Shown in pieces: positions 1-64,000 of a stretch of 64,000 nucleotides of DNA (within the stretch, counting starts at the first letter, position 1; the number at the start of each line of letters is the position of its first letter). The position numbers and the translations under genes were made by a program. Under the pieces are notes generated by a model. The model worked only from the letters and a program-made list of their open reading frames with translations, was not told the origin of the DNA and ran no database searches. Source of the DNA: Oceanispirochaeta sp. (GTDB lineage Bacteria > Spirochaetota > Spirochaetia > DSM-2461); NCBI GenBank assembly GCA_963663385.2, contig CAXXXD010000004.1:736001-800000 (forward strand), in the 5' to 3' direction.

Positions 1-2
1 TT

Positions 3-809
3 CTCTCTTCCGTTATCGACAGCTGCCTTGAAAAAGGGCTGGATGTTACGGCCGGGGGAGCCAGGTACAACCTTTCGGGAATTCAGCTGATACAGGTGGC
101 CAATGTGGCCGACTCGCTGGCCGTTATAAAACAGATGGTATTTGAAGAGAAATCCGTTACAGCTTCACAGCTGATGAACGCCCTGCGCGGAAACTGGGAC
201 GGGGAGGAGAAACTGCGTCAGCGTGTTCTGCATCATGTTCCCAAATACGGAAATGATGTGGAGTGGGTTGATGCAACGGGAAACAAATGGGTCGCCTACT
301 TTGCCGGGCGGATGAAGGAATTTAAAAATGCCCGCGGCGGTCCCTATCATACGGGGCTTTATACCGTATCGGCCCATGTCCCCATGGGGAAAAATGTCGG
401 GGCGAGCGCAGACGGCCGTTTTGCCGGTACCCCCCTGGCGGACGGTGGGATCTCAGCCATGTATGGAAGGGATAAGAAAGGGCCTACGGCACTGCTGAAA
501 TCCGTCAGCCGGATCAACTCCCTTCCCGCCAGTAACGGGACCCTCCTGAATATGAAATTCCTGCCGGATTTCTTCAAATCCGGGGAGGACCTTAAGAAGT
601 TTTCCGCCCTGCTGAAAAGTTTTGTCCGTTTGAAGATCCATCATGTCCAGTTTAATGTGGTACGGAAAGAGGATCTGCTGGCGGCACAGGAAAACCCTGA
701 AGCCTATAAGGGGCTTACCATCAGAGTCGCCGGGTACACAGCCTATTTTACGGAACTGGCAAGGGATCTGCAGGATGAGATTATCGCCCGGACCGGTTAT
801 GGCGCCTGA
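3..809 (+). CDS. Glycyl-radical enzyme (PFL-like family), 5'-truncated by window edge
   Basis: The frame is open from base 3 (LSSVIDSCLEKGLDVTAGGARYN). It has the C-terminal Gly-radical motif HVQFNV...IRVAGYTAYF and lies next to an activase. Confidence 0.93.
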   Translation, partial: LSSVIDSCLEKGLDVTAGGARYNLSGIQLIQVANVADSLAVIKQMVFEEKSVTASQLMNALRGNWDGEEKLRQRVLHHVPKYGNDVEWVDATGNKWVAYFAGRMKEFKNARGGPYHTGLYTVSAHVPMGKNVGASADGRFAGTPLADGGISAMYGRDKKGPTALLKSVSRINSLPASNGTLLNMKFLPDFFKSGEDLKKFSALLKSFVRLKIHHVQFNVVRKEDLLAAQENPEAYKGLTIRVAGYTAYFTELARDLQDEIIARTGYGA

Positions 810-823
810 AATACGGAGGAATC

Positions 824-1723
824 ATGAATTCAGTAGTGTTTGATATAAAACGTTTTGCCGTGCATGACGGGCCGGGTATAAGGAGTTCCGTTTTTTTGAA
901 GGGATGTCCCCTGAACTGTGTCTGGTGCCATAATCCCGAAGGGATCTCTCCCGAAATCCAGCTCTGGTATTTTCCGGGGCAGTGTCTGCGCTGCGGGGAC
1001 TGTATTAAAACCTGCCCTGAAGGGGCTCTTCAAATGGATGAAAAACACGGGATTGTAATAGACCGGAACCTTTGTACGAAATGCGGGAAATGCACGGAAA
1101 TATGCCCGACCGGAGCGCTTGCCTTTATCGGCAGGAATATGACAACCGACGAAGTGGTGGAGGAGCTGCTGGAAGACAGAATCTTCTACGAAGAGTCGGG
1201 CGGGGGGATTACACTGACCGGAGGGGAACCCCTGGCGCAGAGTGAAGCGGCCCTGGAAATCCTGAATAGAATGAAAGCAATGGGAATTCATACAGCAGTG
1301 GAAACATCTCTCCAGGTGCCCCGCCGTATCCTGGAAAAGTTCCTGCCCCTGGTGGACTTCTTTATGTGTGATCTGAAAATCCTGGATCCGGACAGGCATA
1401 CGGATCATGTGGGACGGGATAATCGGCTTATACTGGAGAATATTGCCTGGCTGTCTGAACAGGATGCAGAAATTCTGGTGCGGGTTCCGGTCATTCCGGG
1501 ATTTACCGATCAGCAGGAAAATCTGAAAGGAATAGCTGTTTTTCTATCCGGTCTGAATCGTTCACTGCCGGTGGAACTAATGAACTTCAATCCTCTGGCC
1601 CGGGATAAATTCCGGGTACTGGGGCGCCCATACGAACCCCGTCAGGCCTCACAGCCCTATAGGGAAAAGGAGATGAAAGGGTTCCGGGATATATTCAGAA
1701 AACAGGGACTTGAAGTAAAGTAG
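824..1723 (+). CDS. Glycyl-radical enzyme activating enzyme (radical SAM)
   Basis: HDGPGIR, CPLNCVWCHNPE (CxxxCxxC), two ferredoxin-like CxxCxxCxxxCP motifs and GGITLTGGEP. RBS GGAGG. Confidence 0.95.
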   Translation: MNSVVFDIKRFAVHDGPGIRSSVFLKGCPLNCVWCHNPEGISPEIQLWYFPGQCLRCGDCIKTCPEGALQMDEKHGIVIDRNLCTKCGKCTEICPTGALAFIGRNMTTDEVVEELLEDRIFYEESGGGITLTGGEPLAQSEAALEILNRMKAMGIHTAVETSLQVPRRILEKFLPLVDFFMCDLKILDPDRHTDHVGRDNRLILENIAWLSEQDAEILVRVPVIPGFTDQQENLKGIAVFLSGLNRSLPVELMNFNPLARDKFRVLGRPYEPRQASQPYREKEMKGFRDIFRKQGLEVK

Positions 1724-1724
1724 A

Positions 1725-4700
1725 TTATCCCGGATCCCGGGGCAGGCAGACAGACACGACTGTTCCTGTTTCTTCCGATGTGTGCATGTCTATGGAACCG
1801 CCAATGGTTTCAATCATCAGTTTGGCGCTGTAGGTGCCAAGTCCCCGGCCGCTGGTTTTTCCGTGGGATACGTATTTATCGAAGAAATGATTCCTTATCT
1901 CCTCCGGTACAGTACCCTGATTACATACTTCAATCAGGATTTCAGTTCTTTTGTCTGCCGTATTAATATGAACAACACTGCTTTCCGGGGAGGCTTCGAT
2001 GGCATTTTTTATCAGATTGGAAAGGGCTGTATAGCAGAGCACCTCCTCTCCTTTTATTTCCAGTTTATGGAAGGACTCGAGAGGGATTTTTCCCATCATA
2101 AAGGACAGGTCTATATTTTTCTTTTCTGCGGTGAGACTCATTTCCTCCCGGATGTTCTGCATGGTTTCTGCAACATTGAATAGAACCGGTTCGAACATGT
2201 ACTCCCCCGATTCAAGTCTGCTTATATCAAGGTAGCGGTTGATTATTTCCAGCATTCTGTTCCCCGCACTGCTGATTTTACCCAGGTACTCCCGATTCCG
2301 GCCTTTGAATTCTCCCGATTCCATCAGGATCTGAGGATAGCCTATAATGCTGTTCAGGGGGGATTTCAGATCATGACGTATAATCCTTTCCATGTCCTCC
2401 CTGAATTTCTCATGCTTCCTGTCTTCTGTAATATTCCGTTTCACTCCCCTGAATCCGGTCAGTTCGCCGGAACTGTCCAGTATGGGAACAGCGCTGGTTT
2501 CAATAATGACGGGATTCCCTTTTTTATGTATATCCGTATGGACATGCCGGGATATGCTGTCCCGGCTTGCAAGCAGCCTATTGAATACTTTACGGACAGA
2601 TTCCCTCTCCCTTTTGTCTATATAATCAAAAAAAGATGTGCCAATCAGTTCTTCCGGCGTACGGCCTGTAAAATCTGCCGAACGGGGGCTTATATAGGTT
2701 AGCTCCCCTTCTGTGTTGATCTCCCAGAACAGTTCAAGGGAATTTTCAATCAGATCCTGAAACCTTTCCTTTGTATACTTTAAAGAACTCTGGGTACTAA
2801 TCTTCTGAACAGCCAGGGCAAAGACACGGGAAATCCTCTCTATCAGTTCCTGTTCTCTCTCTGAATACCCGTCTTTTCTGTTGAAGAATGCAAAAATGTA
2901 GTATTCATCTTCCTTAAAGGCAAAGGGATAAATTATGAAATTCCCGTAGCAGTTCTCCTTTGGTTTATTTTCAATAACAGGGCATTTCAGGTTTACCCTT
3001 TTCAGGACATTACGGTTGTACTCGTTCCTTTTCATACCCATTCCGGAAAATGCCCCGGTTTTCTGCACTGTATAATCGGGAGAAGAGGTTACCGTAGCAA
3101 TAAATCCCTTTTGACTCTCCATTATGGCAGTCATGCTCTCAAGAAGGGATGCGGTCAGTGATTCCTGTGAATAGTCAATGGATAAGAGTTGTTCCACTGT
3201 CTGGGAAACAAAGGAGTTGGCCCTCAGTTTCCATTCCATCCCTTCCTGATAGGTTTTCATTTCTGTTATTTCCTGCAGTGTTCCAAAAAGATACAGGAGA
3301 CTGCCCTGCTCATTCAGTTCCGGCAGCACAGTGCATTTCACCCAGCACAGATCACGGCTTTTGGTGAAATAGCGGAATTCAATCTCTCTCCTTTCAAGGG
3401 TTTCCGATACGTCCCTGATTGTATTCCTCACAGCATCCCTATCATCATTATGGATGTGATATTTAAAATGTTCAGTCGTCGGTTCAAACTCCCCCGGAAT
3501 ATACCCGAGCATCCTGAATACCTGATCGGACCAGAAAAAAGTCCCATCCCCGAGGTATATTTCAAAACTCCCCAAGCAGGCAATTTCCTGAGCGAATTTC
3601 AAACGGCTTTCGTTCCTGACGACTTTCTGCCTTGCTTCATGCAGTTCCGTAATATCCTGATCGAAACCGATTGTTCTCAAAGGATTTCCGGAAGGATCGG
3701 ATTCCATATGGCAGGATCTTTTTATCTGTTTAATCCTGCCGTCTTTCATCTTCAGTCTATGATATAATGTGTAGGATTCCCTGATATTGTTTTTGAACCT
3801 GTCCAGCACCCGTTTGCGGTCTTCCGGATGGATGGTGTCTATGAATACATTGAATCTTTCCTGCCGGGGATCTCCGTTGAACTCAAATATCTCGGTCAGC
3901 CCGTCTGTCCAGTTCAGTTCCCCGGTTTGATGGTTATACTCCCATCGGCCAAGCTTGACTGCCTGGTGGAGTTTGGCCCACATCCTTTTGGATTTCTGCA
4001 ACTCTGTGACATCCCGTATCAGGCAGATCAATAGAAGTTCTTTTTCGATTGTCACAGGAGTTGTCTTTATTTCAAACTCAAAAATGTCTCCGTTTTTATG
4101 GGCAATTTCAATGGGGGAGTTATTATTGAAATTCTCATTGATCAGATCTTCCGCAGAGCGGGGGTAGAAATCAAAGATGCAGCGGTTCTGTAACTCCGCT
4201 GCCTTATAGCCGATCAGATTGCACATGGTGCTGTTGGCCATGGATATCTTCCAGTCCGAGATACGGCAGAGGAAAATCCCTTCAGAAGTATTTTCAAAAA
4301 CACCCCTGAACTGTTCTCTGCTGCAGTGCAGTTTATCCTTTTCTTTCTTCAGCTGCTGCTCCAGTCTGATCCTGCTGCTTATATCCTGTCCGGTTGAAAG
4401 GATTTCAGTCAGCTCTCCCCTGGTGTTGTATATTCCCTTGTTGGTCCAGTTTATCCACACCCTCTCACCATTACGGCGTATATTTTCATTCACATTGGAT
4501 ATGAAATCATCGGGTTTCTGCAGAAGGCTCTGAAAAAGGTGATTAAGGAATACTTCCTGTGAATCGACCTTGGGAATCAATGTTCCCAATAGGTACTTTC
4601 CAATGATCTCCTTTGGGGTATATCCGTAAAAATCCAATCCGAACTGATTGAGAAACAGGATCTTCCCTTTATTGTCGAATTTGATGATGATGGCGTTTGC

Positions 4701-5075
4701 CATCTCAACAAGGTCCTTGTATTCCTGTTTTTCTATCTGCTTAATAACGGGAGTCTTCTGACGATTGAGGACTTTTTCAATGGAAGATTGTAATTGTCCT
4801 TCTGTCAGGGTTCCCTTTTCGCTGACAGAAAGGCTGACAATCGGGATATACTGGCGCGAATGAATTGTATCAATGGTTTCAATCCAGTCTATTCCATCGC
4901 CCTTGCGGGCATCTATAAGGATCATATCCGGTTCAAGGCGGTTAACTTCTTCCATCAGCCCCGATTGACATAGAGCTGTCCTTATTCTTGTATATCCCAG
5001 GGACGCCAATAGCTTCTTTATATCCTTGTTACCGGACTCGTCCCTGCCTGCCAGTAATATATGAGTTCTATCCAT
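1725..5075 (-). CDS. Multi-PAS sensor histidine kinase with degenerate N-terminal receiver-like domain
   Basis: Several PAS/PAC repeats, H-box IIRHDLKSPLNSI, N-box NLIKNAIEAS and GRGLGTY. Confidence 0.9.
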   Translation of the reverse strand: MDRTHILLAGRDESGNKDIKKLLASLGYTRIRTALCQSGLMEEVNRLEPDMILIDARKGDGIDWIETIDTIHSRQYIPIVSLSVSEKGTLTEGQLQSSIEKVLNRQKTPVIKQIEKQEYKDLVEMANAIIIKFDNKGKILFLNQFGLDFYGYTPKEIIGKYLLGTLIPKVDSQEVFLNHLFQSLLQKPDDFISNVNENIRRNGERVWINWTNKGIYNTRGELTEILSTGQDISSRIRLEQQLKKEKDKLHCSREQFRGVFENTSEGIFLCRISDWKISMANSTMCNLIGYKAAELQNRCIFDFYPRSAEDLINENFNNNSPIEIAHKNGDIFEFEIKTTPVTIEKELLLICLIRDVTELQKSKRMWAKLHQAVKLGRWEYNHQTGELNWTDGLTEIFEFNGDPRQERFNVFIDTIHPEDRKRVLDRFKNNIRESYTLYHRLKMKDGRIKQIKRSCHMESDPSGNPLRTIGFDQDITELHEARQKVVRNESRLKFAQEIACLGSFEIYLGDGTFFWSDQVFRMLGYIPGEFEPTTEHFKYHIHNDDRDAVRNTIRDVSETLERREIEFRYFTKSRDLCWVKCTVLPELNEQGSLLYLFGTLQEITEMKTYQEGMEWKLRANSFVSQTVEQLLSIDYSQESLTASLLESMTAIMESQKGFIATVTSSPDYTVQKTGAFSGMGMKRNEYNRNVLKRVNLKCPVIENKPKENCYGNFIIYPFAFKEDEYYIFAFFNRKDGYSEREQELIERISRVFALAVQKISTQSSLKYTKERFQDLIENSLELFWEINTEGELTYISPRSADFTGRTPEELIGTSFFDYIDKRERESVRKVFNRLLASRDSISRHVHTDIHKKGNPVIIETSAVPILDSSGELTGFRGVKRNITEDRKHEKFREDMERIIRHDLKSPLNSIIGYPQILMESGEFKGRNREYLGKISSAGNRMLEIINRYLDISRLESGEYMFEPVLFNVAETMQNIREEMSLTAEKKNIDLSFMMGKIPLESFHKLEIKGEEVLCYTALSNLIKNAIEASPESSVVHINTADKRTEILIEVCNQGTVPEEIRNHFFDKYVSHGKTSGRGLGTYSAKLMIETIGGSIDMHTSEETGTVVSVCLPRDPG

Positions 5076-5268
5076 AACAGATTCCTGATGTGAATTTATT
5101 TCCAGTTTTAATAGAATTCTACATTGATTATTGAATAATAATTCATAATTTTAATAATTGCGAATGGAAAACCGCCTCTTTCCGGAAGATTGTCAGCCAA
5201 TGCTGGATGTTTCCCCTCCGGCAGTTTATAGTGTAGTCTGCCAACTTTAAGATTCAGGGAGAATCATT

Positions 5269-6141
5269 ATGAAACCGTACCGTTTTCTCGATCAGGACAA
5301 ACAGGTCCAGGACTACCTGATATCATTGAGGGAACGGGACGTCCAGGTGACAGCCGTCGATCTGGAGGGAGAATTCAATCTTCATCACTATGGGGAGCAT
5401 CTCTGTCTTGTTCAGATCTTTGATGGCCGTGATTCTGTTATTATTGATCCCCAGACTGTCCGGATAAGTCTTATTAAAGAGTTCTTTGAAGATCCTTCGC
5501 TAAAGAAAATTTTTTATGACTGCTCCGGTGACCGAACCCTTCTGTACAGACAGTATGGGATCAGTTTAACCGCCGTTATTGATTTGCTGCCGGCCGTGGA
5601 ACTGCTGGAACTTGAGAAGAAAGGATTGGGTAAAGTTCTGACAGCCGTACTCGGTCTGGAAGAGAAAAACAAGAAAAAATTCCAGCGCTATAACTGGATG
5701 AAAAGACCCATACGGGAAGATGCCCTTGTCTATGCCATAGAGGATGTTGAATACCTGTATGAATTAAAAGAAAAACTGATGAGCGATATTGAGAAAAGAG
5801 GCCTTTTTGAGGAGTATGAAAGACTGAATCACGAGGTTCAGTCAAAGCCGGTGGCACTGGAAGCCGTCCCCGGACTCTTTAAAAAAAACCGTTTTAAAAA
5901 ACTGCCTCCGGAAGCTAAAGAACTGTTCAGGGAGCTTTATTATGTTCGGGACGAGTACGCCCAGCGGATGGACCTGCCTCCTAACTCCGTCATTGCCAAT
6001 GAAGACCTGTACGGGTTGTCCCTGTCCCGTATGGCCTCCTGTGATATCGCCTTTTCCAGACAGGTCTCTCAAAAGTTCATTCCATCTCTTCTGAAGGATG
6101 TTGACAGGGTCCTTTCCCGGAATCCCGCGCATTCCGGATAA
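5269..6141 (+). CDS. RNase D-like 3'-5' exonuclease with HRDC domain
   Basis: AVDLEGE, LCLVQI, WMKRP...YAIEDV, and HRDC-like RDEYAQRMDLPPNSVI. Confidence 0.85.
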   Translation: MKPYRFLDQDKQVQDYLISLRERDVQVTAVDLEGEFNLHHYGEHLCLVQIFDGRDSVIIDPQTVRISLIKEFFEDPSLKKIFYDCSGDRTLLYRQYGISLTAVIDLLPAVELLELEKKGLGKVLTAVLGLEEKNKKKFQRYNWMKRPIREDALVYAIEDVEYLYELKEKLMSDIEKRGLFEEYERLNHEVQSKPVALEAVPGLFKKNRFKKLPPEAKELFRELYYVRDEYAQRMDLPPNSVIANEDLYGLSLSRMASCDIAFSRQVSQKFIPSLLKDVDRVLSRNPAHSG

Positions 6142-6171
6142 CACCGGATAACACCGGATAACACCGGATAA
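6134..6171. repeat. Tandem repeat of 10-bp unit CCGGATAACA (3 full copies plus 8 bp)
   Basis: Read directly. The first copy contains the RNase D stop codon. Confidence 0.95.
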
Positions 6172-6257
6172 TGGGAATCCTGACAAAATGGATCGTCAGT
6201 ATGATATTTCTCTTGAAAAGCGCATTTTAGTATTCTAGTCTTTAGTTTACTAAAATC

Positions 6258-9203
6258 GTGAAAGACATTATGCAGAGTGAATTCTATAATAAAATCCTGA
6301 ACTCGGTACACGACCATATTGTAGTAGTATCGGATGATTTTCATATCATTTATCACAACTACAGTTTTGAAACCCTTCTTCTGCTGCTGGGAAAGGATCA
6401 GTCTGTTTTCCGCGGCAGGGATCTGAGGAGTGTTCTGCCGCAGCCTCTTAAGGACATTATCCCTTCTATAGAGGAGTGTTTCAGACGGGGCGAGATCATC
6501 CGGCAGACACTCTCGCTTAGTATTTTAAATACACCCACCTATCTTAAACTGGTTGCTATTCCGGATTATTCGGGAAATACCGTTCAGAATATTCAGATTA
6601 TTTTGCGGAATACCACCGATGTGGAGCTCCAGAGGCGGGAGCTGAATCAGAAGGTTCAGTTTTTTTCCCAGTTGGTCCGTTATGCCCCCTTAGGGGTTTT
6701 TCTTATCGATCTGGATAATACCAGTATGACTATCTCACACTGGAACCCGGCTATGTCCGATAATTTTTCCCTGAGTGAATCTGAAGTCTTCGGTCGGGAT
6801 TTAAAGGATATATACCCTTTTTCCGATCTTTATGAAGAGATTTCCCCCGCTATTCATGCCATAACTCAAACAGGGCTCTTCTATAAGATCCCTGAGCTGA
6901 CCATCCCTCCTCTCCGAAAGGATTCCGGTTCTGTCCGATACTTCTATCTTAATCTTGTCCCGATAAAACAGGATTCCGGACCTATATATAATGTCCTGGG
7001 CATTATGGATGATATTACAGAGCAAACTCTGGAAGACAGGAAACTTCAGAAGTATAAAAGCAGGCTGGAATCCAGCCTTGAAAAAACTTCCAATCAGCTG
7101 GATGAAACTACGGCTGAAATATCATCCATTTTGAACAACTCTTCGGGAGTCTGCATTTTTTCTCTGGACAGTAATCTGAATTACAGGGTTTTCAACGCCT
7201 ATCACAAACTGCTGATGGCCAGGATCTTTAACAGGGAAATAAGGAAAGGTGATTCCTATCTGGAGTTGATCGCTTCCAATCCGGCCTTTCATGATCTTAT
7301 GGAAAAATACCTGAAAAATGCATTGTACGGTGTAATTGTCAAGACAGAAACTGAACTGATAGCTGATATAAGGGAACCGCAGTTCTACGATACCCTTATT
7401 ACTCCCCTCTATTCAGAGAAGCAGGAGATTAAAGGCGTCACGGTCATTCTGATAGATACAACAGATCTGAGGCGGTCCGAAAAGGAAGCGTTTATATTCA
7501 AGACTGTTGCTGATAATGCCAGCTATGGCGTAATGATTACTGACGAGACGTTTCAGATACACTATTGCAACAGATATTGGGAGAATCTTTTCGGTTATGC
7601 TGAATATTCTCTGACCGGGAAAAAAGCGGATCTCATCTTCCATGAGAAAAATCTTACCCGGATCAGGCAGTCCATCAGGAAATTCAGAGAAGGCGGCGGA
7701 GCCATGAGTCAGCTGGAACTGGATCTGAAGACAGTCGACCATGAACATATGACTGTTCTTCTGAATATTGTCGTATACGGAAAAGACAAATCAAACCCCG
7801 AAGGCATTGCTTTTACCTGCATGGATATTACTCCTATGAAAGATGCCAGGGAAGCCATCATCCTTGCCCGTGACAATGCGGAAAAAGCTTCTGTTATGAA
7901 AAGCTCTTTTGTGGCGAATATGAGCCATGAAATCCGTACGCCCTTAAACAGTATTATCGGTTTTTCCCGGCTTCTTGAAGCTGAGCTGACCAGTGATAAA
8001 CAGAAGGGTCTGCTGAACAGTCTGGTCGCCAGCAGCCGGATACTGAAGGGACTTATCAGTGATATCCTGGACTTTTCCAAGATCGAAGCAGGCAAAATGA
8101 CTCTGGCTTCCGATATCATTGAATCCCGGGATTTCTTTATACAGCTTTTTCAGATGTTCAGTATTCAGGCGGGGAATAAAAATCTGACCTTTTCCGTTGT
8201 GTCCCGTGGAAAAATCCCGAAGCGGTTTGTTTCGGACAGCATACGGGTCAGGCAGGTCCTTATAAACCTGCTGGGAAACGCCATGAAATTTACAGGCAGC
8301 GGAATTGTGACCCTTTCAATTGAATATGCGGCAGAAGAGAGGCAGTTTATCATGTCAGTAGCCGATTCGGGGGTGGGGATCCCCGCGGCAGATATCAATC
8401 TGATCTTTAATCCCTTTGAACAGAAAGAAAAAGAGGATAAAAGACGGTTTGAAGGAACAGGTCTGGGATTATCCATTACCAAACAGCTGATAGAGCTGAT
8501 GAACGGCGCAATCAGTGTCAGCAGCGAAGAGTATAAAGGGAGTCTGTTCCGCATTGTCATCCCTGTTGAAACCTATGGAAACGATGTCATTGATTTGCCT
8601 GAATGGTCGTTCGTCCCGGAAATACAGATCGAGAATCCCGTTTGCTACAGCACTGTCTCTTTTCCGGAATATCCAGGGTTTCAGAAAAAATGGGGGTATA
8701 CCCTGGTGTATGCTGCAAACCCCGATGACCTTCCAGCAGATGTTCTGACGGACCGGTCGTCCATTTTGATACATAAATATTCCGAAACTGTTTCCGTCTA
8801 TAATGATATGGCCCGAATATGTCTCTGTTCCCCTGATGAAATCCTGAACCGGGAAGACAGCGCCGCTGTTAAGTATATTATTGAAGGCCTGTCCGATGAG
8901 AGTGTTTTTGCCAAAGTGCGCAGCTGTCTGGCGGCCCTGAATCAGGGCCGTATGGAAAAGGAGCCTGACTTCTCACTGTTGAGCGGCGGGGATATCGACG
9001 TTCTTCTTCATGCTGTTGAAACAAAGGATTCGACGGAGATCCGAAAAATGGCTGTCATTCTGAAAAACTGCGGCACCGATGGTTCTGTCCTGTCAGAAGA
9101 GGTGATGGACGCCCTGGAGAATTTCGAGATTCCCCGGCTGAATTCCAAACTGGAAAAAGTGGCAAACAGCCTTAAGGAGTATATAGGAGGTTCTCATGAA
9201 TAA
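6258..9203 (+). CDS. PAS-domain sensor histidine kinase
   Basis: PAS repeats, FVANMSHEIRTPLNSIIGF, QVLINLLGNAMKFT, DSGVGI and GTGLGLSI. Confidence 0.92.
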   Translation: MKDIMQSEFYNKILNSVHDHIVVVSDDFHIIYHNYSFETLLLLLGKDQSVFRGRDLRSVLPQPLKDIIPSIEECFRRGEIIRQTLSLSILNTPTYLKLVAIPDYSGNTVQNIQIILRNTTDVELQRRELNQKVQFFSQLVRYAPLGVFLIDLDNTSMTISHWNPAMSDNFSLSESEVFGRDLKDIYPFSDLYEEISPAIHAITQTGLFYKIPELTIPPLRKDSGSVRYFYLNLVPIKQDSGPIYNVLGIMDDITEQTLEDRKLQKYKSRLESSLEKTSNQLDETTAEISSILNNSSGVCIFSLDSNLNYRVFNAYHKLLMARIFNREIRKGDSYLELIASNPAFHDLMEKYLKNALYGVIVKTETELIADIREPQFYDTLITPLYSEKQEIKGVTVILIDTTDLRRSEKEAFIFKTVADNASYGVMITDETFQIHYCNRYWENLFGYAEYSLTGKKADLIFHEKNLTRIRQSIRKFREGGGAMSQLELDLKTVDHEHMTVLLNIVVYGKDKSNPEGIAFTCMDITPMKDAREAIILARDNAEKASVMKSSFVANMSHEIRTPLNSIIGFSRLLEAELTSDKQKGLLNSLVASSRILKGLISDILDFSKIEAGKMTLASDIIESRDFFIQLFQMFSIQAGNKNLTFSVVSRGKIPKRFVSDSIRVRQVLINLLGNAMKFTGSGIVTLSIEYAAEERQFIMSVADSGVGIPAADINLIFNPFEQKEKEDKRRFEGTGLGLSITKQLIELMNGAISVSSEEYKGSLFRIVIPVETYGNDVIDLPEWSFVPEIQIENPVCYSTVSFPEYPGFQKKWGYTLVYAANPDDLPADVLTDRSSILIHKYSETVSVYNDMARICLCSPDEILNREDSAAVKYIIEGLSDESVFAKVRSCLAALNQGRMEKEPDFSLLSGGDIDVLLHAVETKDSTEIRKMAVILKNCGTDGSVLSEEVMDALENFEIPRLNSKLEKVANSLKEYIGGSHE

Positions 9204-10383
9204 GAAGCGGATCCTGGTTGTTGATGATACGGCTCCCAATCTAAAACTTCTGGGAAACATACTGCAGGCGACATACTCTCTCAGTTTCGCGACCAGCGGA
9301 GGGGACGCTTTGAAAATCCTGGAGAAATTTCACCCGGATCTGATCCTGCTGGATATTATGATGCCCGGTATGGACGGATTTGAAGTGTGCAGAAGAGTGA
9401 AAGCCAACCCCGTTCTGAACGGGATTCCCATTTTGTTTATTACAGCCAAGGCGGATAAGGAAAGCGTCATAAGGAGCTATGAGCTGGGAGGCGAAGGATA
9501 CATTCTCAAACCGTTTGAAATGGATGATGTTTTAGACCGGGTAAGGAAACTGATACCCCAGTCAGATCAGGATTCATCCGGCAGCCTCAGCCGGGAACTT
9601 TATCCCGTCAACCCGCTTATGCAGAAAAACAGGATCAGAAATTACAAACTTTATATCAGTATGATTAAAAAAGATCTGGGCAGCAAGCTCAATGAGATTG
9701 AGGAAAATGTTGCAAATCTCGTGACATCTGTTCCGACGCTGATTAAATATCTGGAGGATATGGAGAACCTGATATTCAATCTGGATAAAAAAAGCCTTCA
9801 ATCCGTAGAAAGGATGTATGAAAAGGTTCAAGCAGATAAACTGAATCCTGATCTGGTCAGCGCCATACACTCCTTTTATGAGGAAATACAGAAAACCCAG
9901 TTTCGGCTTGTAGATATAACATCAGAACTCTGGGAGGATACACCTGCTTCCCCAATGGATTTTTTTCCTGTCTCTCTTATCAGAACTCTGGAGTCCGCCT
10001 TTCCCGGGTATATTTCCTTTTACAGGGAGGAAGGAGCAAATCCCTATATTACCGGATCTGAATCCTCTTTTATGCAGGTTGTTCTTTCTCTGGTGGATAA
10101 TGCCATTGAGGCGGCGATTCCAGATAATATAAAACCGGAAATAGTCATCCGTATGGAAAAAGGTGAGGGGAGTCTGATTTTCCATATTGAAGATAACGGG
10201 TGCGGTATAGGCCGTGAAGATTTTCAGACCCTGGTTAAACCGTTTTTTTCCGGAAAGAAAAACAATCCGGGGCTTGGGCTGACAGCGGTGGAATGGTTGA
10301 TGACCAGGGAATTCAAGGGACATTTCTCTCTGGAAAATAGAGAGAACGGGTGCAGGGCCTCCCTGGTTTTTCCGGTGAACTGA
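9196..10383 (+). CDS. Receiver domain plus HATPase_c protein (hybrid kinase-like, H-box degenerate)
   Basis: ILVVDD...DLILLDIMMPGMDG...YILKPF, then LVDNAIEA, DNGCGI, PFFSGK and GLGL. Overlaps the upstream kinase. Confidence 0.85.
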   Translation: MNKKRILVVDDTAPNLKLLGNILQATYSLSFATSGGDALKILEKFHPDLILLDIMMPGMDGFEVCRRVKANPVLNGIPILFITAKADKESVIRSYELGGEGYILKPFEMDDVLDRVRKLIPQSDQDSSGSLSRELYPVNPLMQKNRIRNYKLYISMIKKDLGSKLNEIEENVANLVTSVPTLIKYLEDMENLIFNLDKKSLQSVERMYEKVQADKLNPDLVSAIHSFYEEIQKTQFRLVDITSELWEDTPASPMDFFPVSLIRTLESAFPGYISFYREEGANPYITGSESSFMQVVLSLVDNAIEAAIPDNIKPEIVIRMEKGEGSLIFHIEDNGCGIGREDFQTLVKPFFSGKKNNPGLGLTAVEWLMTREFKGHFSLENRENGCRASLVFPVN

Positions 10384-10385
10384 CC

Positions 10386-11120
10386 CTATTTTTTCCGTTC
10401 GTCCCTGTATTCCGGGTAGTGATGATCCAGGCAGTCCGGGCAGATCCCATGGCTGAAATCTATATCAGCTTCTCTGTTAAGGTAACTTTCAATAGGATGC
10501 CATCTCCCGTTTTTATCCCGTATCCTTTTACAGAAGGAACAGATCGGCAGGTGTTCATTCAGACGGCGGATCTCTTTCTGATAGATACTTCGGCTGATTT
10601 CGTATGAGAAGATTATAAAGCAGTTGAATCCGTATACGATCAGAGCCGCCAGACTCTCCAAACCGTTGTAGGCAATGCATATAAAACCCGAACGGGATAA
10701 AATATAGAGAGTCCCCAGCAGTGACAGATGAAGGGATATCCAGAAAATCCCCCGTTTAATCCCGCGGGTGGAAACAAAAAGCCCCGGAAAAGCCAGACAC
10801 CAGAAAATTCCGGTATGGCCGAATCCTCCATTCCAATAGAGATAGAGTGATAGCAGCACTGTAATAAAATTAAGGGTTATGGAAGGGATGATATTACTTT
10901 TTCTGTACCTGAAAACCAGGATATTGACTGTCAGAATGATTATCCCGGCTCCGGTCTCAAACAGCCCCGCATATGTCTTGCCTATTATCAGATTCACAAT
11001 TCCGAAAACGGTAAAGAGAGCTGAAATCAGAAACGAGACAGAAAAGGAAATATGATTCCTCATGCGGTCATTTTCTGTATTTTTATGCAGAGGATCCTGT
11101 TGAATATAAGCATGTCCCAT
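10386..11120 (-). CDS. Multi-TM membrane protein with C-terminal CxxC...HGICPDC motif (start may be 11063)
   Basis: About 6 hydrophobic segments, then LPICSFCKRIRD...W...E.Y...FSHGICPDC. Confidence 0.75.
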   Translation of the reverse strand: MGHAYIQQDPLHKNTENDRMRNHISFSVSFLISALFTVFGIVNLIIGKTYAGLFETGAGIIILTVNILVFRYRKSNIIPSITLNFITVLLSLYLYWNGGFGHTGIFWCLAFPGLFVSTRGIKRGIFWISLHLSLLGTLYILSRSGFICIAYNGLESLAALIVYGFNCFIIFSYEISRSIYQKEIRRLNEHLPICSFCKRIRDKNGRWHPIESYLNREADIDFSHGICPDCLDHHYPEYRDERKK

Positions 11121-11178
11121 ATATTAAGAATGCGCTAAAAGAAATGATAATGCAAGTAGTTGTAATCCCGAATTCAGG

Positions 11179-11208
11179 TTGACAAGGGAGGAGAATCCTA
11201 TGTAGTAT
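11179..11208 (+). promoter_or_regulatory. Sigma70-like promoter of the GntR-desulfidase operon
   Basis: TTGACA (11179-84), 18 bp spacer, TAGTAT (11203-08). Confidence 0.6.
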
Positions 11209-11215
11209 TACTAGT

Positions 11216-11896
11216 ATGATCAGTGATAGTGTTAGTAGGGATACAGAGAATCCTCCCTCCCTGAAAGGCAGAATCTATCAGGAAATTCTGTTTGGAATCC
11301 TCACAAACGGATTTTCCCTGGACTCTTTTCTGGTAGAAAAGAAGCTGTGTGAAAATTTCGGCGTTAGCCGCTCCCCCGTGCGGGAAGCGCTTGTAGAGCT
11401 CTGCCGGGACGGGATTCTGAAAAATATCCCGAGAGCCGGGTACCAGATTGTGCGAATTTCTGAAAAACAGATGCGTGATGCCTTCCAGATAAGACTTCTG
11501 CTGGAGTCGGAAGGGCTGGAACTGGCATTTGAGCGTATAAATGATAAGGATATTGCTTCTCTGAAAACAATTGCAAATGAATCAACCAGGGCCCTCCTTG
11601 AAGAGGGGAGTATCTCTCTCCTGCGGCGGATGAATCTGAATGATGCTTTTCATATCAGCCTCTGTTCCCTTTCCGGCAACACACTTCTCAGTTCCTACCT
11701 GTCCGAAACCCTGAAGCTGCTGCATAGGGGGATGGCCCAGTTTATGATAGAAGAGTCCCAGCTGCCTCAGTCTGCTCATTCGATCCACCATCAATTGATT
11801 GAAGCCCTTGAGAGCCGGAAAAAAGATCTGGCTCTCAGGTATCTGAAAGAAGATATTTACTCCATGGAAAAGAAGCTCTGGGAGGTTTTAATATGA
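11216..11896 (+). CDS. GntR family regulator (FCD domain)
   Basis: wHTH motif LCENFGVSRSPVREAL and FCD-like NDAFHISL...GN. Confidence 0.92.
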   Translation: MISDSVSRDTENPPSLKGRIYQEILFGILTNGFSLDSFLVEKKLCENFGVSRSPVREALVELCRDGILKNIPRAGYQIVRISEKQMRDAFQIRLLLESEGLELAFERINDKDIASLKTIANESTRALLEEGSISLLRRMNLNDAFHISLCSLSGNTLLSSYLSETLKLLHRGMAQFMIEESQLPQSAHSIHHQLIEALESRKKDLALRYLKEDIYSMEKKLWEVLI

Positions 11897-13182
11897 ACCG
11901 GAAGGATTGGCCTCTGTATATCGACCTGATACACAGGGAAGTTGTACCTGCCCTGGGGTGTACCGAACCAACCGCCGTCGCTCTGGCCTCCGCCCGGGCT
12001 GCGGAAGAGCTGGGAAAGGAACCCGAGTCTATAGACGTATACCTTAGCCGGAATGTGCTTAAAAACGGTTTGAGTGTGGGAATTCCCGGAACAGGAATGT
12101 ACGGTCTGGATACTGCCGCAGCTGTCGGTGCACTGGACGGCCGGTCTGAGCTGGAGCTTGAGGTTTTAAAACAGATCTCTCCCGAAGGTTTGGAAAAGGC
12201 CAGGAAACTGCTGGCGGGGGGACGGGTGCAGGTTCGGTTAAAGGATTGCCCTGATATTCTGTATATTGAGGTAATCCTCCGCTCCGGCAGCGAAACAAGC
12301 CGGGTTATTATAAAAGAACGTCATGCCAATATCTGTGTGGTGGAACATAACGGACGGGTTGTTTTCAAAAAGGATCAGGAAGAAGAGAACGCCCTTAAAG
12401 AGGAATACGAGAGCATCAGGATGACGGAAAGGGATGTGTGGGACTTCGCCAATAATGCGCCCCTTGATGATCTCCGTTTTATTAAGGAGGCGGCGGATAT
12501 CAATACCCGAATCTCCGAGGAAGGTTTAAGCGGGGAATATGGTCTGCAGGTCGGCCGTTCCATTGATAAAAGTATTTCCAAGGGTTATCTGGAAGCCGAT
12601 TTGAGTAATGAAGCCATACGCCGGACGACCGGGGGGACAGATGCCCGTATGGCAGGATGCGATCTTCCTGTGATGAGCAATTCGGGGAGCGGAAACCAGG
12701 GGATCACCGCAACCATGCCTGTGGTCGCCGTGGCGGAGAAGCTTAAGGTTTCGGAGGAACAGCTTATCCGGGCCCTGATATTGAGCCATCTGACATCAAT
12801 CCATATTAAATCGTCCATGGATCGGCTTTCGGCTCTCTGCGGGGCTTCCGTTGCGGCAACCGGTGCCAGCTGCGGTATTGTCTACCTTATGGGCGGAAGC
12901 TATGAACATATCGAATACGCCATTAAAAATATGGTGGGGAATGTGGCAGGCATGATCTGTGACGGGGCAAAAAATGCCTGTTCCCTGAAGATCGCCTCCT
13001 GTGTCAGTGCAGCTGTCCAGGGCGCCCTCCTGGCTATTAACAGCATCGGGGTGAGTAATATTGAAGGGATTGTGGAAGAAGATATTGAAAGGACAATTGC
13101 CAATCTGGTTCAACTGAGTTCTCCCGGTATGATTGAGACCGATAAGGTTATTCTGGATATTATGACTCATAAAAAGAACTGA
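11893..13182 (+). CDS. cyuA: L-cysteine desulfidase (YhaM/CyuA/CdsB, serine dehydratase alpha-like family)
   Basis: PALGCTEP, SNSGSGNQGI, LSALCG and GMICDGAK motifs. Confidence 0.8.
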   Translation: MNRKDWPLYIDLIHREVVPALGCTEPTAVALASARAAEELGKEPESIDVYLSRNVLKNGLSVGIPGTGMYGLDTAAAVGALDGRSELELEVLKQISPEGLEKARKLLAGGRVQVRLKDCPDILYIEVILRSGSETSRVIIKERHANICVVEHNGRVVFKKDQEEENALKEEYESIRMTERDVWDFANNAPLDDLRFIKEAADINTRISEEGLSGEYGLQVGRSIDKSISKGYLEADLSNEAIRRTTGGTDARMAGCDLPVMSNSGSGNQGITATMPVVAVAEKLKVSEEQLIRALILSHLTSIHIKSSMDRLSALCGASVAATGASCGIVYLMGGSYEHIEYAIKNMVGNVAGMICDGAKNACSLKIASCVSAAVQGALLAINSIGVSNIEGIVEEDIERTIANLVQLSSPGMIETDKVILDIMTHKKN

Positions 13183-13211
13183 TTTTGCCCACTGATACCG
13201 GTATCTTATAA

Positions 13212-13556
13212 TCAGATTTTAACCCGGTTCCCTTCGGAGAGAAGAAGAACATCCGGAATATGATCTTCCGCGTCCTTAATATCAATCGTACAGTAGGAGC
13301 AGATAATGACTTTGTCCCCTTTGTGGGCCAGTCTGGCGGCGGCTCCGTTCAGGCAGACTTCTCCTTCTTTTCCGTCTATTATATAGGTGGAGAATCTGGC
13401 TCCGTTATTGATGTTCAAAATATCAACTTTCTCGTGACGGAACATATTAACCGCTCTATACAGAGCCGGATCAACGGATACGGAACCCTCATAATTCAGG
13501 TCCGCATCTGTTACGGTGGCCCTATGCAGTTTGGATTTCAGCATTTCTATTTTCAT
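13212..13556 (-). CDS. panD: Aspartate 1-decarboxylase
   Basis: KSKLHRATVTDADLNYEG/S self-cleavage site and CLNGAAAR. Confidence 0.97.
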   Translation of the reverse strand: MKIEMLKSKLHRATVTDADLNYEGSVSVDPALYRAVNMFRHEKVDILNINNGARFSTYIIDGKEGEVCLNGAAARLAHKGDKVIICSYCTIDIKDAEDHIPDVLLLSEGNRVKI

Positions 13557-14322
13557 TTCTGTTTAACTCCTGTATGAAATAAATCCCTTCCAGAACCAGA
13601 TCGGGATGGATGGCATCGAATAAACTTTCATGGCGAAAATGTTCAGCAAATCCACCGGTTCCAATAACAAGGGGCTCTTCCGTGGGAAATTTGTCCCTGC
13701 TTATTCTTTTGATAATTTCTCTGACAGCTCCCAGGTGCCCGTAGTAGAGGCCCGACTGGATGCACTCGGTAGTGGAACGGCCGCATATATCGGCGGGATG
13801 AATAAAAGCTACTTCCGGCAGGGCCGCTGTCTTTTCCGCCAGGGCCTGTCCGGCTATCCGGATACCCGGGACAATAGCACCTCCCAGGTATTCCCTGTGT
13901 TTTGTCACTGCCTCAAAGGTTGTGGCGGTTCCCATATCAACAATGATGATATTCCTATCGGTATAGCGGTAAGACCCGGCAACGGCAACCGCCACCCTGT
14001 CGGTTCCCAGTTCCAGAGGATTCCGGTAACGGATTTTCAGGCCTGTTATACTGTCCCTATCTACGGCAAAGGGCTGTTTGCCGTAATACCGGAGGCAGGC
14101 GGATTCGATCAGAGAGTTAAAAGCGGGGACAACACTGGCATAAGCTATGCGTTCCACCTCCTGCGCTTTGTACCCCTCCTGACGGAGCATCTCCAGTAGA
14201 AATTCGCCAAGATCCTTACCGGTCTCTGAATTGAACTCTTTTCTGAAGGGATGGATCAGTTCCCCTTTGCGGAAAAGCCCCCCCTTGAGCTCTGTGTTCC
14301 CTTTATCCAGTACCATTATCAT
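13522..14322 (-). CDS. coaX: Type III pantothenate kinase
   Basis: DxGNT, LGTDR, DMGTATT, GGAIVPG and TGG motifs. Confidence 0.95.
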   Translation of the reverse strand: MIMVLDKGNTELKGGLFRKGELIHPFRKEFNSETGKDLGEFLLEMLRQEGYKAQEVERIAYASVVPAFNSLIESACLRYYGKQPFAVDRDSITGLKIRYRNPLELGTDRVAVAVAGSYRYTDRNIIIVDMGTATTFEAVTKHREYLGGAIVPGIRIAGQALAEKTAALPEVAFIHPADICGRSTTECIQSGLYYGHLGAVREIIKRISRDKFPTEEPLVIGTGGFAEHFRHESLFDAIHPDLVLEGIYFIQELNRNENRNAEIQTA

Positions 14323-14996
14323 CTGCGGACAGCTCCTTCTATAAGGGTGTGGATTATTTCCGCCATCTCCTTTTTCGTACTTGTCTGAAACAGGAGCTCT
14401 CCGCCTGATGCATATATGGCGGCCGGGTGTTTATGCTCTGATATTTCCGGAAGGTTATTGTGGATGATATAGTCGACGCTCTCCCTGTGGAGGAGCTTTT
14501 CTACAGCTCTTTTCATCTCTCCCATAGAAATGGTATTGGTCAGTTTAAAACCCACTACCACGGGAGTTTTGTTTTCCGGGGCATATGCCTTTATTTTTTC
14601 AAGGATTTTAGGGTTCCTTTTAAGATGAAGAGTCAGATTCCCGTCGGAAGGGATCTTTCCTTTTTCCTGCGGTTTTATAAGGGTTCCCTTTTCTGTTTTT
14701 ATATAATCCGGAGAAAAATCGCTTACTGCCGCCAGATGCACCACTCCATGGTACTCTCCGGTTTTAAGCAGGTATTCCATTTTTGTCTTCAGGTCCCGGA
14801 AGCTGGTAAAGGGAGCTCTTTTCATTTCTCTCTTTGGAAGAGCTGCCTTTCTGCCGTGGAGGAGGGTCACGTCAGCTCCCATTTCGCTGAGTCTGTCGGC
14901 CAGCAGGGCACCGGTCCTGCCGGTTGAAATATTCGTAATGGACCGGACTCCGTCTATGGGCTCCTCGGTTCCCCCTGAGGTAATCAGTATGTTCAC
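14319..14996 (-). CDS. coaB: Phosphopantothenate-cysteine ligase (stand-alone CoaB)
   Basis: LITSGGTEEPIDGVRSITNISTG, HLAAVSDF and VGFKL. Confidence 0.9.
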   Translation of the reverse strand: MNILITSGGTEEPIDGVRSITNISTGRTGALLADRLSEMGADVTLLHGRKAALPKREMKRAPFTSFRDLKTKMEYLLKTGEYHGVVHLAAVSDFSPDYIKTEKGTLIKPQEKGKIPSDGNLTLHLKRNPKILEKIKAYAPENKTPVVVGFKLTNTISMGEMKRAVEKLLHRESVDYIIHNNLPEISEHKHPAAIYASGGELLFQTSTKKEMAEIIHTLIEGAVRR

Positions 14997-15529
14997 AGGG
15001 CTTCCTCCAGCAGGCGGACAATTTCCTCCGGTTCGGGGGCCCGCCCTTTTCCGATTGTTCCGCAGGCCAGAAAGCCCTCTTCGGGTTCTATAATCCTGGC
15101 ACCCCAGTTTTTCAGGGTGCCAAGATTTTCCTGCATCGCCGGATGGGAGTACATATTGATATTCATGGCCGGACAGATCCAGTAGGGCTTTCTGAAATTA
15201 TTGGACAGGAAAACGGCGGAGACCAGGTCTTCTGCCAGCCCCATCCGGAGACGGGCGATCGTTGCGGCCGATGCCGGATAAAGGACAATTGCATCCGCCC
15301 ACTCGGAGAGCTTTATATGGGGAATCTCATAAGCGGGATTGAACATGTCCGTTTGAACAGGTTGTCCGGTTATGCCTTCCAGAGTCACGGCGCCGATAAA
15401 CGCCAGGGCTTTTTCGGTTGCCGCCGTTTTAACGTTATGACCCTTTTTTTTAAGGGCCGATGCCAGAGACGCCGCTTTAAAGGCGGATATGGAACCGCTG
15501 ATACAGATAAGGATATTAGACGGGGACAT
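14993..15529 (-). CDS. coaC: Phosphopantothenoylcysteine decarboxylase (stand-alone CoaC)
   Basis: GSISAFK, HIxL, PASA, PAMN and LACG...GR. Confidence 0.9.
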   Translation of the reverse strand: MSPSNILICISGSISAFKAASLASALKKKGHNVKTAATEKALAFIGAVTLEGITGQPVQTDMFNPAYEIPHIKLSEWADAIVLYPASAATIARLRMGLAEDLVSAVFLSNNFRKPYWICPAMNINMYSHPAMQENLGTLKNWGARIIEPEEGFLACGTIGKGRAPEPEEIVRLLEEAL

Positions 15530-16277
15530 TATCAATTAACCTCGCTTTTCCCAGAAAGACGGCTCCGAAGATCCTGTTTTCCTGTTTTTTCAGATAGTCC
15601 ACTGTAAAACCGGAATTCTCCAGTTCCCGCCGCATCTCTTCGATGGATTTTCCGGAACTGATGGTTTTATAAAAGAGAGGGGCGGTTTCCAGCTCGTCAG
15701 GAGTGAGCATTTTGTTCCGGGAGCTCATGGCCAGGCCGCTTTTTTCTCTTACCAGCGGGCAGGGAACTATGGCGGTGTCCAGAAAAAAAGCTTCGGCCAT
15801 TCCCCTGATCAGCCGGTACTGCTGCCAGTCCTTCTCTCCGAAATACGCTCTTGTGGCCCGGGTCATCCCCAGAAGTTTCATAACCACCGTAAGGACACCG
15901 TCAAAATGGCCCGGTCGGGCGGTTCCGCACAGATCCCGGGAGTAATCCGTTTCTATCACTTTATAACGGTAATCATCCCTGTACATATCTTCGTAGGAAG
16001 GGTAGAGAAGGTAGTCTGCTCCCGCGGCCTCCAGTTCGGCTGCATCCGCCTCCCATGTAACCGGGTACGCCCTCAGATCATCGGGGTTATTGAACTGGGT
16101 CGGATTGAGGTAGATGGAAACGGCGCATATGTCATTCTCTCTGACCGCTCTGTCCACCAGGCTGATATGGGCTTTGTGGAGGGCTCCCATGGTGGGAACG
16201 AAACCGGTGGTTTTCCCTTCCGTTTTTAAATCTCGGAACCTGTCTCTCCATTCTTCTATGGACTGGATAATCTTCAT
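15516..16277 (-). CDS. panC: Pantoate-beta-alanine ligase
   Basis: FVPTMGALH, RPGHFDGV, FGEKDWQQ, GLAMSSRN and RLIDN. Confidence 0.97.
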   Translation of the reverse strand: MKIIQSIEEWRDRFRDLKTEGKTTGFVPTMGALHKAHISLVDRAVRENDICAVSIYLNPTQFNNPDDLRAYPVTWEADAAELEAAGADYLLYPSYEDMYRDDYRYKVIETDYSRDLCGTARPGHFDGVLTVVMKLLGMTRATRAYFGEKDWQQYRLIRGMAEAFFLDTAIVPCPLVREKSGLAMSSRNKMLTPDELETAPLFYKTISSGKSIEEMRRELENSGFTVDYLKKQENRIFGAVFLGKARLIDNVPV

Positions 16278-17065
16278 TAGCTGTAACTCTCCTTTTTGCC
16301 GGGGAAGGTCCTCTCTTTCACGCTGCGGTCGTACCTGTTCAGGGCCTCCAATATCAGAGAGTGTCCGTCCATAAAGGTCCGGACGAAACGGGGGCGGAAC
16401 TCTGTATTGAGCCCCAGAAGGTCCTGCAGCACAAGAACCTGCCCGTCACAGCCGTTTCCTGCTCCAATACCGATGGTAGGAATGGTCAGCTTTTCTGTGA
16501 TCCTGCGGGCCAGGAGGCGGGGGACGCATTCCAGAACCAGGGCAAAGCAGCCTGCTTCCTCCAGAGCCAGAGCATCGGACTCCAGCTGTTCCGCCCTGTC
16601 CGACTCCTTACCCTGAACTTTAAAACCGCCCATCTGATGGACCGATTGAGGTGTCAGGCCTATATGGCCCATAACAGGTACGCCCGACTCCGTTATATGA
16701 CGGATTATCTCTGTGTGTCCGCGGGTGCCTTCCAGTTTTATCGCATTGGCCCCGGCTCTCATCAGTTGTTCCGCTGCTGTCATGGCAGGTTCCAGCCCTT
16801 TCCGGTGGCTGAGGAAGGGCATGTCCCCTATTAGAAAAGCTTCTGGGGCCCCCCGGCGAACGGCTGCAGTATGCAGCGCCATTAGATCGACCGTTGCAGG
16901 GATGGTACTGTCGTAACCGTGCATGGTCATGGCCAGGCTGTCTCCCACCAGGATGCAGTCAATACCGGATCCCTGAATAATCCCGGCGCTCCAGCTGTCG
17001 TAAGAGGTCACCATGGAAAGGGGGCGGCTGTTTTCCTTGTATCTTTTAAAATCCGGTACTGTCAT
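16277..17065 (-). CDS. panB: 3-methyl-2-oxobutanoate hydroxymethyltransferase
   Basis: LVGDSL, DMPF, KLEG, GHIGLTPQS and IGIGAG..CDGQVLV. Confidence 0.97.
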   Translation of the reverse strand: MTVPDFKRYKENSRPLSMVTSYDSWSAGIIQGSGIDCILVGDSLAMTMHGYDSTIPATVDLMALHTAAVRRGAPEAFLIGDMPFLSHRKGLEPAMTAAEQLMRAGANAIKLEGTRGHTEIIRHITESGVPVMGHIGLTPQSVHQMGGFKVQGKESDRAEQLESDALALEEAGCFALVLECVPRLLARRITEKLTIPTIGIGAGNGCDGQVLVLQDLLGLNTEFRPRFVRTFMDGHSLILEALNRYDRSVKERTFPGKKESYS

Positions 17066-17301
17066 ATAAATTCTCCCTTTAGTACGGTTGATGCGAAAGA
17101 CCTGTATACAGGCTGATACGGGTCGTTCTCCAGAGACCTGATGTTACGCTGAACCGAGATTTTATCCCCCCGGGAGAGGGGGCCTGTCAGAGCACTCTGC
17201 CGGAGCATGGTTGTAAAGTTTCCGCGGAAAAAGAGATAACGTGCAAAATGTTCAGCCATCCGGCCGTCGCCGACCAGGGCACAGGGGAGGTGTTTTTTCA
17301 T
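17062..17301 (-). pseudogene. panG: Internally deleted Rossmann/DUF2520 (PanG-type ketopantoate reductase) remnant, 79 aa
   Basis: N-terminal ALVGDGRMAEHFARYL runs within about 12 residues into the DUF2520 C-terminal motif ALTGPLSRGD. It is the first gene of the pan operon and overlaps the panB start. Confidence 0.7.
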
Positions 17302-17415
17302 GGTACCTGTCCTTGGGATCAAGTCCTTTTTAAATTTAATAAAATGTAATAAAAACGGTTTGCTTTTAGTTTACCTGCCCTCGGGGCTCGGCGTCTCGAA
17401 GCAATCTACCTGTTA

Positions 17416-17446
17416 TTTATATACAGAGAGGCAAAAAAATTGTCAA
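17416..17446 (-). promoter_or_regulatory. Sigma70-like promoter of the pan/coa operon
   Basis: TTGACA (17446-41), 17 bp spacer, TATATAAA. Confidence 0.55.
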
Positions 17447-17471
17447 GTTGTACCTTCCGAGAACGGGATTT

Positions 17472-18959
17472 TTAAGTTTGTCCGGCTCCGATCCTGTCAA
17501 GGGACCACTGATACAGTTCCCGGTAGCGATAAGCCGATTTCTCCCAGGAAAACCGGCGGCTCATCCCTTCCCGGCGCATCTTCTCAATATGCTCAGGCCG
17601 GTCATACCAGGTGCTGACGGCCCATCCGACGGTATAATAGATGGTCTCGGGGCTTAAATCGTCAAAGAGAAACCCTGTTCCGTTTCCCGTATGCTCATCG
17701 TACTGTTCAACCGAATCCGCCAGTCCGCCCGTTCTTCTGACTATGGGCAGTGTTCCATAACAGAGGGAGTAGAGCTGATTTAATCCGCAGGGTTCGTATC
17801 TGCTTGGCATCAGAAAGAAATCCGAGGCCCCCTCCACCCGGTGAGCCAGGCGGTTGCTGTACGTAATAAAACTTTTCAGGTTGGGAAGGGCATGATCCAG
17901 ATGGCGAAGCTCCTCTTCGCACCAGTGTTCGCCTGTTCCCACTATAATAAACTGAACATGCATATCCTTCAAAATGCTGTAGAGTTTTCCATGCCCCGGT
18001 CCGCAGAGGTCTCCGAATCCCTTCTGGTCCGCCAGTCTGCTGACCATCCCGATAAGGGGAATATGGGGATTCACTTCAAGCCCCGACTCTTTCTGCAGCT
18101 CCATCTTCAATTTGGTTTTGTTGTCCATTTGTCCGGCTGAAAAATTCAGGGGGTGGAGATGAGGATCCCTGTCCGGATTCCATTCATGATAGTCCATCCC
18201 GTTCAGGATCCCGAAAAGATCATTCTGCCTGTACCGCAGAGCGGTGTCCAGTCCGCATCCGAATTCGGCAGTCTTTATCTCATTGGCATAGGAGGGCGAA
18301 ACCGTAGAGATTATCTCGGCATTTTCTATTCCCATTTTCAGATAGTTCAATGCCCCCTTATGGAGCCCGTTATTCCGGGCAATCTGCTCACCCTCCAGGG
18401 GAAGAATCCCTGCCAGATCCGGAGCAAAAACTCCCTGGTACCCCAGGTTGTGGATGGTCATGACTGAGGAACACCGGGAAAAATCCCTCCATCTCTCCCT
18501 GGCTTTCAGCAGGAGCGGAACGGGTCCCGAGACCCAGTCATGGCAGTGGAATATGTCAGGGATCCAGTGCAGCATCAGGCACAGCTGGAAACTGGCGGCA
18601 GAGAGAAAGGCAAAGCGGTGAGCGTTGTCATCAAAGGAGGACCCGGGAGTCGGCCCGTAAATCCCGTTTCGACCGTAAAAGTGCTCGTGGTCCAGCATAT
18701 AGACCGGAATGGAGGTATCCGGCAGAACCGTCTGGAGCACGCGGCACCACTCTTCTCCGTAGCCCATATGCACACCGAGAGGTCCAAGATCCTTTAAATT
18801 GTCTGTCGGGATGCTGTAATACCGGGGCATGACTATGCGGACATCCTCTCCCTGGTATTTCAGTTCTTTGGACAGGGCCCCCACCATATCCGCCAGGCCT
18901 CCGGATTTTGCAAAAGGTACGGTTTCGCTGGTGACCATCAGGATACGGTGATTTTTCAA
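17472..18959 (-). CDS. glgA: Glycogen synthase
   Basis: KSGGLAD, HCHDW, TIHNLGYQG, PSRYEPCGL and TGGLAD. Confidence 0.96.
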   Translation of the reverse strand: MKNHRILMVTSETVPFAKSGGLADMVGALSKELKYQGEDVRIVMPRYYSIPTDNLKDLGPLGVHMGYGEEWCRVLQTVLPDTSIPVYMLDHEHFYGRNGIYGPTPGSSFDDNAHRFAFLSAASFQLCLMLHWIPDIFHCHDWVSGPVPLLLKARERWRDFSRCSSVMTIHNLGYQGVFAPDLAGILPLEGEQIARNNGLHKGALNYLKMGIENAEIISTVSPSYANEIKTAEFGCGLDTALRYRQNDLFGILNGMDYHEWNPDRDPHLHPLNFSAGQMDNKTKLKMELQKESGLEVNPHIPLIGMVSRLADQKGFGDLCGPGHGKLYSILKDMHVQFIIVGTGEHWCEEELRHLDHALPNLKSFITYSNRLAHRVEGASDFFLMPSRYEPCGLNQLYSLCYGTLPIVRRTGGLADSVEQYDEHTGNGTGFLFDDLSPETIYYTVGWAVSTWYDRPEHIEKMRREGMSRRFSWEKSAYRYRELYQWSLDRIGAGQT

Positions 18960-19164
18960 GGGGCGGCTCCTTTTTTCTGTATTGCTTCAGTCTAATCGGG
19001 ATAGACCTGCAAGGCAATAAATTTATCAGGTTAACGGATAAATACGGTGGACTGGTTCCTGTTAATGATCAGTTTTATTCTGTCCGCTCTTATATCTCTT
19101 CCCATCAGTCCGGTTATGCGGAAGATGGGGATGATAAGGGAGGGGGATTTGGAACCGGGTTATC

Positions 19165-20547
19165 TTACAGCAGGAATATAGCCAGTAGCAATACAACCCC
19201 CATGGTTGCCAGGCCCTGAATCCCTGTGGCCACCGTATGGGATTTGTAGGCTGTTTTGATATCCATTCCGGTAAATTCCGCCACAACCCAGAAGTAGGAG
19301 TCGTTGGCATGGGAGACTGTCATGGCTCCTGCTCCGATACTCATCACAGTCAGAACCGATCCGATAGTCGAATCCAGTCTCAGCGTACCCAGCAGGGGCG
19401 CCATTAGGGCCGATGTTGCAACCATGGTTGTCGTGGTGGAGCCCTGGGCTGTTTTAAGAGCGGCGGCAATAAAGAAAGGCAGCAGGATTCCTATATGCCA
19501 GCTGCTCATGGAATCCCCGAGGTAGGCGGACAGCGGCGTGGCTTTGATAATGGCGCCAAAGGCTCCGCCTGCTCCGGTGATCAGGATAATGGGGCCGGCC
19601 ATACGAATCCCCGCACCGATCCATTTCATCAGAACCTCCTCCTTCAGTTCCGGTGCCAGTCCCAGGGCGCAAAGGAATCCGATAAACAGGGCAATAAAGG
19701 GTTTTCCGAGAAATATAAGTATCCCGGTCAAAAAACCCAGCCTGGCAGAAAGGGCCGGGAGGGAGGCAAACGTTCCTATGGCAATCAGGAGGATCGGGAC
19801 GATTATGGGCGAGAACGAGCGGGCTGTGGATGGGAGTTTTCCGTACTGCTCTTCGATGATGCTCTCTCCGCTGAGTCCGTTTCTGAACAACTCCTCATTA
19901 ATAAGGTCCTCCTTTGTCTCCATCTTATTTCCGATAAAACAGGCCCAGCCGTAACCTGCCAGCAGGGGAACAAAGGAGATGCAGAAGCCGTACAGGACGA
20001 CCATTCCCAGGTTGTTTGCCAACCCCAGATTGCCCGCTGCGGCAATAGGCCCCGGAGTGGGGGGAATCAATGTATGGGAGGCATACAGTCCGGTGGAAAG
20101 AGCCACAGCCATGGCCGTTACTCTGGTATGGGCTTTTCTGGTAACTGATTTTCTCATGGCATTGAGGATAATAAAACCGGAATCGCAGAATACCGGGATG
20201 GAAACGAGCCAACCGATAAGGCTCATGGCAAATTCCGGTTTTTTGGGCCCGACCAGCCTGATCACCGTATTGGCCATTTTTAAAGCGGCGCCTGATTTCT
20301 CCAGGAATACTCCTATGATAGAACCAAGAACTATAACAATTCCTATATGGGAGAGGATTGATCCGAACCCATGCCGGATAACCGGTTCAATCTCCTGAAC
20401 ATCAAACTGTCCCAGCGCCGATGCGCTGAGTCCAAGGAAGAGGGAGGCGAAGATCAGGGATATGAAGGGATGGAGTTTAAACACAGAAGAGGCCGCCACG
20501 ATCATTACAATGGAAGCAAATAACAGTAAAATCATTACTAATCCCAT
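19165..20547 (-). CDS. GntP family permease (paralog 2)
   Basis: KLHPFI, VFCDSGF, PPTPGP, AQGS and SHANDSYFW. RBS GGAGG precedes the ATG at 20547. Confidence 0.92.
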   Translation of the reverse strand: MGLVMILLLFASIVMIVAASSVFKLHPFISLIFASLFLGLSASALGQFDVQEIEPVIRHGFGSILSHIGIVIVLGSIIGVFLEKSGAALKMANTVIRLVGPKKPEFAMSLIGWLVSIPVFCDSGFIILNAMRKSVTRKAHTRVTAMAVALSTGLYASHTLIPPTPGPIAAAGNLGLANNLGMVVLYGFCISFVPLLAGYGWACFIGNKMETKEDLINEELFRNGLSGESIIEEQYGKLPSTARSFSPIIVPILLIAIGTFASLPALSARLGFLTGILIFLGKPFIALFIGFLCALGLAPELKEEVLMKWIGAGIRMAGPIILITGAGGAFGAIIKATPLSAYLGDSMSSWHIGILLPFFIAAALKTAQGSTTTTMVATSALMAPLLGTLRLDSTIGSVLTVMSIGAGAMTVSHANDSYFWVVAEFTGMDIKTAYKSHTVATGIQGLATMGVVLLLAIFLL

Positions 20548-20613
20548 ACAGAACCTCCATAGCCCGGGAAAACACATAGTAGCATAATTTAAGGGTGTGA
20601 TGCCTTTTTATAA

Positions 20614-20648
20614 CAGAAATAGGGCTGAAGCCCAATGGGTCAGCCCTG
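20614..20648 (-). terminator. Hairpin or intrinsic terminator between the gntP paralogs
   Basis: AGGGCTGA...TCAGCCCT stem followed by a T-rich tail on the minus strand. Confidence 0.6.
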
Positions 20649-20671
20649 TATTCCCTTTTAACAGCCCGTTT

Positions 20672-22057
20672 TTACAGCAGAATAAAGGAGAGGATCAGAA
20701 CAATGGTTATTGTGACCAGTCCCTGGATCAAAGTGGCAGCCGTCTGTGATTTATATGCCGTCTTAACGTCCATTCCCGTAAACTCAGCCACGACCCAGAA
20801 ATAGGAGTCGTTGGCGTGGGAAACGGTCATGGCTCCGGCGCCGATGCTCATAACAGTCAGGACGGCACCGATGGTGGAGTCCAGCCCGAGGGAGGCAAGG
20901 AGAGGGGCCATCAGGGCGGATGTTGTAACCAGAGCAGTTGTGGAGGAACCCTGAGCTGTTTTAAGAGCCGCAGCTATACAGAAGGGAACAAGGATACCCA
21001 GGCTCCAGCCGCTCATGGACTGCCCCAGATAATCGGCTACGGGAGTCGCTTTGATAATGGCACCGAAAGCTCCACCGGCACCGGTAATAAGGATGATGGG
21101 GCCGGCCAGTTTGATCCCCTCGCCGATCCATTTCATCAGGACTTCCTCATCCAGTCCGGGAGCCAGTCCCAGGGCGAAGAAGAAACCTATAATAAGGGCC
21201 ATTACGGGCTTACCGAAAAACTTGAAAAGATTAGCAATAAAGCCGGTTCCCATCAGGTCTCCGGGGAAGGAGGCGATGGTTCCCAGAGCAATCAGAAGAA
21301 TGGGGATCAGGATGGGAGCGAAAGCCTGAAAAGTGGAAGGCAGCTTACCGTACTGGTTTTCGATAGCTTTCTCTTCCAGATCCAGTCCCTTGGCAAAAGC
21401 CGTTTCATTATCCAGGTCTTCCTGAATCCTGATTTTACCGCCAATGTATTTGGCCCAGAAAAAACCGGCCAGCATAGTAAAGATGGAAATGATCATTCCG
21501 AATATGATTACCAGTCCAAGGCTGTCTTCCAGGCCCAGGTTTCCTGCCGCAGCGATGGGGCCGGGTGTGGGAGGTACAAGAGTATGGGAGGCGTACAGAC
21601 CGGTTGCCAGGGCAACACTCATCATGGTGGCCGATACTTTTGCCTTGTGTGTTACAGACTTTCTTAAGGCGGAAAGGATAACATAACCGGAATCACAGAA
21701 TACAGGGATGGATACGAACCAGCCGATAATGCTCATAGCCAGTCCGGGTCTTTTGGGGCCGACCATTTTCAGGATGGTGTCAGCCATCCTGATGGCTGCT
21801 CCTGATTTTTCCAGGAAAACTCCGATGATGGTTCCCAGAACAATTACGATTCCGATATAGGCAAGTATCCCGCCGAATCCCGAACGGATGGTGGATTCCA
21901 CCGCCATTACATCAAACTGTCCCAGAGCGGATGCCCCCAGACCTACAAACAGTGCCGCAAAAATCAAAGCAATAAAAGGATGCAGCTTAAAAACAGAAGT
22001 GGCTACTACGATCAGCACAATCGATGCTGCGAGCAGCAGAATCATCACTAAACCCAT
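20672..22057 (-). CDS. GntP family permease (paralog 1)
   Basis: Same GntP motifs. RBS GGAGG precedes the ATG at 22057. Confidence 0.92.
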   Translation of the reverse strand: MGLVMILLLAASIVLIVVATSVFKLHPFIALIFAALFVGLGASALGQFDVMAVESTIRSGFGGILAYIGIVIVLGTIIGVFLEKSGAAIRMADTILKMVGPKRPGLAMSIIGWFVSIPVFCDSGYVILSALRKSVTHKAKVSATMMSVALATGLYASHTLVPPTPGPIAAAGNLGLEDSLGLVIIFGMIISIFTMLAGFFWAKYIGGKIRIQEDLDNETAFAKGLDLEEKAIENQYGKLPSTFQAFAPILIPILLIALGTIASFPGDLMGTGFIANLFKFFGKPVMALIIGFFFALGLAPGLDEEVLMKWIGEGIKLAGPIILITGAGGAFGAIIKATPVADYLGQSMSGWSLGILVPFCIAAALKTAQGSSTTALVTTSALMAPLLASLGLDSTIGAVLTVMSIGAGAMTVSHANDSYFWVVAEFTGMDVKTAYKSQTAATLIQGLVTITIVLILSFILL

Positions 22058-22085
22058 ATGATAATCCTCCAAATATAATTTTATA

Positions 22086-22242
22086 TCTGTAGTACAAGTT
22101 GGGGATTTAATACGATTATTACGTCAAAACTTTAAAAATAACCCAAATCTGTACTACAGATTTCATGTTAGCACGGGAATTTAAATTATACCAAACAAAA
22201 AATGAAAAAAATGAGATGTTTTGGCTTCAACTTGTAATACAG
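22086..22242. promoter_or_regulatory. Three FadR/GntR-type operators (TGTAnTACA)
   Basis: TGTAGTACA at 22088-96, AAATCTGTA-C-TACAGATTT at 22145-63 and TGTAATACA at 22233-41. Confidence 0.7.
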
Positions 22243-22269
22243 CTTTTTAAAGGGAGGAAATAGAGAAGA

Positions 22270-22986
22270 TCAGAGGGTATCGTAGAGCCAGGGGTTCCAT
22301 CTGTGGGTATCTTCGGAAGGATCCTGTTTCTGCCGGTCCCGCTTCATCAGTTTATTCAGATTCCTGAGGGTGTACAGCACAGCCAGTTCCGCATCGTTCT
22401 CTTTAATGAAACTGTGAATCATTCGATGAGCGGTAATCTGTTCTGTCAGATCATCCTCATAGATCTCCTGTTTGGGGTAGTGCTGCAGAAGGTCCCATAT
22501 CATAAGGTTGATATTGTGTACCAGCCTGTTGCCCGTCAGGCTCGACAGGATCGTGTGAAAGGTTCTGTCCAGATTGAAAAAATCGTCTGCCCTCCGTTTT
22601 TTCTCCATCTCCATCATAACGGCATCCAGTTCCTGATAGTCGTTTTTATCGTGGTGCTCCAGACAGAGTTCGATGATCAGTTTATCGAGGGCACAGCGCA
22701 TTTCCAGAATCTCCCTGTAATCGTTGCTGTTGAATCTGAGGGTGGGCAGTACGATATTGAGAAAGCTGGATGAATCCTGTTCCGTAACAAAGGACCCGCC
22801 CCCCTTCCTTTTTTTGATCAGTCCTATGGCTGTCAGCTGATCAAGGGCTGCGCGAACCGGACCTCTGGAAACATCGAATTCCCTGCAGAGTTCCGATTCA
22901 GAGGGGAGTCTGTCCCCCGGTTTGAACTCTCCGCCTGCAATCTTTCGTTCGAGGAAGGTATAAATGGACTTGCTTTTTGATGCCAT
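22270..22986 (-). CDS. FadR-subfamily GntR regulator
   Basis: PGDRLPSESELCREFDVSRGPVRAAL plus an FCD-like region. The ORF-track extension to 23100 does not look like coding sequence. Confidence 0.9.
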   Translation of the reverse strand: MASKSKSIYTFLERKIAGGEFKPGDRLPSESELCREFDVSRGPVRAALDQLTAIGLIKKRKGGGSFVTEQDSSSFLNIVLPTLRFNSNDYREILEMRCALDKLIIELCLEHHDKNDYQELDAVMMEMEKKRRADDFFNLDRTFHTILSSLTGNRLVHNINLMIWDLLQHYPKQEIYEDDLTEQITAHRMIHSFIKENDAELAVLYTLRNLNKLMKRDRQKQDPSEDTHRWNPWLYDTL

Positions 22987-23251
22987 AATCCTAAAGATAC
23001 TAAGAATTGCGGGGAGTATACAAGGAGAAACGGTCGGGAATGTATATCCCTGATGGAAGTTGTATCTGGAAATCCGGTAATAAGCACCTGATTTTTTCAA
23101 GGCAGTAGAATCGTTTCCGGAATATAAAATGTCAGTCAGGATAAGAATAATTTCAGATTAATCCTTCCAATGTATTGTATTATAAATAATAAACAATATA
23201 TACTTGTTTTACCTTTCTTTTTTCTGTTTGAATATATAGGAATAATTGAAT

Positions 23252-25318
23252 ATGTATAAAAAGTACCTCCTTCTTGCCGCGATCCTTTTCTGTACGACAG
23301 TTATATTCGCACAGAATAAACTGAACATTCAGGTTAAACCGGGGATATCTATACCTGTCTCGTTTACGGATAATAAATCAATTTTTAAAACGGGGTTTAC
23401 AGGTCAGCTGGCCGGACAGTATTACTTCAACCCGGAATCCCGGTATTTTGCCAATACCCTGTTTTCATACAGTAATAATCCGACAAAAGCCGAAGCTCTT
23501 TCCATGAATCTGTTGGCTCTGGGCGGTGGTATGGGGGTTCTGTTCAATCTGCTGCCTTCCCTGAATATGCAGACGGGACTGAATCTGGGCTGGTACCTTG
23601 GTATGGCCGACGGAGAGACTACCGGTAATCCCTTCACTTCGGCATTTCTTGATTTTAATTTAAACTTGTCTTCTGCCTTCTCTCTTACCCTGGGATCCTC
23701 CTACGATTACTATCTTACGAACAATCAGGGTAAGTACGGTGATCTTTATCAGGGGATAGGTGTTTTTCTGGGAGCCCGCATTACCCCCGGAGCAAAGGTC
23801 AGGAATGCCGATCTGGATTACCAGGGTATCCGGTTTTTACCGGTATTCCCTGTTTTTCATAAATATTACAATGACAATCCCCTTGGATATGTGAATATTC
23901 AGAATAAGGAACGTCTCTCTCTGTATGATCTGGATGTCTCCTTTTATGTCCGTCAGTATATGGACGCTTCCAAGGAGAGTTACCAAATAAAGGAACTGAA
24001 GGCAGGAGAGAGTGTCGAGGTTCCCCTCTATGGCCTTTTTAATATGGATATAATGGATCTTACAGAATCCTCTCTTTCTACGGCTGTGATCAATGTCAGT
24101 TACACCTGGCAGAAGACGGCTATGAGTCAGGAATTTTCCGAATCCCTGCCTATTCAGAACCGGAACGCCATGATCTGGGATGATGATAGAAAGGCTGCGG
24201 CATTTGTCACATCAGGGGATCCCTATGTGCTGCAGTTTGCCAAGAATGCGGGAGGTTTGATCCGGGAGTCCGGCAGCAGCCCGGTCAATCTCAGTTTCCG
24301 CATCGCCATGGGACTCTTTGAGGCATTGAAGGATTACGGTATTAATTATGTTGTTGACCCCCTTACTCCCTACCTGGATCTTTCGGAGAACCGGACTGCC
24401 GTGGATTACCTGCAGTTCCCCCGGCAGACCCTGACCTATAAGGCCGGTGACTGCGATGATCTTACGATCCTGTACTGTTCCCTTTTAAAAGCAGTGGGAA
24501 TGGAAACTGCTTTTATCACTGTGCCCGGGCATATTTATATGGCCTTCAATCCGGGTATCAGCGGAGAAGAGTTGAACAGGAGTTTTAATAACAGGGATAA
24601 TTTTATACTGATTGAAGACGAGGTCTGGGTGCCTGTAGAAATCACCCGGATTCAGGATGGTTTTCTGGATGCCTGGGAGACAGGAGCACGCCTTTGGAGG
24701 GAAAACTCAGAAAAGGATACTCTGGCATTTTTACCTGTTGATGAAGCCCAGAAGATCTACCAGCCTGTGGGGCTCCGGAGTGAGCAGCTGAATCTGGATT
24801 TTCCGGGTAATGAAGAGATCCTCAGCTCCTATCACAGAGCATTCAATCTTTTCCTCTCCCGTGAAATATATACGGAAGAACAGCAGCTGATTCAACTTAT
24901 AAAGAGTTCCGGCGGAAAATCCCGGTATGTGAATAAACTGGGAGTGCTTTATGCCCGCTATGGCTTGTACGATAAAGCGACGGAGCAGTTTGAAAAACTG
25001 GTGCCGCAGGGCTTTCCATCCGCTCTGGTTAATCTGGGTAATATCTCTTTTCTGGAAGGAAACTTCCCGGAAGCTTTGAACTGGTTTTCTCGTGCTGCTG
25101 CATCGAACCCCGATAGTACGGCGATACTGGTAGGGTTGGCCCGGACAAATTACGAGATGGAGAATTATACGGTAGTTAACCGTCTGTATGACAAAATTGT
25201 TCTGGTTAATCCCTCTGCCGCGGAACGCTACGGCTATCTGGTGATGGGGAGCAGCAGTGAAACCAGGGCGGAGAGTCAGAATGAGTTTATTGGCATGGTC
25301 TGGGATGAGGTGGAGTAA
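23252..25318 (+). CDS. Exported protein with putative beta-strand N-domain, transglutaminase-like core and C-terminal TPRs
   Basis: Signal peptide, alternating Gly/aromatic strands, GDCDDL...PGHIY...PVE, and TPR-like NKLGVLY/ALVNLGNI. Confidence 0.7.
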   Translation: MYKKYLLLAAILFCTTVIFAQNKLNIQVKPGISIPVSFTDNKSIFKTGFTGQLAGQYYFNPESRYFANTLFSYSNNPTKAEALSMNLLALGGGMGVLFNLLPSLNMQTGLNLGWYLGMADGETTGNPFTSAFLDFNLNLSSAFSLTLGSSYDYYLTNNQGKYGDLYQGIGVFLGARITPGAKVRNADLDYQGIRFLPVFPVFHKYYNDNPLGYVNIQNKERLSLYDLDVSFYVRQYMDASKESYQIKELKAGESVEVPLYGLFNMDIMDLTESSLSTAVINVSYTWQKTAMSQEFSESLPIQNRNAMIWDDDRKAAAFVTSGDPYVLQFAKNAGGLIRESGSSPVNLSFRIAMGLFEALKDYGINYVVDPLTPYLDLSENRTAVDYLQFPRQTLTYKAGDCDDLTILYCSLLKAVGMETAFITVPGHIYMAFNPGISGEELNRSFNNRDNFILIEDEVWVPVEITRIQDGFLDAWETGARLWRENSEKDTLAFLPVDEAQKIYQPVGLRSEQLNLDFPGNEEILSSYHRAFNLFLSREIYTEEQQLIQLIKSSGGKSRYVNKLGVLYARYGLYDKATEQFEKLVPQGFPSALVNLGNISFLEGNFPEALNWFSRAAASNPDSTAILVGLARTNYEMENYTVVNRLYDKIVLVNPSAAERYGYLVMGSSSETRAESQNEFIGMVWDEVE

Positions 25319-27036
25319 TGAAACGATCAGGATTGACAGGTCCCTTTTTTCTTTCAGTATTACTATTATTGCTTTTCTCCTGTGAAGACGTATTCCGGGA
25401 AAATCTTGAATCCAAGGTTAAGCTGGCGACGGAAGCCCTTGATACGCCTGAGGTTTCGGGGCCGGATTCCACCAGTAACAGTAAACCCACATGGGAGTGG
25501 ACTGTTCCGGACGGAACGGTTAACTTCCGCTATCAGCTTGATGGAACAGAGGGCAGCTGGACGGAGACCAGCGGTAATCAGGCTACTTCCCATACACCAT
25601 CAATAGAGTTGGAAGAGGGAGAACACACCTTTTATGTTCAGGCATTGGGCCCTTCGGGGAAATGGTCCGGATCGGGCAGTAAAACAACCTTGATTGATTT
25701 ATCCGCTCCCACTGTCTCGGCGGGTGAAGATATCCCCTGGACGAATACGGCGGTAACCCTTGCAGGGACAAGCGGCGACACTATGGGAATTACCTCTTTG
25801 TGGGAAGTGGTTCCGGAGAATCCCGGGATTGTTTTTTCAGATGCATCGAGTCTGACCTCCACTGTGGAAGGCCCTGCGGATACGGAAGGATCCTATACGC
25901 TGAAGCTGACCTGTACGGATGCACTGGGGCACTATGCCACCGATGAAGTTATACTTAACTGGGATGCGAAAGCTCCTGTTCCCGGAAACGAGGGAGTTCT
26001 TACCTTTTCTGATGAGACAATTGACAGCCTTACATTGAACTGGACAGCTGCGGGTGATCTGAATAAAGCTGCAATGGAGCTGGAATACAAAATTATCGGA
26101 TCCGACTCTATTAACCACCTGAATACTCTAACAGATTGCCAAACCACGGGAGACGGGCGGTTTACCGTAACAGACTGGACCGCCGGGATTACTTCCGCGA
26201 AAGCGGTGGGATTGAATCCGGCGGGGACTTATTACTTCAATATTCTTGTGAGGGATACTTTAAAACAGGAAAGCCTTTATAGCAAAAAAAAAATTACTTT
26301 GGATCCTGTGCCGCAGAATGTATCGGTACTGCTTCAGCCTTCGGGGAAATTGAAAATCAGCTGGTCTGCTGTTATTGGAGCCGATTGGTATCGGGTTTAC
26401 CGTTCTGATTCGAAAGATGGCGCATATACTCAGATCGGCAGTGATTTTACTGGTGTTGATTATCCGGATGAGGTATGTCCCTCTTCCCATCTCTATTGGT
26501 ACAAGGTCAGTGCGTTTAAAGACGGGTTTGAATCAGATAAGAGTTATGCCTCCTCGGGAGGCCTTTTCTCTGTTCTTCATGCCGGGCCAGCTGGTGGAAC
26601 TATTATCTATGTTGACAATACAGACTCCTATCCAGGATGGACGTACCTTGAAATGGCACCGGAGAATCAATGTTCAATCTGCTGGGACGAAAATTTACCA
26701 GATGATTTTATTTATACCGGTGCTTCCGGAACTGCTATAGGAACAGGCGCTGATAACACGGATGCTATCGTTTTAAAAATGGGAGAAGGGAACTATGCGG
26801 CACAAGTCTGTGCTGATCTTGTTCTGGGGGAGTATGATGACTGGTTTCTTCCTTCGAAAGATGAGCTGAACTTGATGCATGATATTGCAAAAACGTATTC
26901 TTTCACTGCGGGGGAATATTGGAGTTCATCAGAATTGGATAGGTCATTTGCCTATTATCAAAATGTAGATAGTGGTTATCAGGATAAGGATGGAAAGCTT
27001 TTTTACAAATATGTACGAGCCGTTCGGGCATTTTAG
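25318..27036 (+). CDS. Lipoprotein with Ig/Fn3-like domains and C-terminal DUF1566/Lcl-like (C-type lectin fold) domain
   Basis: Lipobox LLLFS/C and Fn3-like LKISWSAV..ADWYRVYRS. The C-terminus is DWFLPSKDEL...YWSSSE...YVRAVRAF. Coupled to the upstream gene (TAATG). Confidence 0.75.
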   Translation: MKRSGLTGPFFLSVLLLLLFSCEDVFRENLESKVKLATEALDTPEVSGPDSTSNSKPTWEWTVPDGTVNFRYQLDGTEGSWTETSGNQATSHTPSIELEEGEHTFYVQALGPSGKWSGSGSKTTLIDLSAPTVSAGEDIPWTNTAVTLAGTSGDTMGITSLWEVVPENPGIVFSDASSLTSTVEGPADTEGSYTLKLTCTDALGHYATDEVILNWDAKAPVPGNEGVLTFSDETIDSLTLNWTAAGDLNKAAMELEYKIIGSDSINHLNTLTDCQTTGDGRFTVTDWTAGITSAKAVGLNPAGTYYFNILVRDTLKQESLYSKKKITLDPVPQNVSVLLQPSGKLKISWSAVIGADWYRVYRSDSKDGAYTQIGSDFTGVDYPDEVCPSSHLYWYKVSAFKDGFESDKSYASSGGLFSVLHAGPAGGTIIYVDNTDSYPGWTYLEMAPENQCSICWDENLPDDFIYTGASGTAIGTGADNTDAIVLKMGEGNYAAQVCADLVLGEYDDWFLPSKDELNLMHDIAKTYSFTAGEYWSSSELDRSFAYYQNVDSGYQDKDGKLFYKYVRAVRAF

Positions 27037-27246
27037 CATTTCTCCCTTTGTTAACAGACAGGGATCAGGTGATTCTCCCGGTCAGGTCCGATGATAAACA
27101 ACAGCTGGAGGGGATGGGGGAACTGAAGCCCTTTTAGTGCTTTACTATTAGAAACAGTTTAACAGGAGCACTATAAAGAACGCCGTATATTGTCGGAATG
27201 TTTTCTCATTGGAATATACGAATCGGAGAAAATACGTATTTTAAAC

Positions 27247-27300
27247 TTGACAACAGCAAAAAATATGTTAATCTGAAAACGTTACCGGTAACGTTGCCGG
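27247..27300 (+). promoter_or_regulatory. Promoter and tandem LacI operators upstream of the LacI gene
   Basis: TTGACA (27247-52), 16 bp spacer, TGn-TAATCT (27269-74), then GAAAACGTTACCGGTAACGTTGCCGG. Confidence 0.75.
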
Positions 27301-27315
27301 AAAGATGGAGTGCCA

Positions 27316-28326
27316 ATGGCGACTATTAAGGACATAGCGAAAAAAGCCAATGTATCAGTTTCTACGGTTTCCCGGGTTCTGAATAGCAAGCCCGATGTAA
27401 AAGCTGAGACAAAGGAAAAAATTGACAGAGCTATTGCAGAACTCGGATTCAGTCCAAGCACCGTTGCCAGGGGACTCGTTCTTAAAAAATCCAATATCAT
27501 CGGTTTTATTGTTCCCGACATAGCCAATCCCAGTTTTCCCGAGTTGGCGAGAGGCGTGGTGAACCGCGCCAGAACTTTGGGGTATTCGGTTATGTTTTTT
27601 GATACGAACCACGACAACCGGGTCGAGGTGGAAGCATTGAATTTAATGCAGGGAAAGCATGTGGACGGTATAATCCTCTCCTTTGATGAAGCGAACAGGG
27701 AGGAGCTGAAAAAACTCAAGGAAGAGCAGTTTCCTGTTGTCCAGATTTACCGGAAATCTTCAGAAAATTCAATTTCGACTGTTGCACTGGATAATGAATA
27801 TGCCGGAGAGATGGCTACGCATTACCTGATTCAAAAGGGGCACAAAAGGATAGGGCTTATCTCTACGGGGGAACGGACTCAATCCGGTTACGAGCGGATG
27901 AAGGGTTACAGAAAAGCCCTTGAAGAGGCGGGGATCTCGCCGGATGAGAAACTCATTCAGGTGGGCAAAAATGATGCCGAATCGGGAAAAGCCTGTATGG
28001 ATTCCCTGCTGCAGCTGGATCCCGCGCCAACAGCTGTCTTTGTCATTCATGACCTGATGGCCGTAGGCGCTTATGAGTCGATTTATGATAAAGGTCTGTC
28101 CATTCCCGGTGATATTTCGATTGTCGGTCATGATAATATCGATTTTTCCAGTTATCTTCGTCCGAAACTGACCACTATCGATACCCATAAATTCCATCTG
28201 GGAGAGATTGGTGTCGATCTACTTGTCGAGGAGATTGATGCGGAAAAGCCCCTCAACCGGGAGGCCGTCATTCAGGCGGAGCTGATTGAGAGGGAGTCTG
28301 TCAGGGATTTATTAAAAACAAGGTAA
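27316..28326 (+). CDS. LacI family transcriptional regulator
   Basis: TIKDIAKKANVSVSTVSRVLN followed by a sugar-binding fold (DISIVGHD, LTTI). Confidence 0.96.
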   Translation: MATIKDIAKKANVSVSTVSRVLNSKPDVKAETKEKIDRAIAELGFSPSTVARGLVLKKSNIIGFIVPDIANPSFPELARGVVNRARTLGYSVMFFDTNHDNRVEVEALNLMQGKHVDGIILSFDEANREELKKLKEEQFPVVQIYRKSSENSISTVALDNEYAGEMATHYLIQKGHKRIGLISTGERTQSGYERMKGYRKALEEAGISPDEKLIQVGKNDAESGKACMDSLLQLDPAPTAVFVIHDLMAVGAYESIYDKGLSIPGDISIVGHDNIDFSSYLRPKLTTIDTHKFHLGEIGVDLLVEEIDAEKPLNREAVIQAELIERESVRDLLKTR

Positions 28327-28344
28327 AAGAATTATTTTACAATT

Positions 28345-28376
28345 TTCCGGTAACGTTACCGAGAACGTTACCGGAA
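28345..28376. promoter_or_regulatory. Tandem LacI operators upstream of the ARH/ABC/citDEF operon
   Basis: CGGTAACGTTACCG (perfect palindrome, 28348-61) overlapping GAGAACGTTACCGG. Confidence 0.75.
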
Positions 28377-28400
28377 GAAAGTGGATGAATAGGAGTCATT

Positions 28401-29411
28401 GTGAGTATAAAAGAAGAAATCAGCAGAGAGTTTAATAGTCCCGATGCGGTGGAATTCGCCGGCAGAGCCATTGCGGCTATGGTCGCTCTGGGAATCGGCG
28501 ATGCGGCCGGGGATCTGGGGCGGGACGATGATGTCCGTCAGAAATATGGGATTCTCACGACCTTGCTGCCTGAGGGGAAAAGCACGGATGATACGGAATT
28601 TACCGTCCTTACAGCCAGAAGTATTCTTGATTGCCCCGGTGAGTATACCAATGAATTTGTTGCGGAAACATGGAGAAAACTGGTGCTTGCCGATGGCGGA
28701 GCCAGAGAAAGAGGCGGCATGCCTTTATACGGTGCTCTCAACAATCTTTCCAGGGGAGTGAATCCTCCCCTTTCCGGCCGGGATAATGTATTTAATGTGG
28801 ATGACGGTGCGGCGATGAGGGCAGTTCCCTTCGGTATCGTCGGAAACGGGGATACCGGCAAAGCGGCGGAAATGGCCGCTGTTGATGCGTCTGTCAGTCA
28901 TGATAAAGACGGCATATGGGCGGCGCAGGCCATTGCGGCAAGCATTACTGTGGCATTGAAGGGCGGGGCTGTCGACGCTGTTATCGAAGCGGGACGCAAG
29001 TATATACCGGAAGACAGCTGGCTGGGACGCAGAATGGATCAGACATTCAAGATGCTGGATGAAACAGAAGATCCCGACGAAGCTTATGAACTGCTGCACA
29101 CCCTTCTCTGGACACCTAAACACTCATCGGCTCCCGAAGCTGTCCCCCAGATTTACGGGCTTTATAAAATGAGCGGCGGCAGTTTTAAAAAAGGATTCAA
29201 ACTGTCAGCGAATTTCGGCAGGGATGCCGATACGATCTGTGCTCTGGTTCTGGCTCTCTGTGCCGCCGGTGAGGGATTGGATGTTATCCCCGAGGAATGG
29301 ATTGAACAGGTGCGGACGCCCGCCGGTGTCTGCCTCCGCTTCGCCGCCGGTGAGGATATGGTGGAACTTGGGAAAAAACTTGTTTCCCATGCGCTTCGAC
29401 AAGCAGGTTGA
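28401..29411 (+). CDS. ADP-ribosylglycohydrolase (DraG/ARH) family protein
   Basis: GDAAG, STDDTE, DGAAMRAVP, SH and GRDADT. Confidence 0.88.
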   Translation: MSIKEEISREFNSPDAVEFAGRAIAAMVALGIGDAAGDLGRDDDVRQKYGILTTLLPEGKSTDDTEFTVLTARSILDCPGEYTNEFVAETWRKLVLADGGARERGGMPLYGALNNLSRGVNPPLSGRDNVFNVDDGAAMRAVPFGIVGNGDTGKAAEMAAVDASVSHDKDGIWAAQAIAASITVALKGGAVDAVIEAGRKYIPEDSWLGRRMDQTFKMLDETEDPDEAYELLHTLLWTPKHSSAPEAVPQIYGLYKMSGGSFKKGFKLSANFGRDADTICALVLALCAAGEGLDVIPEEWIEQVRTPAGVCLRFAAGEDMVELGKKLVSHALRQAG

Positions 29412-29414
29412 TCT

Positions 29415-30317
29415 ATGAAAAAACAGCAGCTGAAGAAAAGGATATACCGGGACCGGGCGCTGTATCTCATGTTTATTCCCGTTCTGCTCTATTATGTGAT
29501 TTGGCACTACGTTCCCATGTGGGGAGCCAGAATCGCGTTTCAGAATGTCAGATACATCGGCCCCAATGAGTGGGCCGGGCTTAAACATTTCAGGATGCTC
29601 TTTTCTTCCCCGGTTTTTCTGAATGTCTTCAAGAACACCGTCATTATCAGTTCCATGAAGATTTTCATCTTCTTTCCCATGCCGATTATCCTGGCTTTCC
29701 TGTTCAATGAAGTCAGAAGCGTTAATTACAGGAAGGCCGTGCAGAGTGTAATCTACCTGCCCCATTTCTTTTCATGGGTCGTCATTGCCGGGATTTTCAT
29801 TTCACTTCTCTCTTCGCCGGACGGAGTCGTCAATGTTATTTTGAACTTCTTCAATCGGGAGCCTGTCTCTTTTATGACATCCACAAAGCATATACGGTGG
29901 GTGCTTGTCTTTTCGGAAATCTGGAGGAGTATCGGATGGGATTCCATTCTATATATTGCGGCTATCAATTCCATCTCTCCCACGCTCTACGAAGCGGCAA
30001 CGATTGACGGAGCTTCCAAATTCCAGCAGGCATTGCGAATTACCTTTCCGGCCATTGTTCCGACTATCATAACGGTTTTCATCCTCAATCTGGGGTTTTT
30101 TATGAATGCCGGTTTTGACCAGGTCTTCAATATGATGAACGATGCGATCATTAACCATATCGATATCATAGACACCTATGTGTACCGCATCGGACTGGCC
30201 AAGGGGAATTTCTCCCTGGGTACGGCAGCGGGACTGTTTAAGGGGATCATCGGCCTTTTTCTCATATTGACGACCGACAGGCTGAGCAGAAAAGCAACGG
30301 GCGAGGGGGTCTGGTAA
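29415..30317 (+). CDS. Carbohydrate ABC transporter permease (LplB-like)
   Basis: YLPHFFSWV and EAA loop LYEAATIDGASKFQ. Confidence 0.93.
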   Translation: MKKQQLKKRIYRDRALYLMFIPVLLYYVIWHYVPMWGARIAFQNVRYIGPNEWAGLKHFRMLFSSPVFLNVFKNTVIISSMKIFIFFPMPIILAFLFNEVRSVNYRKAVQSVIYLPHFFSWVVIAGIFISLLSSPDGVVNVILNFFNREPVSFMTSTKHIRWVLVFSEIWRSIGWDSILYIAAINSISPTLYEAATIDGASKFQQALRITFPAIVPTIITVFILNLGFFMNAGFDQVFNMMNDAIINHIDIIDTYVYRIGLAKGNFSLGTAAGLFKGIIGLFLILTTDRLSRKATGEGVW

Positions 30318-31201
30318 TGGTTGTGGAAAAAAAGAGTCCGGGGAACGGGATAATCTGTGTGCTGCTCTTTCTGCTAGCCCTGATCATGGTGTATCCCATT
30401 TACAATCAACTTGTCATCTCCCTGACGGGACCGGAGTATATCGCCGCAGCCGACGGGACGACACTTATACCTCACGGGTTCACTCTTAATACATATAAAA
30501 ATGTTCTCTCTATAGGAAAAGTTTATAGAGGGCTGCTCAACAGTATACTCATCACATCCGCAGGGCTGTTTATCAACATCGTTCTGACAAGTATAGGCGC
30601 CTATGTCCTGACAAAAAGAGATCTGCCGGGAAGACAGATTTTTATCACACTGATTATAATCACTATGATAATAGAAGGGGGGCTGATTCCCGATTATTTC
30701 CTGATGAAGGACCTCCATCTACTCAACACCTACTGGTCGGTCATCCTTTATAAGGCTGTGAATCCCTACTATCTGATTATCCTGATGCGCTTTTTTGACA
30801 AAGTACCGAAATCTCTGATTGAAGCGGCCAGAATCGACGGGTATGGAGAGACCAGGATTCTGTTCAAGATCGTCATGCCCATCAGTGTGGCGGGACTGGC
30901 GACGATCAGTCTGTTCTATGGTGTTTTTCACTGGAATGAATATTTCAGAGCCATGATATACCTGACCGATGAGTGGAAAGTTCCGCTGCAGGTCGTTGTC
31001 AGGGAACTGGTTATTGCAGGAGAAAAAGCCAGTTTTATCGGAGCTACGAATTATTTCAATGTGGAGGGAGCGGCGACTATCGACTTCAAGGCTCTTAAAG
31101 CCGCCCTTATCATTCTTGTTATTTTACCAATTCTTCTGTTTTACCCCTTTGTACTGAAATATTTTGTCAAAGGTAAGCTGGAAGGTTCGGTTAAGGAATA
31201 G
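30317..31201 (+). CDS. Carbohydrate ABC transporter permease (LplC-like)
   Basis: GGLIP, LIEAARIDG, WNEYF and C-terminal GSVKE. Confidence 0.93.
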   Translation: MVVEKKSPGNGIICVLLFLLALIMVYPIYNQLVISLTGPEYIAAADGTTLIPHGFTLNTYKNVLSIGKVYRGLLNSILITSAGLFINIVLTSIGAYVLTKRDLPGRQIFITLIIITMIIEGGLIPDYFLMKDLHLLNTYWSVILYKAVNPYYLIILMRFFDKVPKSLIEAARIDGYGETRILFKIVMPISVAGLATISLFYGVFHWNEYFRAMIYLTDEWKVPLQVVVRELVIAGEKASFIGATNYFNVEGAATIDFKALKAALIILVILPILLFYPFVLKYFVKGKLEGSVKE

Positions 31202-31233
31202 ATTTTGTTTTTAATGTTTCTAAGGAGGATTAC

Positions 31234-32640
31234 ATGAAACGATTTTCACTGACAATTCTGGGTGTATTGCTTATGGTATCTCTGGGATTCGCTAACGGAC
31301 AGAAAGATGAAGCGGCACCGTCTGACTCAACTCAGACCATCAGGATGGTTCTGAAGGATTTTTCGCCTTCCGAGGAAGTCAATGCCCGGTTTCTGAAGAA
31401 TGTGGAAGCCGGGTTTGAAACCTGGTCCGGTAAAAAGATCCATATTGAGGCCGTTCAGATGCCGGAAGGGGCCTATGCCGAAAAACTGAATCTTATGCTG
31501 CTCGGGGGAGATATCCCCGATCTTATCTATTTCCAGGGAGGAGACGAAGTCATATCCAATCAGGGGCTCCTGGTTAATTTGAATGACTATGCCAAATCAT
31601 CCGAGGTCATGAATAAAGCCATGATGGATTTTAACCGGGACCGTCTGGCCAATTATCCCTACATCCTCTGGATCGCACCGCCAAGGGCGAGAACCGCTGT
31701 AATCAGAGAGGACTGGTTTGCAGAGGCGGGAGGAAAAATTCCCGTTACGATTGATGATTACTACAACCTGTTTAAAACTGTAAAAGCCAATCACCCCGAT
31801 GTCGCCGTTATGACCGATACGGGGAACACGACGAGAATGGACTATACATTCAATCAGGCATTCGGTGTCAGTGCCACCTGGATCAGGCAGGGAAACTCCT
31901 ATGTTTACTGCAAAGTTTCAGAAGGAGAAAAAGATAAACTGGCCTTTTACCAGAAGCTCTACCGGGAAGGCCTCTTTGACAGGGATTATGTCACAACCGC
32001 ATGGGACAGCATGGAGGACAAACTCTATACGAATCAGGTTGCGGTAGTATTCGGTACAGCCGGAATCATTCTCGATATCTATGAAAATAAACTTATGGAA
32101 AACCAGAATGTCGGACTGGTCGCTCTGCCTCCCGCCAAAGGGAAGGGACAAGGATATGCTGTTTCTACTGCCAAGGAAACCAGGGGATGGGCTATCAGCG
32201 CTACTTCGAAAAATCCCGGTCTGACATTTGAACTGCTTGAGTTCATGGCAACCGATGAAGGCCAGATAATGGATCGATACGGAGTCGAGGGCATCCATTT
32301 TACCAGAAACGGAGATGAAATCGTAAGGACCGAGAAAGCATCGGAATGGTGGCCCAAATTCCATGAAGTCATGACCTGGAACGCTCCCACTCCCCTTATG
32401 GGAGAGGTTGGAATGAAGGGCTGGGAGTTTATCGCCGATTATGCGGTCGGCGACCCTGATTTCCCGATTCCTGAAGATTTTTCGGCAACATGGGACGCCC
32501 TGGAAAACCTTTATAAAGAGTATAGCTTTAAAATCATAACCGGCGAGTACGGTATCGATAAATTCGATGAGTTCGTCGATAAGTGGTACGATCTGGGCGG
32601 AACGGACGTAACAGAATACGCGCAGACAATGATGAAATAA
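31234..32640 (+). CDS. Carbohydrate ABC transporter substrate-binding protein
   Basis: Signal ending FANGQKD, GDIPDL, YGVEGIHF and FDEFVDKW..LGG. Confidence 0.9.
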   Translation: MKRFSLTILGVLLMVSLGFANGQKDEAAPSDSTQTIRMVLKDFSPSEEVNARFLKNVEAGFETWSGKKIHIEAVQMPEGAYAEKLNLMLLGGDIPDLIYFQGGDEVISNQGLLVNLNDYAKSSEVMNKAMMDFNRDRLANYPYILWIAPPRARTAVIREDWFAEAGGKIPVTIDDYYNLFKTVKANHPDVAVMTDTGNTTRMDYTFNQAFGVSATWIRQGNSYVYCKVSEGEKDKLAFYQKLYREGLFDRDYVTTAWDSMEDKLYTNQVAVVFGTAGIILDIYENKLMENQNVGLVALPPAKGKGQGYAVSTAKETRGWAISATSKNPGLTFELLEFMATDEGQIMDRYGVEGIHFTRNGDEIVRTEKASEWWPKFHEVMTWNAPTPLMGEVGMKGWEFIADYAVGDPDFPIPEDFSATWDALENLYKEYSFKIITGEYGIDKFDEFVDKWYDLGGTDVTEYAQTMMK

Positions 32641-32649
32641 TAAGCCTGG

Positions 32650-32680
32650 TCCCGGATAGGGGTTTACCTGTTATCCGGGA
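32650..32680 (+). other. Intercistronic stem-loop after the binding-protein gene
   Basis: TCCCGGATA...TATCCGGGA with no U tract. Confidence 0.65.
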
Positions 32681-32710
32681 TAAGGCTGTGAAAACAGTGC
32701 AGAGAGAGAA

Positions 32711-34792
32711 ATGGATAAGACGAGATATTTGGAGCAGGTTTACGGAGGACTTCTGGGTAAATGCGCCGGAGTCAGGCTCGGAGCGCCTGTGGAGCCGACA
32801 ATCTGGACGTATAAGCGAATCAGATCGACTTACGGGAACATAACCGGCTATATCAAAGACTACAGGAATTTTGCCGCCGACGATGATGTCAACGGCCCCC
32901 TTTTTTTTATCCGGGCCCTCTTCGATAACGACGAGGTAACGGAAAAAGAGATCGCACGGACCTGGCTGAATTATACCCGGGAAGGAATCGGTTTTTACTG
33001 GTGGGGCGGATACGGTGTCAGTACGGAACACACGGCCTACCTCAATCTCAAATCGGGAATGGAAGCCCCCGAATCGGGAAGTATCAGGGTTAACGGATCC
33101 ACTGTGGCCGAACAGATCGGCGGTCAGATCTTTATAGATTCCTGGGGATGGGTTTTTCCCGGCGATGCAGCATCGGCTGCCCGGTATGCGTCGATGGCCG
33201 CCAGCGTCAGCCATGATGGAAACGGTATTTACGGCGGCGTTTTTATCGCTGTATGTATTTCTCTCGCTTTTGGTAACAGAGATGTCCACAGTATTGTCGA
33301 AGAGGCCCTGAAATGGATTCCGGAAGATTCGGAATATGCCCGCGTCGTCACTTCCGTAAGGGATTTTCATAAAGAGAATCCGGAGGACTGGCGATTATGC
33401 CGGGAATATCTGGAAGACAATTTCGGATATGACCGTTATCCCGGAGTCTGTCACATGATTCCCAATGCCGGTGTTTGCGCTCTGGCCCTTTATTACGGCG
33501 GGGGAGACTTTGCCCGCACCATAGAAATCGCAACAATGTGCGGCTGGGATACGGACTGCAATGCCGGAAATGTGGGATCCATTTTAGGTGTTATGAACGG
33601 TCCGGAAGGAATCCCCGTCCGTTACCGGACCCCCATTAATGACTTCCACGCAGCGAGCAGTATCTCCGGGGCTTTGAATATCATTGATCTGCCAACGGCG
33701 GCGAAGGAGCTGGCGATTCTGGGGCTGGAACAGAAAGACGAAGCGATCCCGCAGGAGTGGAAGAGGGGAACATTTTCCGATGATATCTATCTGGATTTCT
33801 CTCTTCCCGGTTCTACATCGGGGTTGAGGACCTCTTCCGCATACCTGGCGCCGATCGGTCCGGGAGAGGAGTTTTTCAGAAAGGACTGCGTCTCCATTCT
33901 TCTGGACCGGCTGGTCCGGGGAGATACGGCGAGAATCTTTTACAAACCCTTTTACCGCCGGGAAGATTTTGATGATGAGCGGTACTCTCCCACTTTCACT
34001 CCTCTGGTGTATTCCGGCCAGAGACTGAGAATTCGGGGGGAGGTAGAGAAGATGAGCGGTCAGAGGATCGCTGTGTCTCCTTATGTCAGGGACAGCTCGG
34101 GAAAGGAAATTTTCAGCGATTCCTCTATTTTCCCGGTGCCGGGAGAAGAATTTGAACTTGACTGGTTAATTCCCGAGGTGCCCTTCGCCATTGATGAAAC
34201 CGGCCTTCTGGTAACGAATTTCGATAGCGAAAAGTATCTTGGAAAACTATCTATTAAGGAGATGGAGATAACCGGGAAAAAATCCTTTTTCATTGATTTT
34301 AAAGAGGAAACAAAAGAGTTCCGGGGGTTGAGCCGATGCTCCTGCATGGGCGGGGCATGGGACCTTGAATTCGGGGGACTTCATGTTCTCACTCAGGATG
34401 AGTTTTATCTCTGTTCCGGTCCCTATTATCTGCGGGACTGCCTGGTGGAAACACGCCTTATTCCGGAAAACGGCGACAGCCATATGGTTATGGCCCGATC
34501 CGGCGGAGCTGAAACAGGGTATTTCTTCGGCCTGTCCGGGGAAAACAGGGCCGGTCTCTACAAAAAAAATCACACACTGGAATTGCTGCGTGAAGTGGAT
34601 TTTACATGGGAACCGGGGAAGGAATACAGAATTTCCCTTGAAGTATCCGGCAGCACGGTCAAGTGCCGTATTGACGGGCAGGAACTGATCTATTTTACGG
34701 ATGAGAAACCGCTTCTCTATGGAATGGCCGGAACAGCCAAGCTGCAGGGCGGGCGAACTCTTTTTCTCGACCTTTCCTGCCGTGAGAACTGA
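32711..34792 (+). CDS. Long ADP-ribosylglycohydrolase family protein with C-terminal beta-sandwich domains
   Basis: GVRLGAPVE, ADDD, IGGQIFID, SVSHDG and GWDTDCNAGNVG, followed by about 350 aa of beta-rich extension. Confidence 0.85.
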   Translation: MDKTRYLEQVYGGLLGKCAGVRLGAPVEPTIWTYKRIRSTYGNITGYIKDYRNFAADDDVNGPLFFIRALFDNDEVTEKEIARTWLNYTREGIGFYWWGGYGVSTEHTAYLNLKSGMEAPESGSIRVNGSTVAEQIGGQIFIDSWGWVFPGDAASAARYASMAASVSHDGNGIYGGVFIAVCISLAFGNRDVHSIVEEALKWIPEDSEYARVVTSVRDFHKENPEDWRLCREYLEDNFGYDRYPGVCHMIPNAGVCALALYYGGGDFARTIEIATMCGWDTDCNAGNVGSILGVMNGPEGIPVRYRTPINDFHAASSISGALNIIDLPTAAKELAILGLEQKDEAIPQEWKRGTFSDDIYLDFSLPGSTSGLRTSSAYLAPIGPGEEFFRKDCVSILLDRLVRGDTARIFYKPFYRREDFDDERYSPTFTPLVYSGQRLRIRGEVEKMSGQRIAVSPYVRDSSGKEIFSDSSIFPVPGEEFELDWLIPEVPFAIDETGLLVTNFDSEKYLGKLSIKEMEITGKKSFFIDFKEETKEFRGLSRCSCMGGAWDLEFGGLHVLTQDEFYLCSGPYYLRDCLVETRLIPENGDSHMVMARSGGAETGYFFGLSGENRAGLYKKNHTLELLREVDFTWEPGKEYRISLEVSGSTVKCRIDGQELIYFTDEKPLLYGMAGTAKLQGGRTLFLDLSCREN

Positions 34793-34796
34793 TGCT

Positions 34797-35063
34797 ATGG
34801 AAAAAAAAGTCGGAACGGATGCAAAACAGGATGCTGTAGTAACGGTATCGGACACTGCTGCGGATTTACAAGTTGAAATACGGTCTCCCCTGGAAGATCT
34901 GTTCGGTAAATCCCTGGAAAAAGCGGCAAGGGAAGAACTCAGTCGTTTGAATGTACGGAACGGGACGGTTCTTATTGAAGACAATCAGGCATTGGATTTT
35001 GTTATCCGGGCCCGGATTAAAGCGGCTGTTTCGATACTCAGAGAAATGGGAGGGGAAATTTGA
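34797..35063 (+). CDS. citD: Citrate lyase acyl carrier protein (gamma subunit)-like, atypical
   Basis: GT....D.VVTV, S..E.LFG..L and EDNQALDFVIRARIKAA match the CitD pattern. Directly upstream of citE and citF. Confidence 0.8.
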   Translation: MEKKVGTDAKQDAVVTVSDTAADLQVEIRSPLEDLFGKSLEKAAREELSRLNVRNGTVLIEDNQALDFVIRARIKAAVSILREMGGEI

Positions 35064-35932
35064 GAAGCTGGCTCTACTGTCCCGGAAACAGTCCCAAAAT
35101 GATCATCAATGCCGGTTTATACGGTGCGGACGCTCTTGTTTTCGACCTTGAAGATTCCGTTGCGGAAAGTCATAAGATCGAAGCCCGTTATCTTCTGGCT
35201 CAGGCTTTTGCCGAGAGGATCATCCCTGTTGAGAAATCCGCTGTGAGAATCAACGGTTTTGAATCGGAACACTGGCGAAAGGATCTTGAGGAGATCATTC
35301 CCGCGGGAGGACGGATAATCCGCATTCCCAAAGTGGAGAGTCCTCAGCAGATCGGCGAGATAAGTGCTGAAATCGATGGCATCGAAGCGGAATCGGGAAT
35401 TCCCCGGGGGGCTGTTACAATTCAGTGCCTTTTTGAAACGCCGACAGGGGTGGAAAACGCCTTTCTGATAGGCAATTCATCCTCCCGGATCAGAGCCTAT
35501 TCTTTCGGCGCCGAGGATTACAGTTCTCTCCTCGGGATCAACCGCGGCGGAGATCTCCTGCCCCTGGATTATCCGAGAAGCAGAATCGCCTCGGCGGCGG
35601 CTGCCTTCGGCTATACCGCCCTGGATACGGTATGGGGATTCCTCAATGATCCTGACGGACTGGAAACGGATACGCTGAGGGGGAAAAGGCTGGGGTTTCA
35701 CGGGAAATCGGTGATTCATCCCGACCAGATTGATATAGTCAACAAACTCTATGCTCCGACGGAAAAAGAGATTGAAACGGCCAGAGCCATACTCGAAAAA
35801 AATAACATGGCAGAAGGCGGTGCGTCGTCGTTCAAGGGAAGGATGATAGATTTACCGGTAGTTGAAAGGGCACGGAAGATCATAGGGGCTGCCGGAATTG
35901 AAGAATTGCAGGACGGGAAAAATGATAAATGA
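35060..35932 (+). CDS. citE: Citryl-CoA/ACP lyase (beta subunit; HpcH/HpaI-CitE family)
   Basis: RSWLYCPG, FDLEDSV, VRIN, PKVE, FGAEDY and GKSVIHP. Confidence 0.9.
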   Translation: MRSWLYCPGNSPKMIINAGLYGADALVFDLEDSVAESHKIEARYLLAQAFAERIIPVEKSAVRINGFESEHWRKDLEEIIPAGGRIIRIPKVESPQQIGEISAEIDGIEAESGIPRGAVTIQCLFETPTGVENAFLIGNSSSRIRAYSFGAEDYSSLLGINRGGDLLPLDYPRSRIASAAAAFGYTALDTVWGFLNDPDGLETDTLRGKRLGFHGKSVIHPDQIDIVNKLYAPTEKEIETARAILEKNNMAEGGASSFKGRMIDLPVVERARKIIGAAGIEELQDGKNDK

Positions 35933-37448
35933 CGCCGGGCGGGAGATCCCCGAAACTATCACGGGAATCCGGAATGTCTCTCCTTACAGAAATCAGCAGA
36001 AAGAAAGAGCCGGGAAGAGAATGTCACCCCCGCCGGCAAAGGAAAAAACAACTCAATTTTCACAGTCTCTTGAAGAGGCGATTGCCCGGTCCGGTTTAAA
36101 AAACGGAGACCGAATCAGTTTTCACCATCATCTCCGTCTCGGAGACAGGGTTATGGAACAGGTCCTGGGTGTGCTGGACCGGATGGGGTTCCGGGATCTG
36201 ATTGTATGCCTCTCTTCCGTTATGGGACCCTCCGCCGCTGCCGTACTTAAGGCCGTTGAATCCGGAGTTGTCCGGAGAATCGAAACAACCGGTTTAAAAT
36301 CTCCCCTTTCCGAAGCGCTGCTTGACGGGAAAATTCCCGAGCCTGTCATCTTTCGTTCCCATGGCGGCCGGGCAAGAGCGATTGAGAGAGGAGAAACTCC
36401 TATTAATCTGGCATTTATCGCTGCATCAGCTGCCGATAAGAGGGGGAATCTCACCGGTATGGAAGGGCCTAATCAATTCGGATCCCTCGGTTATGCCATC
36501 GTAGACAGTATATACGCCACCTATGTCATTGGCATTACAGATCATTTTACCGATTCACTGCAGGAAAGAGCCGGTATTACGGGAAATCATGTTGATGAAG
36601 TGGTCCGAATCTCCTCCATCGGTGATAACAAGGGGATTGCCGGAGGTTCTCTGCGTCAGTCCCGCAGTCCTGTTGAAAAGCTGATTGCCCGCCGGACTAT
36701 GGAATTCCTGCTGACGGCGGGAGTTGTCAAAGAGGATTTTTCCTATCAGGCAGGCAGCGGCGGAATCTCTCTGCTTGTTACGAGTTATCTGAAATCCTAT
36801 ATGGAGGAAAACAGCATTAAAGGGAGTTTTGCTTCAGGCGGAGTAACGGGAGATCTTGTGGCAATGCTTAAAAGCGGCCTTTTCAAGACTCTCTGGGATG
36901 TCCAGAGTTTTGATATTGATGCAGTTCAATCTCTGAAGGAAAACCTGTTTCACAGGGAAATGAGCGCTTCCCTTTATGCCAATCCCGACAACGCTGAATG
37001 TATGGCCCACAAACTGGATGTCATGATTCTGTCCGCCACAGAAATCGACAGGGATTTTAATGTGAATTCCATAACCGGAACCAATGGAAGAATACTCGGC
37101 GCGCTGGGGGGAGCCCCCGATACGGCTTACGGTTCCCGATTGACCGTGGTTGTCATGCCGTCGTTCCGGGGACGAATCCCGACAGTCTCGGAGCGGGTAA
37201 GGACTGTCTGTACTCCGGGACCAACGGTAGATGCTCTTGTTACCGAGAGGGGCATTGCTGTCAATCCCCGGCGTGAAGATCTGTTCCATCGATTGAAAAA
37301 CAGTTCTCTGCCGTTAATTTCCATGGATGATCTGATAGGACGGGTCTATCAATTGACAGGCAAACCCGATCTTCCGGAAGAAGGCCATGAGGTTGCGGGA
37401 GTTGTTGAATATCGGGACGGTTCCATTCTCGATTGCATCCGGAGATAG
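35922..37448 (+). CDS. citF: Citrate lyase alpha subunit (citrate CoA/ACP-transferase)
   Basis: ISFHHHLR.GD, RSHGGRARAI, QAGSGG, DVQSFD, TPG.TVD.LVTE.GIAVNP and VEYRDG. Confidence 0.92.
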   Translation: MINDAGREIPETITGIRNVSPYRNQQKERAGKRMSPPPAKEKTTQFSQSLEEAIARSGLKNGDRISFHHHLRLGDRVMEQVLGVLDRMGFRDLIVCLSSVMGPSAAAVLKAVESGVVRRIETTGLKSPLSEALLDGKIPEPVIFRSHGGRARAIERGETPINLAFIAASAADKRGNLTGMEGPNQFGSLGYAIVDSIYATYVIGITDHFTDSLQERAGITGNHVDEVVRISSIGDNKGIAGGSLRQSRSPVEKLIARRTMEFLLTAGVVKEDFSYQAGSGGISLLVTSYLKSYMEENSIKGSFASGGVTGDLVAMLKSGLFKTLWDVQSFDIDAVQSLKENLFHREMSASLYANPDNAECMAHKLDVMILSATEIDRDFNVNSITGTNGRILGALGGAPDTAYGSRLTVVVMPSFRGRIPTVSERVRTVCTPGPTVDALVTERGIAVNPRREDLFHRLKNSSLPLISMDDLIGRVYQLTGKPDLPEEGHEVAGVVEYRDGSILDCIRR

Positions 37449-37459
37449 AAAGGGGGATT

Positions 37460-37481
37460 CTGAATAACGGTTCCGGCAATA
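37460..37481 (+). repeat. 22-bp direct repeat, copy 1
   Basis: CTGAATAACGGTTCCGGCAATA, 20/22 identical to 39233-39254. Confidence 0.8.
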
Positions 37482-37499
37482 TTGGAATCGTCTAAAATG

Positions 37500-39032
37500 C
37501 TATGGTCTATCCGACATTACAATCCGATTCCTGCCATTTTCTTTAGCATAATACAGGCATTTATCAGCCTTCTCTATTAAAGATTCAGCATCATCAATGG
37601 TTTCGTCAGCGGCTGCAATCCCGCCGCTAATCGTTATATAGCCGACAATGGCAAATTGATGAGTCTGTATGGTATTTCGGATTTTCTCCAGAATCCCATA
37701 AGCTGTTTCTCTATCAGTCTCAGGCAATAGCACCAGAAACTCCTCTCCTCCATATCTGCCGATAAAATCCGTTACCCTCAGATTTTCGATAATCAGATGT
37801 ACAAGTTCTTTCAGGAGGGAATCACCAGCCGGATGACCGTATCTGTCATTCACTTTTTTGAAGAAATCGATATCTATCATGCATACAGAAAGCAGGGAGT
37901 TGTACCTTTTATGATGATTAAAAAGTTCAGTGACTTTGGTGAACAGATACATCCTCGATAAAGCGCCGGTAAGCTGGTCAAATAATAATAAAGATTCAAT
38001 TTTTCTATTTGAAAAAAAGTAAAAAAGGATAAGAAAGGAGGAAAGCGCCATTAGTAATACAAAAGCTGAACTCATCAGTAGAAATGACGTATTATGCTCC
38101 TTTATTTCATCATCTCCGGATATTGAAAAAATAAAAGCAACTACCTGATCCTGGAGGTTCCTGACTGGTAGAAAAGTTAAAATGGAAGAATTCCCGTTCA
38201 ACCGGACGGGTACGGAAAAGGGGGTATTATCCTTCAGGCTTTTATCCAGAGACCTTGATATCCTGTTCCTATCATTACTGCTGAGGCCTTTGTCCAGTTG
38301 TGAGACTGTGTTAACGTTCTTATCCAATAAATATTTTTCACTGGCGGACCATTCGGTGTAATTGCCTAGTTCGGATTCAAATACTTTTTCCAGTACCACG
38401 GATTTCAGAATGATAAATTCAACTTCCTGATCATCCAGTTTTTTTATCTGATTTATAATGGCGTTTATTGAAATACTCAATTCAACGGAGCCTATATGAT
38501 TTCCTTCAAAAAACAGGGGGTAAACATTTCTGTATCCGTTGAATATACGACCCTCTTCAAATCCGGAGAGCTTTATCTTTTCACTATTCACGGATTTAAC
38601 TGAATACCGGATGGTTGTCAGATCATCGCCGTACTTTTCGGGTTTATGAAACCGAAGAAAAGACACATTCTTTTTGTCATGGAAATGCAGCTGACGAAAA
38701 TCATAGTCCAGCAGACTTTTATACATTGGCATTAATTCCGTCAGAAGATCCTTCCGCAGGATATCAACTCTGCTTTCATCAGCTTCCGAAAAGGCAGTAC
38801 TCAGGTTCGACAATATATCCTGTCTGTTAATCATATTTTTGAAAATCAGATCGGCGGCCTTTGTGTAGCCGGCAACTGTCAAATCATATTCCTTTTGTAG
38901 TTTACTTGAATAGTTCTCATATATGATTTTTTTATTCTCTGAAAAGTTTGAAAAAATGAAGAAATAGGTAAGGGTAAAAACAGCTGGCAGTACCAACAGT
39001 ATTCCGAAGATTATTTTCTTTTTGCTAAACAT
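37500..39032 (-). CDS. Membrane-anchored diguanylate cyclase with periplasmic Cache-like sensor
   Basis: Two TM segments, QLHFH...SFLRFHKP..YGDDL, DQLTG, DIDFFKKVND.YGH, RxxD I-site and GGEEF. Confidence 0.92.
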   Translation of the reverse strand: MFSKKKIIFGILLVLPAVFTLTYFFIFSNFSENKKIIYENYSSKLQKEYDLTVAGYTKAADLIFKNMINRQDILSNLSTAFSEADESRVDILRKDLLTELMPMYKSLLDYDFRQLHFHDKKNVSFLRFHKPEKYGDDLTTIRYSVKSVNSEKIKLSGFEEGRIFNGYRNVYPLFFEGNHIGSVELSISINAIINQIKKLDDQEVEFIILKSVVLEKVFESELGNYTEWSASEKYLLDKNVNTVSQLDKGLSSNDRNRISRSLDKSLKDNTPFSVPVRLNGNSSILTFLPVRNLQDQVVAFIFSISGDDEIKEHNTSFLLMSSAFVLLMALSSFLILFYFFSNRKIESLLLFDQLTGALSRMYLFTKVTELFNHHKRYNSLLSVCMIDIDFFKKVNDRYGHPAGDSLLKELVHLIIENLRVTDFIGRYGGEEFLVLLPETDRETAYGILEKIRNTIQTHQFAIVGYITISGGIAAADETIDDAESLIEKADKCLYYAKENGRNRIVMSDRP

Positions 39033-39232
39033 CTTTCCATCCTGTGGCATAGGATTCCCGGGCCTTTACATTTTTCTTTGTTATTACAAGTGTATCTGGT
39101 AAAATTCTGAATTGCCAGCTAAATAATGGAAAGAACGACGTAACACAGGCATTGACAGACAGGACAATGCAGGAACACTTTAGCCAATTCCAGTACAGGG
39201 CAGGCCGATATGGCTTCCTGAATGATAATAAA

Positions 39233-39254
39233 CTGAAAACCGGTTCCGGCAATA
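39233..39254 (+). repeat. 22-bp direct repeat, copy 2
   Basis: CTGAAAACCGGTTCCGGCAATA. Confidence 0.8.
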
Positions 39255-39257
39255 CAT

Positions 39258-39359
39258 CTAGAGAGTCTTTTTATCACCCAATTTAATGGAAATTTTCTTA
39301 AAATCTTTCTGTATTTTCAATAATGCTTCAACCAGCACCGGTTGAAAATGTTTTCCAGG
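39258..39359 (-). pseudogene. Possible C-terminal remnant of an HD-GYP protein
   Basis: Manual translation gives PGKHFQPVLVEALLKIQKDFKKISIKLGDKKTL*. There is no start codon and an in-frame stop lies just upstream. Confidence 0.45.
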
Positions 39360-39614
39360 AAGCTGTTGTTGAGATAACTGGTGTATCTGTTATCCTGACC
39401 AGTTCTTTGTAAAGAGGGTTGGGATCGCCTGAAAACCAGCGGATTAATACCTTCCATAATTGAAGATTCCGGGCATCTGTTTCAAAGCTTATCGGGGATC
39501 ATGCTGGCTGTTGGGGAAGGACCGTATGTCTCTTATTAAAAAGTCAGCCGTATTGCGTCCTTCAAAATTCAGAATCAGGAAGTAGAGGATAATATGCTTT
39601 GTAGCTGATTAGTA

Positions 39615-39637
39615 TCCCGCCCTGTGGAAGGGCGGGA
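39615..39637. terminator. GC-rich hairpin downstream of the 39671-41263 gene
   Basis: TCCCGCCCT-GTGGA-AGGGCGGGA with no clear U tract. Confidence 0.55.
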
Positions 39638-39670
39638 CTCAAAATTGAAAATCTATGAATGAACCTTTTG

Positions 39671-41263
39671 TCAGTTCTGAGTGAGTTCCAGCTTCAGATC
39701 GTAGTAGTGATTCTCCTGATAATCAAACTCCTCTCCGTTGAAGGCAGCGATGCCGAAGTACTCTCCGGCGGGAAGATAGGTTTTGATGAGGCCGTTTAAT
39801 CCCTCGCCCGAGTCGTCATCTTCCTCCAGGATATTTTCGATTATATCATCTGATTCCCCTTCCGAGGCACAGATTCCCAGGACCGTATCCGTATCACCGA
39901 ATGTCTGAAGGGTCACCCAGCTCGCCTCTTCCACGGTGAAGCGAAACCAGTCCCAGTCCTGTTCATGGGAGAAGGAACGCCCGCTGAGCCTCTTTCCGGC
40001 GGGAATTCGTGGTGACGTATCGGGGAGGTTGTCCACGTCTTCATAGGCGTCGGAGGCGCTATTAATGAGCATAAGGCTGCCGGTCAGGCCATATTCATTC
40101 CCGTCTCCGTCCAGGCAGTAGGGGGTTACCTTCAGGTAGTAGAGCTCTCCTCCAGTCACAGACTGTACGATCCGGGCGTTCTGTCCCTCCTGTCCCGAGT
40201 CATCATCGGAGCTGATCAGTTCAAGATTCCGGTCATAGAGGGAGAGAAGGGTGTCCAGATTTCCCAGAGTCTCGACTGTCAGAACCCGTATGCTTCCGGC
40301 TTCGCCCGGAATCTCAAGGCTGACCCAGTCCTCATCCTCGCTTGAAGAAAAGTTCCTGTTCTGTATGCTCTGATCCAGGGGGAGGGTGGAAGTCTGTGTA
40401 CTGTCATTATCAGGTTCAAACTCGTCCCTGCTTGACTCCTTCAGTTCCCAGTAGAGGTCGTAGGGACCCTCAGTATCGGAGCTGTAGCCTTTGACATTCA
40501 GATAGTAGATACCGGAGCGATCAAGGACGAAAGAGATCCTTGCGTTGCCGTCGCTGCCCGAATCATCATTCTCCGCCAGGATGGTATAGGGATCTCTCTC
40601 ATGGTAAAGTTTGAGCAGAGTATCCAGAGAACTGCGGGTCTCCACAACAAGCTCAACCCCTTCCCGGGCCTGTTCCTCGGTCACTGTGAACCAGAAGAAA
40701 TCCTCATTTTCCGAGGTCAGGGTCAATCCCTGATTATGATACTGGCTGAGATCGATCTCAGAGGCCTGATTGATGGAGTCGTTGGGCTCCAGCATATCAG
40801 GAATCTGTGAACTGCCGGATACGACACCGGGTCTGAGGATCTGATCCCAGGCCTCGCTGCGGGGGTAGGTAAATTCACGAACCGCGATAAGGGCGGAGCT
40901 TTCCCTCTCTATAAGCCGGAGCATCAGAGAGACGGAAGAGGGAAAGACGGTAGCCGAAAGCTGAATCCGGTACTCCGCAGCGGCACCGTTCAGGATCCGG
41001 ATCTCTGATGATTGCCCGGAGGAGAGAAGGACCTCCTCAAGGCGCTGGCTGACGTAGGCGCTGTAGAATCCCGGGCCGCCGTTAACCTGCAGAGGTATTA
41101 CCTGAACCGTTGCAGGCTCTTCTCCGGATACGGCATCGAATACGATGCTGGCGGCGCCCGACAGAAACTCGTCGAGGACCTTGCTTTCCGCGGCCTGCTG
41201 GGAGTAAAGCAGTCCTCCCGTATAGATAAAAAAGGTCAGAATTAATAAAGATATATGTTTCAT
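39671..41263 (-). CDS. Secreted acidic protein with three PPC/DVUA0089-like repeats
   Basis: Signal peptide, then 3 x [D..E..(N/D)...D.D(W/F)..F...DT.L.L....DDSG.G.N]. Confidence 0.75.
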   Translation of the reverse strand: MKHISLLILTFFIYTGGLLYSQQAAESKVLDEFLSGAASIVFDAVSGEEPATVQVIPLQVNGGPGFYSAYVSQRLEEVLLSSGQSSEIRILNGAAAEYRIQLSATVFPSSVSLMLRLIERESSALIAVREFTYPRSEAWDQILRPGVVSGSSQIPDMLEPNDSINQASEIDLSQYHNQGLTLTSENEDFFWFTVTEEQAREGVELVVETRSSLDTLLKLYHERDPYTILAENDDSGSDGNARISFVLDRSGIYYLNVKGYSSDTEGPYDLYWELKESSRDEFEPDNDSTQTSTLPLDQSIQNRNFSSSEDEDWVSLEIPGEAGSIRVLTVETLGNLDTLLSLYDRNLELISSDDDSGQEGQNARIVQSVTGGELYYLKVTPYCLDGDGNEYGLTGSLMLINSASDAYEDVDNLPDTSPRIPAGKRLSGRSFSHEQDWDWFRFTVEEASWVTLQTFGDTDTVLGICASEGESDDIIENILEEDDDSGEGLNGLIKTYLPAGEYFGIAAFNGEEFDYQENHYYDLKLELTQN

Positions 41264-41515
41264 GAATGCTCCTGTTTTGAAAGTGAACGGGACCAGTGTC
41301 CCGGTGCCTGATCATAGTTGAAAAATGAAGGTCCATTCAAGCCTTAACTGCCATACTTTTTTTGCCAATAGAGTTAATGAGCCGATCAGGAAAAAAGGTG
41401 CCAAGATTGATGTTTTAAAAGTTCAACCTTCTTGCCCCCTAAGTATAAAAGACATTCTCATAATGGTAATCCAGGCAAGGTAAGGCTCAACGTGTGTCGA
41501 CAGCTTTCTCAGGAC

Positions 41516-41549
41516 AAAAAAAAGACTGAACCAGTTATGATTCAGTCTT
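41516..41549 (-). terminator. Intrinsic terminator after tRNA-Pro
   Basis: AAGACTGAA...TTCAGTCTT stem plus a T run on the minus strand. Confidence 0.85.
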
Positions 41550-41557
41550 AATAACGA

Positions 41558-41631
41558 TCGGGCTGAGAGGATTTGAACCTCCGACCCCATGTCCCCCAGA
41601 CATGTACGCTAAACCCCTGCGCTACAGCCCG
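41558..41631 (-). tRNA. tRNA-Pro (GGG), CCA not encoded
   Basis: CGGGCTG/CAGCCCG acceptor stem, anticodon arm CATGT-CTGGGGG-ACATG and T-loop GGTTCAAATCC. Confidence 0.97.
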
Positions 41632-41649
41632 TTATTTAAATGCTCCGAA

Positions 41650-41678
41650 AAATTAGCATAGCCGCTTTAAAATGTCAA
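41650..41678 (-). promoter_or_regulatory. Sigma70 promoter of tRNA-Pro
   Basis: TTGACA, 17 bp spacer, TGn-TAATTT. Confidence 0.7.
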
Positions 41679-41702
41679 TCGATTGATTATAAAATAATTT
41701 TT

Positions 41703-43481
41703 TTATTTAACAGAGCTCTTATTCCGGCTTTTCTCGGCAATCATTCCCGCATTTTTAAGAAAGATTTCAAGAAGTTCAGGATCGAATATCTGACCTGACT
41801 GACTCTTCATATAGGATAAAACATCAATCTCCTGCAGAGCCTTTCTGTAGGGCCTCTCTGAAATAAGGGCATCATAAACATCGACCAATGTAAAAATCCG
41901 CGCACACAGGGGAATCTCTTCTCTCAGTAGTCCCTCGGGATAGCCCGTACCATCCCATCTTTCATGATGATTGTAGATGACAGGTATGGAAGGTTGAAGA
42001 AAAGGGATATTTCTTACAGCTTCTTTACCCATCTGAGGATGTTTACGCATAATATCCCATTCTATAGGGCTGAGAGAGGCGTTCTTATGGAGGATGCTGT
42101 CCGGAATACCCAGTTTCCCTATATCATGCAGAAGGGCTCCTCTTTTCAGGTAAATCCGATCTTCCTCAGGCAGGTTCAGCAGATCTGCCAGAGTCATGGC
42201 AATATTGACAACACGATTGCAATGCCCCTTGGTCTCAATATCCCGCAGTTCCAGAATGCCGGCCCAGGCTTTCAGTATCTCATCGTATGAATTTTCCAGC
42301 AGATCCCGGCTGTCTTCCAGCTGATGGATCAGTTCTTCGTTTGTAATGGCGCTGGATAACTGAAAAAGGTTCATCTGAAGGTATTCAAGCTCGATAGGAT
42401 CCGGTTCCCTGTTGAGTAAAAGCTCCAGAAAGCCTTTTCTGCTTTTTGTGTAAAAATGACTGCCGAAGTACACGCCTTCATCATCCAGTCGGTTCATCAT
42501 GGCAGTCTGGTTCCCGATATTCATAAGCTGATATTTATTCATCATCAGAAAGGGACCGGGAAATTGGGGGATTTGAAAGGGGCTTCCCTCCATTTCTTCC
42601 GGTACGGCTGTCAAATAGACTGAATAATCCGTGTTACGCTCCAGAAGGGATATGGCACTGGCCGAAACAGGGAGTTCCGAATGGAGGTTTTTCTGCATCA
42701 TATTCAGTCTTTCGGAAAAATCGAGCCTTGTCTCGGATATGCAATTCCCTATCTGTCTCAGTGATTTGAGAAGACGGATCTGTTTTGAATTTTCTTCGCG
42801 AATCCTCCGGAGTTCTCTGTTCGATCTGTTTTCATTACAGTAGCGCCGTTCCAGTCCCAGGAGTATAATGCTGATCATCTGGGTTATCAGGATATTAATA
42901 AGAACAACATTCACCACAATGACCCACCATGTTGTTCCGTACTCTATTATGGGTAAGCCATCCAGTGCTCCATAAAGGTAGAGAATGCTCAGAACAAGCA
43001 TTATAAGAGCATTAAACGCTATGTGCCTGATATTACTCTCTTTTGATACATTCAGGGACAGGTATACATAGGATGCGCAGAGGTACAAAAGCCCGGCTCC
43101 GTAGGGACCTGTTGTGATCAGCAGCATTATACCGACCACATAGAGGGATATCCCCAGTATGACGAGCCTCGCATAATAGCTGATGAACCTCATGAAAGCC
43201 AGGGAGGCATAAAGAAAATAGAGCAAAAATGTTATAATGCTCAGGAATATTCTGCCTTCTCTGTAGAACTCAAGAGATCCGCTGACAGTTGCGAAGGGTC
43301 CCAGAACAAGGATTATCAGAAGGAGAGTAATAAATATTGTCTGCTGCCAGTAGAGCAGGGAATCCCTGGGACCACGTTCCGACGGTCTTATCATTACTTT
43401 CCTGAAACGGGAAAGGAGGTGTATAATCGAACCGTGTTTTCTCTGTTTTCTCATTAGAAAATACCTGCTTACTACAAGCAT
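41703..43481 (-). CDS. Membrane HD-GYP domain phosphodiesterase
   Basis: About 6 TM segments, ETKGHC.RV, LHDIGK, HHERWDGTGYP and DVYDAL...RPY. Confidence 0.92.
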   Translation of the reverse strand: MLVVSRYFLMRKQRKHGSIIHLLSRFRKVMIRPSERGPRDSLLYWQQTIFITLLLIILVLGPFATVSGSLEFYREGRIFLSIITFLLYFLYASLAFMRFISYYARLVILGISLYVVGIMLLITTGPYGAGLLYLCASYVYLSLNVSKESNIRHIAFNALIMLVLSILYLYGALDGLPIIEYGTTWWVIVVNVVLINILITQMISIILLGLERRYCNENRSNRELRRIREENSKQIRLLKSLRQIGNCISETRLDFSERLNMMQKNLHSELPVSASAISLLERNTDYSVYLTAVPEEMEGSPFQIPQFPGPFLMMNKYQLMNIGNQTAMMNRLDDEGVYFGSHFYTKSRKGFLELLLNREPDPIELEYLQMNLFQLSSAITNEELIHQLEDSRDLLENSYDEILKAWAGILELRDIETKGHCNRVVNIAMTLADLLNLPEEDRIYLKRGALLHDIGKLGIPDSILHKNASLSPIEWDIMRKHPQMGKEAVRNIPFLQPSIPVIYNHHERWDGTGYPEGLLREEIPLCARIFTLVDVYDALISERPYRKALQEIDVLSYMKSQSGQIFDPELLEIFLKNAGMIAEKSRNKSSVK

Positions 43482-43496
43482 AGAATCCCATCCTGT

Positions 43497-44756
43497 TCAA
43501 TTCAAGAGGATAGGCTGATTATCAGTATTTTTCTGAATCCATTTTTTTCGCAAAATGTATCCTTCTTCAACAGGAACGCCCGGTTTGATTATGCATGGTT
43601 TGCCATGATCCGCCTGAGTCAGGATTTCACCTTCCGGGCTGGTGAGCGTAAAGTTCGAGTCTGCCGAATACAGGTGATCCGGACCAATGTACTCTATCTC
43701 CTCTCCCGGGAAAATCTGGTTTTTAACATCCAGTTCAAAAAGGCCGTTCCCAATATCTTTTCCAATGGAGCCGAGGAATTTGTACTGTGCCTGTTCGGGT
43801 TTTTCAGTGGGCTGTTCAATCTCATCTTTTCCAAAGTAGAAACCGGTTGAAAACTTCCTGTGGCTGACCTTGAAGATCTCTTCCCTGTAACCTTCCAGAT
43901 CCGGTATGTCCCTTCCCTCCAGAGATTCAATCATTTTTCTGTAAGCCCTTGTAACAATGGCTGTGTAGTAGATGGATTTCATTCTCCCTTCAATCTTCAG
44001 AGAGTCGATTCCCGCATTTTTCAGATCCCGCAGGTGATCAATCATGCAGATATCCTTGCTGCTGAGGATCGATGTAAAACCGTCGCCTTCGTAGATCGGG
44101 TAGTATTCTCCCGGGCGCTGTTCCTCCTCCAGTACCATCTCTGTATTGGCGGGGCCTTCCAGAGGCCGGAAATCCCAGCGGCAGGAGTGGGCGCAGCTGC
44201 CGTCATTGGCGCTGCGGTCTATCATCCATCTGCTTAAGAAACAGCGTCCCGAGTAGGCCAGGCACATGGCGCCGTGAACGAAGGTTTCCAGTTCTATATC
44301 GGGAACAGCCCTGCGTATCCCTTCAATCTCTTTCAGGGAGCATTCCCGTCCCAGGATTACCCGTTTAAAACCCAGATCCCTGTACAGTTTGACCGATTCG
44401 CTGTTCAGGGCATTGGCCTGGGTGCTCAGGTGCAGGTCTCTTCCGGGAAAGTGCTTCTGCAGCAGCCGGAGGATTCCCATATCGCTAATGATGAAGGCAT
44501 CGAAAGGGTAGGCTTCGAAGGATTCGAGGGATTCCTCAAGCCTTTTCAGATCCTGATTGTGAAAATATATGTTCAGGGCGCAGAAAAGCTTTTTGTCCCC
44601 TTTTATTCTGGCGATTTCCCGGGCTTCCTCCCGGCCGAAATTATCAGCTTTTGCTCTCAGAGAGAAGCTGTGCAGGCCTATATAGGCGGCATCCGCCCCA
44701 TACTGGTAGGCGTATTTCAGTTTTTCCACATTTCCTGCGGGTGATAGTAGTTCCAT
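43497..44756 (-). CDS. Peptidase U32 family Fe-S protein (TrhP-like RNA hydroxylation)
   Basis: ELLSPAG, GADAAY, HLSTQ, ETFVHGAMCLAYSGRC...CAHSCR and SLKIEGRMK. Confidence 0.9.
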   Translation of the reverse strand: MELLSPAGNVEKLKYAYQYGADAAYIGLHSFSLRAKADNFGREEAREIARIKGDKKLFCALNIYFHNQDLKRLEESLESFEAYPFDAFIISDMGILRLLQKHFPGRDLHLSTQANALNSESVKLYRDLGFKRVILGRECSLKEIEGIRRAVPDIELETFVHGAMCLAYSGRCFLSRWMIDRSANDGSCAHSCRWDFRPLEGPANTEMVLEEEQRPGEYYPIYEGDGFTSILSSKDICMIDHLRDLKNAGIDSLKIEGRMKSIYYTAIVTRAYRKMIESLEGRDIPDLEGYREEIFKVSHRKFSTGFYFGKDEIEQPTEKPEQAQYKFLGSIGKDIGNGLFELDVKNQIFPGEEIEYIGPDHLYSADSNFTLTSPEGEILTQADHGKPCIIKPGVPVEEGYILRKKWIQKNTDNQPILLN

Positions 44757-44902
44757 GGCTCCTCATTATCGAAAAAACCGGCGTCAGGTCAACTATATGA
44801 AATGGTAAATCAGGAAAAACCTGTTAATTCAGTGGACTGAAAGTTACCGAGCGGATAAAATAGGTAATTGTGGATTGTATACAATTAATGGAAGGAGCTG
44901 AT

Positions 44903-45982
44903 ATGCGGGAAGATACGATACTCAACTGGTTCGGAACCGATCCTTTCGAAGCCGGAAGAATCCTGATGGAAAAGGCGGAGCAGTGGAAGAACTGGGATAT
45001 CAACGACACAATCGGTTTAAAGCCCAATCTGGTGGTATCCAGAAAAGCTGAATCCGGAGCAACCACGCACCCCGATTTCGTGGCCGGTGTTATAGATTTC
45101 CTCCAGGAAAAAGGGTTTTCCCGGTTGAAAATTGTTGAGGGATCCTGGGTCGGAGACTGTACGCAGAGGGCGTTCCAAGTCTGCGGATACACGGATCTTT
45201 CAGAAAAATACAGTATCCCCCTAGTGGATCTGCAGAAGGATGAATCCGTACTCTGCAATGCCTCAAACGGTTCCTGCAGGATATGCCGCAGTGTTCTGGA
45301 GCTGGACAGACTGATCAATATGCCTGTTTTAAAAGGTCACTGCCAGACTTCTGTAACCTGTGCTCTGAAGAACCTCAAAGGATGCATACCGGACAGTGAA
45401 AAAAGGCGCTACCACCGGGAAGGGCTGCATCAGCCCATTGCCGATCTGAATGAAATTCTCCGGGCCGACCTCATCCTTGTTGATGGACTGCAGGGGGATC
45501 CGGATTTTGAAGAGGGGGGCAATCCCTGCCGGATGAATCTCTTTCTGGCCGGAATCGATCCGGTTCTGATGGACAGCTATGTGACGGGAATCCTTGGACT
45601 GACAGTCAGGGATGTTCCCTATATTGAAAAAGCGGCCGCGCTGGGAGCGGGATCTGTTCTGACCGACAAGTCCCGGATCCTCTTTCTGAACAAGGGGGAA
45701 AAGCTGGAAGGGATTGAGCGGACGGCCCTGGCAGACCGTCTGGGGGGATACATCAAAGAAGACAGCGCGTGCAGCGCCTGCTATGCCTCGTTAGTTCAGG
45801 CTCTTTCCATACTGGAGAAACAGGGGAAACTTCCTGCAGAGCCTGTTTTGATCGGGCAGGGGTATAAGGGAACAAATCCGGAAGGAATCGGTGTCGGACA
45901 GTGCCTCAAAGGGGCCCGCTCTTTTGTCAAAGGGTGTCCGCCTTCCACGGAGGAAATCGTGAATTTCCTTCAGTTCATTTAA
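44903..45982 (+). CDS. DUF362 domain protein with C-terminal Cys cluster
   Basis: LKPNLV, ATTHP, PVLKGH...ALKNLKG, ACSAC and GCPP. RBS GGAG precedes 44903. Confidence 0.85.
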   Translation: MREDTILNWFGTDPFEAGRILMEKAEQWKNWDINDTIGLKPNLVVSRKAESGATTHPDFVAGVIDFLQEKGFSRLKIVEGSWVGDCTQRAFQVCGYTDLSEKYSIPLVDLQKDESVLCNASNGSCRICRSVLELDRLINMPVLKGHCQTSVTCALKNLKGCIPDSEKRRYHREGLHQPIADLNEILRADLILVDGLQGDPDFEEGGNPCRMNLFLAGIDPVLMDSYVTGILGLTVRDVPYIEKAAALGAGSVLTDKSRILFLNKGEKLEGIERTALADRLGGYIKEDSACSACYASLVQALSILEKQGKLPAEPVLIGQGYKGTNPEGIGVGQCLKGARSFVKGCPPSTEEIVNFLQFI

Positions 45983-45996
45983 AAAAAATATTATTC

Positions 45997-46023
45997 TAAC
46001 GGAAATCTCATATATGCCGATAT
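45997..46023 (+). promoter_or_regulatory. Sigma28 (FliA)-type promoter
   Basis: TAAC-N15-GCCGATAT compared with consensus TAAA-N15-GCCGATAA. Confidence 0.6.
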
Positions 46024-46029
46024 AAAATC

Positions 46030-46147
46030 ATGACATAACTTAATGAAGTTGTTTCAGCCGGCAAGAGGCGATCATTATCGGATCCGATAGAACCGGCTGA
46101 AATAAAATAGATGACCCCGGGACACTGAAGCGGGGTTCTTTTTATTT
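46030..46147 (+). ncRNA. Candidate structured small RNA, about 115 nt
   Basis: Preceded by a promoter. Has an 11-bp stem (46051-61/46093-103) with an internal inverted repeat, and a terminator GACCCCG...CGGGGTT-CTTTTTATTT. Confidence 0.5.
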
Positions 46148-46202
46148 ATAAGGCCTCTCTAAATATATTTTTCGGTTTTCCACTTGTGCCATTAACTGTC
46201 TA

Positions 46203-46598
46203 TTATGTAATATTCCTGACAATCCAGAGAACCCGTTCCAGGGGATCGTCTTTTTTCAATCTGAAGGGCAGAATGGTTACATGAAATCTCTGAATGCTCT
46301 CAGGACCTCCGCTGATTGTGTTCATGAAATCGGATAAGCTCAGATTGTACTCTACTTCCAGAACTTCTCCGGTTTGAATAACCCTGTCGATAAGGGACTG
46401 AAAATACGAAGCCTTTTCTTCGCACAGAACTTCGGGGTAGGACTTTCCGATCAGTTTGCTTCCGTCGGAATAGAATCTCCGGTTGGATCCGCCCAGAAGG
46501 GAGAGGTATCTGCCTTTATCGCTCATTATAAAAACGATTACGGTATCAGACTGCAGTTCTTCCATGATGCGAAGTTGAAGCTCATCCGGTAAATCCAT
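46203..46598 (-). CDS. Stand-alone PAS-like domain protein
   Basis: FIMSDKGRYL...LIGKS..EVL...IDRVI.TGE...EY pattern. RBS GGAGG. Confidence 0.7.
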   Translation of the reverse strand: MDLPDELQLRIMEELQSDTVIVFIMSDKGRYLSLLGGSNRRFYSDGSKLIGKSYPEVLCEEKASYFQSLIDRVIQTGEVLEVEYNLSLSDFMNTISGGPESIQRFHVTILPFRLKKDDPLERVLWIVRNIT

Positions 46599-46688
46599 TT
46601 TTTTCCTCCCCAGGATACTAAGTATATATGATAGGAACGCCTTTTTGGTAGATAAAATTCTGTGGAATGAATCAACGCTTCATTCAGG

Positions 46689-49013
46689 TCAGAACAGATC
46701 CAGCTGCCGCCCGTAGAAAATTTCATCAAAATGAAGGCCCATAAAGGGCAGAACAGCCTCTGCCAGGGGGCGCAGCTGCTTTTCGATGTAGTGATCGTAA
46801 TCGGGCTTCTCCTCCCCTAAAGGCAGCGGACGGGGACCTTCTGTTGTCATTATATAACGGATTTCCCGCAGTTTTTTTCTGTCCTCTTCCGGAAGGAGCA
46901 GGGCCGCGCGGACATGAGGCGGGATGTGGGTCGTATACTCCTCCGGAGCTTTGCTGAGCCCCTTTCTGTAAACCAGCTCATCATCCATTTTCCCCTCCTT
47001 CAGATCCTCCACATAGGAACGGATCCAGATAGCGGAATCATCGTTCCGGGAATCTTCGTTCTGAAAGAAATGGCGGAAGAGTTCATACTGAAAATTACGG
47101 GCCAGATCGGTCCAGTCGGAGCGGACATACTCCATCCCTGTAAACTCCAGGGTTTCCAGCCCGCCCCGCATCAGCATCCCCGCATAGCGTTTCCGGGCTC
47201 CTGTCTCTGTTCCTCTTAAAGGCGGAAGAAAGAAATGACTGTAATGTTTTTCGTATTCGATTTCCAGATGGGAGAAAACGCTGGACTCTTTCATGATTTT
47301 CATTTCCATAAAGTGATTCACCCTGTCTGCCAGATGGATGCCGGATTCATCGGGGCTGCGGGTTTCCTCCTCCTTGAAGCAGACGAAAACAGAGTCCGTA
47401 TCCCCGTAAATCACTTCATATCCTTCCTGTCTCAGCCAGTGAACGGTCTCCTTCAGAACCCACTGCCCCGTTTCCGTAATGGCTTTGGGCAGGTCCTGAT
47501 GATAGAAGCGGCATCCTGTTGTTCCCATGGCGCCGTAAAAACTGTTCATCAGGATTTTCACCCCCTGAGCCAGGTGCTTCTTTCCCTCCTCTTTGGCCTG
47601 CTTTCGTATCTCCATCAGTTCCGCCAGAAATTCGGGAAGGATTATTTCCGATCGGGAAAAACTGTGACCCGATGGGGTGGTTATGCTGTTTTCACTTCTC
47701 TTCAGCCTGGCCAGAGGGTCGATATGGAAGGTCCGGATAACAGTCGGATAGAGGCTTTTAAAGTCCAGAACCGCCACATGACTGTAACGGCCGGGATTCC
47801 CCGAAAAAACATAGCCCCCCGGGGCGCTCTCTCCGGGGCTGATATCCGCTGTATCGGGAGCTACCAGACCATGACGGTGAAGCCGGGGAAGGTAAAAATG
47901 GTCGAATGAGGCAATTGTACGGTTTACCTGATCCAGAGGCATCCCGGTTAATTCGCGGCGGGCACAGATAAGGGAGAGAAGCTGGGTCTTATGAAAGATT
48001 CCCGTCACCAGCCGGCAATCCTCCAGATTGTAACGGGCCAGAGCTTCAGGGTCTTCCCGGTAGCGTCTCTCTATCTCCCCGACCTTGTCTCCCTCCTCGG
48101 AGATATCCTTCCCCCTTCCCAGTATTTCCTGTGAGACCGTCTCCAGTTTGAAGTTCTCAAATTTGAAGAAATTCTGTCTCATAGTCTGGGGGCCGTCTAT
48201 AATCTGTCTTCCCCGTGTCTCCGCCGAGTAAAACCCGGCGCGGTTCTCTTTTATCCGCACCGGCTGGTCCTGCCTTCCCAGGTTGAAAGGAATACCGTGG
48301 AAACGGAAACGCTCTTCCAGAAATCTCAGATCGAATCCGATAACATGCCAGCCGATAATCAGGTCGGGGTCCCATTTGCGGATCCAGGCCATAAACGCGG
48401 AAAGGGTCTCTTTTTCTCCGCGGCAGTACTGGTTCTCTCCTTTTCCGCCGCTGTGGTCCGAGTGGATCAGGACTTTGCAGAACTCTTCTACCACTTTGCC
48501 GTACCCTGTGCCATGCATGGCAATCGAGTAGATCTGACCATTCCGGCCGGTTTCTATATCCAGGGAAAGAACACGGAACGCCCCGTCCATCTTCAGGGCC
48601 TTGAGAGACGGGTTGTAATAGACCCGGCCGGAAGGCGTCTCCTTTCCCGGGCCTTCCCACTCAATACCGCTGTTGATAAACCGTTCCATCAGAAAACGTT
48701 CCGCCGGGTAGACATCCGATTCGTAAAGAGTCAGGCCGTTTGTCCGGATTTTATCCCTGGCCTGGTAAAACTGATGCAGACTGTCAAAATAGAGAGCATC
48801 AATGGACTCTCCTGTAAAGGACGCAAGCTTAAGGGGACGGCGGGCCTGAAAATCCACACCTGTCAGTTCCTGTCCGGAAGGTATAAAGAATACTGGCTGG
48901 TTGTCTGTAATTATGATATGGAACGGTCCCTCTTCTCCGCACCCGGAAAGATGAATTTCGTGTCTGCCCCGGTTGTCCAGGCTTTCCCATGTCAGTATGT
49001 ATCCCTGATGCAT
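46689..49013 (-). CDS. polB: DNA polymerase II (family B)
   Basis: SLDIET exonuclease motif, LDFKSLYP, KILMNSFYG, YGDTDS and KRYAG. RBS AGGAG precedes 49013. Confidence 0.95.
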   Translation of the reverse strand: MHQGYILTWESLDNRGRHEIHLSGCGEEGPFHIIITDNQPVFFIPSGQELTGVDFQARRPLKLASFTGESIDALYFDSLHQFYQARDKIRTNGLTLYESDVYPAERFLMERFINSGIEWEGPGKETPSGRVYYNPSLKALKMDGAFRVLSLDIETGRNGQIYSIAMHGTGYGKVVEEFCKVLIHSDHSGGKGENQYCRGEKETLSAFMAWIRKWDPDLIIGWHVIGFDLRFLEERFRFHGIPFNLGRQDQPVRIKENRAGFYSAETRGRQIIDGPQTMRQNFFKFENFKLETVSQEILGRGKDISEEGDKVGEIERRYREDPEALARYNLEDCRLVTGIFHKTQLLSLICARRELTGMPLDQVNRTIASFDHFYLPRLHRHGLVAPDTADISPGESAPGGYVFSGNPGRYSHVAVLDFKSLYPTVIRTFHIDPLARLKRSENSITTPSGHSFSRSEIILPEFLAELMEIRKQAKEEGKKHLAQGVKILMNSFYGAMGTTGCRFYHQDLPKAITETGQWVLKETVHWLRQEGYEVIYGDTDSVFVCFKEEETRSPDESGIHLADRVNHFMEMKIMKESSVFSHLEIEYEKHYSHFFLPPLRGTETGARKRYAGMLMRGGLETLEFTGMEYVRSDWTDLARNFQYELFRHFFQNEDSRNDDSAIWIRSYVEDLKEGKMDDELVYRKGLSKAPEEYTTHIPPHVRAALLLPEEDRKKLREIRYIMTTEGPRPLPLGEEKPDYDHYIEKQLRPLAEAVLPFMGLHFDEIFYGRQLDLF

Positions 49014-49134
49014 CAAACGCTCCTGTAACCCGATTATACAGAATTGCCGCGGATAAAGCAAAAATGGGATAAGGCTATCCCCGCCGGCAAAATTCGAGTA
49101 CAATCTTCTGTCGTATATGAGGAGTTTTTCTTTT

Positions 49135-50727
49135 ATGAAGCAACTATTCACGCGTTATCCCTGGCTGAGCGAAGTTGCCCTTCTGTTATCGGGGGCCCTT
49201 TTATTCGCTTTGGCTTTTCCCAGTTTTGCCTATAGATGGGGATTTGGAATTCTCGGATTTTTCTGTCTGATTCCGGTTTACCTGCTGATCCGGCGGGTAG
49301 GCTATATAAAAAGCGCCGTATACGGACTGCTTTACGGGTATTTCGCTTATACCCTGTTTAATTTCTGGCTGGCGAAATTCAACCCGGTCTCTTTTGTCGT
49401 GGTTCCCATGATCTATGCGGTCTATTTCTTCTTCTGGTTTCCTGTTTTCAAATGGGCCGACAAGGTGTTTCCCCGCTGGGGGTATCTCCTGCAGGTTCTG
49501 TTCTGGCTGGCTTATGAAATATTCCGGGTTCAGGGGTTTCTGGGGTATTCCTACGGGATTCTGGGTTACTCCCTGTTCCGGTGGACTGCTCTTATCGGCG
49601 TGGCTGATCTGACAGGTGTTCTCGGGGTATCCTTTCTCGCTGTTTTCCCCTCTGCCTGGATCGCCCGGTATGTCATCTTCCGCAGGGAGGAAGGAAAGGA
49701 TACTGCTCTTCTCAGGAAAGCCCGTTTTCTTACACTCCCGGCTCTTGTCTATCTGATCCTTCTGGGGAGCAGTTTCGCCTATACGGCTGCGGCCAGAGTT
49801 GATTATTCAAATGTTCCCAAATGGCGGACCTCCCTGATTCAGCATGATATTAATGCCTGGCGGACGGGAATCAAAGTGTACAAGGAAGCCCTGGACAAGC
49901 TGATCGAGGTATCCGATGAAGCTCTGGCAGATACGCCTGATGCGATAATCTGGTCGGAAACCGCTTTTGTTCCAAGTATCAAATGGCACGACCATCACCG
50001 GGAGGAACGGGATAAATTCGAACTGGTGCAGGAACTGAAAGATTTTCTGAAAGACCGGGACACCCCTTTTATTATAGGGAACAATGATACCGTAATGCAT
50101 GCGGGCGAGAGAGAAACCTATAACGCCGTCCTTGTTTTCGAGGGAGAGGAGATTGTCGATACCTATCACAAGATTCACCTGGTCCCCTTTGGAGAGCACT
50201 TCCCCTTTGAAAAGATTTTCCCCCGTTTCTATAAATACATCCTGAACAACGGGGCAACCTTCTATATTCATGGAACGGATTTCACCGTTTTTGATATGGG
50301 GAAAGCCATGGCTTCTCCCCTTGTCTGTTTTGAGGATACCTTCGGCTATCTTTCCCGGGATTTTGTCCGGGAAGGGGCGCAGGTGCTGGTAAATGTTACA
50401 AACGACTCCTGGTCTCCCGCCCAGGCCTGTTCCATTCAGCATGCGGGTATGGCTGTATTCCGGAGTGTCGAAAACCGCCGCTCCATGGTTCGGTCCACCA
50501 ACGGCGGATTTACCTGCCTGATTGATCCCAACGGGAAGATTACGGAATGGCTGGAGCCTTTTACAGCGGATCATCTGACAGTGGATGTTCCGGTTTATGA
50601 TGAAAAACAGACCCTGTATACCCGAACGGGATTCCTGTTTGACCGCTTTGTCATGATGGTCTCTGTCCTGGGCGGTCTGGTGCTGACAGTTTTAACAATA
50701 AGAAAAAGAGGTGGTAATAATGAGTAG
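49135..50727 (+). CDS. lnt: Apolipoprotein N-acyltransferase
   Basis: TM N-terminus and catalytic E-K-C motifs WSETA, KIHLVPFGE, VCFED, plus TNDSW. Confidence 0.95.
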   Translation: MKQLFTRYPWLSEVALLLSGALLFALAFPSFAYRWGFGILGFFCLIPVYLLIRRVGYIKSAVYGLLYGYFAYTLFNFWLAKFNPVSFVVVPMIYAVYFFFWFPVFKWADKVFPRWGYLLQVLFWLAYEIFRVQGFLGYSYGILGYSLFRWTALIGVADLTGVLGVSFLAVFPSAWIARYVIFRREEGKDTALLRKARFLTLPALVYLILLGSSFAYTAAARVDYSNVPKWRTSLIQHDINAWRTGIKVYKEALDKLIEVSDEALADTPDAIIWSETAFVPSIKWHDHHREERDKFELVQELKDFLKDRDTPFIIGNNDTVMHAGERETYNAVLVFEGEEIVDTYHKIHLVPFGEHFPFEKIFPRFYKYILNNGATFYIHGTDFTVFDMGKAMASPLVCFEDTFGYLSRDFVREGAQVLVNVTNDSWSPAQACSIQHAGMAVFRSVENRRSMVRSTNGGFTCLIDPNGKITEWLEPFTADHLTVDVPVYDEKQTLYTRTGFLFDRFVMMVSVLGGLVLTVLTIRKRGGNNE

Positions 50728-52165
50728 AACAGATAGAATCCTGAATTTTTTTGAAGGGATCAACCGTGTCCCCCGCAAATCGGGAAACAGGGGGCCTATC
50801 ACACAGTATCTGACAGACTGGGCCCACAGCAGAAAATTTACTGTAAAGAGGGACGGGACGGATAATCTGGTTATCTCCGTTCCTGCCACACCGGGTTTTG
50901 AAAATGCTCCCATTGTTGTTCTTCAGGGGCACTCGGATATGGTTTGTGAAAAAACTCCCGAATCGGATCATGATTTTACAAAGGATGCTGTAAAATGCCT
51001 GGTTGAGGGAGACTGGATGCGGGGAGATAACACCTCTCTTGGGGCCGATAACGGTATTGCTCTGGCTCTCGCCATGGACTTGGCTACTTCTGGTGATGTG
51101 GAACATCCTCCCCTGGAAATTCTGATTACCTCGGATGAAGAGATCGGACTGATTGGAGCGAATAATCTGGAGGAAGGATTCCTGGAAGGGCGTATCCTTC
51201 TTAATATGGATTCGGAAGATGAGGGTATTTTCACGATAGGTTGTGCCGGCGGAGCAGACAGCCGTTTTTCCATTCCTCTGGAGATGGAGGATGTTCCGGC
51301 AGATTCCCTCTCATATAAACTGACCATAGGCGGTCTGTTCGGGGGACATTCTGGAATGGATATCAACCTGAACCGGGGAAATGCCCTTAAAATGGCAGAC
51401 CGGATTCTGCTGGATCTCTATGAAAAAGAGGGGGTTAAGCTTGTTTCCCTGGTTGGCGGAAGCGGAGCATCCAATGCCATCTGCCGGGATGCGGAAGCGG
51501 TATTTTCCATCTCCGCCTCCCGGGCGGAACAGGGCAGGGCTCTTGTAAGTGAATGGCGGGAGACCCTTCGGAATGAGAATAAAACCGGTGAACCCGGACT
51601 GACCGTCTCCCTTGAAGAAACAGAGCGCTCTGAAAAGGGCCTGAGCGGTGCATCCTGCCGCAAACTTCTGCAGGTGGTCCGGCTGATCCCCCATGGAGTG
51701 GAGAAAGTGTCCTCCGATATAGAAGACCTGGTGGAAACCTCAAGCAATCTGGCCTGGATGGAGATAAGGGAAGACCGGGCGTATTTTCTTACCAGCCAGC
51801 GCAGTTCCGTAATGTCCGAACTGAGGGATATGAACCAGAGGATGATTGATGTGGCTGAGATAGCCGGGGGAATATGTGAAACCGTGAACAAGTATCCCGC
51901 CTGGCAGCCGAATATGGATTCCGCTCTGTTGCAGCGCTGTACGGATATCTATAAAAAATTGATGAAGAAGGATCCTGCTATAGAAGCGATTCATGCCGGA
52001 CTGGAATGCGGTCTGATAGGGGACATGTATCCCGGAATGGATATGATCTCCATCGGGCCGACCATTAAACACCCCCATACGCCGGAAGAAAGACTGTATC
52101 TTCCCTCTCTGGAGCCCTTCCGGGATTTTATGGTGGAGCTTCTGAAGTCATTTAAAGAGGGATGA
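50720..52165 (+). CDS. pepD: Aminoacyl-histidine dipeptidase (M20C)
   Basis: LQGHSDMVCEK, LGADNGI, DEEIG, GGHSG, IHAGLECG and HTPEE. Confidence 0.95.
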   Translation: MSRTDRILNFFEGINRVPRKSGNRGPITQYLTDWAHSRKFTVKRDGTDNLVISVPATPGFENAPIVVLQGHSDMVCEKTPESDHDFTKDAVKCLVEGDWMRGDNTSLGADNGIALALAMDLATSGDVEHPPLEILITSDEEIGLIGANNLEEGFLEGRILLNMDSEDEGIFTIGCAGGADSRFSIPLEMEDVPADSLSYKLTIGGLFGGHSGMDINLNRGNALKMADRILLDLYEKEGVKLVSLVGGSGASNAICRDAEAVFSISASRAEQGRALVSEWRETLRNENKTGEPGLTVSLEETERSEKGLSGASCRKLLQVVRLIPHGVEKVSSDIEDLVETSSNLAWMEIREDRAYFLTSQRSSVMSELRDMNQRMIDVAEIAGGICETVNKYPAWQPNMDSALLQRCTDIYKKLMKKDPAIEAIHAGLECGLIGDMYPGMDMISIGPTIKHPHTPEERLYLPSLEPFRDFMVELLKSFKEG

Positions 52166-53076
52166 TGGAAATTGATGTTGCCGTTCTGGATGTGGAGACA
52201 ACCGGCTTTTCCCGGTTCGACAGGATTGTTGAAATCGCCATACTCCGCATCGACCGGCAGTGCAGGATAACCCGTGAGTATCAGACCCTGATTAATCCCC
52301 TGCAGGATGTGGGGCCGACTCACGTACACAATGTAACGGCTACCATGGTCAGGGATGCACCGGCCTTCAAGGATGCAGCACGGGACATTCTTGCCTTTCT
52401 TCCTGAAAAGACTCTGGTGGTGGGGCACAATGTCAGTTTTGATCTGAAGTTTATTGAAAGGGAGCTGAGCGCAGAACTGGGGCGGCCTGTCAGGTACAAC
52501 TCTTTCTGCACTCTGAAGCAGTCCCGGAAATACCTGACATCGCCCTCCTACAAGCTGGGGGAAATCTGCCGTCGTTACGGTATTTCCAATGATGAAGCCC
52601 ATGCCGCCATGGGTGATACAAAAGCCACGCTCAAGCTCTTTGAAATCCTTCTGGTAGAGATCGAAAAAAAGAGCCGGGTGAATCTGCTGTCCAATTACAG
52701 GGAATATCCGGTTCCCCGTGAAGAGGTCCGTTTCGTCAAGAAGAGGTCTGCCTGTTCAGAGCGGTCTTCCCGGAGCTTTACTCTGAAAGATCAAAAGGTC
52801 GCATTTGCTTCGCCTCTGGCAGGGAAGTCTGTCTGTTTTACAGGGTCTTCCAGAGCTATTGACTGCGATGGAAAGAGTCTGAAACGGGGCGATCTGGAAG
52901 CTCGTGTCCGCCGGGCCGGGCTTTCTGTGCAGTCCTATGTCAGTCGAAGCCTGGACATCCTGGTGGCTGCGGATAAAAACTCCCTGTCCGGAAAGGCCAG
53001 AAAGGCCCGCCAGTACGGCATCCTCATAATGGATGAAACCCGTTTCTGGCAGGAAGCCGGGTTTTTGTCTGAGTAA
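52162..53076 (+). CDS. DEDDh 3'-5' exonuclease (DnaQ-like) with C-terminal BRCT domain
   Basis: LDVETTG, HNVSFD and AHAAMGD, then VCFTG...SGKARKA..YGI.I..E..F. Confidence 0.88.
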   Translation: MMEIDVAVLDVETTGFSRFDRIVEIAILRIDRQCRITREYQTLINPLQDVGPTHVHNVTATMVRDAPAFKDAARDILAFLPEKTLVVGHNVSFDLKFIERELSAELGRPVRYNSFCTLKQSRKYLTSPSYKLGEICRRYGISNDEAHAAMGDTKATLKLFEILLVEIEKKSRVNLLSNYREYPVPREEVRFVKKRSACSERSSRSFTLKDQKVAFASPLAGKSVCFTGSSRAIDCDGKSLKRGDLEARVRRAGLSVQSYVSRSLDILVAADKNSLSGKARKARQYGILIMDETRFWQEAGFLSE

Positions 53077-53182
53077 CTGCACAGGGGATTGATCGATCAG
53101 GGGTGTTGAACGTTTGTGCAAATATTAAGTTGAACTTAGGATTTACACAAAATGTAAAGGCTTGGAATACTCTCTCCGTCGC

Positions 53183-54160
53183 TCATTCTCCCGGTTCAAC
53201 CAATCTGGGTTTGTGTGTAAGAGCCACTGAATCGGTCTCCTGCCGGATCAGTTTCAGCAGAGCATCCGCCGCATCGCGGTATATTCCGGAGATTCCGATT
53301 TCCACGGTGGCCGGTTTCTCTTCCAGAACCTGAAGCTCCGTACTGTTGTCGTAGCCGATGAGGGGGTAGAGCTCCTGAATGGCGAGTTTTCTCCTGTACA
53401 TGCCGGTTACGGTTTTAACCATCATCATATCATTGACAAAGGCGATACCGTCGATCTCCTTTTTTTCGATAGACTCCTGCAGTCTGCTGTGAGTTTCATC
53501 CGGTTTGTCCGAGTTTATGATCAGGCAGTCCGGGAAGATTCTGGAAAATCCCTCCAGCCTCAGCTTGTGGGAAAAGGGGTCCTCTTCATCCAGGATGTAG
53601 AGGGGGCGGGTACAGCCCCGGCTTTTCAGATATTCCCCCTGGAGCTCTCCTCCGCTTCTGTTATCGGTGGCGCTGAAATTGACACCGCTCAGGTGGTGGG
53701 CCCTGTGGCAGATCACATAGGGAAGGGACCACCCGGCAATATAACGGGATTCCTCGGCGCTTACGAAATCAAAGACAAGAACGCCGTCACAGTGCTCCCG
53801 GATCTCCGCTTCCTTTATACTGAAAACCGACTTTACCTGTTTGACCTCAAAGATATAGGGCTGGGTTTCAAAATACCTCGTCAGCGCCAGGACCGCTTCC
53901 GAAAAGATCCAGAAATTCCTCTTAACATTGGTCCAGTAATGACCGTCGTCCCTTTTTATATAGAGCAGGAGGATCGTATTGGTCCCCTTCCGGCGGAGGG
54001 CGCTGGCATTCTTGTCCAGTTTGTAGCCCAGAGACTCTGCGGTTTCCATTATTTTCCGCCGGGTTTTTTCCGAAACCTTATCCGGCCGGGAGAAAGCCCG
54101 TGAAACTGTTGCCTGGGAGACTCCCACTATTTTGGCAATAACATAGCTGTCAACTTTCAT
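53183..54160 (-). CDS. LacI family regulator (start 54160 or 54181)
   Basis: IAKIVGVSQATVSRAF HTH and IGYDN. Confidence 0.9.
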   Translation of the reverse strand: MKVDSYVIAKIVGVSQATVSRAFSRPDKVSEKTRRKIMETAESLGYKLDKNASALRRKGTNTILLLYIKRDDGHYWTNVKRNFWIFSEAVLALTRYFETQPYIFEVKQVKSVFSIKEAEIREHCDGVLVFDFVSAEESRYIAGWSLPYVICHRAHHLSGVNFSATDNRSGGELQGEYLKSRGCTRPLYILDEEDPFSHKLRLEGFSRIFPDCLIINSDKPDETHSRLQESIEKKEIDGIAFVNDMMMVKTVTGMYRRKLAIQELYPLIGYDNSTELQVLEEKPATVEIGISGIYRDAADALLKLIRQETDSVALTHKPRLVEPGE

Positions 54161-54176
54161 TGAATCCTTCTGATTA

Positions 54177-54300
54177 TACATTCGTATGCAGTTAAATGAA
54201 TTATATTGATATTTTATATCATATTATTATTGATAAAGCAAATAAAAGAGAATAATGTTGACAAATGGGTTGTTTTGGGAATAAAATGTATTCGAATGCA
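54177..54300. promoter_or_regulatory. Divergent promoter region with two LacI-type operators
   Basis: TACATTCGTATGCA at 54177-90 and TGTATTCGAATGCA at 54287-300. TTGACA (54258-63), 18 bp spacer, TAAAAT. Confidence 0.7.
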
Positions 54301-54320
54301 TAACAAATAAGGAGTCTATT

Positions 54321-55592
54321 ATGAAAAAGATGACAGTACTGATTCTACTGTGTCTGCTGGCATTTCCCGTCTTCGCATCCGGTTCTCAGGAAGAATCTTC
54401 CGATGGGCCTGTAACACTGAAATTCGCCAGCTGGAGCGTCCGGGAGGACCGCTTCAAAGAATATTTTGCCGATCTGAAAGCGGATTTTGAAGCTGCCAAT
54501 CCCGGTATTTCCATAGAGTTTAACGGTTATCCCTATGGGGAGCTGAAGAAGCAGGTTCTGATTATGGCCAATGCAGGCGAAGCACCCGATCTGATTCAGA
54601 GTGAGAGAGGCTGGTACGCCAGTTTTGTCAACGGAGGGTATGTGGCCGAACTGGACAGTCTCCTGGGTCCCGAATATATAAGTGAAATCTATCCTGCTAT
54701 CGCCGGAGATATGAAGGTTGACGGAAAACTGTACGGTGTTCCCTGGATCGCCAGCCCCTTTGTCATGTTCTATAACAAGGCTCTCTTTGAACAGGCCGGG
54801 CTGAATCCCGCGGAAGCTCCTGCTTCCTATGAAGAAGCTCTGGCATATTCCGCCAGGCTCTCCTCTCTGAAAGATGCTGACGGCAATGCTGTTTACGGTC
54901 TGGGACAGAGTACCGCCTCCGTTCCTGTCAGCGGAAGCGCAGTGTTGAGTATGTTTTTCAGTTACGGCGGCGGAATCCTGGACAATTCAGGTAAACCCAA
55001 TGCTGTTAATGCCGGAAACAAAGCTGCTCTGGAAGCCTTGAAGGCCATGCATGAAAATAACTGCAACCCGGAAGGGGCAAAACTGAAAGATCTGAGAAAC
55101 CTCTTTGCCATCGGCCGTCTGGGTATGTATTTTGATACACTCTGGGGAATCGGGGGCGCCTATGCCATCAATCCCGATATTGCCCCCAGTGTCGGTGTGA
55201 CCACACCTCTCAGCGGAAACAATGCTCCTGCCGGATCAACCCTGGAAGCCCATATGCTGCTGGTAAGCGAAGACTCGGCCAACAAGGAAGCGGCTGTTAA
55301 ATTTATCAAGTTCGCCACAAGCCCCGAACAGATGGCAAAGTATGTGGACATAGCTCCTTTCCTCTTTCCCAAATGGGATCAGGTGGATGCCAATCCTTCC
55401 TACAGCTCCAACCCGGGCATAGCTCCTGTACTGGACTATCCCGAAACCATTCACTCCATTCCCAAACATCCTGAAATGGAGAATGTCTTCCTTGCCCTGA
55501 CTACAGCAGCCCAGTCTGTAACCGTAGGCGGTATGTCCAGTGATGAAGCCCTTGCCAATCTGGACAAAGAGCTTAAGACGCTTCTAAAATAA
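54321..55592 (+). CDS. Sugar ABC transporter substrate-binding protein
   Basis: Signal ending FASGSQE, GEAPDL, DGKLYGVP and YNKALFEQAGL. Confidence 0.92.
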   Translation: MKKMTVLILLCLLAFPVFASGSQEESSDGPVTLKFASWSVREDRFKEYFADLKADFEAANPGISIEFNGYPYGELKKQVLIMANAGEAPDLIQSERGWYASFVNGGYVAELDSLLGPEYISEIYPAIAGDMKVDGKLYGVPWIASPFVMFYNKALFEQAGLNPAEAPASYEEALAYSARLSSLKDADGNAVYGLGQSTASVPVSGSAVLSMFFSYGGGILDNSGKPNAVNAGNKAALEALKAMHENNCNPEGAKLKDLRNLFAIGRLGMYFDTLWGIGGAYAINPDIAPSVGVTTPLSGNNAPAGSTLEAHMLLVSEDSANKEAAVKFIKFATSPEQMAKYVDIAPFLFPKWDQVDANPSYSSNPGIAPVLDYPETIHSIPKHPEMENVFLALTTAAQSVTVGGMSSDEALANLDKELKTLLK

Positions 55593-55598
55593 TGTCTG

Positions 55599-55634
55599 AT
55601 GGGGAGTTGCGAAGAGGACTTTGCAATTCCCTAT
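55599..55634 (+). other. Intercistronic stem-loop after the binding-protein gene
   Basis: GGGGAGTTGCGAAG-AGGA-CTTTGCAATTCCCT. Confidence 0.65.
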
Positions 55635-55664
55635 TCATATACCGATTCAAAAAGAGATAGAAAT

Positions 55665-56555
55665 ATGACACTCAAAAGTAAAACCGGTGACAAGGTGTTC
55701 GGGACACTGCTGCTCCTGCCTTCGATCCTGATAGTGGGGGGATTTATCTTTCTGCCTGTGGTCCAGTCTGTTTTTTACAGTTTTTTCAACTATAAGCTGA
55801 CCCGGAAAAAGATGCCCCTTGTATGGAATAACTTTGATAACTACAGGAGTCTGTGGGAGAGCGGAAAGCTGCAGAACGCCTTTGCTATAACTTTTAACTT
55901 CATGTTTATCGTTGTTCTGGCAGCCTTTGTGCTGGGACTGATAATGGCGCTTTTTATGAACCGCGGAAAATCGGGAGAAAGAACTACCCGCAGTCTGGCT
56001 CTGCTCCCCTGGGGAACGCCTACGGTAATAGTCGCCCTGCTCTGGTCCTGGATGTTTCAGGGCGAGTACGGGGTTGTGAACTTTATCCTGCTGAAGCTTC
56101 ACCTTATAGCCGAGCCTATCAGCTACCTGGCCAATCCTCAAACCGCGCTGGGAGCTGTTGCGGTTGCGGCTACCTGGCGTCAGCTCCCCTTTATGTTTAT
56201 TATGCTGCTGGCGGGACTGCAGGGAATCCCTACGGAGATGTACGAAGCCGCCCATATAGACGGCGCTTCAAAAGCCCAGTCCTTCTGGCATATTACCCTT
56301 CCTTTTTTAAGGAATGTTATTCGCTCCAGTATCCTGGTAACCATTATAACCAACTTCAAACAGTTCCCTCTGTTCTGGACCATGACCGGGGGCGGCCCGA
56401 TGGACAGTACCGAAACCCTTGCCATCCTTACTTACAAGAACGCTTTTGTGAATTTGAATTTCGGCGTAGGGGCCGCTGTCGCAGCCGCCTGGATGGCTGT
56501 CCTGATTGTTTTTTCTCTTCTGTATAACAGAATTTTCAAGGAGGCGGAGTACTGA
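55665..56555 (+). CDS. Sugar ABC transporter permease
   Basis: LAGLQGIP.EMYEAAHIDGA and MTGGGP. Confidence 0.93.
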   Translation: MTLKSKTGDKVFGTLLLLPSILIVGGFIFLPVVQSVFYSFFNYKLTRKKMPLVWNNFDNYRSLWESGKLQNAFAITFNFMFIVVLAAFVLGLIMALFMNRGKSGERTTRSLALLPWGTPTVIVALLWSWMFQGEYGVVNFILLKLHLIAEPISYLANPQTALGAVAVAATWRQLPFMFIMLLAGLQGIPTEMYEAAHIDGASKAQSFWHITLPFLRNVIRSSILVTIITNFKQFPLFWTMTGGGPMDSTETLAILTYKNAFVNLNFGVGAAVAAAWMAVLIVFSLLYNRIFKEAEY

Positions 56556-56556
56556 T

Positions 56557-57393
56557 ATGAATATGAAATTCAAACCTTCATCCGTAATTTCCGTACTGGT
56601 CATTACCCTTTTGGGGCTTTTTCTTCTCTTTCCTCTCTACTGGATTCTGGTTACTTCCTTTAAGAACAACCTGGATATATATAAATTCCCGCCCCGGTTT
56701 ATCCCCGTGAATTTCACCCTGGATAACTATCTGGAGATATTCAGGGACAATTCGGTGGGCCTTTATCTGTGGAACAACCTTCTTGTTTCCATCGGGACAA
56801 CGCTTCTGACCCTTGCGGCGGCCTCTCTTGCCGGATACTCCCTGTCCCGTTATCCCACGCCCTTTGGCAATTTTGTCAAAACCTCACTGCTTTCCACGCA
56901 GATGTTCCCTATTGTGGGGCTTATCCTGGCACTTTACGTCATTTTCCGGAATATGAGCCTGATCAATACCCGGTTCAGCCTGGTACTGTCTCTTTCCGCT
57001 GTAACCATTCCCTTTTGTGCCATCCTTATCAAGGGATTCTTCGATGATCTCCCCCGTTCCCTGGAGGAAGCTGCCCGGATTGACGGCTGTTCCAGATTCA
57101 GAACATTTCTGTCCATTATCATGCCTCTGGCAAAACCGGGGCTTCTGGCTATCGGTCTTTTTACCTTTATGCAGGCATGGGATGACTTTCTGTTCGCCAT
57201 TACTTTTATTCTGAAAGATTCGAAAAGAACTCTTTCTGCAGGGATCGCCATGAAATTTCTGGGGGAAGTTTCCTATGACTGGGGAATGGTTACGACTGTT
57301 TCCGTTGCGGGCGTTCTACCCATGTTTATCCTTATTTTTCTTTTTCAGCAGTATATGGTTGCCGGTCTGACAGCCGGTGCGGTGAAAGGATAG
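56557..57393 (+). CDS. Sugar ABC transporter permease
   Basis: LEEAARIDG and GLTAGAVKG. Confidence 0.93.
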   Translation: MNMKFKPSSVISVLVITLLGLFLLFPLYWILVTSFKNNLDIYKFPPRFIPVNFTLDNYLEIFRDNSVGLYLWNNLLVSIGTTLLTLAAASLAGYSLSRYPTPFGNFVKTSLLSTQMFPIVGLILALYVIFRNMSLINTRFSLVLSLSAVTIPFCAILIKGFFDDLPRSLEEAARIDGCSRFRTFLSIIMPLAKPGLLAIGLFTFMQAWDDFLFAITFILKDSKRTLSAGIAMKFLGEVSYDWGMVTTVSVAGVLPMFILIFLFQQYMVAGLTAGAVKG

Positions 57394-57402
57394 GTAGCTT
57401 GA

Positions 57403-58995
57403 ATGGAAAATACAAATACGATGAAAAAAACTTATATAGACGGAAAAACCGGAAAGGGGCCGTTTTTTTACGACCCTGAAAAAATCCTTCCCAATATCCT
57501 CCTGGTTACCATGGATATGGTCCCCCCCGAGTTTCATAACGGGACGGTGGCCATGGAGACCCCATGTCAGAAAAGTCTGGCATCGGAAGGGGTATCTTTT
57601 GAAAAAGCCTTTGCCACATCGCCCCTCTGCGGTCCCTCCCGTACCTCCATTCTGACCGGGCGTTTCTCCTATGTCACGGGGAACTCGGAACGCTCCCATG
57701 ACGGGCATCTGACCCACCTGCGCTCGGAGGATATTATCTGGCCCGAATACCTTAAGGCCCGCGGTTATCACTGCCGGCATGTGGGGAAATCCCATGTGGG
57801 AACCGAACATTTTATGAGAGCTTTTTCGGAGAACAGCTCTCCCTGGGACCGCTGGTCTCCTCCCTGGTACAACGAAGATGCGTATATCCGGTTCCTGAAG
57901 GAAAAAGGGCTGGAGCGCTTCAGTTTCAAAAAAGAAATTCGCGGCCAAAGCTGGGACGGTACCCGGAACGGCAACTCCTACGGCGGCTGGCTGGCTGATC
58001 AGAACGGCAAGGTTTTTCCGGAGGACGCCCTGTATCCCTCCTTTCTGGTGGACAGGACAATCAGTGCAATTGACTGCCGGGAGGACGATGGAAAACCCTT
58101 CTATATGCAGCTGGATTTTTTCGGCCCTCATCAGCCTTTTGCCATCCCCGGTGGGTGGGAGGAGCGTGAAGCTGAGATCCGACGGAACCTGAAACTGCCT
58201 GAAAGCTGGCTGGAGTGGGAAAACGCCGGGTTCCCCACTGAGAGTGATGATCCCAGGGTGTATGATCTCTACCGGAAAAACTGGGGGATGAAGAACCGGC
58301 AGGATCTGGAGGATTATCTGACCGCCAATCAGCTGCAGTATGAAATCCTGGACCGGCAGCTGGGTAAACTGCTGGATTATCTGAAGGCGGCCGATCTTTA
58401 TGATTCAACCATGATACTTTTTACGGCGGACCATGGTGAAATGAACGGCAAGAAGGGCTGTGTGGACAAGGGGGCTTACCTGAATCCTCAGGTAATGCAG
58501 GTTCCCCTCTACCTGAAACCGGCGGCGGGACAGTCCCTGCCGGCAGGCGGGGCCATAGGCGAACCCTGTTCCCTGGCGGATATCTGCCCGACCATAGCCG
58601 AAGCGGCAGGGCTTTTCCTCCCCGAGCGGATGGACGGTATAAGCCTTTTTACTTCGGCCTCCGGAGAGAAAAGGCCTTCTGAAAATCCTGTTATGTTCGA
58701 TGTGTGGAATCATGTCGTGCCCAACCCCTGCGTCGGGCGGATCTGCCGGCTGGAAGGACAGGACTGCCTTTACAGCTACAATACCACCTCAGGACGGGAC
58801 GAACTGTATAACCTTGAGGAGGCAGGGCTGATCCGTAACCGCATCGATGAGGAAAGACTGCGGAAGGCAGCCCGGAAAAGTATGCTGGAAGCCCTTTCGG
58901 GGGATCCCCGCTGGGATGTGTATAACTGCTATTTCAAACTGGAATACGGTGAAGAGTTGGCTTTGATGCCTGGGGATAATCAGAAGTTCGAGTAA
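57403..58995 (+). CDS. Cys-type sulfatase (cytoplasmic)
   Basis: PNILLVTMD, CGPSRTSILTG (CxPxR), GKSH, GPHQP and TADHGE...K. Confidence 0.9.
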   Translation: MENTNTMKKTYIDGKTGKGPFFYDPEKILPNILLVTMDMVPPEFHNGTVAMETPCQKSLASEGVSFEKAFATSPLCGPSRTSILTGRFSYVTGNSERSHDGHLTHLRSEDIIWPEYLKARGYHCRHVGKSHVGTEHFMRAFSENSSPWDRWSPPWYNEDAYIRFLKEKGLERFSFKKEIRGQSWDGTRNGNSYGGWLADQNGKVFPEDALYPSFLVDRTISAIDCREDDGKPFYMQLDFFGPHQPFAIPGGWEEREAEIRRNLKLPESWLEWENAGFPTESDDPRVYDLYRKNWGMKNRQDLEDYLTANQLQYEILDRQLGKLLDYLKAADLYDSTMILFTADHGEMNGKKGCVDKGAYLNPQVMQVPLYLKPAAGQSLPAGGAIGEPCSLADICPTIAEAAGLFLPERMDGISLFTSASGEKRPSENPVMFDVWNHVVPNPCVGRICRLEGQDCLYSYNTTSGRDELYNLEEAGLIRNRIDEERLRKAARKSMLEALSGDPRWDVYNCYFKLEYGEELALMPGDNQKFE

Positions 58996-59023
58996 AGTTC
59001 TCATGATTCGTCCTCTCTTGCCA

Positions 59024-59149
59024 GACCCCTCTCAATCTCCCCTCTGGGGGAGAAGTAGTAATGTTTCTCACGATAAGCTGATCCAATCTCTACGATAGGA
59101 AAAAATAGTACATTTTCCCTCTCCTCGGGGAGGGGGCCAGGGGGAGGTC
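59024..59149. repeat. REP/MITE-like palindromic element between convergent genes
   Basis: Hairpins TCTCCCC-TCT-GGGGGAGA and CCCTCTCC-TCG-GGGAGGGG with loosely inverted outer ends. Confidence 0.55.
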
Positions 59150-59174
59150 CGGAACGGGGGATTGTATTCTTTTC

Positions 59175-59927
59175 CTATTTAAATCCCCCCAGCAGGATCT
59201 CCAGCACCGCATTGCCTATATGCAGGCCGAACATACCTGTTATGGTGGGCAGGCTGCCCAGAACACGCCGCTCCCGGCCCCGGTCCAGCTCCTGTTCGTT
59301 TCCTTCGGGTTTTTTCTCTTCGGACGGGTCCAGGTAGTTGTAGTCCACATGTTCGGAAGAATAGATTGCGGTAATCCCCCTGCCGACGCCCCGGCGGCGC
59401 AGTTTCTGCCGGACCTGCCGGGCCAGGGGGCAGCTGTGGGTTTTCATCAGGTCCGCTTTATGAATGGCAAAGGGGTCGGTCCGCAGGGCGGCCCCCATTG
59501 AGGAGACTATGGGGATGTCCCGTTTCCAGGTCTGTTCCAGCAGGGTGAGTTTGGGGGCCATGGAATCGATGGCGTCTACCAGAACATCCGGCTCTTCCTT
59601 CAGTATTTCATCCATGGTTTCGTTATGGGCGAATCCGGGGTAGATATCCACCCGGCACCCGGGGTTTATATCCAGAATACGCCGTTTGGCCGCTTCCACC
59701 TTCAGGGCTCCCAGGGTGGATTCCAGGGCAAGGATCTGCCGGTTGATATTTGTCAGGTTCACCCTGTCGAAATCGACCAGCAGGAAATGCCCCACGCCGC
59801 TGCGGGCCAGGGACTCAAGGGCATACCCTCCGACGGCCCCCATCCCGACAATGGTAACCATTTTATCCCCCAGGGACTGCCTTTTTTCTTCGCCGATCAG
59901 GCGGTCAATTCTTAAAAACCTTTCCAT
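59175..59927 (-). CDS. tcdA: tRNA threonylcarbamoyladenosine dehydratase (ThiF family)
   Basis: GMGAVGG, LARSGVG, TNINRQ, DAIDS, SSMGAA and CPLAR.VR..LR. Confidence 0.88.
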   Translation of the reverse strand: MERFLRIDRLIGEEKRQSLGDKMVTIVGMGAVGGYALESLARSGVGHFLLVDFDRVNLTNINRQILALESTLGALKVEAAKRRILDINPGCRVDIYPGFAHNETMDEILKEEPDVLVDAIDSMAPKLTLLEQTWKRDIPIVSSMGAALRTDPFAIHKADLMKTHSCPLARQVRQKLRRRGVGRGITAIYSSEHVDYNYLDPSEEKKPEGNEQELDRGRERRVLGSLPTITGMFGLHIGNAVLEILLGGFK

Positions 59928-60618
59928 TGTTTTTTACTATATCCAATAATTCCTCCCTGTCAATTCCAAGTACAGCGGCAGCTGTTTCATAGAGGATTTT
60001 CATGGTTTTCTCATAGGGCGGATCCGTATAGGGCCAGTCGCTTTCCAGGAGAATCCTGCTGCGGGGGAGGCGTCGGACCATGCTGCAGAAACTGCTGTCG
60101 TTCCACTGCCTGCCCGGCCCGAGGGAGAGGAAGGCTCCCGTTTTCAGGTAGCGTTCAGCTGTTTCAGGTTTCTCCTTGAAGCCATGGAGGATGAAAGGGG
60201 TGTCCGGTTTCTCAGCTTCCAGCAGTTCCGCCAGAGCCCCTGCCGCTTTAACCTGATGGAGGCTGACCGGACGGTTCAGCTGTACAGCAAGCCGGAGCTG
60301 GTGAATCAGAACTTTTTCCTGTAAGCTCCGGGGAATCTGTTTGTAGTATCTCCGGTCCAGACCGCACTCTCCCACACCGCAGCGGGGGGATGATTGTACG
60401 GCCCTGTCAAACTGATCAAGAAGGGGCGGAATCTCTTCCGGGACCTGCGGAATTGCCATGGGGTGGATCCCCAGAAAAGGGCGAATTTCCGGGCGGTTTT
60501 CTTTTTTGAGGAGGGGCCAGTCTTCCGGACCGGCCGCACAGCTCAGGTAGCAACCGCCCGGTGCAGGTACAAAATCCGGAACAGGACTGCTATGCATATG
60601 GGCATCGAAAATATCCAT
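59905..60618 (-). CDS. tatD: TatD family hydrolase
   Basis: DAHMH, GIHP, GECGLD, LHGF and LLESDWP. Confidence 0.85.
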   Translation of the reverse strand: MDIFDAHMHSSPVPDFVPAPGGCYLSCAAGPEDWPLLKKENRPEIRPFLGIHPMAIPQVPEEIPPLLDQFDRAVQSSPRCGVGECGLDRRYYKQIPRSLQEKVLIHQLRLAVQLNRPVSLHQVKAAGALAELLEAEKPDTPFILHGFKEKPETAERYLKTGAFLSLGPGRQWNDSSFCSMVRRLPRSRILLESDWPYTDPPYEKTMKILYETAAAVLGIDREELLDIVKNNGKVFKN

Positions 60619-60640
60619 ATCCCGGATTATATCACAACAG

Positions 60641-62044
60641 TTACTGGTTGGCTTTGGCCGGATCCACATGTTTTTCAACAGGACCCACAGGCTCTTCCCT
60701 GTAGATCAGGGGTTTATCTGCGGGGATCTTTCCTCCCATTACAGGAATCCACTCCTTCTGGGCTTCCATCAGTTCCCGGGTCATGGCACGGATCTGGTCC
60801 AGGGTGCAGCTCATTCCGGTAAGGGGATCCATGGCCATGGCCTGGAAAACCATTTCCGGATCAGCCTGCTGGGCGGCCTTTACAGCCAGGTCCTGAACAA
60901 TGAGCTGGGTTGTGTTAAGAGCGGCCAGGTGAACAGGAAGTTTTCCTGTGCGGAGCGGCTGCAGACCGTTTTTATCAACCACGCAGGGCACTTCCACTAC
61001 CGCATCGTCGGGGAGGTTTTCGATACATCCTCTGTTTATGATATTTCCATAGATCACAGTCGTTTCTCCGGTTTCCATGGCATGGATTATCTGTGAGCCG
61101 TATTCAACGCTGCGTTCCAGGTCGATGGGATCTTCCCAATCGGCCATTTTTTTCATCTGTTCCTGCCAGTCCGGTCTGTCGTACAGTTCCTTTATATAAC
61201 CGTGTCCGCCGTTCCAGTCGGAAAATTCCGTATGACAGTAGCGTTTTACCATCTCTTCGTTTTTACGGAACCAGGTGTTGTACTCGGACACATGACCGCT
61301 CGACTCGGTAACCGGGAATCCCAGGTGTTTTACATACTCCATCCTGGCCGAATCGCCGTACCATATCTCCGGTTTTTCAGCCAGTTCCCTGATACGGGGA
61401 AGAAGATCCTGACCGTTGTGCTCGAACTTTGTGTACCAGGCCTCATGATTGATGCCGGCGCATTGAAAATTGATCTCTTCCAGCGGAATTCCCAGCCTGT
61501 TGGCCCACTCTTCCGCCGTATGCTGTACAGAGTGGCAGAGTCCCACATACTTCATCTGCGGGGCGTGTTCCATAATCCCCCTGGAAAGCATCCCCATAGG
61601 ATTGGTGTAGTTTAAAACCATGGCATCCGGACAAATAGCCATAATGTCGTCGGTTATCTCTTCCAGTACGGGAAGGGTCCGGAGGCAGCGCATGATTCCT
61701 CCGGGTGTCAGGGTATCGCCGATGCATTGGTCAATGCCGTATTTCCGGGGAATATCAATCTCTTTCTCTATCGCCTCGAATCCGCCGATCAGTATGCTGA
61801 TTATCACATAATCTGCGCCGTTCAGGGCTTCTTTTCTGTCGGAGTAACTGCTGACAGATGCCCTGCTGTAATTCCCTTCCCTGAAAATTCTTTCAACGAT
61901 CTGATGGGCGTATTTCAGTCTGATAGGGTCCGTATCAACAAGCCGGAAATGGGTATCCGCCAGTTCCGGGTAGGTAAGGATATCAGCTGTCAGGCGGCTG
62001 GAAAATACCAGACTCCCTGCTCCTATAATTACGATTTCTGCCAT
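60641..62044 (-). CDS. melA: Family 4 glycoside hydrolase (alpha-galactosidase-like)
   Basis: IIGAGSLVFS, GDTLTPGGI, NYTNP, GLCHSV, GINH and TESSGH.SEY. Confidence 0.85.
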   Translation of the reverse strand: MAEIVIIGAGSLVFSSRLTADILTYPELADTHFRLVDTDPIRLKYAHQIVERIFREGNYSRASVSSYSDRKEALNGADYVIISILIGGFEAIEKEIDIPRKYGIDQCIGDTLTPGGIMRCLRTLPVLEEITDDIMAICPDAMVLNYTNPMGMLSRGIMEHAPQMKYVGLCHSVQHTAEEWANRLGIPLEEINFQCAGINHEAWYTKFEHNGQDLLPRIRELAEKPEIWYGDSARMEYVKHLGFPVTESSGHVSEYNTWFRKNEEMVKRYCHTEFSDWNGGHGYIKELYDRPDWQEQMKKMADWEDPIDLERSVEYGSQIIHAMETGETTVIYGNIINRGCIENLPDDAVVEVPCVVDKNGLQPLRTGKLPVHLAALNTTQLIVQDLAVKAAQQADPEMVFQAMAMDPLTGMSCTLDQIRAMTRELMEAQKEWIPVMGGKIPADKPLIYREEPVGPVEKHVDPAKANQ

Positions 62045-62184
62045 TGTGCACCTCTGTATCTTATAATTGAACCGATTTACTAACGGTTAATTAGGATTTT
62101 AGACCTGGAGTATTCTCTGTGAAACTGTCTATTTGTTGTTTTTATATGGTAAAATGCGTCAATATGCCGTAAAATCATGTTATT

Positions 62185-63009
62185 GTGTTGAAACAACAAT
62201 TTTATTCCAACTCTAAGGTCCCTCAGGTGAACCTCCTTTTCTGCGGAGAAGAGCATTGCTCCCCCTCTCATGAATTCGGAGGGCACCGGCCCTATCTGAT
62301 TCTGCATATTGTAAGGAAGGGGAGGGGGAGTTTTTCCTGGAGAAGTAAATCCTGGTTTCTGGGTGAGGGGGATGCCTTTCTGATCTTTCCGGAAGAAGTG
62401 CATCTCTATCAGGCGGATGCGGTAGATCCATGGCATTACTTCTGGCTGGCTCTGGACAGGTCTATTGTTCCCTATCTGGAGGATCAGGGGTTTTCCCAGG
62501 AGTCTCCCATTCTCCGTTCCTCTGACCCTGACAAGATTTATTGCCTGTATAAAAGTATGATTCCGGGACGGGAGGAGCGGGAGGCCGGATGGGATCTGAA
62601 GCAGTATGCTGCTGTGTATGGAATTCTGGCGGATCTTTTATCGCACAGGGAGAATAGGGGAGCCGTCTTATCTCCTTCTGTGCGTCCTGACCATGTAAAA
62701 GCCATGACAACGTTTATGGGAGAGTATTTTCATACACCTATTGCGGTACAGGATGTGGCCGACTATGTTCATCTGGAAAGAACCTATGCTTCCCGTATTT
62801 TTAAAACTGAAACAGGGTACGGAATTGCCGGATATATTAGGATCCTGCGTCTGGAAAAATCCCGGGAGTATCTCCTCAAGGGGTTTTCTGTCAAACAGGC
62901 TGCCTACAGTTCCGGTTTTCAGGTGTATGAGAATTTTCTTAAACTGTTTAAAAAAACCTATGGTCTCAGTCCCGGAGTCTTTCAGAAGGACCAGGGCATT
63001 AGAGAGTAA
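62185..63009 (+). CDS. AraC family regulator (cupin plus HTH), divergent from the GH4 gene
   Basis: CGEEHC.P.H.FG, YQAD..DPW.Y.W and F.K.FKK.YG.SP. Confidence 0.92.
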   Translation: MLKQQFYSNSKVPQVNLLFCGEEHCSPSHEFGGHRPYLILHIVRKGRGSFSWRSKSWFLGEGDAFLIFPEEVHLYQADAVDPWHYFWLALDRSIVPYLEDQGFSQESPILRSSDPDKIYCLYKSMIPGREEREAGWDLKQYAAVYGILADLLSHRENRGAVLSPSVRPDHVKAMTTFMGEYFHTPIAVQDVADYVHLERTYASRIFKTETGYGIAGYIRILRLEKSREYLLKGFSVKQAAYSSGFQVYENFLKLFKKTYGLSPGVFQKDQGIRE

Positions 63010-63015
63010 AAGGAT

Positions 63016-63780
63016 TCAGAAAAACTCGTTCCAGAACAGACGGATAATAGTCAGGGCCACAACAGCGAGGAAGAAGATTCTGACAAACCGTGTTCCCCTG
63101 CGGATTACCAGGTGTGAACCGATCCAGGCCCCGCAGACCTGTCCCAGTCCCATTACAATCCCGGCAATGAATATGACCTTTCCTCCTATCAGAAATACGG
63201 TAAGAGATACAATATTGCTGGTAAAGTTTGTAATTTTGGTATTGGCCGTTGCCGACTTCAGATCCAGTCCCACCATGGTGACCAGGGCGATGGTCCAGAA
63301 AGACCCGGTTCCGGGGCCGAAAAATCCGTCATAGAAACCGAACAGCAGCCCGGCAATAATATAAAATAACCAGAGAGACAGACGGGCGTGCTGTTCCTTC
63401 TTTCCCAGATCGGGTGAAAACAGGGTGTAAAAGAATATCGCCGTCAGGATAAAGGGGATGAAACGTCCCAGAAAATCGGCGGGGATATGCTGTATGAGCC
63501 AGGTTCCCAGAGCCGCCCCGACAAGTGTCGCCCCAACACCTATCCACAGTTTCTCCCTTTTTAAAAGCCCCGAACCTGTATAACGGACTGCTGCTGTAAA
63601 GGAGCCGAAACTGGACTGCAGTTTATTTGTTCCCAGGGCAAGGTGAGGGGGAATTCCTGCTGCCAGCAGGGATGGGACGGTAATCAGTCCTCCTCCTCCT
63701 GCAATGGAGTCCACAAAACCGGCGACAAAGGCCATGGCTGCCAGAAACAGCAGTTTTATAAGGGATAGTTCATATTCCAT
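63016..63780 (-). CDS. TSUP (TauE/SafE, YfcA-like) transporter
   Basis: AGFVDSIAGGGGLI, ALGTNK and GFYDGFFGPGTGSF. Confidence 0.92.
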   Translation of the reverse strand: MEYELSLIKLLFLAAMAFVAGFVDSIAGGGGLITVPSLLAAGIPPHLALGTNKLQSSFGSFTAAVRYTGSGLLKREKLWIGVGATLVGAALGTWLIQHIPADFLGRFIPFILTAIFFYTLFSPDLGKKEQHARLSLWLFYIIAGLLFGFYDGFFGPGTGSFWTIALVTMVGLDLKSATANTKITNFTSNIVSLTVFLIGGKVIFIAGIVMGLGQVCGAWIGSHLVIRRGTRFVRIFFLAVVALTIIRLFWNEFF

Positions 63781-63906
63781 AAGGCTATCCTACTCCTGCA
63801 GTCTTTTTTTGTACAGCACTGGGGTTTTTCGCCGTTCTATAGTGAATCAGACCTGGTTGTTAAATTAGTCATGGATTTTGGTCGCTTAAAAAAGAAAAAC
63901 AGATTT

Positions 63907-63921
63907 TGGCACGTTTATTGT
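63907..63921 (+). promoter_or_regulatory. Possible sigma54 promoter for a gene starting at about 63982
   Basis: TGGCAC-N5-TTGT (consensus TTGC). RBS AAGGAG and ATG at 63982. Confidence 0.4.
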
Positions 63922-64000
63922 TTAATAGAGTAACAGAGAATGGTATGAAAGGCTTCATTAGTCTTTCCAAGGAGATAAAGGATGTTTGAACTGCTGTTTC

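Follow-up and report, generated by a model that had tools for sequence, protein, structure and literature searches.

ARH-fold enzymes are known so far for reversing ADP-ribosylation; ARH3 cleaves O-acyl-ADP-ribose, ADP-ribosylated peptides and poly(ADP-ribose) fragments, and in DraG and ARH3 a GNG loop binds the pyrophosphate. We know of no substrate for most bacterial ARH-family proteins. In citrate lyase (CitDEF with CitC/X/G; EC 4.1.3.6), a serine of CitD carries phosphoribosyl-dephospho-CoA, whose ribose-ribose bond is like that of poly(ADP-ribose). The CoA esters cleaved by CitE-family lyases, (S)-malyl-, (S)-citramalyl- and (3S)-citryl-CoA, have the same geometry as (S)-homocitrate, and the homoaconitase of the lysine pathway uses the (R) form of homocitrate. 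A third enzyme, Cml, is described in the available text as splitting citramalate directly into pyruvate and acetate (bioRxiv 10.64898/2026.01.16.699985).

ARH genes also occur in sugar-utilization loci. The available text on the Bacteroidetes rus loci lists a regulator, a transporter, a ribokinase and variable hydrolases including ADP-ribosylglycohydrolases; uptake there is by SusCD/MFS rather than ABC systems, and that text describes neither an ARH substrate or activity nor an acid lyase (bioRxiv 10.1101/574913). In Streptomyces coelicolor, four consecutively numbered ARH homologues (SCO2028-SCO2031) were described as uncharacterised (PMC9411070); they are likened here to the operon ARHs by family.

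Gene set, regulation and importer

The window, i.e., the whole 64,000-nt stretch of Oceanispirochaeta sp. DNA that was analyzed, contains the following features:

27247..27252, + strand: TTGACA, a -35-like hexamer upstream of lacI, shared by 4 of the 5 lacI upstream regions that were aligned
27278..27295, unstranded: operator 1, a predicted, conserved palindrome of 18 bp with 1 mismatch, immediately upstream of lacI
27316..28326, + strand: LacI-family repressor, 336 aa (PF00356 and PF13377)
28340..28369, unstranded: operator 2, which precedes ARH1 and consists of overlapping palindromes, at 28340 with 4 mismatches and at 28352 with 2
28401..29411, + strand: ARH1, single-domain ARH-fold hydrolase (PF03747, E 1e-41)
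29415..30317, + strand: carbohydrate ABC permease 1 (PF00528), 75-78% identical in related loci
30317..31201, + strand: carbohydrate ABC permease 2 (PF00528, weak), 71-75% identical in related loci
31234..32640, + strand: solute-binding protein with an N-terminal signal-like stretch (PF01547)
32711..34792, + strand: ARH2, three domains (PF03747, E 1e-58)
34797..35063, + strand: CitD-like small subunit, Lys replacing the cofactor serine (ACP/CitD)
35060..35932, + strand: putative CitE-like acyl-CoA C-C lyase (HpcH_HpaI/CitE)
35922..37448, + strand: CitF-like CoA/ACP transferase, 508 aa (CitF)

Checking of the ORFs confirmed the tightly spaced, one-strand cluster of the preliminary description. 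Nine ORFs lie on the + strand at 27316..37448 in the order lacI-ARH1-permease-permease-SBP-ARH2-citD-citE-citF, separated by 74, 3, -1, 32, 70, 4, -4 and -11 nt; the start of citD was corrected to the ATG at 34797, giving 88 aa. Pfam assigned them to LacI, ADP_ribosyl_GH (336 aa), BPD_transp_1 (twice), SBP_bac_1, ADP_ribosyl_GH (693 aa), ACP/CitD, HpcH_HpaI/CitE and CitF. Because of the short or negative gaps (4, -4 and -11 nt), ARH2-citD-citE-citF look translationally coupled. A consensus scan, with totals at the level of chance (21 vs. 17.9 and 18 vs. 13.9), placed no promoter-like site ahead of citD and no terminator-like match between ARH2 and citD; the TTGACA at 27247..27252 went unlisted because its -10 match is weak. 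The gene beyond citF encodes a GGDEF protein and is convergent. ORF and Pfam checks of the nine-gene cluster found no citC, citG, citX, citrate carrier, two-component pair, kinase or ABC ATPase. The reported absence of citC, citG and citX thus holds for the cluster but not for the genome, which has one copy of each on another contig (C3). The rus hallmarks SusC/SusD, RusT and a linked ribokinase were likewise not among the nine genes by Pfam.

Predicted palindromic operators, which are conserved, mark the 5′ ends of both lacI and the operon, as expected of a LacI-regulated catabolic operon. Fourteen operator columns were invariant in all nine aligned upstream regions (5 loci), and the only two sites with ≤2 mismatches in the 5.3-Mb genome are both at this operon. 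A matching site also precedes ARH1 in loci L033, L035, L036, L039 and L055. The nearest NCBIfam models of the repressor are PurR and RbsR, both below cut-off.

A search across genomes for the co-occurrence of ARH and citDEF showed that 6 of 37 related genomes have the nine-gene set, in the same order and between different flanks, so the adjacency is not unique to this one. Its distribution is patchy (1 of 10 same-genus genomes), and the operon or its core occurs in spirochaetes, Rhizobiales and other lineages. From its sequence, the cluster is a real nine-gene operon under predicted repressor control, is present in several bacterial phyla and is apparently undescribed so far.

SBP_bac_1 together with two permeases makes the transporter a CUT1 carbohydrate ABC importer. 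The closest solved relatives of its binding protein are AlgQ1/AlgQ2 (E 1e-12), which bind acidic oligosaccharides. No MalK/MsmK ATPase is encoded in the operon; a stand-alone gene (C4:348839-349942), 51% identical to UgpC of the rhizobial operon, would serve this importer.

The ARH proteins and the CitDEF variant

Structure models of both ARHs (pLDDT 92.8 for ARH1 and 92.5 for ARH2) showed the all-helical fold of the PF03747 superfamily, with ARH3 as best match (ARH1: Z 33.0, rmsd 2.6, 295 aligned; ARH domain of ARH2: Z 32.0, rmsd 2.8, 304 aligned). In the ARH2 model, the ARH fold (residues ~1-345) is followed by an apparently beta-rich middle domain and a C-terminal lectin domain (~526-692) similar to CBM66 (Z 22.5, rmsd 1.6, 152 aligned), a family named from a fructan context. 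No signal peptide was evident when ARH1 was inspected by eye. As noted previously, both proteins keep their acidic motifs (TDD/DDD and DADT/DTD): TDD and DADT of ARH1 are invariant in 23 of 23 aligned sequences, and the two-metal ligands in all 23 ARH1-type and all 72 ARH2-type rows. The operon enzymes thus share fold (Z 32-33) and metal ligands with the described ARH1, ARH3, DraG, Tri1 and MJ1187, but are 14-24% identical to them and far below the DraG and Tri1 cut-offs (operon ARH1 scores 49 vs. 337 and 22 vs. 490; ARH2 gave no match to either model). They further differ in an apparently altered pyrophosphate loop, the extra lectin domain, a catabolic context and the lack of an ADP-ribosyltransferase. 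In sequence alignment, the GNG-loop region has an invariant Asp in ARH1 (Asp135), where DraG has Asn in GNGAAMR, and unrelated sequence in ARH2. With ARH2 as query, 4910 of the 7999 proteins scored reached E ≤ 1e-20.

The lyase subunits are homologous to D, E and F of citrate lyase and of clostridial citramalate lyase, and occur in the same order in one run. The operon differs from those systems in lacking the cofactor serine, citC/G/X, the citrate carrier and CitAB, and in coupling the lyase to two ARHs and a sugar-type importer. Its CitD is 34% identical to the canonical CitD of the same genome and reaches 49 bits with TIGR01608 (cut-off 63.5), vs. 104 for the canonical copy. Lys replaces the attachment serine in 15 of 19 aligned ARH-linked relatives, which speaks against CitD as carrier of the citrate-lyase cofactor at the usual residue; the other four keep Ser, as do 13 of 14 non-ARH CitD. 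One locus (L009) has a Lys-type CitD without ARHs, beside a 2-hydroxycarboxylate carrier. In CitE, the DLED, R, E and GAED motifs are retained, as are the Asp motifs at the C terminus; its score with TIGR01588 is 225 bits (cut-off 443; canonical copy 471). One of its columns is His in all 30 other ARH-linked CitE and Ser/Thr in 14 canonical enzymes (the genome's copy and those of 13 relatives' loci; L009 has His), a comparison set drawn from spirochaetes. CitF, 43% identical to its canonical paralog, exceeds the TIGR01584 cut-off of 501 (532 bits; canonical copy 763). A quick tree places it at the end of a long branch, away from canonical spirochaete CitF, and divides the ARH-linked CitF into four separate groups.

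Canonical citCDEFGX lies elsewhere in this genome, on contig C3 and accompanied by a TctC-type receptor; the genome's citramalate lyase, CmlAB, is separate again and belongs to a glutamate mutase cluster. Judged by sequence, the operon citDEF is a divergent paralog and not an ordinary citrate lyase, which removes an objection raised at the outset.

Exchange of acid-cleaving modules and the proposed substrate

Among the best 80 of 581 confirmed metagenome loci (47 core loci and 33 others), 33 carried an acid-cleaving module: 15 CitDEF, 10 CaiB (8 with CitE) and 8 AtuA+DUF4387; because the loci are related, these counts are not independent events. No locus of this set had two kinds. Where at least 5 kb was available on both sides, a module was present in 22 of 24 core loci of the set and in none of 12 with the more distant ARH2. 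Module type changes several times within one ARH2 clade in a quick tree. CmlAB also fills the slot in genome G287, Ensifer and Sinorhizobium combine the ARH-importer core with a CoA transferase (CaiB) and a CoA ester lyase (CitE), and Agrobacterium has the core plus a ribokinase. The rhizobial arrangement recalls the CoA-transferase + CitE-type pairs (citramalyl-CoA, malyl-CoA, RipC/Ccl), with which the operon shares a predicted free-CoA activation followed by C-C cleavage; its own transferase, however, is CitF and not family III, and the CitE and CaiB proteins score below every named model. The AtuA of these loci aligns with 'citramalate lyase subunit A (cmlA)' of PDB 9ERQ/9EVF at E 3e-135. 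The CoA-independent CmlAB, which takes the same slot in those eight loci, has no sequence relationship to CitDEF and is not encoded in this operon. In a quick tree, nine ARH-linked CmlA group together as a separate clade (100); relative to three glutamate-cluster enzymes, all nine have the changes Tyr to Lys and Ser to Lys, which would suit a substrate with an extra carboxylate.

Within the best 80 of 581 loci, a ribokinase-like gene was present in 10 of the 47 core loci and in 13 of the remaining 33. The top models for this partner are ribokinases, although the reference kinase scores 279 against a ribokinase cut-off of 300; its best match in the present genome is 32% identical. A Nonomuraea cluster combines four ARHs, of types shared with these loci, with an importer and a ribokinase, and we take CaiB and CitE genes to adjoin SCO2028-SCO2031.

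Because one ARH-importer core pairs with three acid-cleaving modules, and often with a ribokinase-like gene, we hold with good confidence that the substrate would be ribose joined to a 2-substituted malate. Almost as firmly, we regard the locus as a probable catabolic operon that is repressed by LacI and serves the use of a ribosylated acid resembling citrate; the ARHs would cut ribose from this compound before the CitDEF variant splits the acid. The evidence favors, less strongly, a tricarboxylate as the acid part. This largely agrees with the preliminary proposal of an imported, ARH-cut and CitEF-split hydroxy-acid conjugate. Uptake of an acidic ribo-oligosaccharide would fall to the binding protein and permeases, with energy from a shared ATPase of the MsmK type whose gene lies elsewhere. 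In the cytoplasm, the metal-dependent ARHs would act as ribofuranosidases, ARH2 trimming terminal riboses by means of its furanoside-type lectin domain and ARH1 cutting another linkage, or vice versa, and the released ribose would pass to a ribokinase encoded elsewhere. CitF would transfer CoA from acetyl-CoA to the freed acid, and CitE would split the acyl-CoA into a 2-oxo acid and acetyl-CoA, for a net conversion of acid to 2-oxo acid and acetate. CitD may be a structural subunit lacking the phosphoribosyl-dephospho-CoA arm, which would make CitC, G and X dispensable. Points that weigh against this explanation are the CitF score above the citrate-lyase cut-off, the absence of a kinase from the window, the cores without lyase (L061, L051, L052) and the Lys-type CitD of L009, which has no ARH partner.

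The best named candidate, offered tentatively and at somewhat below even chances, is ribocitrin, an orphan Streptomyces metabolite; the substrate may be ribocitrin or its mono- or di-ribosyl fragments, with (S)-homocitrate yielding 2-oxoglutarate and acetate. The available text describes ribocitrin as the tririboside of (S)-homocitric acid, of unknown biosynthetic origin and reported only from Streptomyces, two recent reports being tentative LC-MS calls (PMC12381216, PMC13136089); the operon, in contrast, belongs to spirochaetes, Rhizobiales and other lineages. Its three linkages do not match the two ARHs of the operon.

Under the same scheme, the aglycone could be plain citrate or citramalate, with a dedicated cofactor-free lyase kept only for co-induction with the importer. 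We consider this unlikely, and its share is already counted within the confidence given to the scheme. The CitF score agrees with it, the Lys changes in CmlA would suit citrate and homocitrate equally, and one ARH locus (L074) has citC, G and X with a Ser-type CitD; that locus and the 4 of 19 Ser-type CitD also fit plain citrate. Both acids are disfavored because the genome already owns citCDEFGX and CmlAB; moreover, CitE reaches about half the citrate-lyase cut-off, its relatives have the His column (Ser/Thr in the canonical spirochaete set, L009 excepted), and rhizobia carry CaiB+CitE although, as aerobes, they can oxidize citrate through the TCA cycle.

A sugar other than ribose, or a lyase cleaving a branched sugar acid from a plant or microbial glycan, seems improbable. 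The importer does resemble oligosaccharide binders, the CBM66-like domain recalls fructans and the operon has no ribokinase. The kinase partner's best models are nevertheless ribokinases, the ARH fold is that of a ribosyl hydrolase, and the slot is filled by three lyase types of malate-like chemistry; ADP-ribosylglycohydrolase genes are also listed for Bacteroidetes ribose-utilization loci in the available text (bioRxiv 10.1101/574913).

Slightly less probable again is a role in scavenging genuine conjugates of ADP-ribose, be it O-acyl-ADP-ribose, ADP-ribosylated peptides or pieces of poly(ADP-ribose), with the lyase handling the acyl group. ARH3, which cleaves such compounds, is the best match of both models, but the recurring partner is a ribokinase-like gene, a sign of free ribose; among neighbors present in at least 3 loci, neither a Nudix nor a phosphatase family recurred; the sequence at the pyrophosphate loop differs; and ARH2 carries a CBM66-like domain. 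SCO2028 and SCO2030 of S. coelicolor, likened to the operon ARHs by family, were inactive on the one substrate reported, uracil-ADP-ribose (PMC13036486).

The alternative first offered, in which the ARHs would recycle the phosphoribosyl-dephospho-CoA group of citrate lyase or strip it off, is very improbable. The ribose-ribose bond of that group and the one locus with citC, G and X fit, but the adjoining CitD has no attachment serine, CaiB or CmlAB, neither of which uses this cofactor, serves in 18 of the 33 loci with a lyase (best 80 of 581), and the importer would be superfluous. That a sugar operon and a degenerate citrate lyase adjoin by chance, to which the patchy distribution and long CitF branches might point, is largely refuted by the conserved order between different flanks, the four CitF groups, the two other lyase types that take the place of CitDEF and the retained catalytic residues, and we give it hardly any credence.

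Ribosylated acids and the ARH family

A wider reading, which we hold to be doubtful, is that (S)-homocitrate carrying ribose, as in ribocitrin and its kin, is a bacterial metabolite that is widespread but has been overlooked, made by the Ter-associated module and eaten by unrelated bacteria via ARH-fold ribofuranosidases plus any of three lyases. That module comprises a CitE-like C-C_Bond_Lyase, PRTase_2, StiP, a HAD-like phosphatase and an ATP-grasp protein. Its composition mirrors the operon, making the acid and adding riboses where the operon removes riboses and cleaves the acid, and the (S) geometry is expected of a CitE-fold synthase. Against it, PRTases normally give beta-ribosides whereas the links of ribocitrin are alpha, and no physical linkage of the module to ARH loci was seen in the neighborhoods examined. 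A published prediction for the product, as cited in the available text of PMC11994780, is a pyrimidine ribonucleoside. If the wider reading is true, the three lyases would be the first (S)-homocitrate lyases.

The operon offers a concrete and cheap test of whether a large ARH branch consists of small-molecule ribofuranosidases in carbon catabolism rather than erasers of protein modification. It predicts a citrate-lyase complex that works on free CoA without a prosthetic group and, probably, an (S)-homocitrate lyase. Should ribocitrin prove to be the substrate, this orphan natural product would gain a degradation pathway and, by the reverse logic, candidate biosynthetic genes, including a long-unexplained module beside tellurite-resistance operons.

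Layout, regulation and distribution of the operon

The nine-gene run proposed in the preliminary description was recovered by Pfam assignment: genes for LacI, an ADP-ribosylglycohydrolase-fold protein (ARH1), two permeases, a binding protein, a second such hydrolase (ARH2), CitD, CitE and CitF all lie on the plus strand, with intergenic spacing, in order, of 74, 3, -1, 32, 70, 4, -4 and -11 nt. Two start positions were corrected:

34797, plus strand, start of citD
35922, plus strand, start of citF

The GC content of the operon is unremarkable against the rest of the window, which spans C4:736001-800000; the source genome (5.3 Mb) is 98% complete. Among named proteins, the close homologues of ARH2 come mostly from spirochaetes. 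Elsewhere in the window we observed an apparent pantothenate/CoA synthesis run at 13212-17065 (panB, panC, coaC, coaB, type III kinase and panD, with translations judged by eye), a GntR regulator followed by two tandem, near-identical GntP-family permease genes at 19165-22072, and, at 53183-58995, another LacI-ABC cluster and, after it, a gene for a 530-aa protein judged sulfatase-like by eye.

An 18-bp palindrome was found at two places, directly 5′ of lacI and 5′ of ARH1, and 14 of its columns are invariant in nine of nine aligned upstream regions from five loci. The five tblastn-mapped loci in which it is present each encode a LacI 45-75% identical to that of the window. Genome-wide, only two sites have two or fewer mismatches to the palindrome and both are in the operon, so that the LacI regulon appears, from sequence, to be this operon alone. 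No palindrome was found 5′ of citD, and a scan for consensus promoters and terminators, the overall counts of which were at chance level, found nothing between ARH2 and citD.

Adjacency of ARH and citDEF genes, for which a check across genomes had been proposed, recurs beyond the source genome, both in metagenome loci and in six of the 37 other genomes of the order, where the divergent CitF shows 52-69% identity. All nine genes lie on a single contig in G005, G018 and G028 (with lacI divergent in G028) and are spread over several contigs in G027, G029 and G031; the flanking genes vary among the relatives holding the operon. Among 400 sampled other genomes of the phylum, ARH2 had three matches at E <= 1e-60, one of them in a genome (G287) that combines the core of ARH and importer genes with CmlAB (AtuA plus DUF4387). 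A search of plasmids with ARH1 gave no match at E 1e-20. The same core occurs on annotated plasmids of Ensifer and Sinorhizobium with a CoA transferase and a CoA ester lyase, on one of Agrobacterium with a ribokinase, and on some others with no annotated tail, and related multi-ARH clusters with ribokinase were found in Deinococcus and Nonomuraea.

Replacement of the acid-cleaving module

ARH2 had 581 confirmed matches in metagenomes, and the neighborhoods of the best 80 were mapped by tblastn. An acid-cleaving module was present in 33 of these 80 loci (CitDEF in 15, CaiB in 10, and AtuA with DUF4387 in eight), counts that overstate independence because the mapped loci are kin. CitE lies alongside CaiB in eight of the 10 cases and the remaining two loci stop near a contig edge; none of the 80 held two module kinds. 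Where at least 5 kb was available on both sides, a module was found in 22 of 24 core loci versus 0 of 12 distant ones, and 15 of the 17 core loci without a module have <5 kb on one side. The rule used to separate core from other loci placed three short CitDEF contigs (L072, L080 and L082) under the latter; in the ARH2 tree, all three fall in the core clade. When the ARH2 catalytic domains were placed in a quick tree, a 42-row clade held all three module types, with several switches inside it; two CitDEF loci fell outside that clade, and a 13-row group had no module at all. In a quick, unrooted tree of CitF, ARH-linked sequences formed four long-branched groups, none together with canonical spirochaete CitF.

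Named members of the CitEF, CaiB plus CitE, and CmlAB systems split an acetyl unit from a 2-substituted malate, leaving a 2-oxo acid, and by analogy we infer that their ARH-linked counterparts share this chemistry. Three enzyme systems of one such chemistry in one slot would be hard to obtain by chance, and this constitutes our main evidence. The AtuA protein matched the named citramalate lyase subunit A (PDB 9ERQ/9EVF) at E 3e-135. A CmlAB-type enzyme is described as cleaving citramalate directly to pyruvate and acetate (bioRxiv 10.64898/2026.01.16.699985), and DUF1446 has been located behind mal in enterobacteria (PMC4682846).

At L149:4986-11314 and L151:1-9201, AtuA and DUF4387 are next to aldehyde/alcohol dehydrogenases (also P450 and fumarate hydratase) without glutamate mutase, and would represent further unexplained settings for CmlAB-like lyases. 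Three-domain ARH2 proteins of a sister group (39-43% identity; L037:10344-12467, L038:10046-12199, L104-L134) are encoded beside a different importer, a kinase, a nucleoside hydrolase or a glycosidase, with no lyase; these proteins probably act on other ribosides. Two related genomes (L043:5156-10384 and L045:10068-16409) carry GntR, a PfkB kinase, an ECF transporter and a single ARH, an arrangement reminiscent of E. coli yegTUVW. The haloarchaeal locus L141:3117-11083 has an ARH gene whose neighbors are two enolase-family genes and a tripartite tricarboxylate transporter, which may point to an ARH-tricarboxylate link in archaea.

The operon's CitDEF and ordinary citrate lyase

That citDEF might encode an ordinary citrate lyase was part of a refuting condition in the preliminary description, and the evidence is against it. 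A separate canonical set on contig C3 comprises citDE, single copies of citC, citG and citX and a second citF, with a TctC-type receptor close by; its CitD, CitE and CitF all score above NCBIfam cut-offs. By comparison, the window CitE (225 vs. 443) and CitD (49 vs. 63.5) fall short and CitF passes narrowly (532 vs. 501). At the cofactor-serine column, the window CitD has Lys; of its ARH-linked relatives, 19 could be aligned (one more could not) and 15 of these have Lys too, versus Ser in 13 of 14 CitD not linked to ARHs. The window CitDEF falls outside the ACP-dependent citrate lyases. The window CitE retains its catalytic motifs. Enzymes of the CitF and CitE families are able to use free CoA esters. 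A search for CitD homologues yielded four matches in total, and a CitF scan of GTDB contigs one locus, without ARHs.

A glutamate mutase/methylaspartate ammonia-lyase cluster 10 kb past the window also holds genes for a citramalate lyase of the CmlAB type. Because a citrate lyase and a citramalate lyase are already present, the operon lyase likely handles a third acid that is neither citrate nor citramalate. The cluster itself (C4:805862-811619; L138) constitutes a spirochaete methylaspartate pathway with a new-type citramalate lyase.

In the window CitD (34797-35063) and its relatives, the lost serine is replaced across separate CitF groups by a conserved Lys (G-x-x-x-K-x-D) and not by random residues; this Lys may bind CoA phosphates or bear another modification. 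A Brevinema genome (L009:6736-11548) combines GntR, a 2-hydroxycarboxylate carrier and Lys-type citDEF without citC/G/X and without ARHs, and cofactor-less CitDEF would therefore form a wider subfamily, extending beyond ARH loci. In the canonical set, an IS110-family element separates citC from citD (C3:65213-66427; L008:7214-8428) and may affect expression of that operon; the element has 10 near-identical copies in the genome, and one more lies 6 kb upstream.

Candidate substrates and relation to known systems

As a general scheme, we consider it probable that a ribosylated 2-substituted malate is imported, relieved of its ribose by the ARHs, and cleaved. A ribokinase-like gene occurs in 10 of 47 core and 13 of 33 other loci among the best 80 of 581, its best model being ribokinase (279 vs. 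a cut-off of 300), and this recurring partner points to free ribose as a pathway product. Predicted structures of both ARH1 and ARH2 match ARH3, the extra domain of ARH2 is CBM66-like (Z 22.5), and the closest structures to the binding protein are AlgQ1/2; CBM66 modules bind terminal furanosides and AlgQ1/2 bind acidic oligosaccharides. By their DraG and Tri1 model scores, the window ARHs fall outside the protein ADP-ribosylhydrolases, and ARH1 has an invariant Asp at the position of an Asn in the DraG motif GNGAAMR, a substitution consistent with, though short of proof of, loss of pyrophosphate binding. Nine ARH-linked CmlA proteins form a clade separate from three glutamate-cluster enzymes, with 13 fixed differences of which two are Lys gains that would suit a third carboxylate on the substrate.

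Ribocitrin, a tririboside of (S)-homocitric acid, has been tentatively detected in Streptomyces extracts and its biosynthesis is described as not established (PMC12381216, PMC13136089); biosynthesis terms were absent from PMC11003894. It would fit as an acidic ribo-oligosaccharide and a source of free ribose. Judged from CIP priorities, (S)-homocitrate shares the geometry of the acids cleaved by CitE-family lyases, and cleavage would give 2-oxoglutarate and acetate. However, ribocitrin is known from Streptomyces only and has three linkages as against two ARHs in the operon; we regard ribocitrin or its kin as a tentative candidate, with somewhat less than even prospects. Plain ribosyl-citrate may be the substrate instead, chiefly at loci such as L074, where a Ser-type CitD occurs together with citCGX.

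It is unlikely that the biosynthetic module beside tellurite-resistance (Ter) operons makes ribosylated homocitrate. Its composition (CitE-like enzyme, PRTase, StiP, HAD-like phosphatase and ATP-grasp protein; PMC11994780) is a mirror image of the window operon, but the product predicted by Anantharaman, Iyer and Aravind, as cited there, is a pyrimidine ribonucleoside. No physical linkage to the mapped ARH loci was seen, and the Ter-type lyase family PF15617 was absent from the spirochaetes searched (38 genomes of the order and 301 sampled from the phylum). In the one Ter-type example examined, the lyase is distantly CitE-like; StiP gave no useful match in the PDB. The anomers also count against this source, the ribocitrin linkages being alpha and normal PRTase products beta.

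Returning to the general scheme, the operon has the layout of LacI-ABC-hydrolase catabolic operons and its individual parts are known. ARH genes were noted in Bacteroidetes ribose loci with no substrate assigned in the text available (bioRxiv 10.1101/574913). The S. coelicolor ARHs are termed uncharacterised (PMC9411070), two of them (SCO2028 and SCO2030) were inactive on uracil-ADP-ribose (PMC13036486), and the sole mention of SCO2028 in PMC5036795 is an apparent typo. In the full-text literature, a coverage that excludes most subscription journals, we found no account of an ARH, ABC and citrate-lyase-type pathway, and to that extent the earlier statement that no described pathway has such a composition holds. 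By analogy, the system would work like CoA-transferase and lyase pairs, placed behind a glycosidase step. The pathway is real and conserved, and appears to be undescribed to date.
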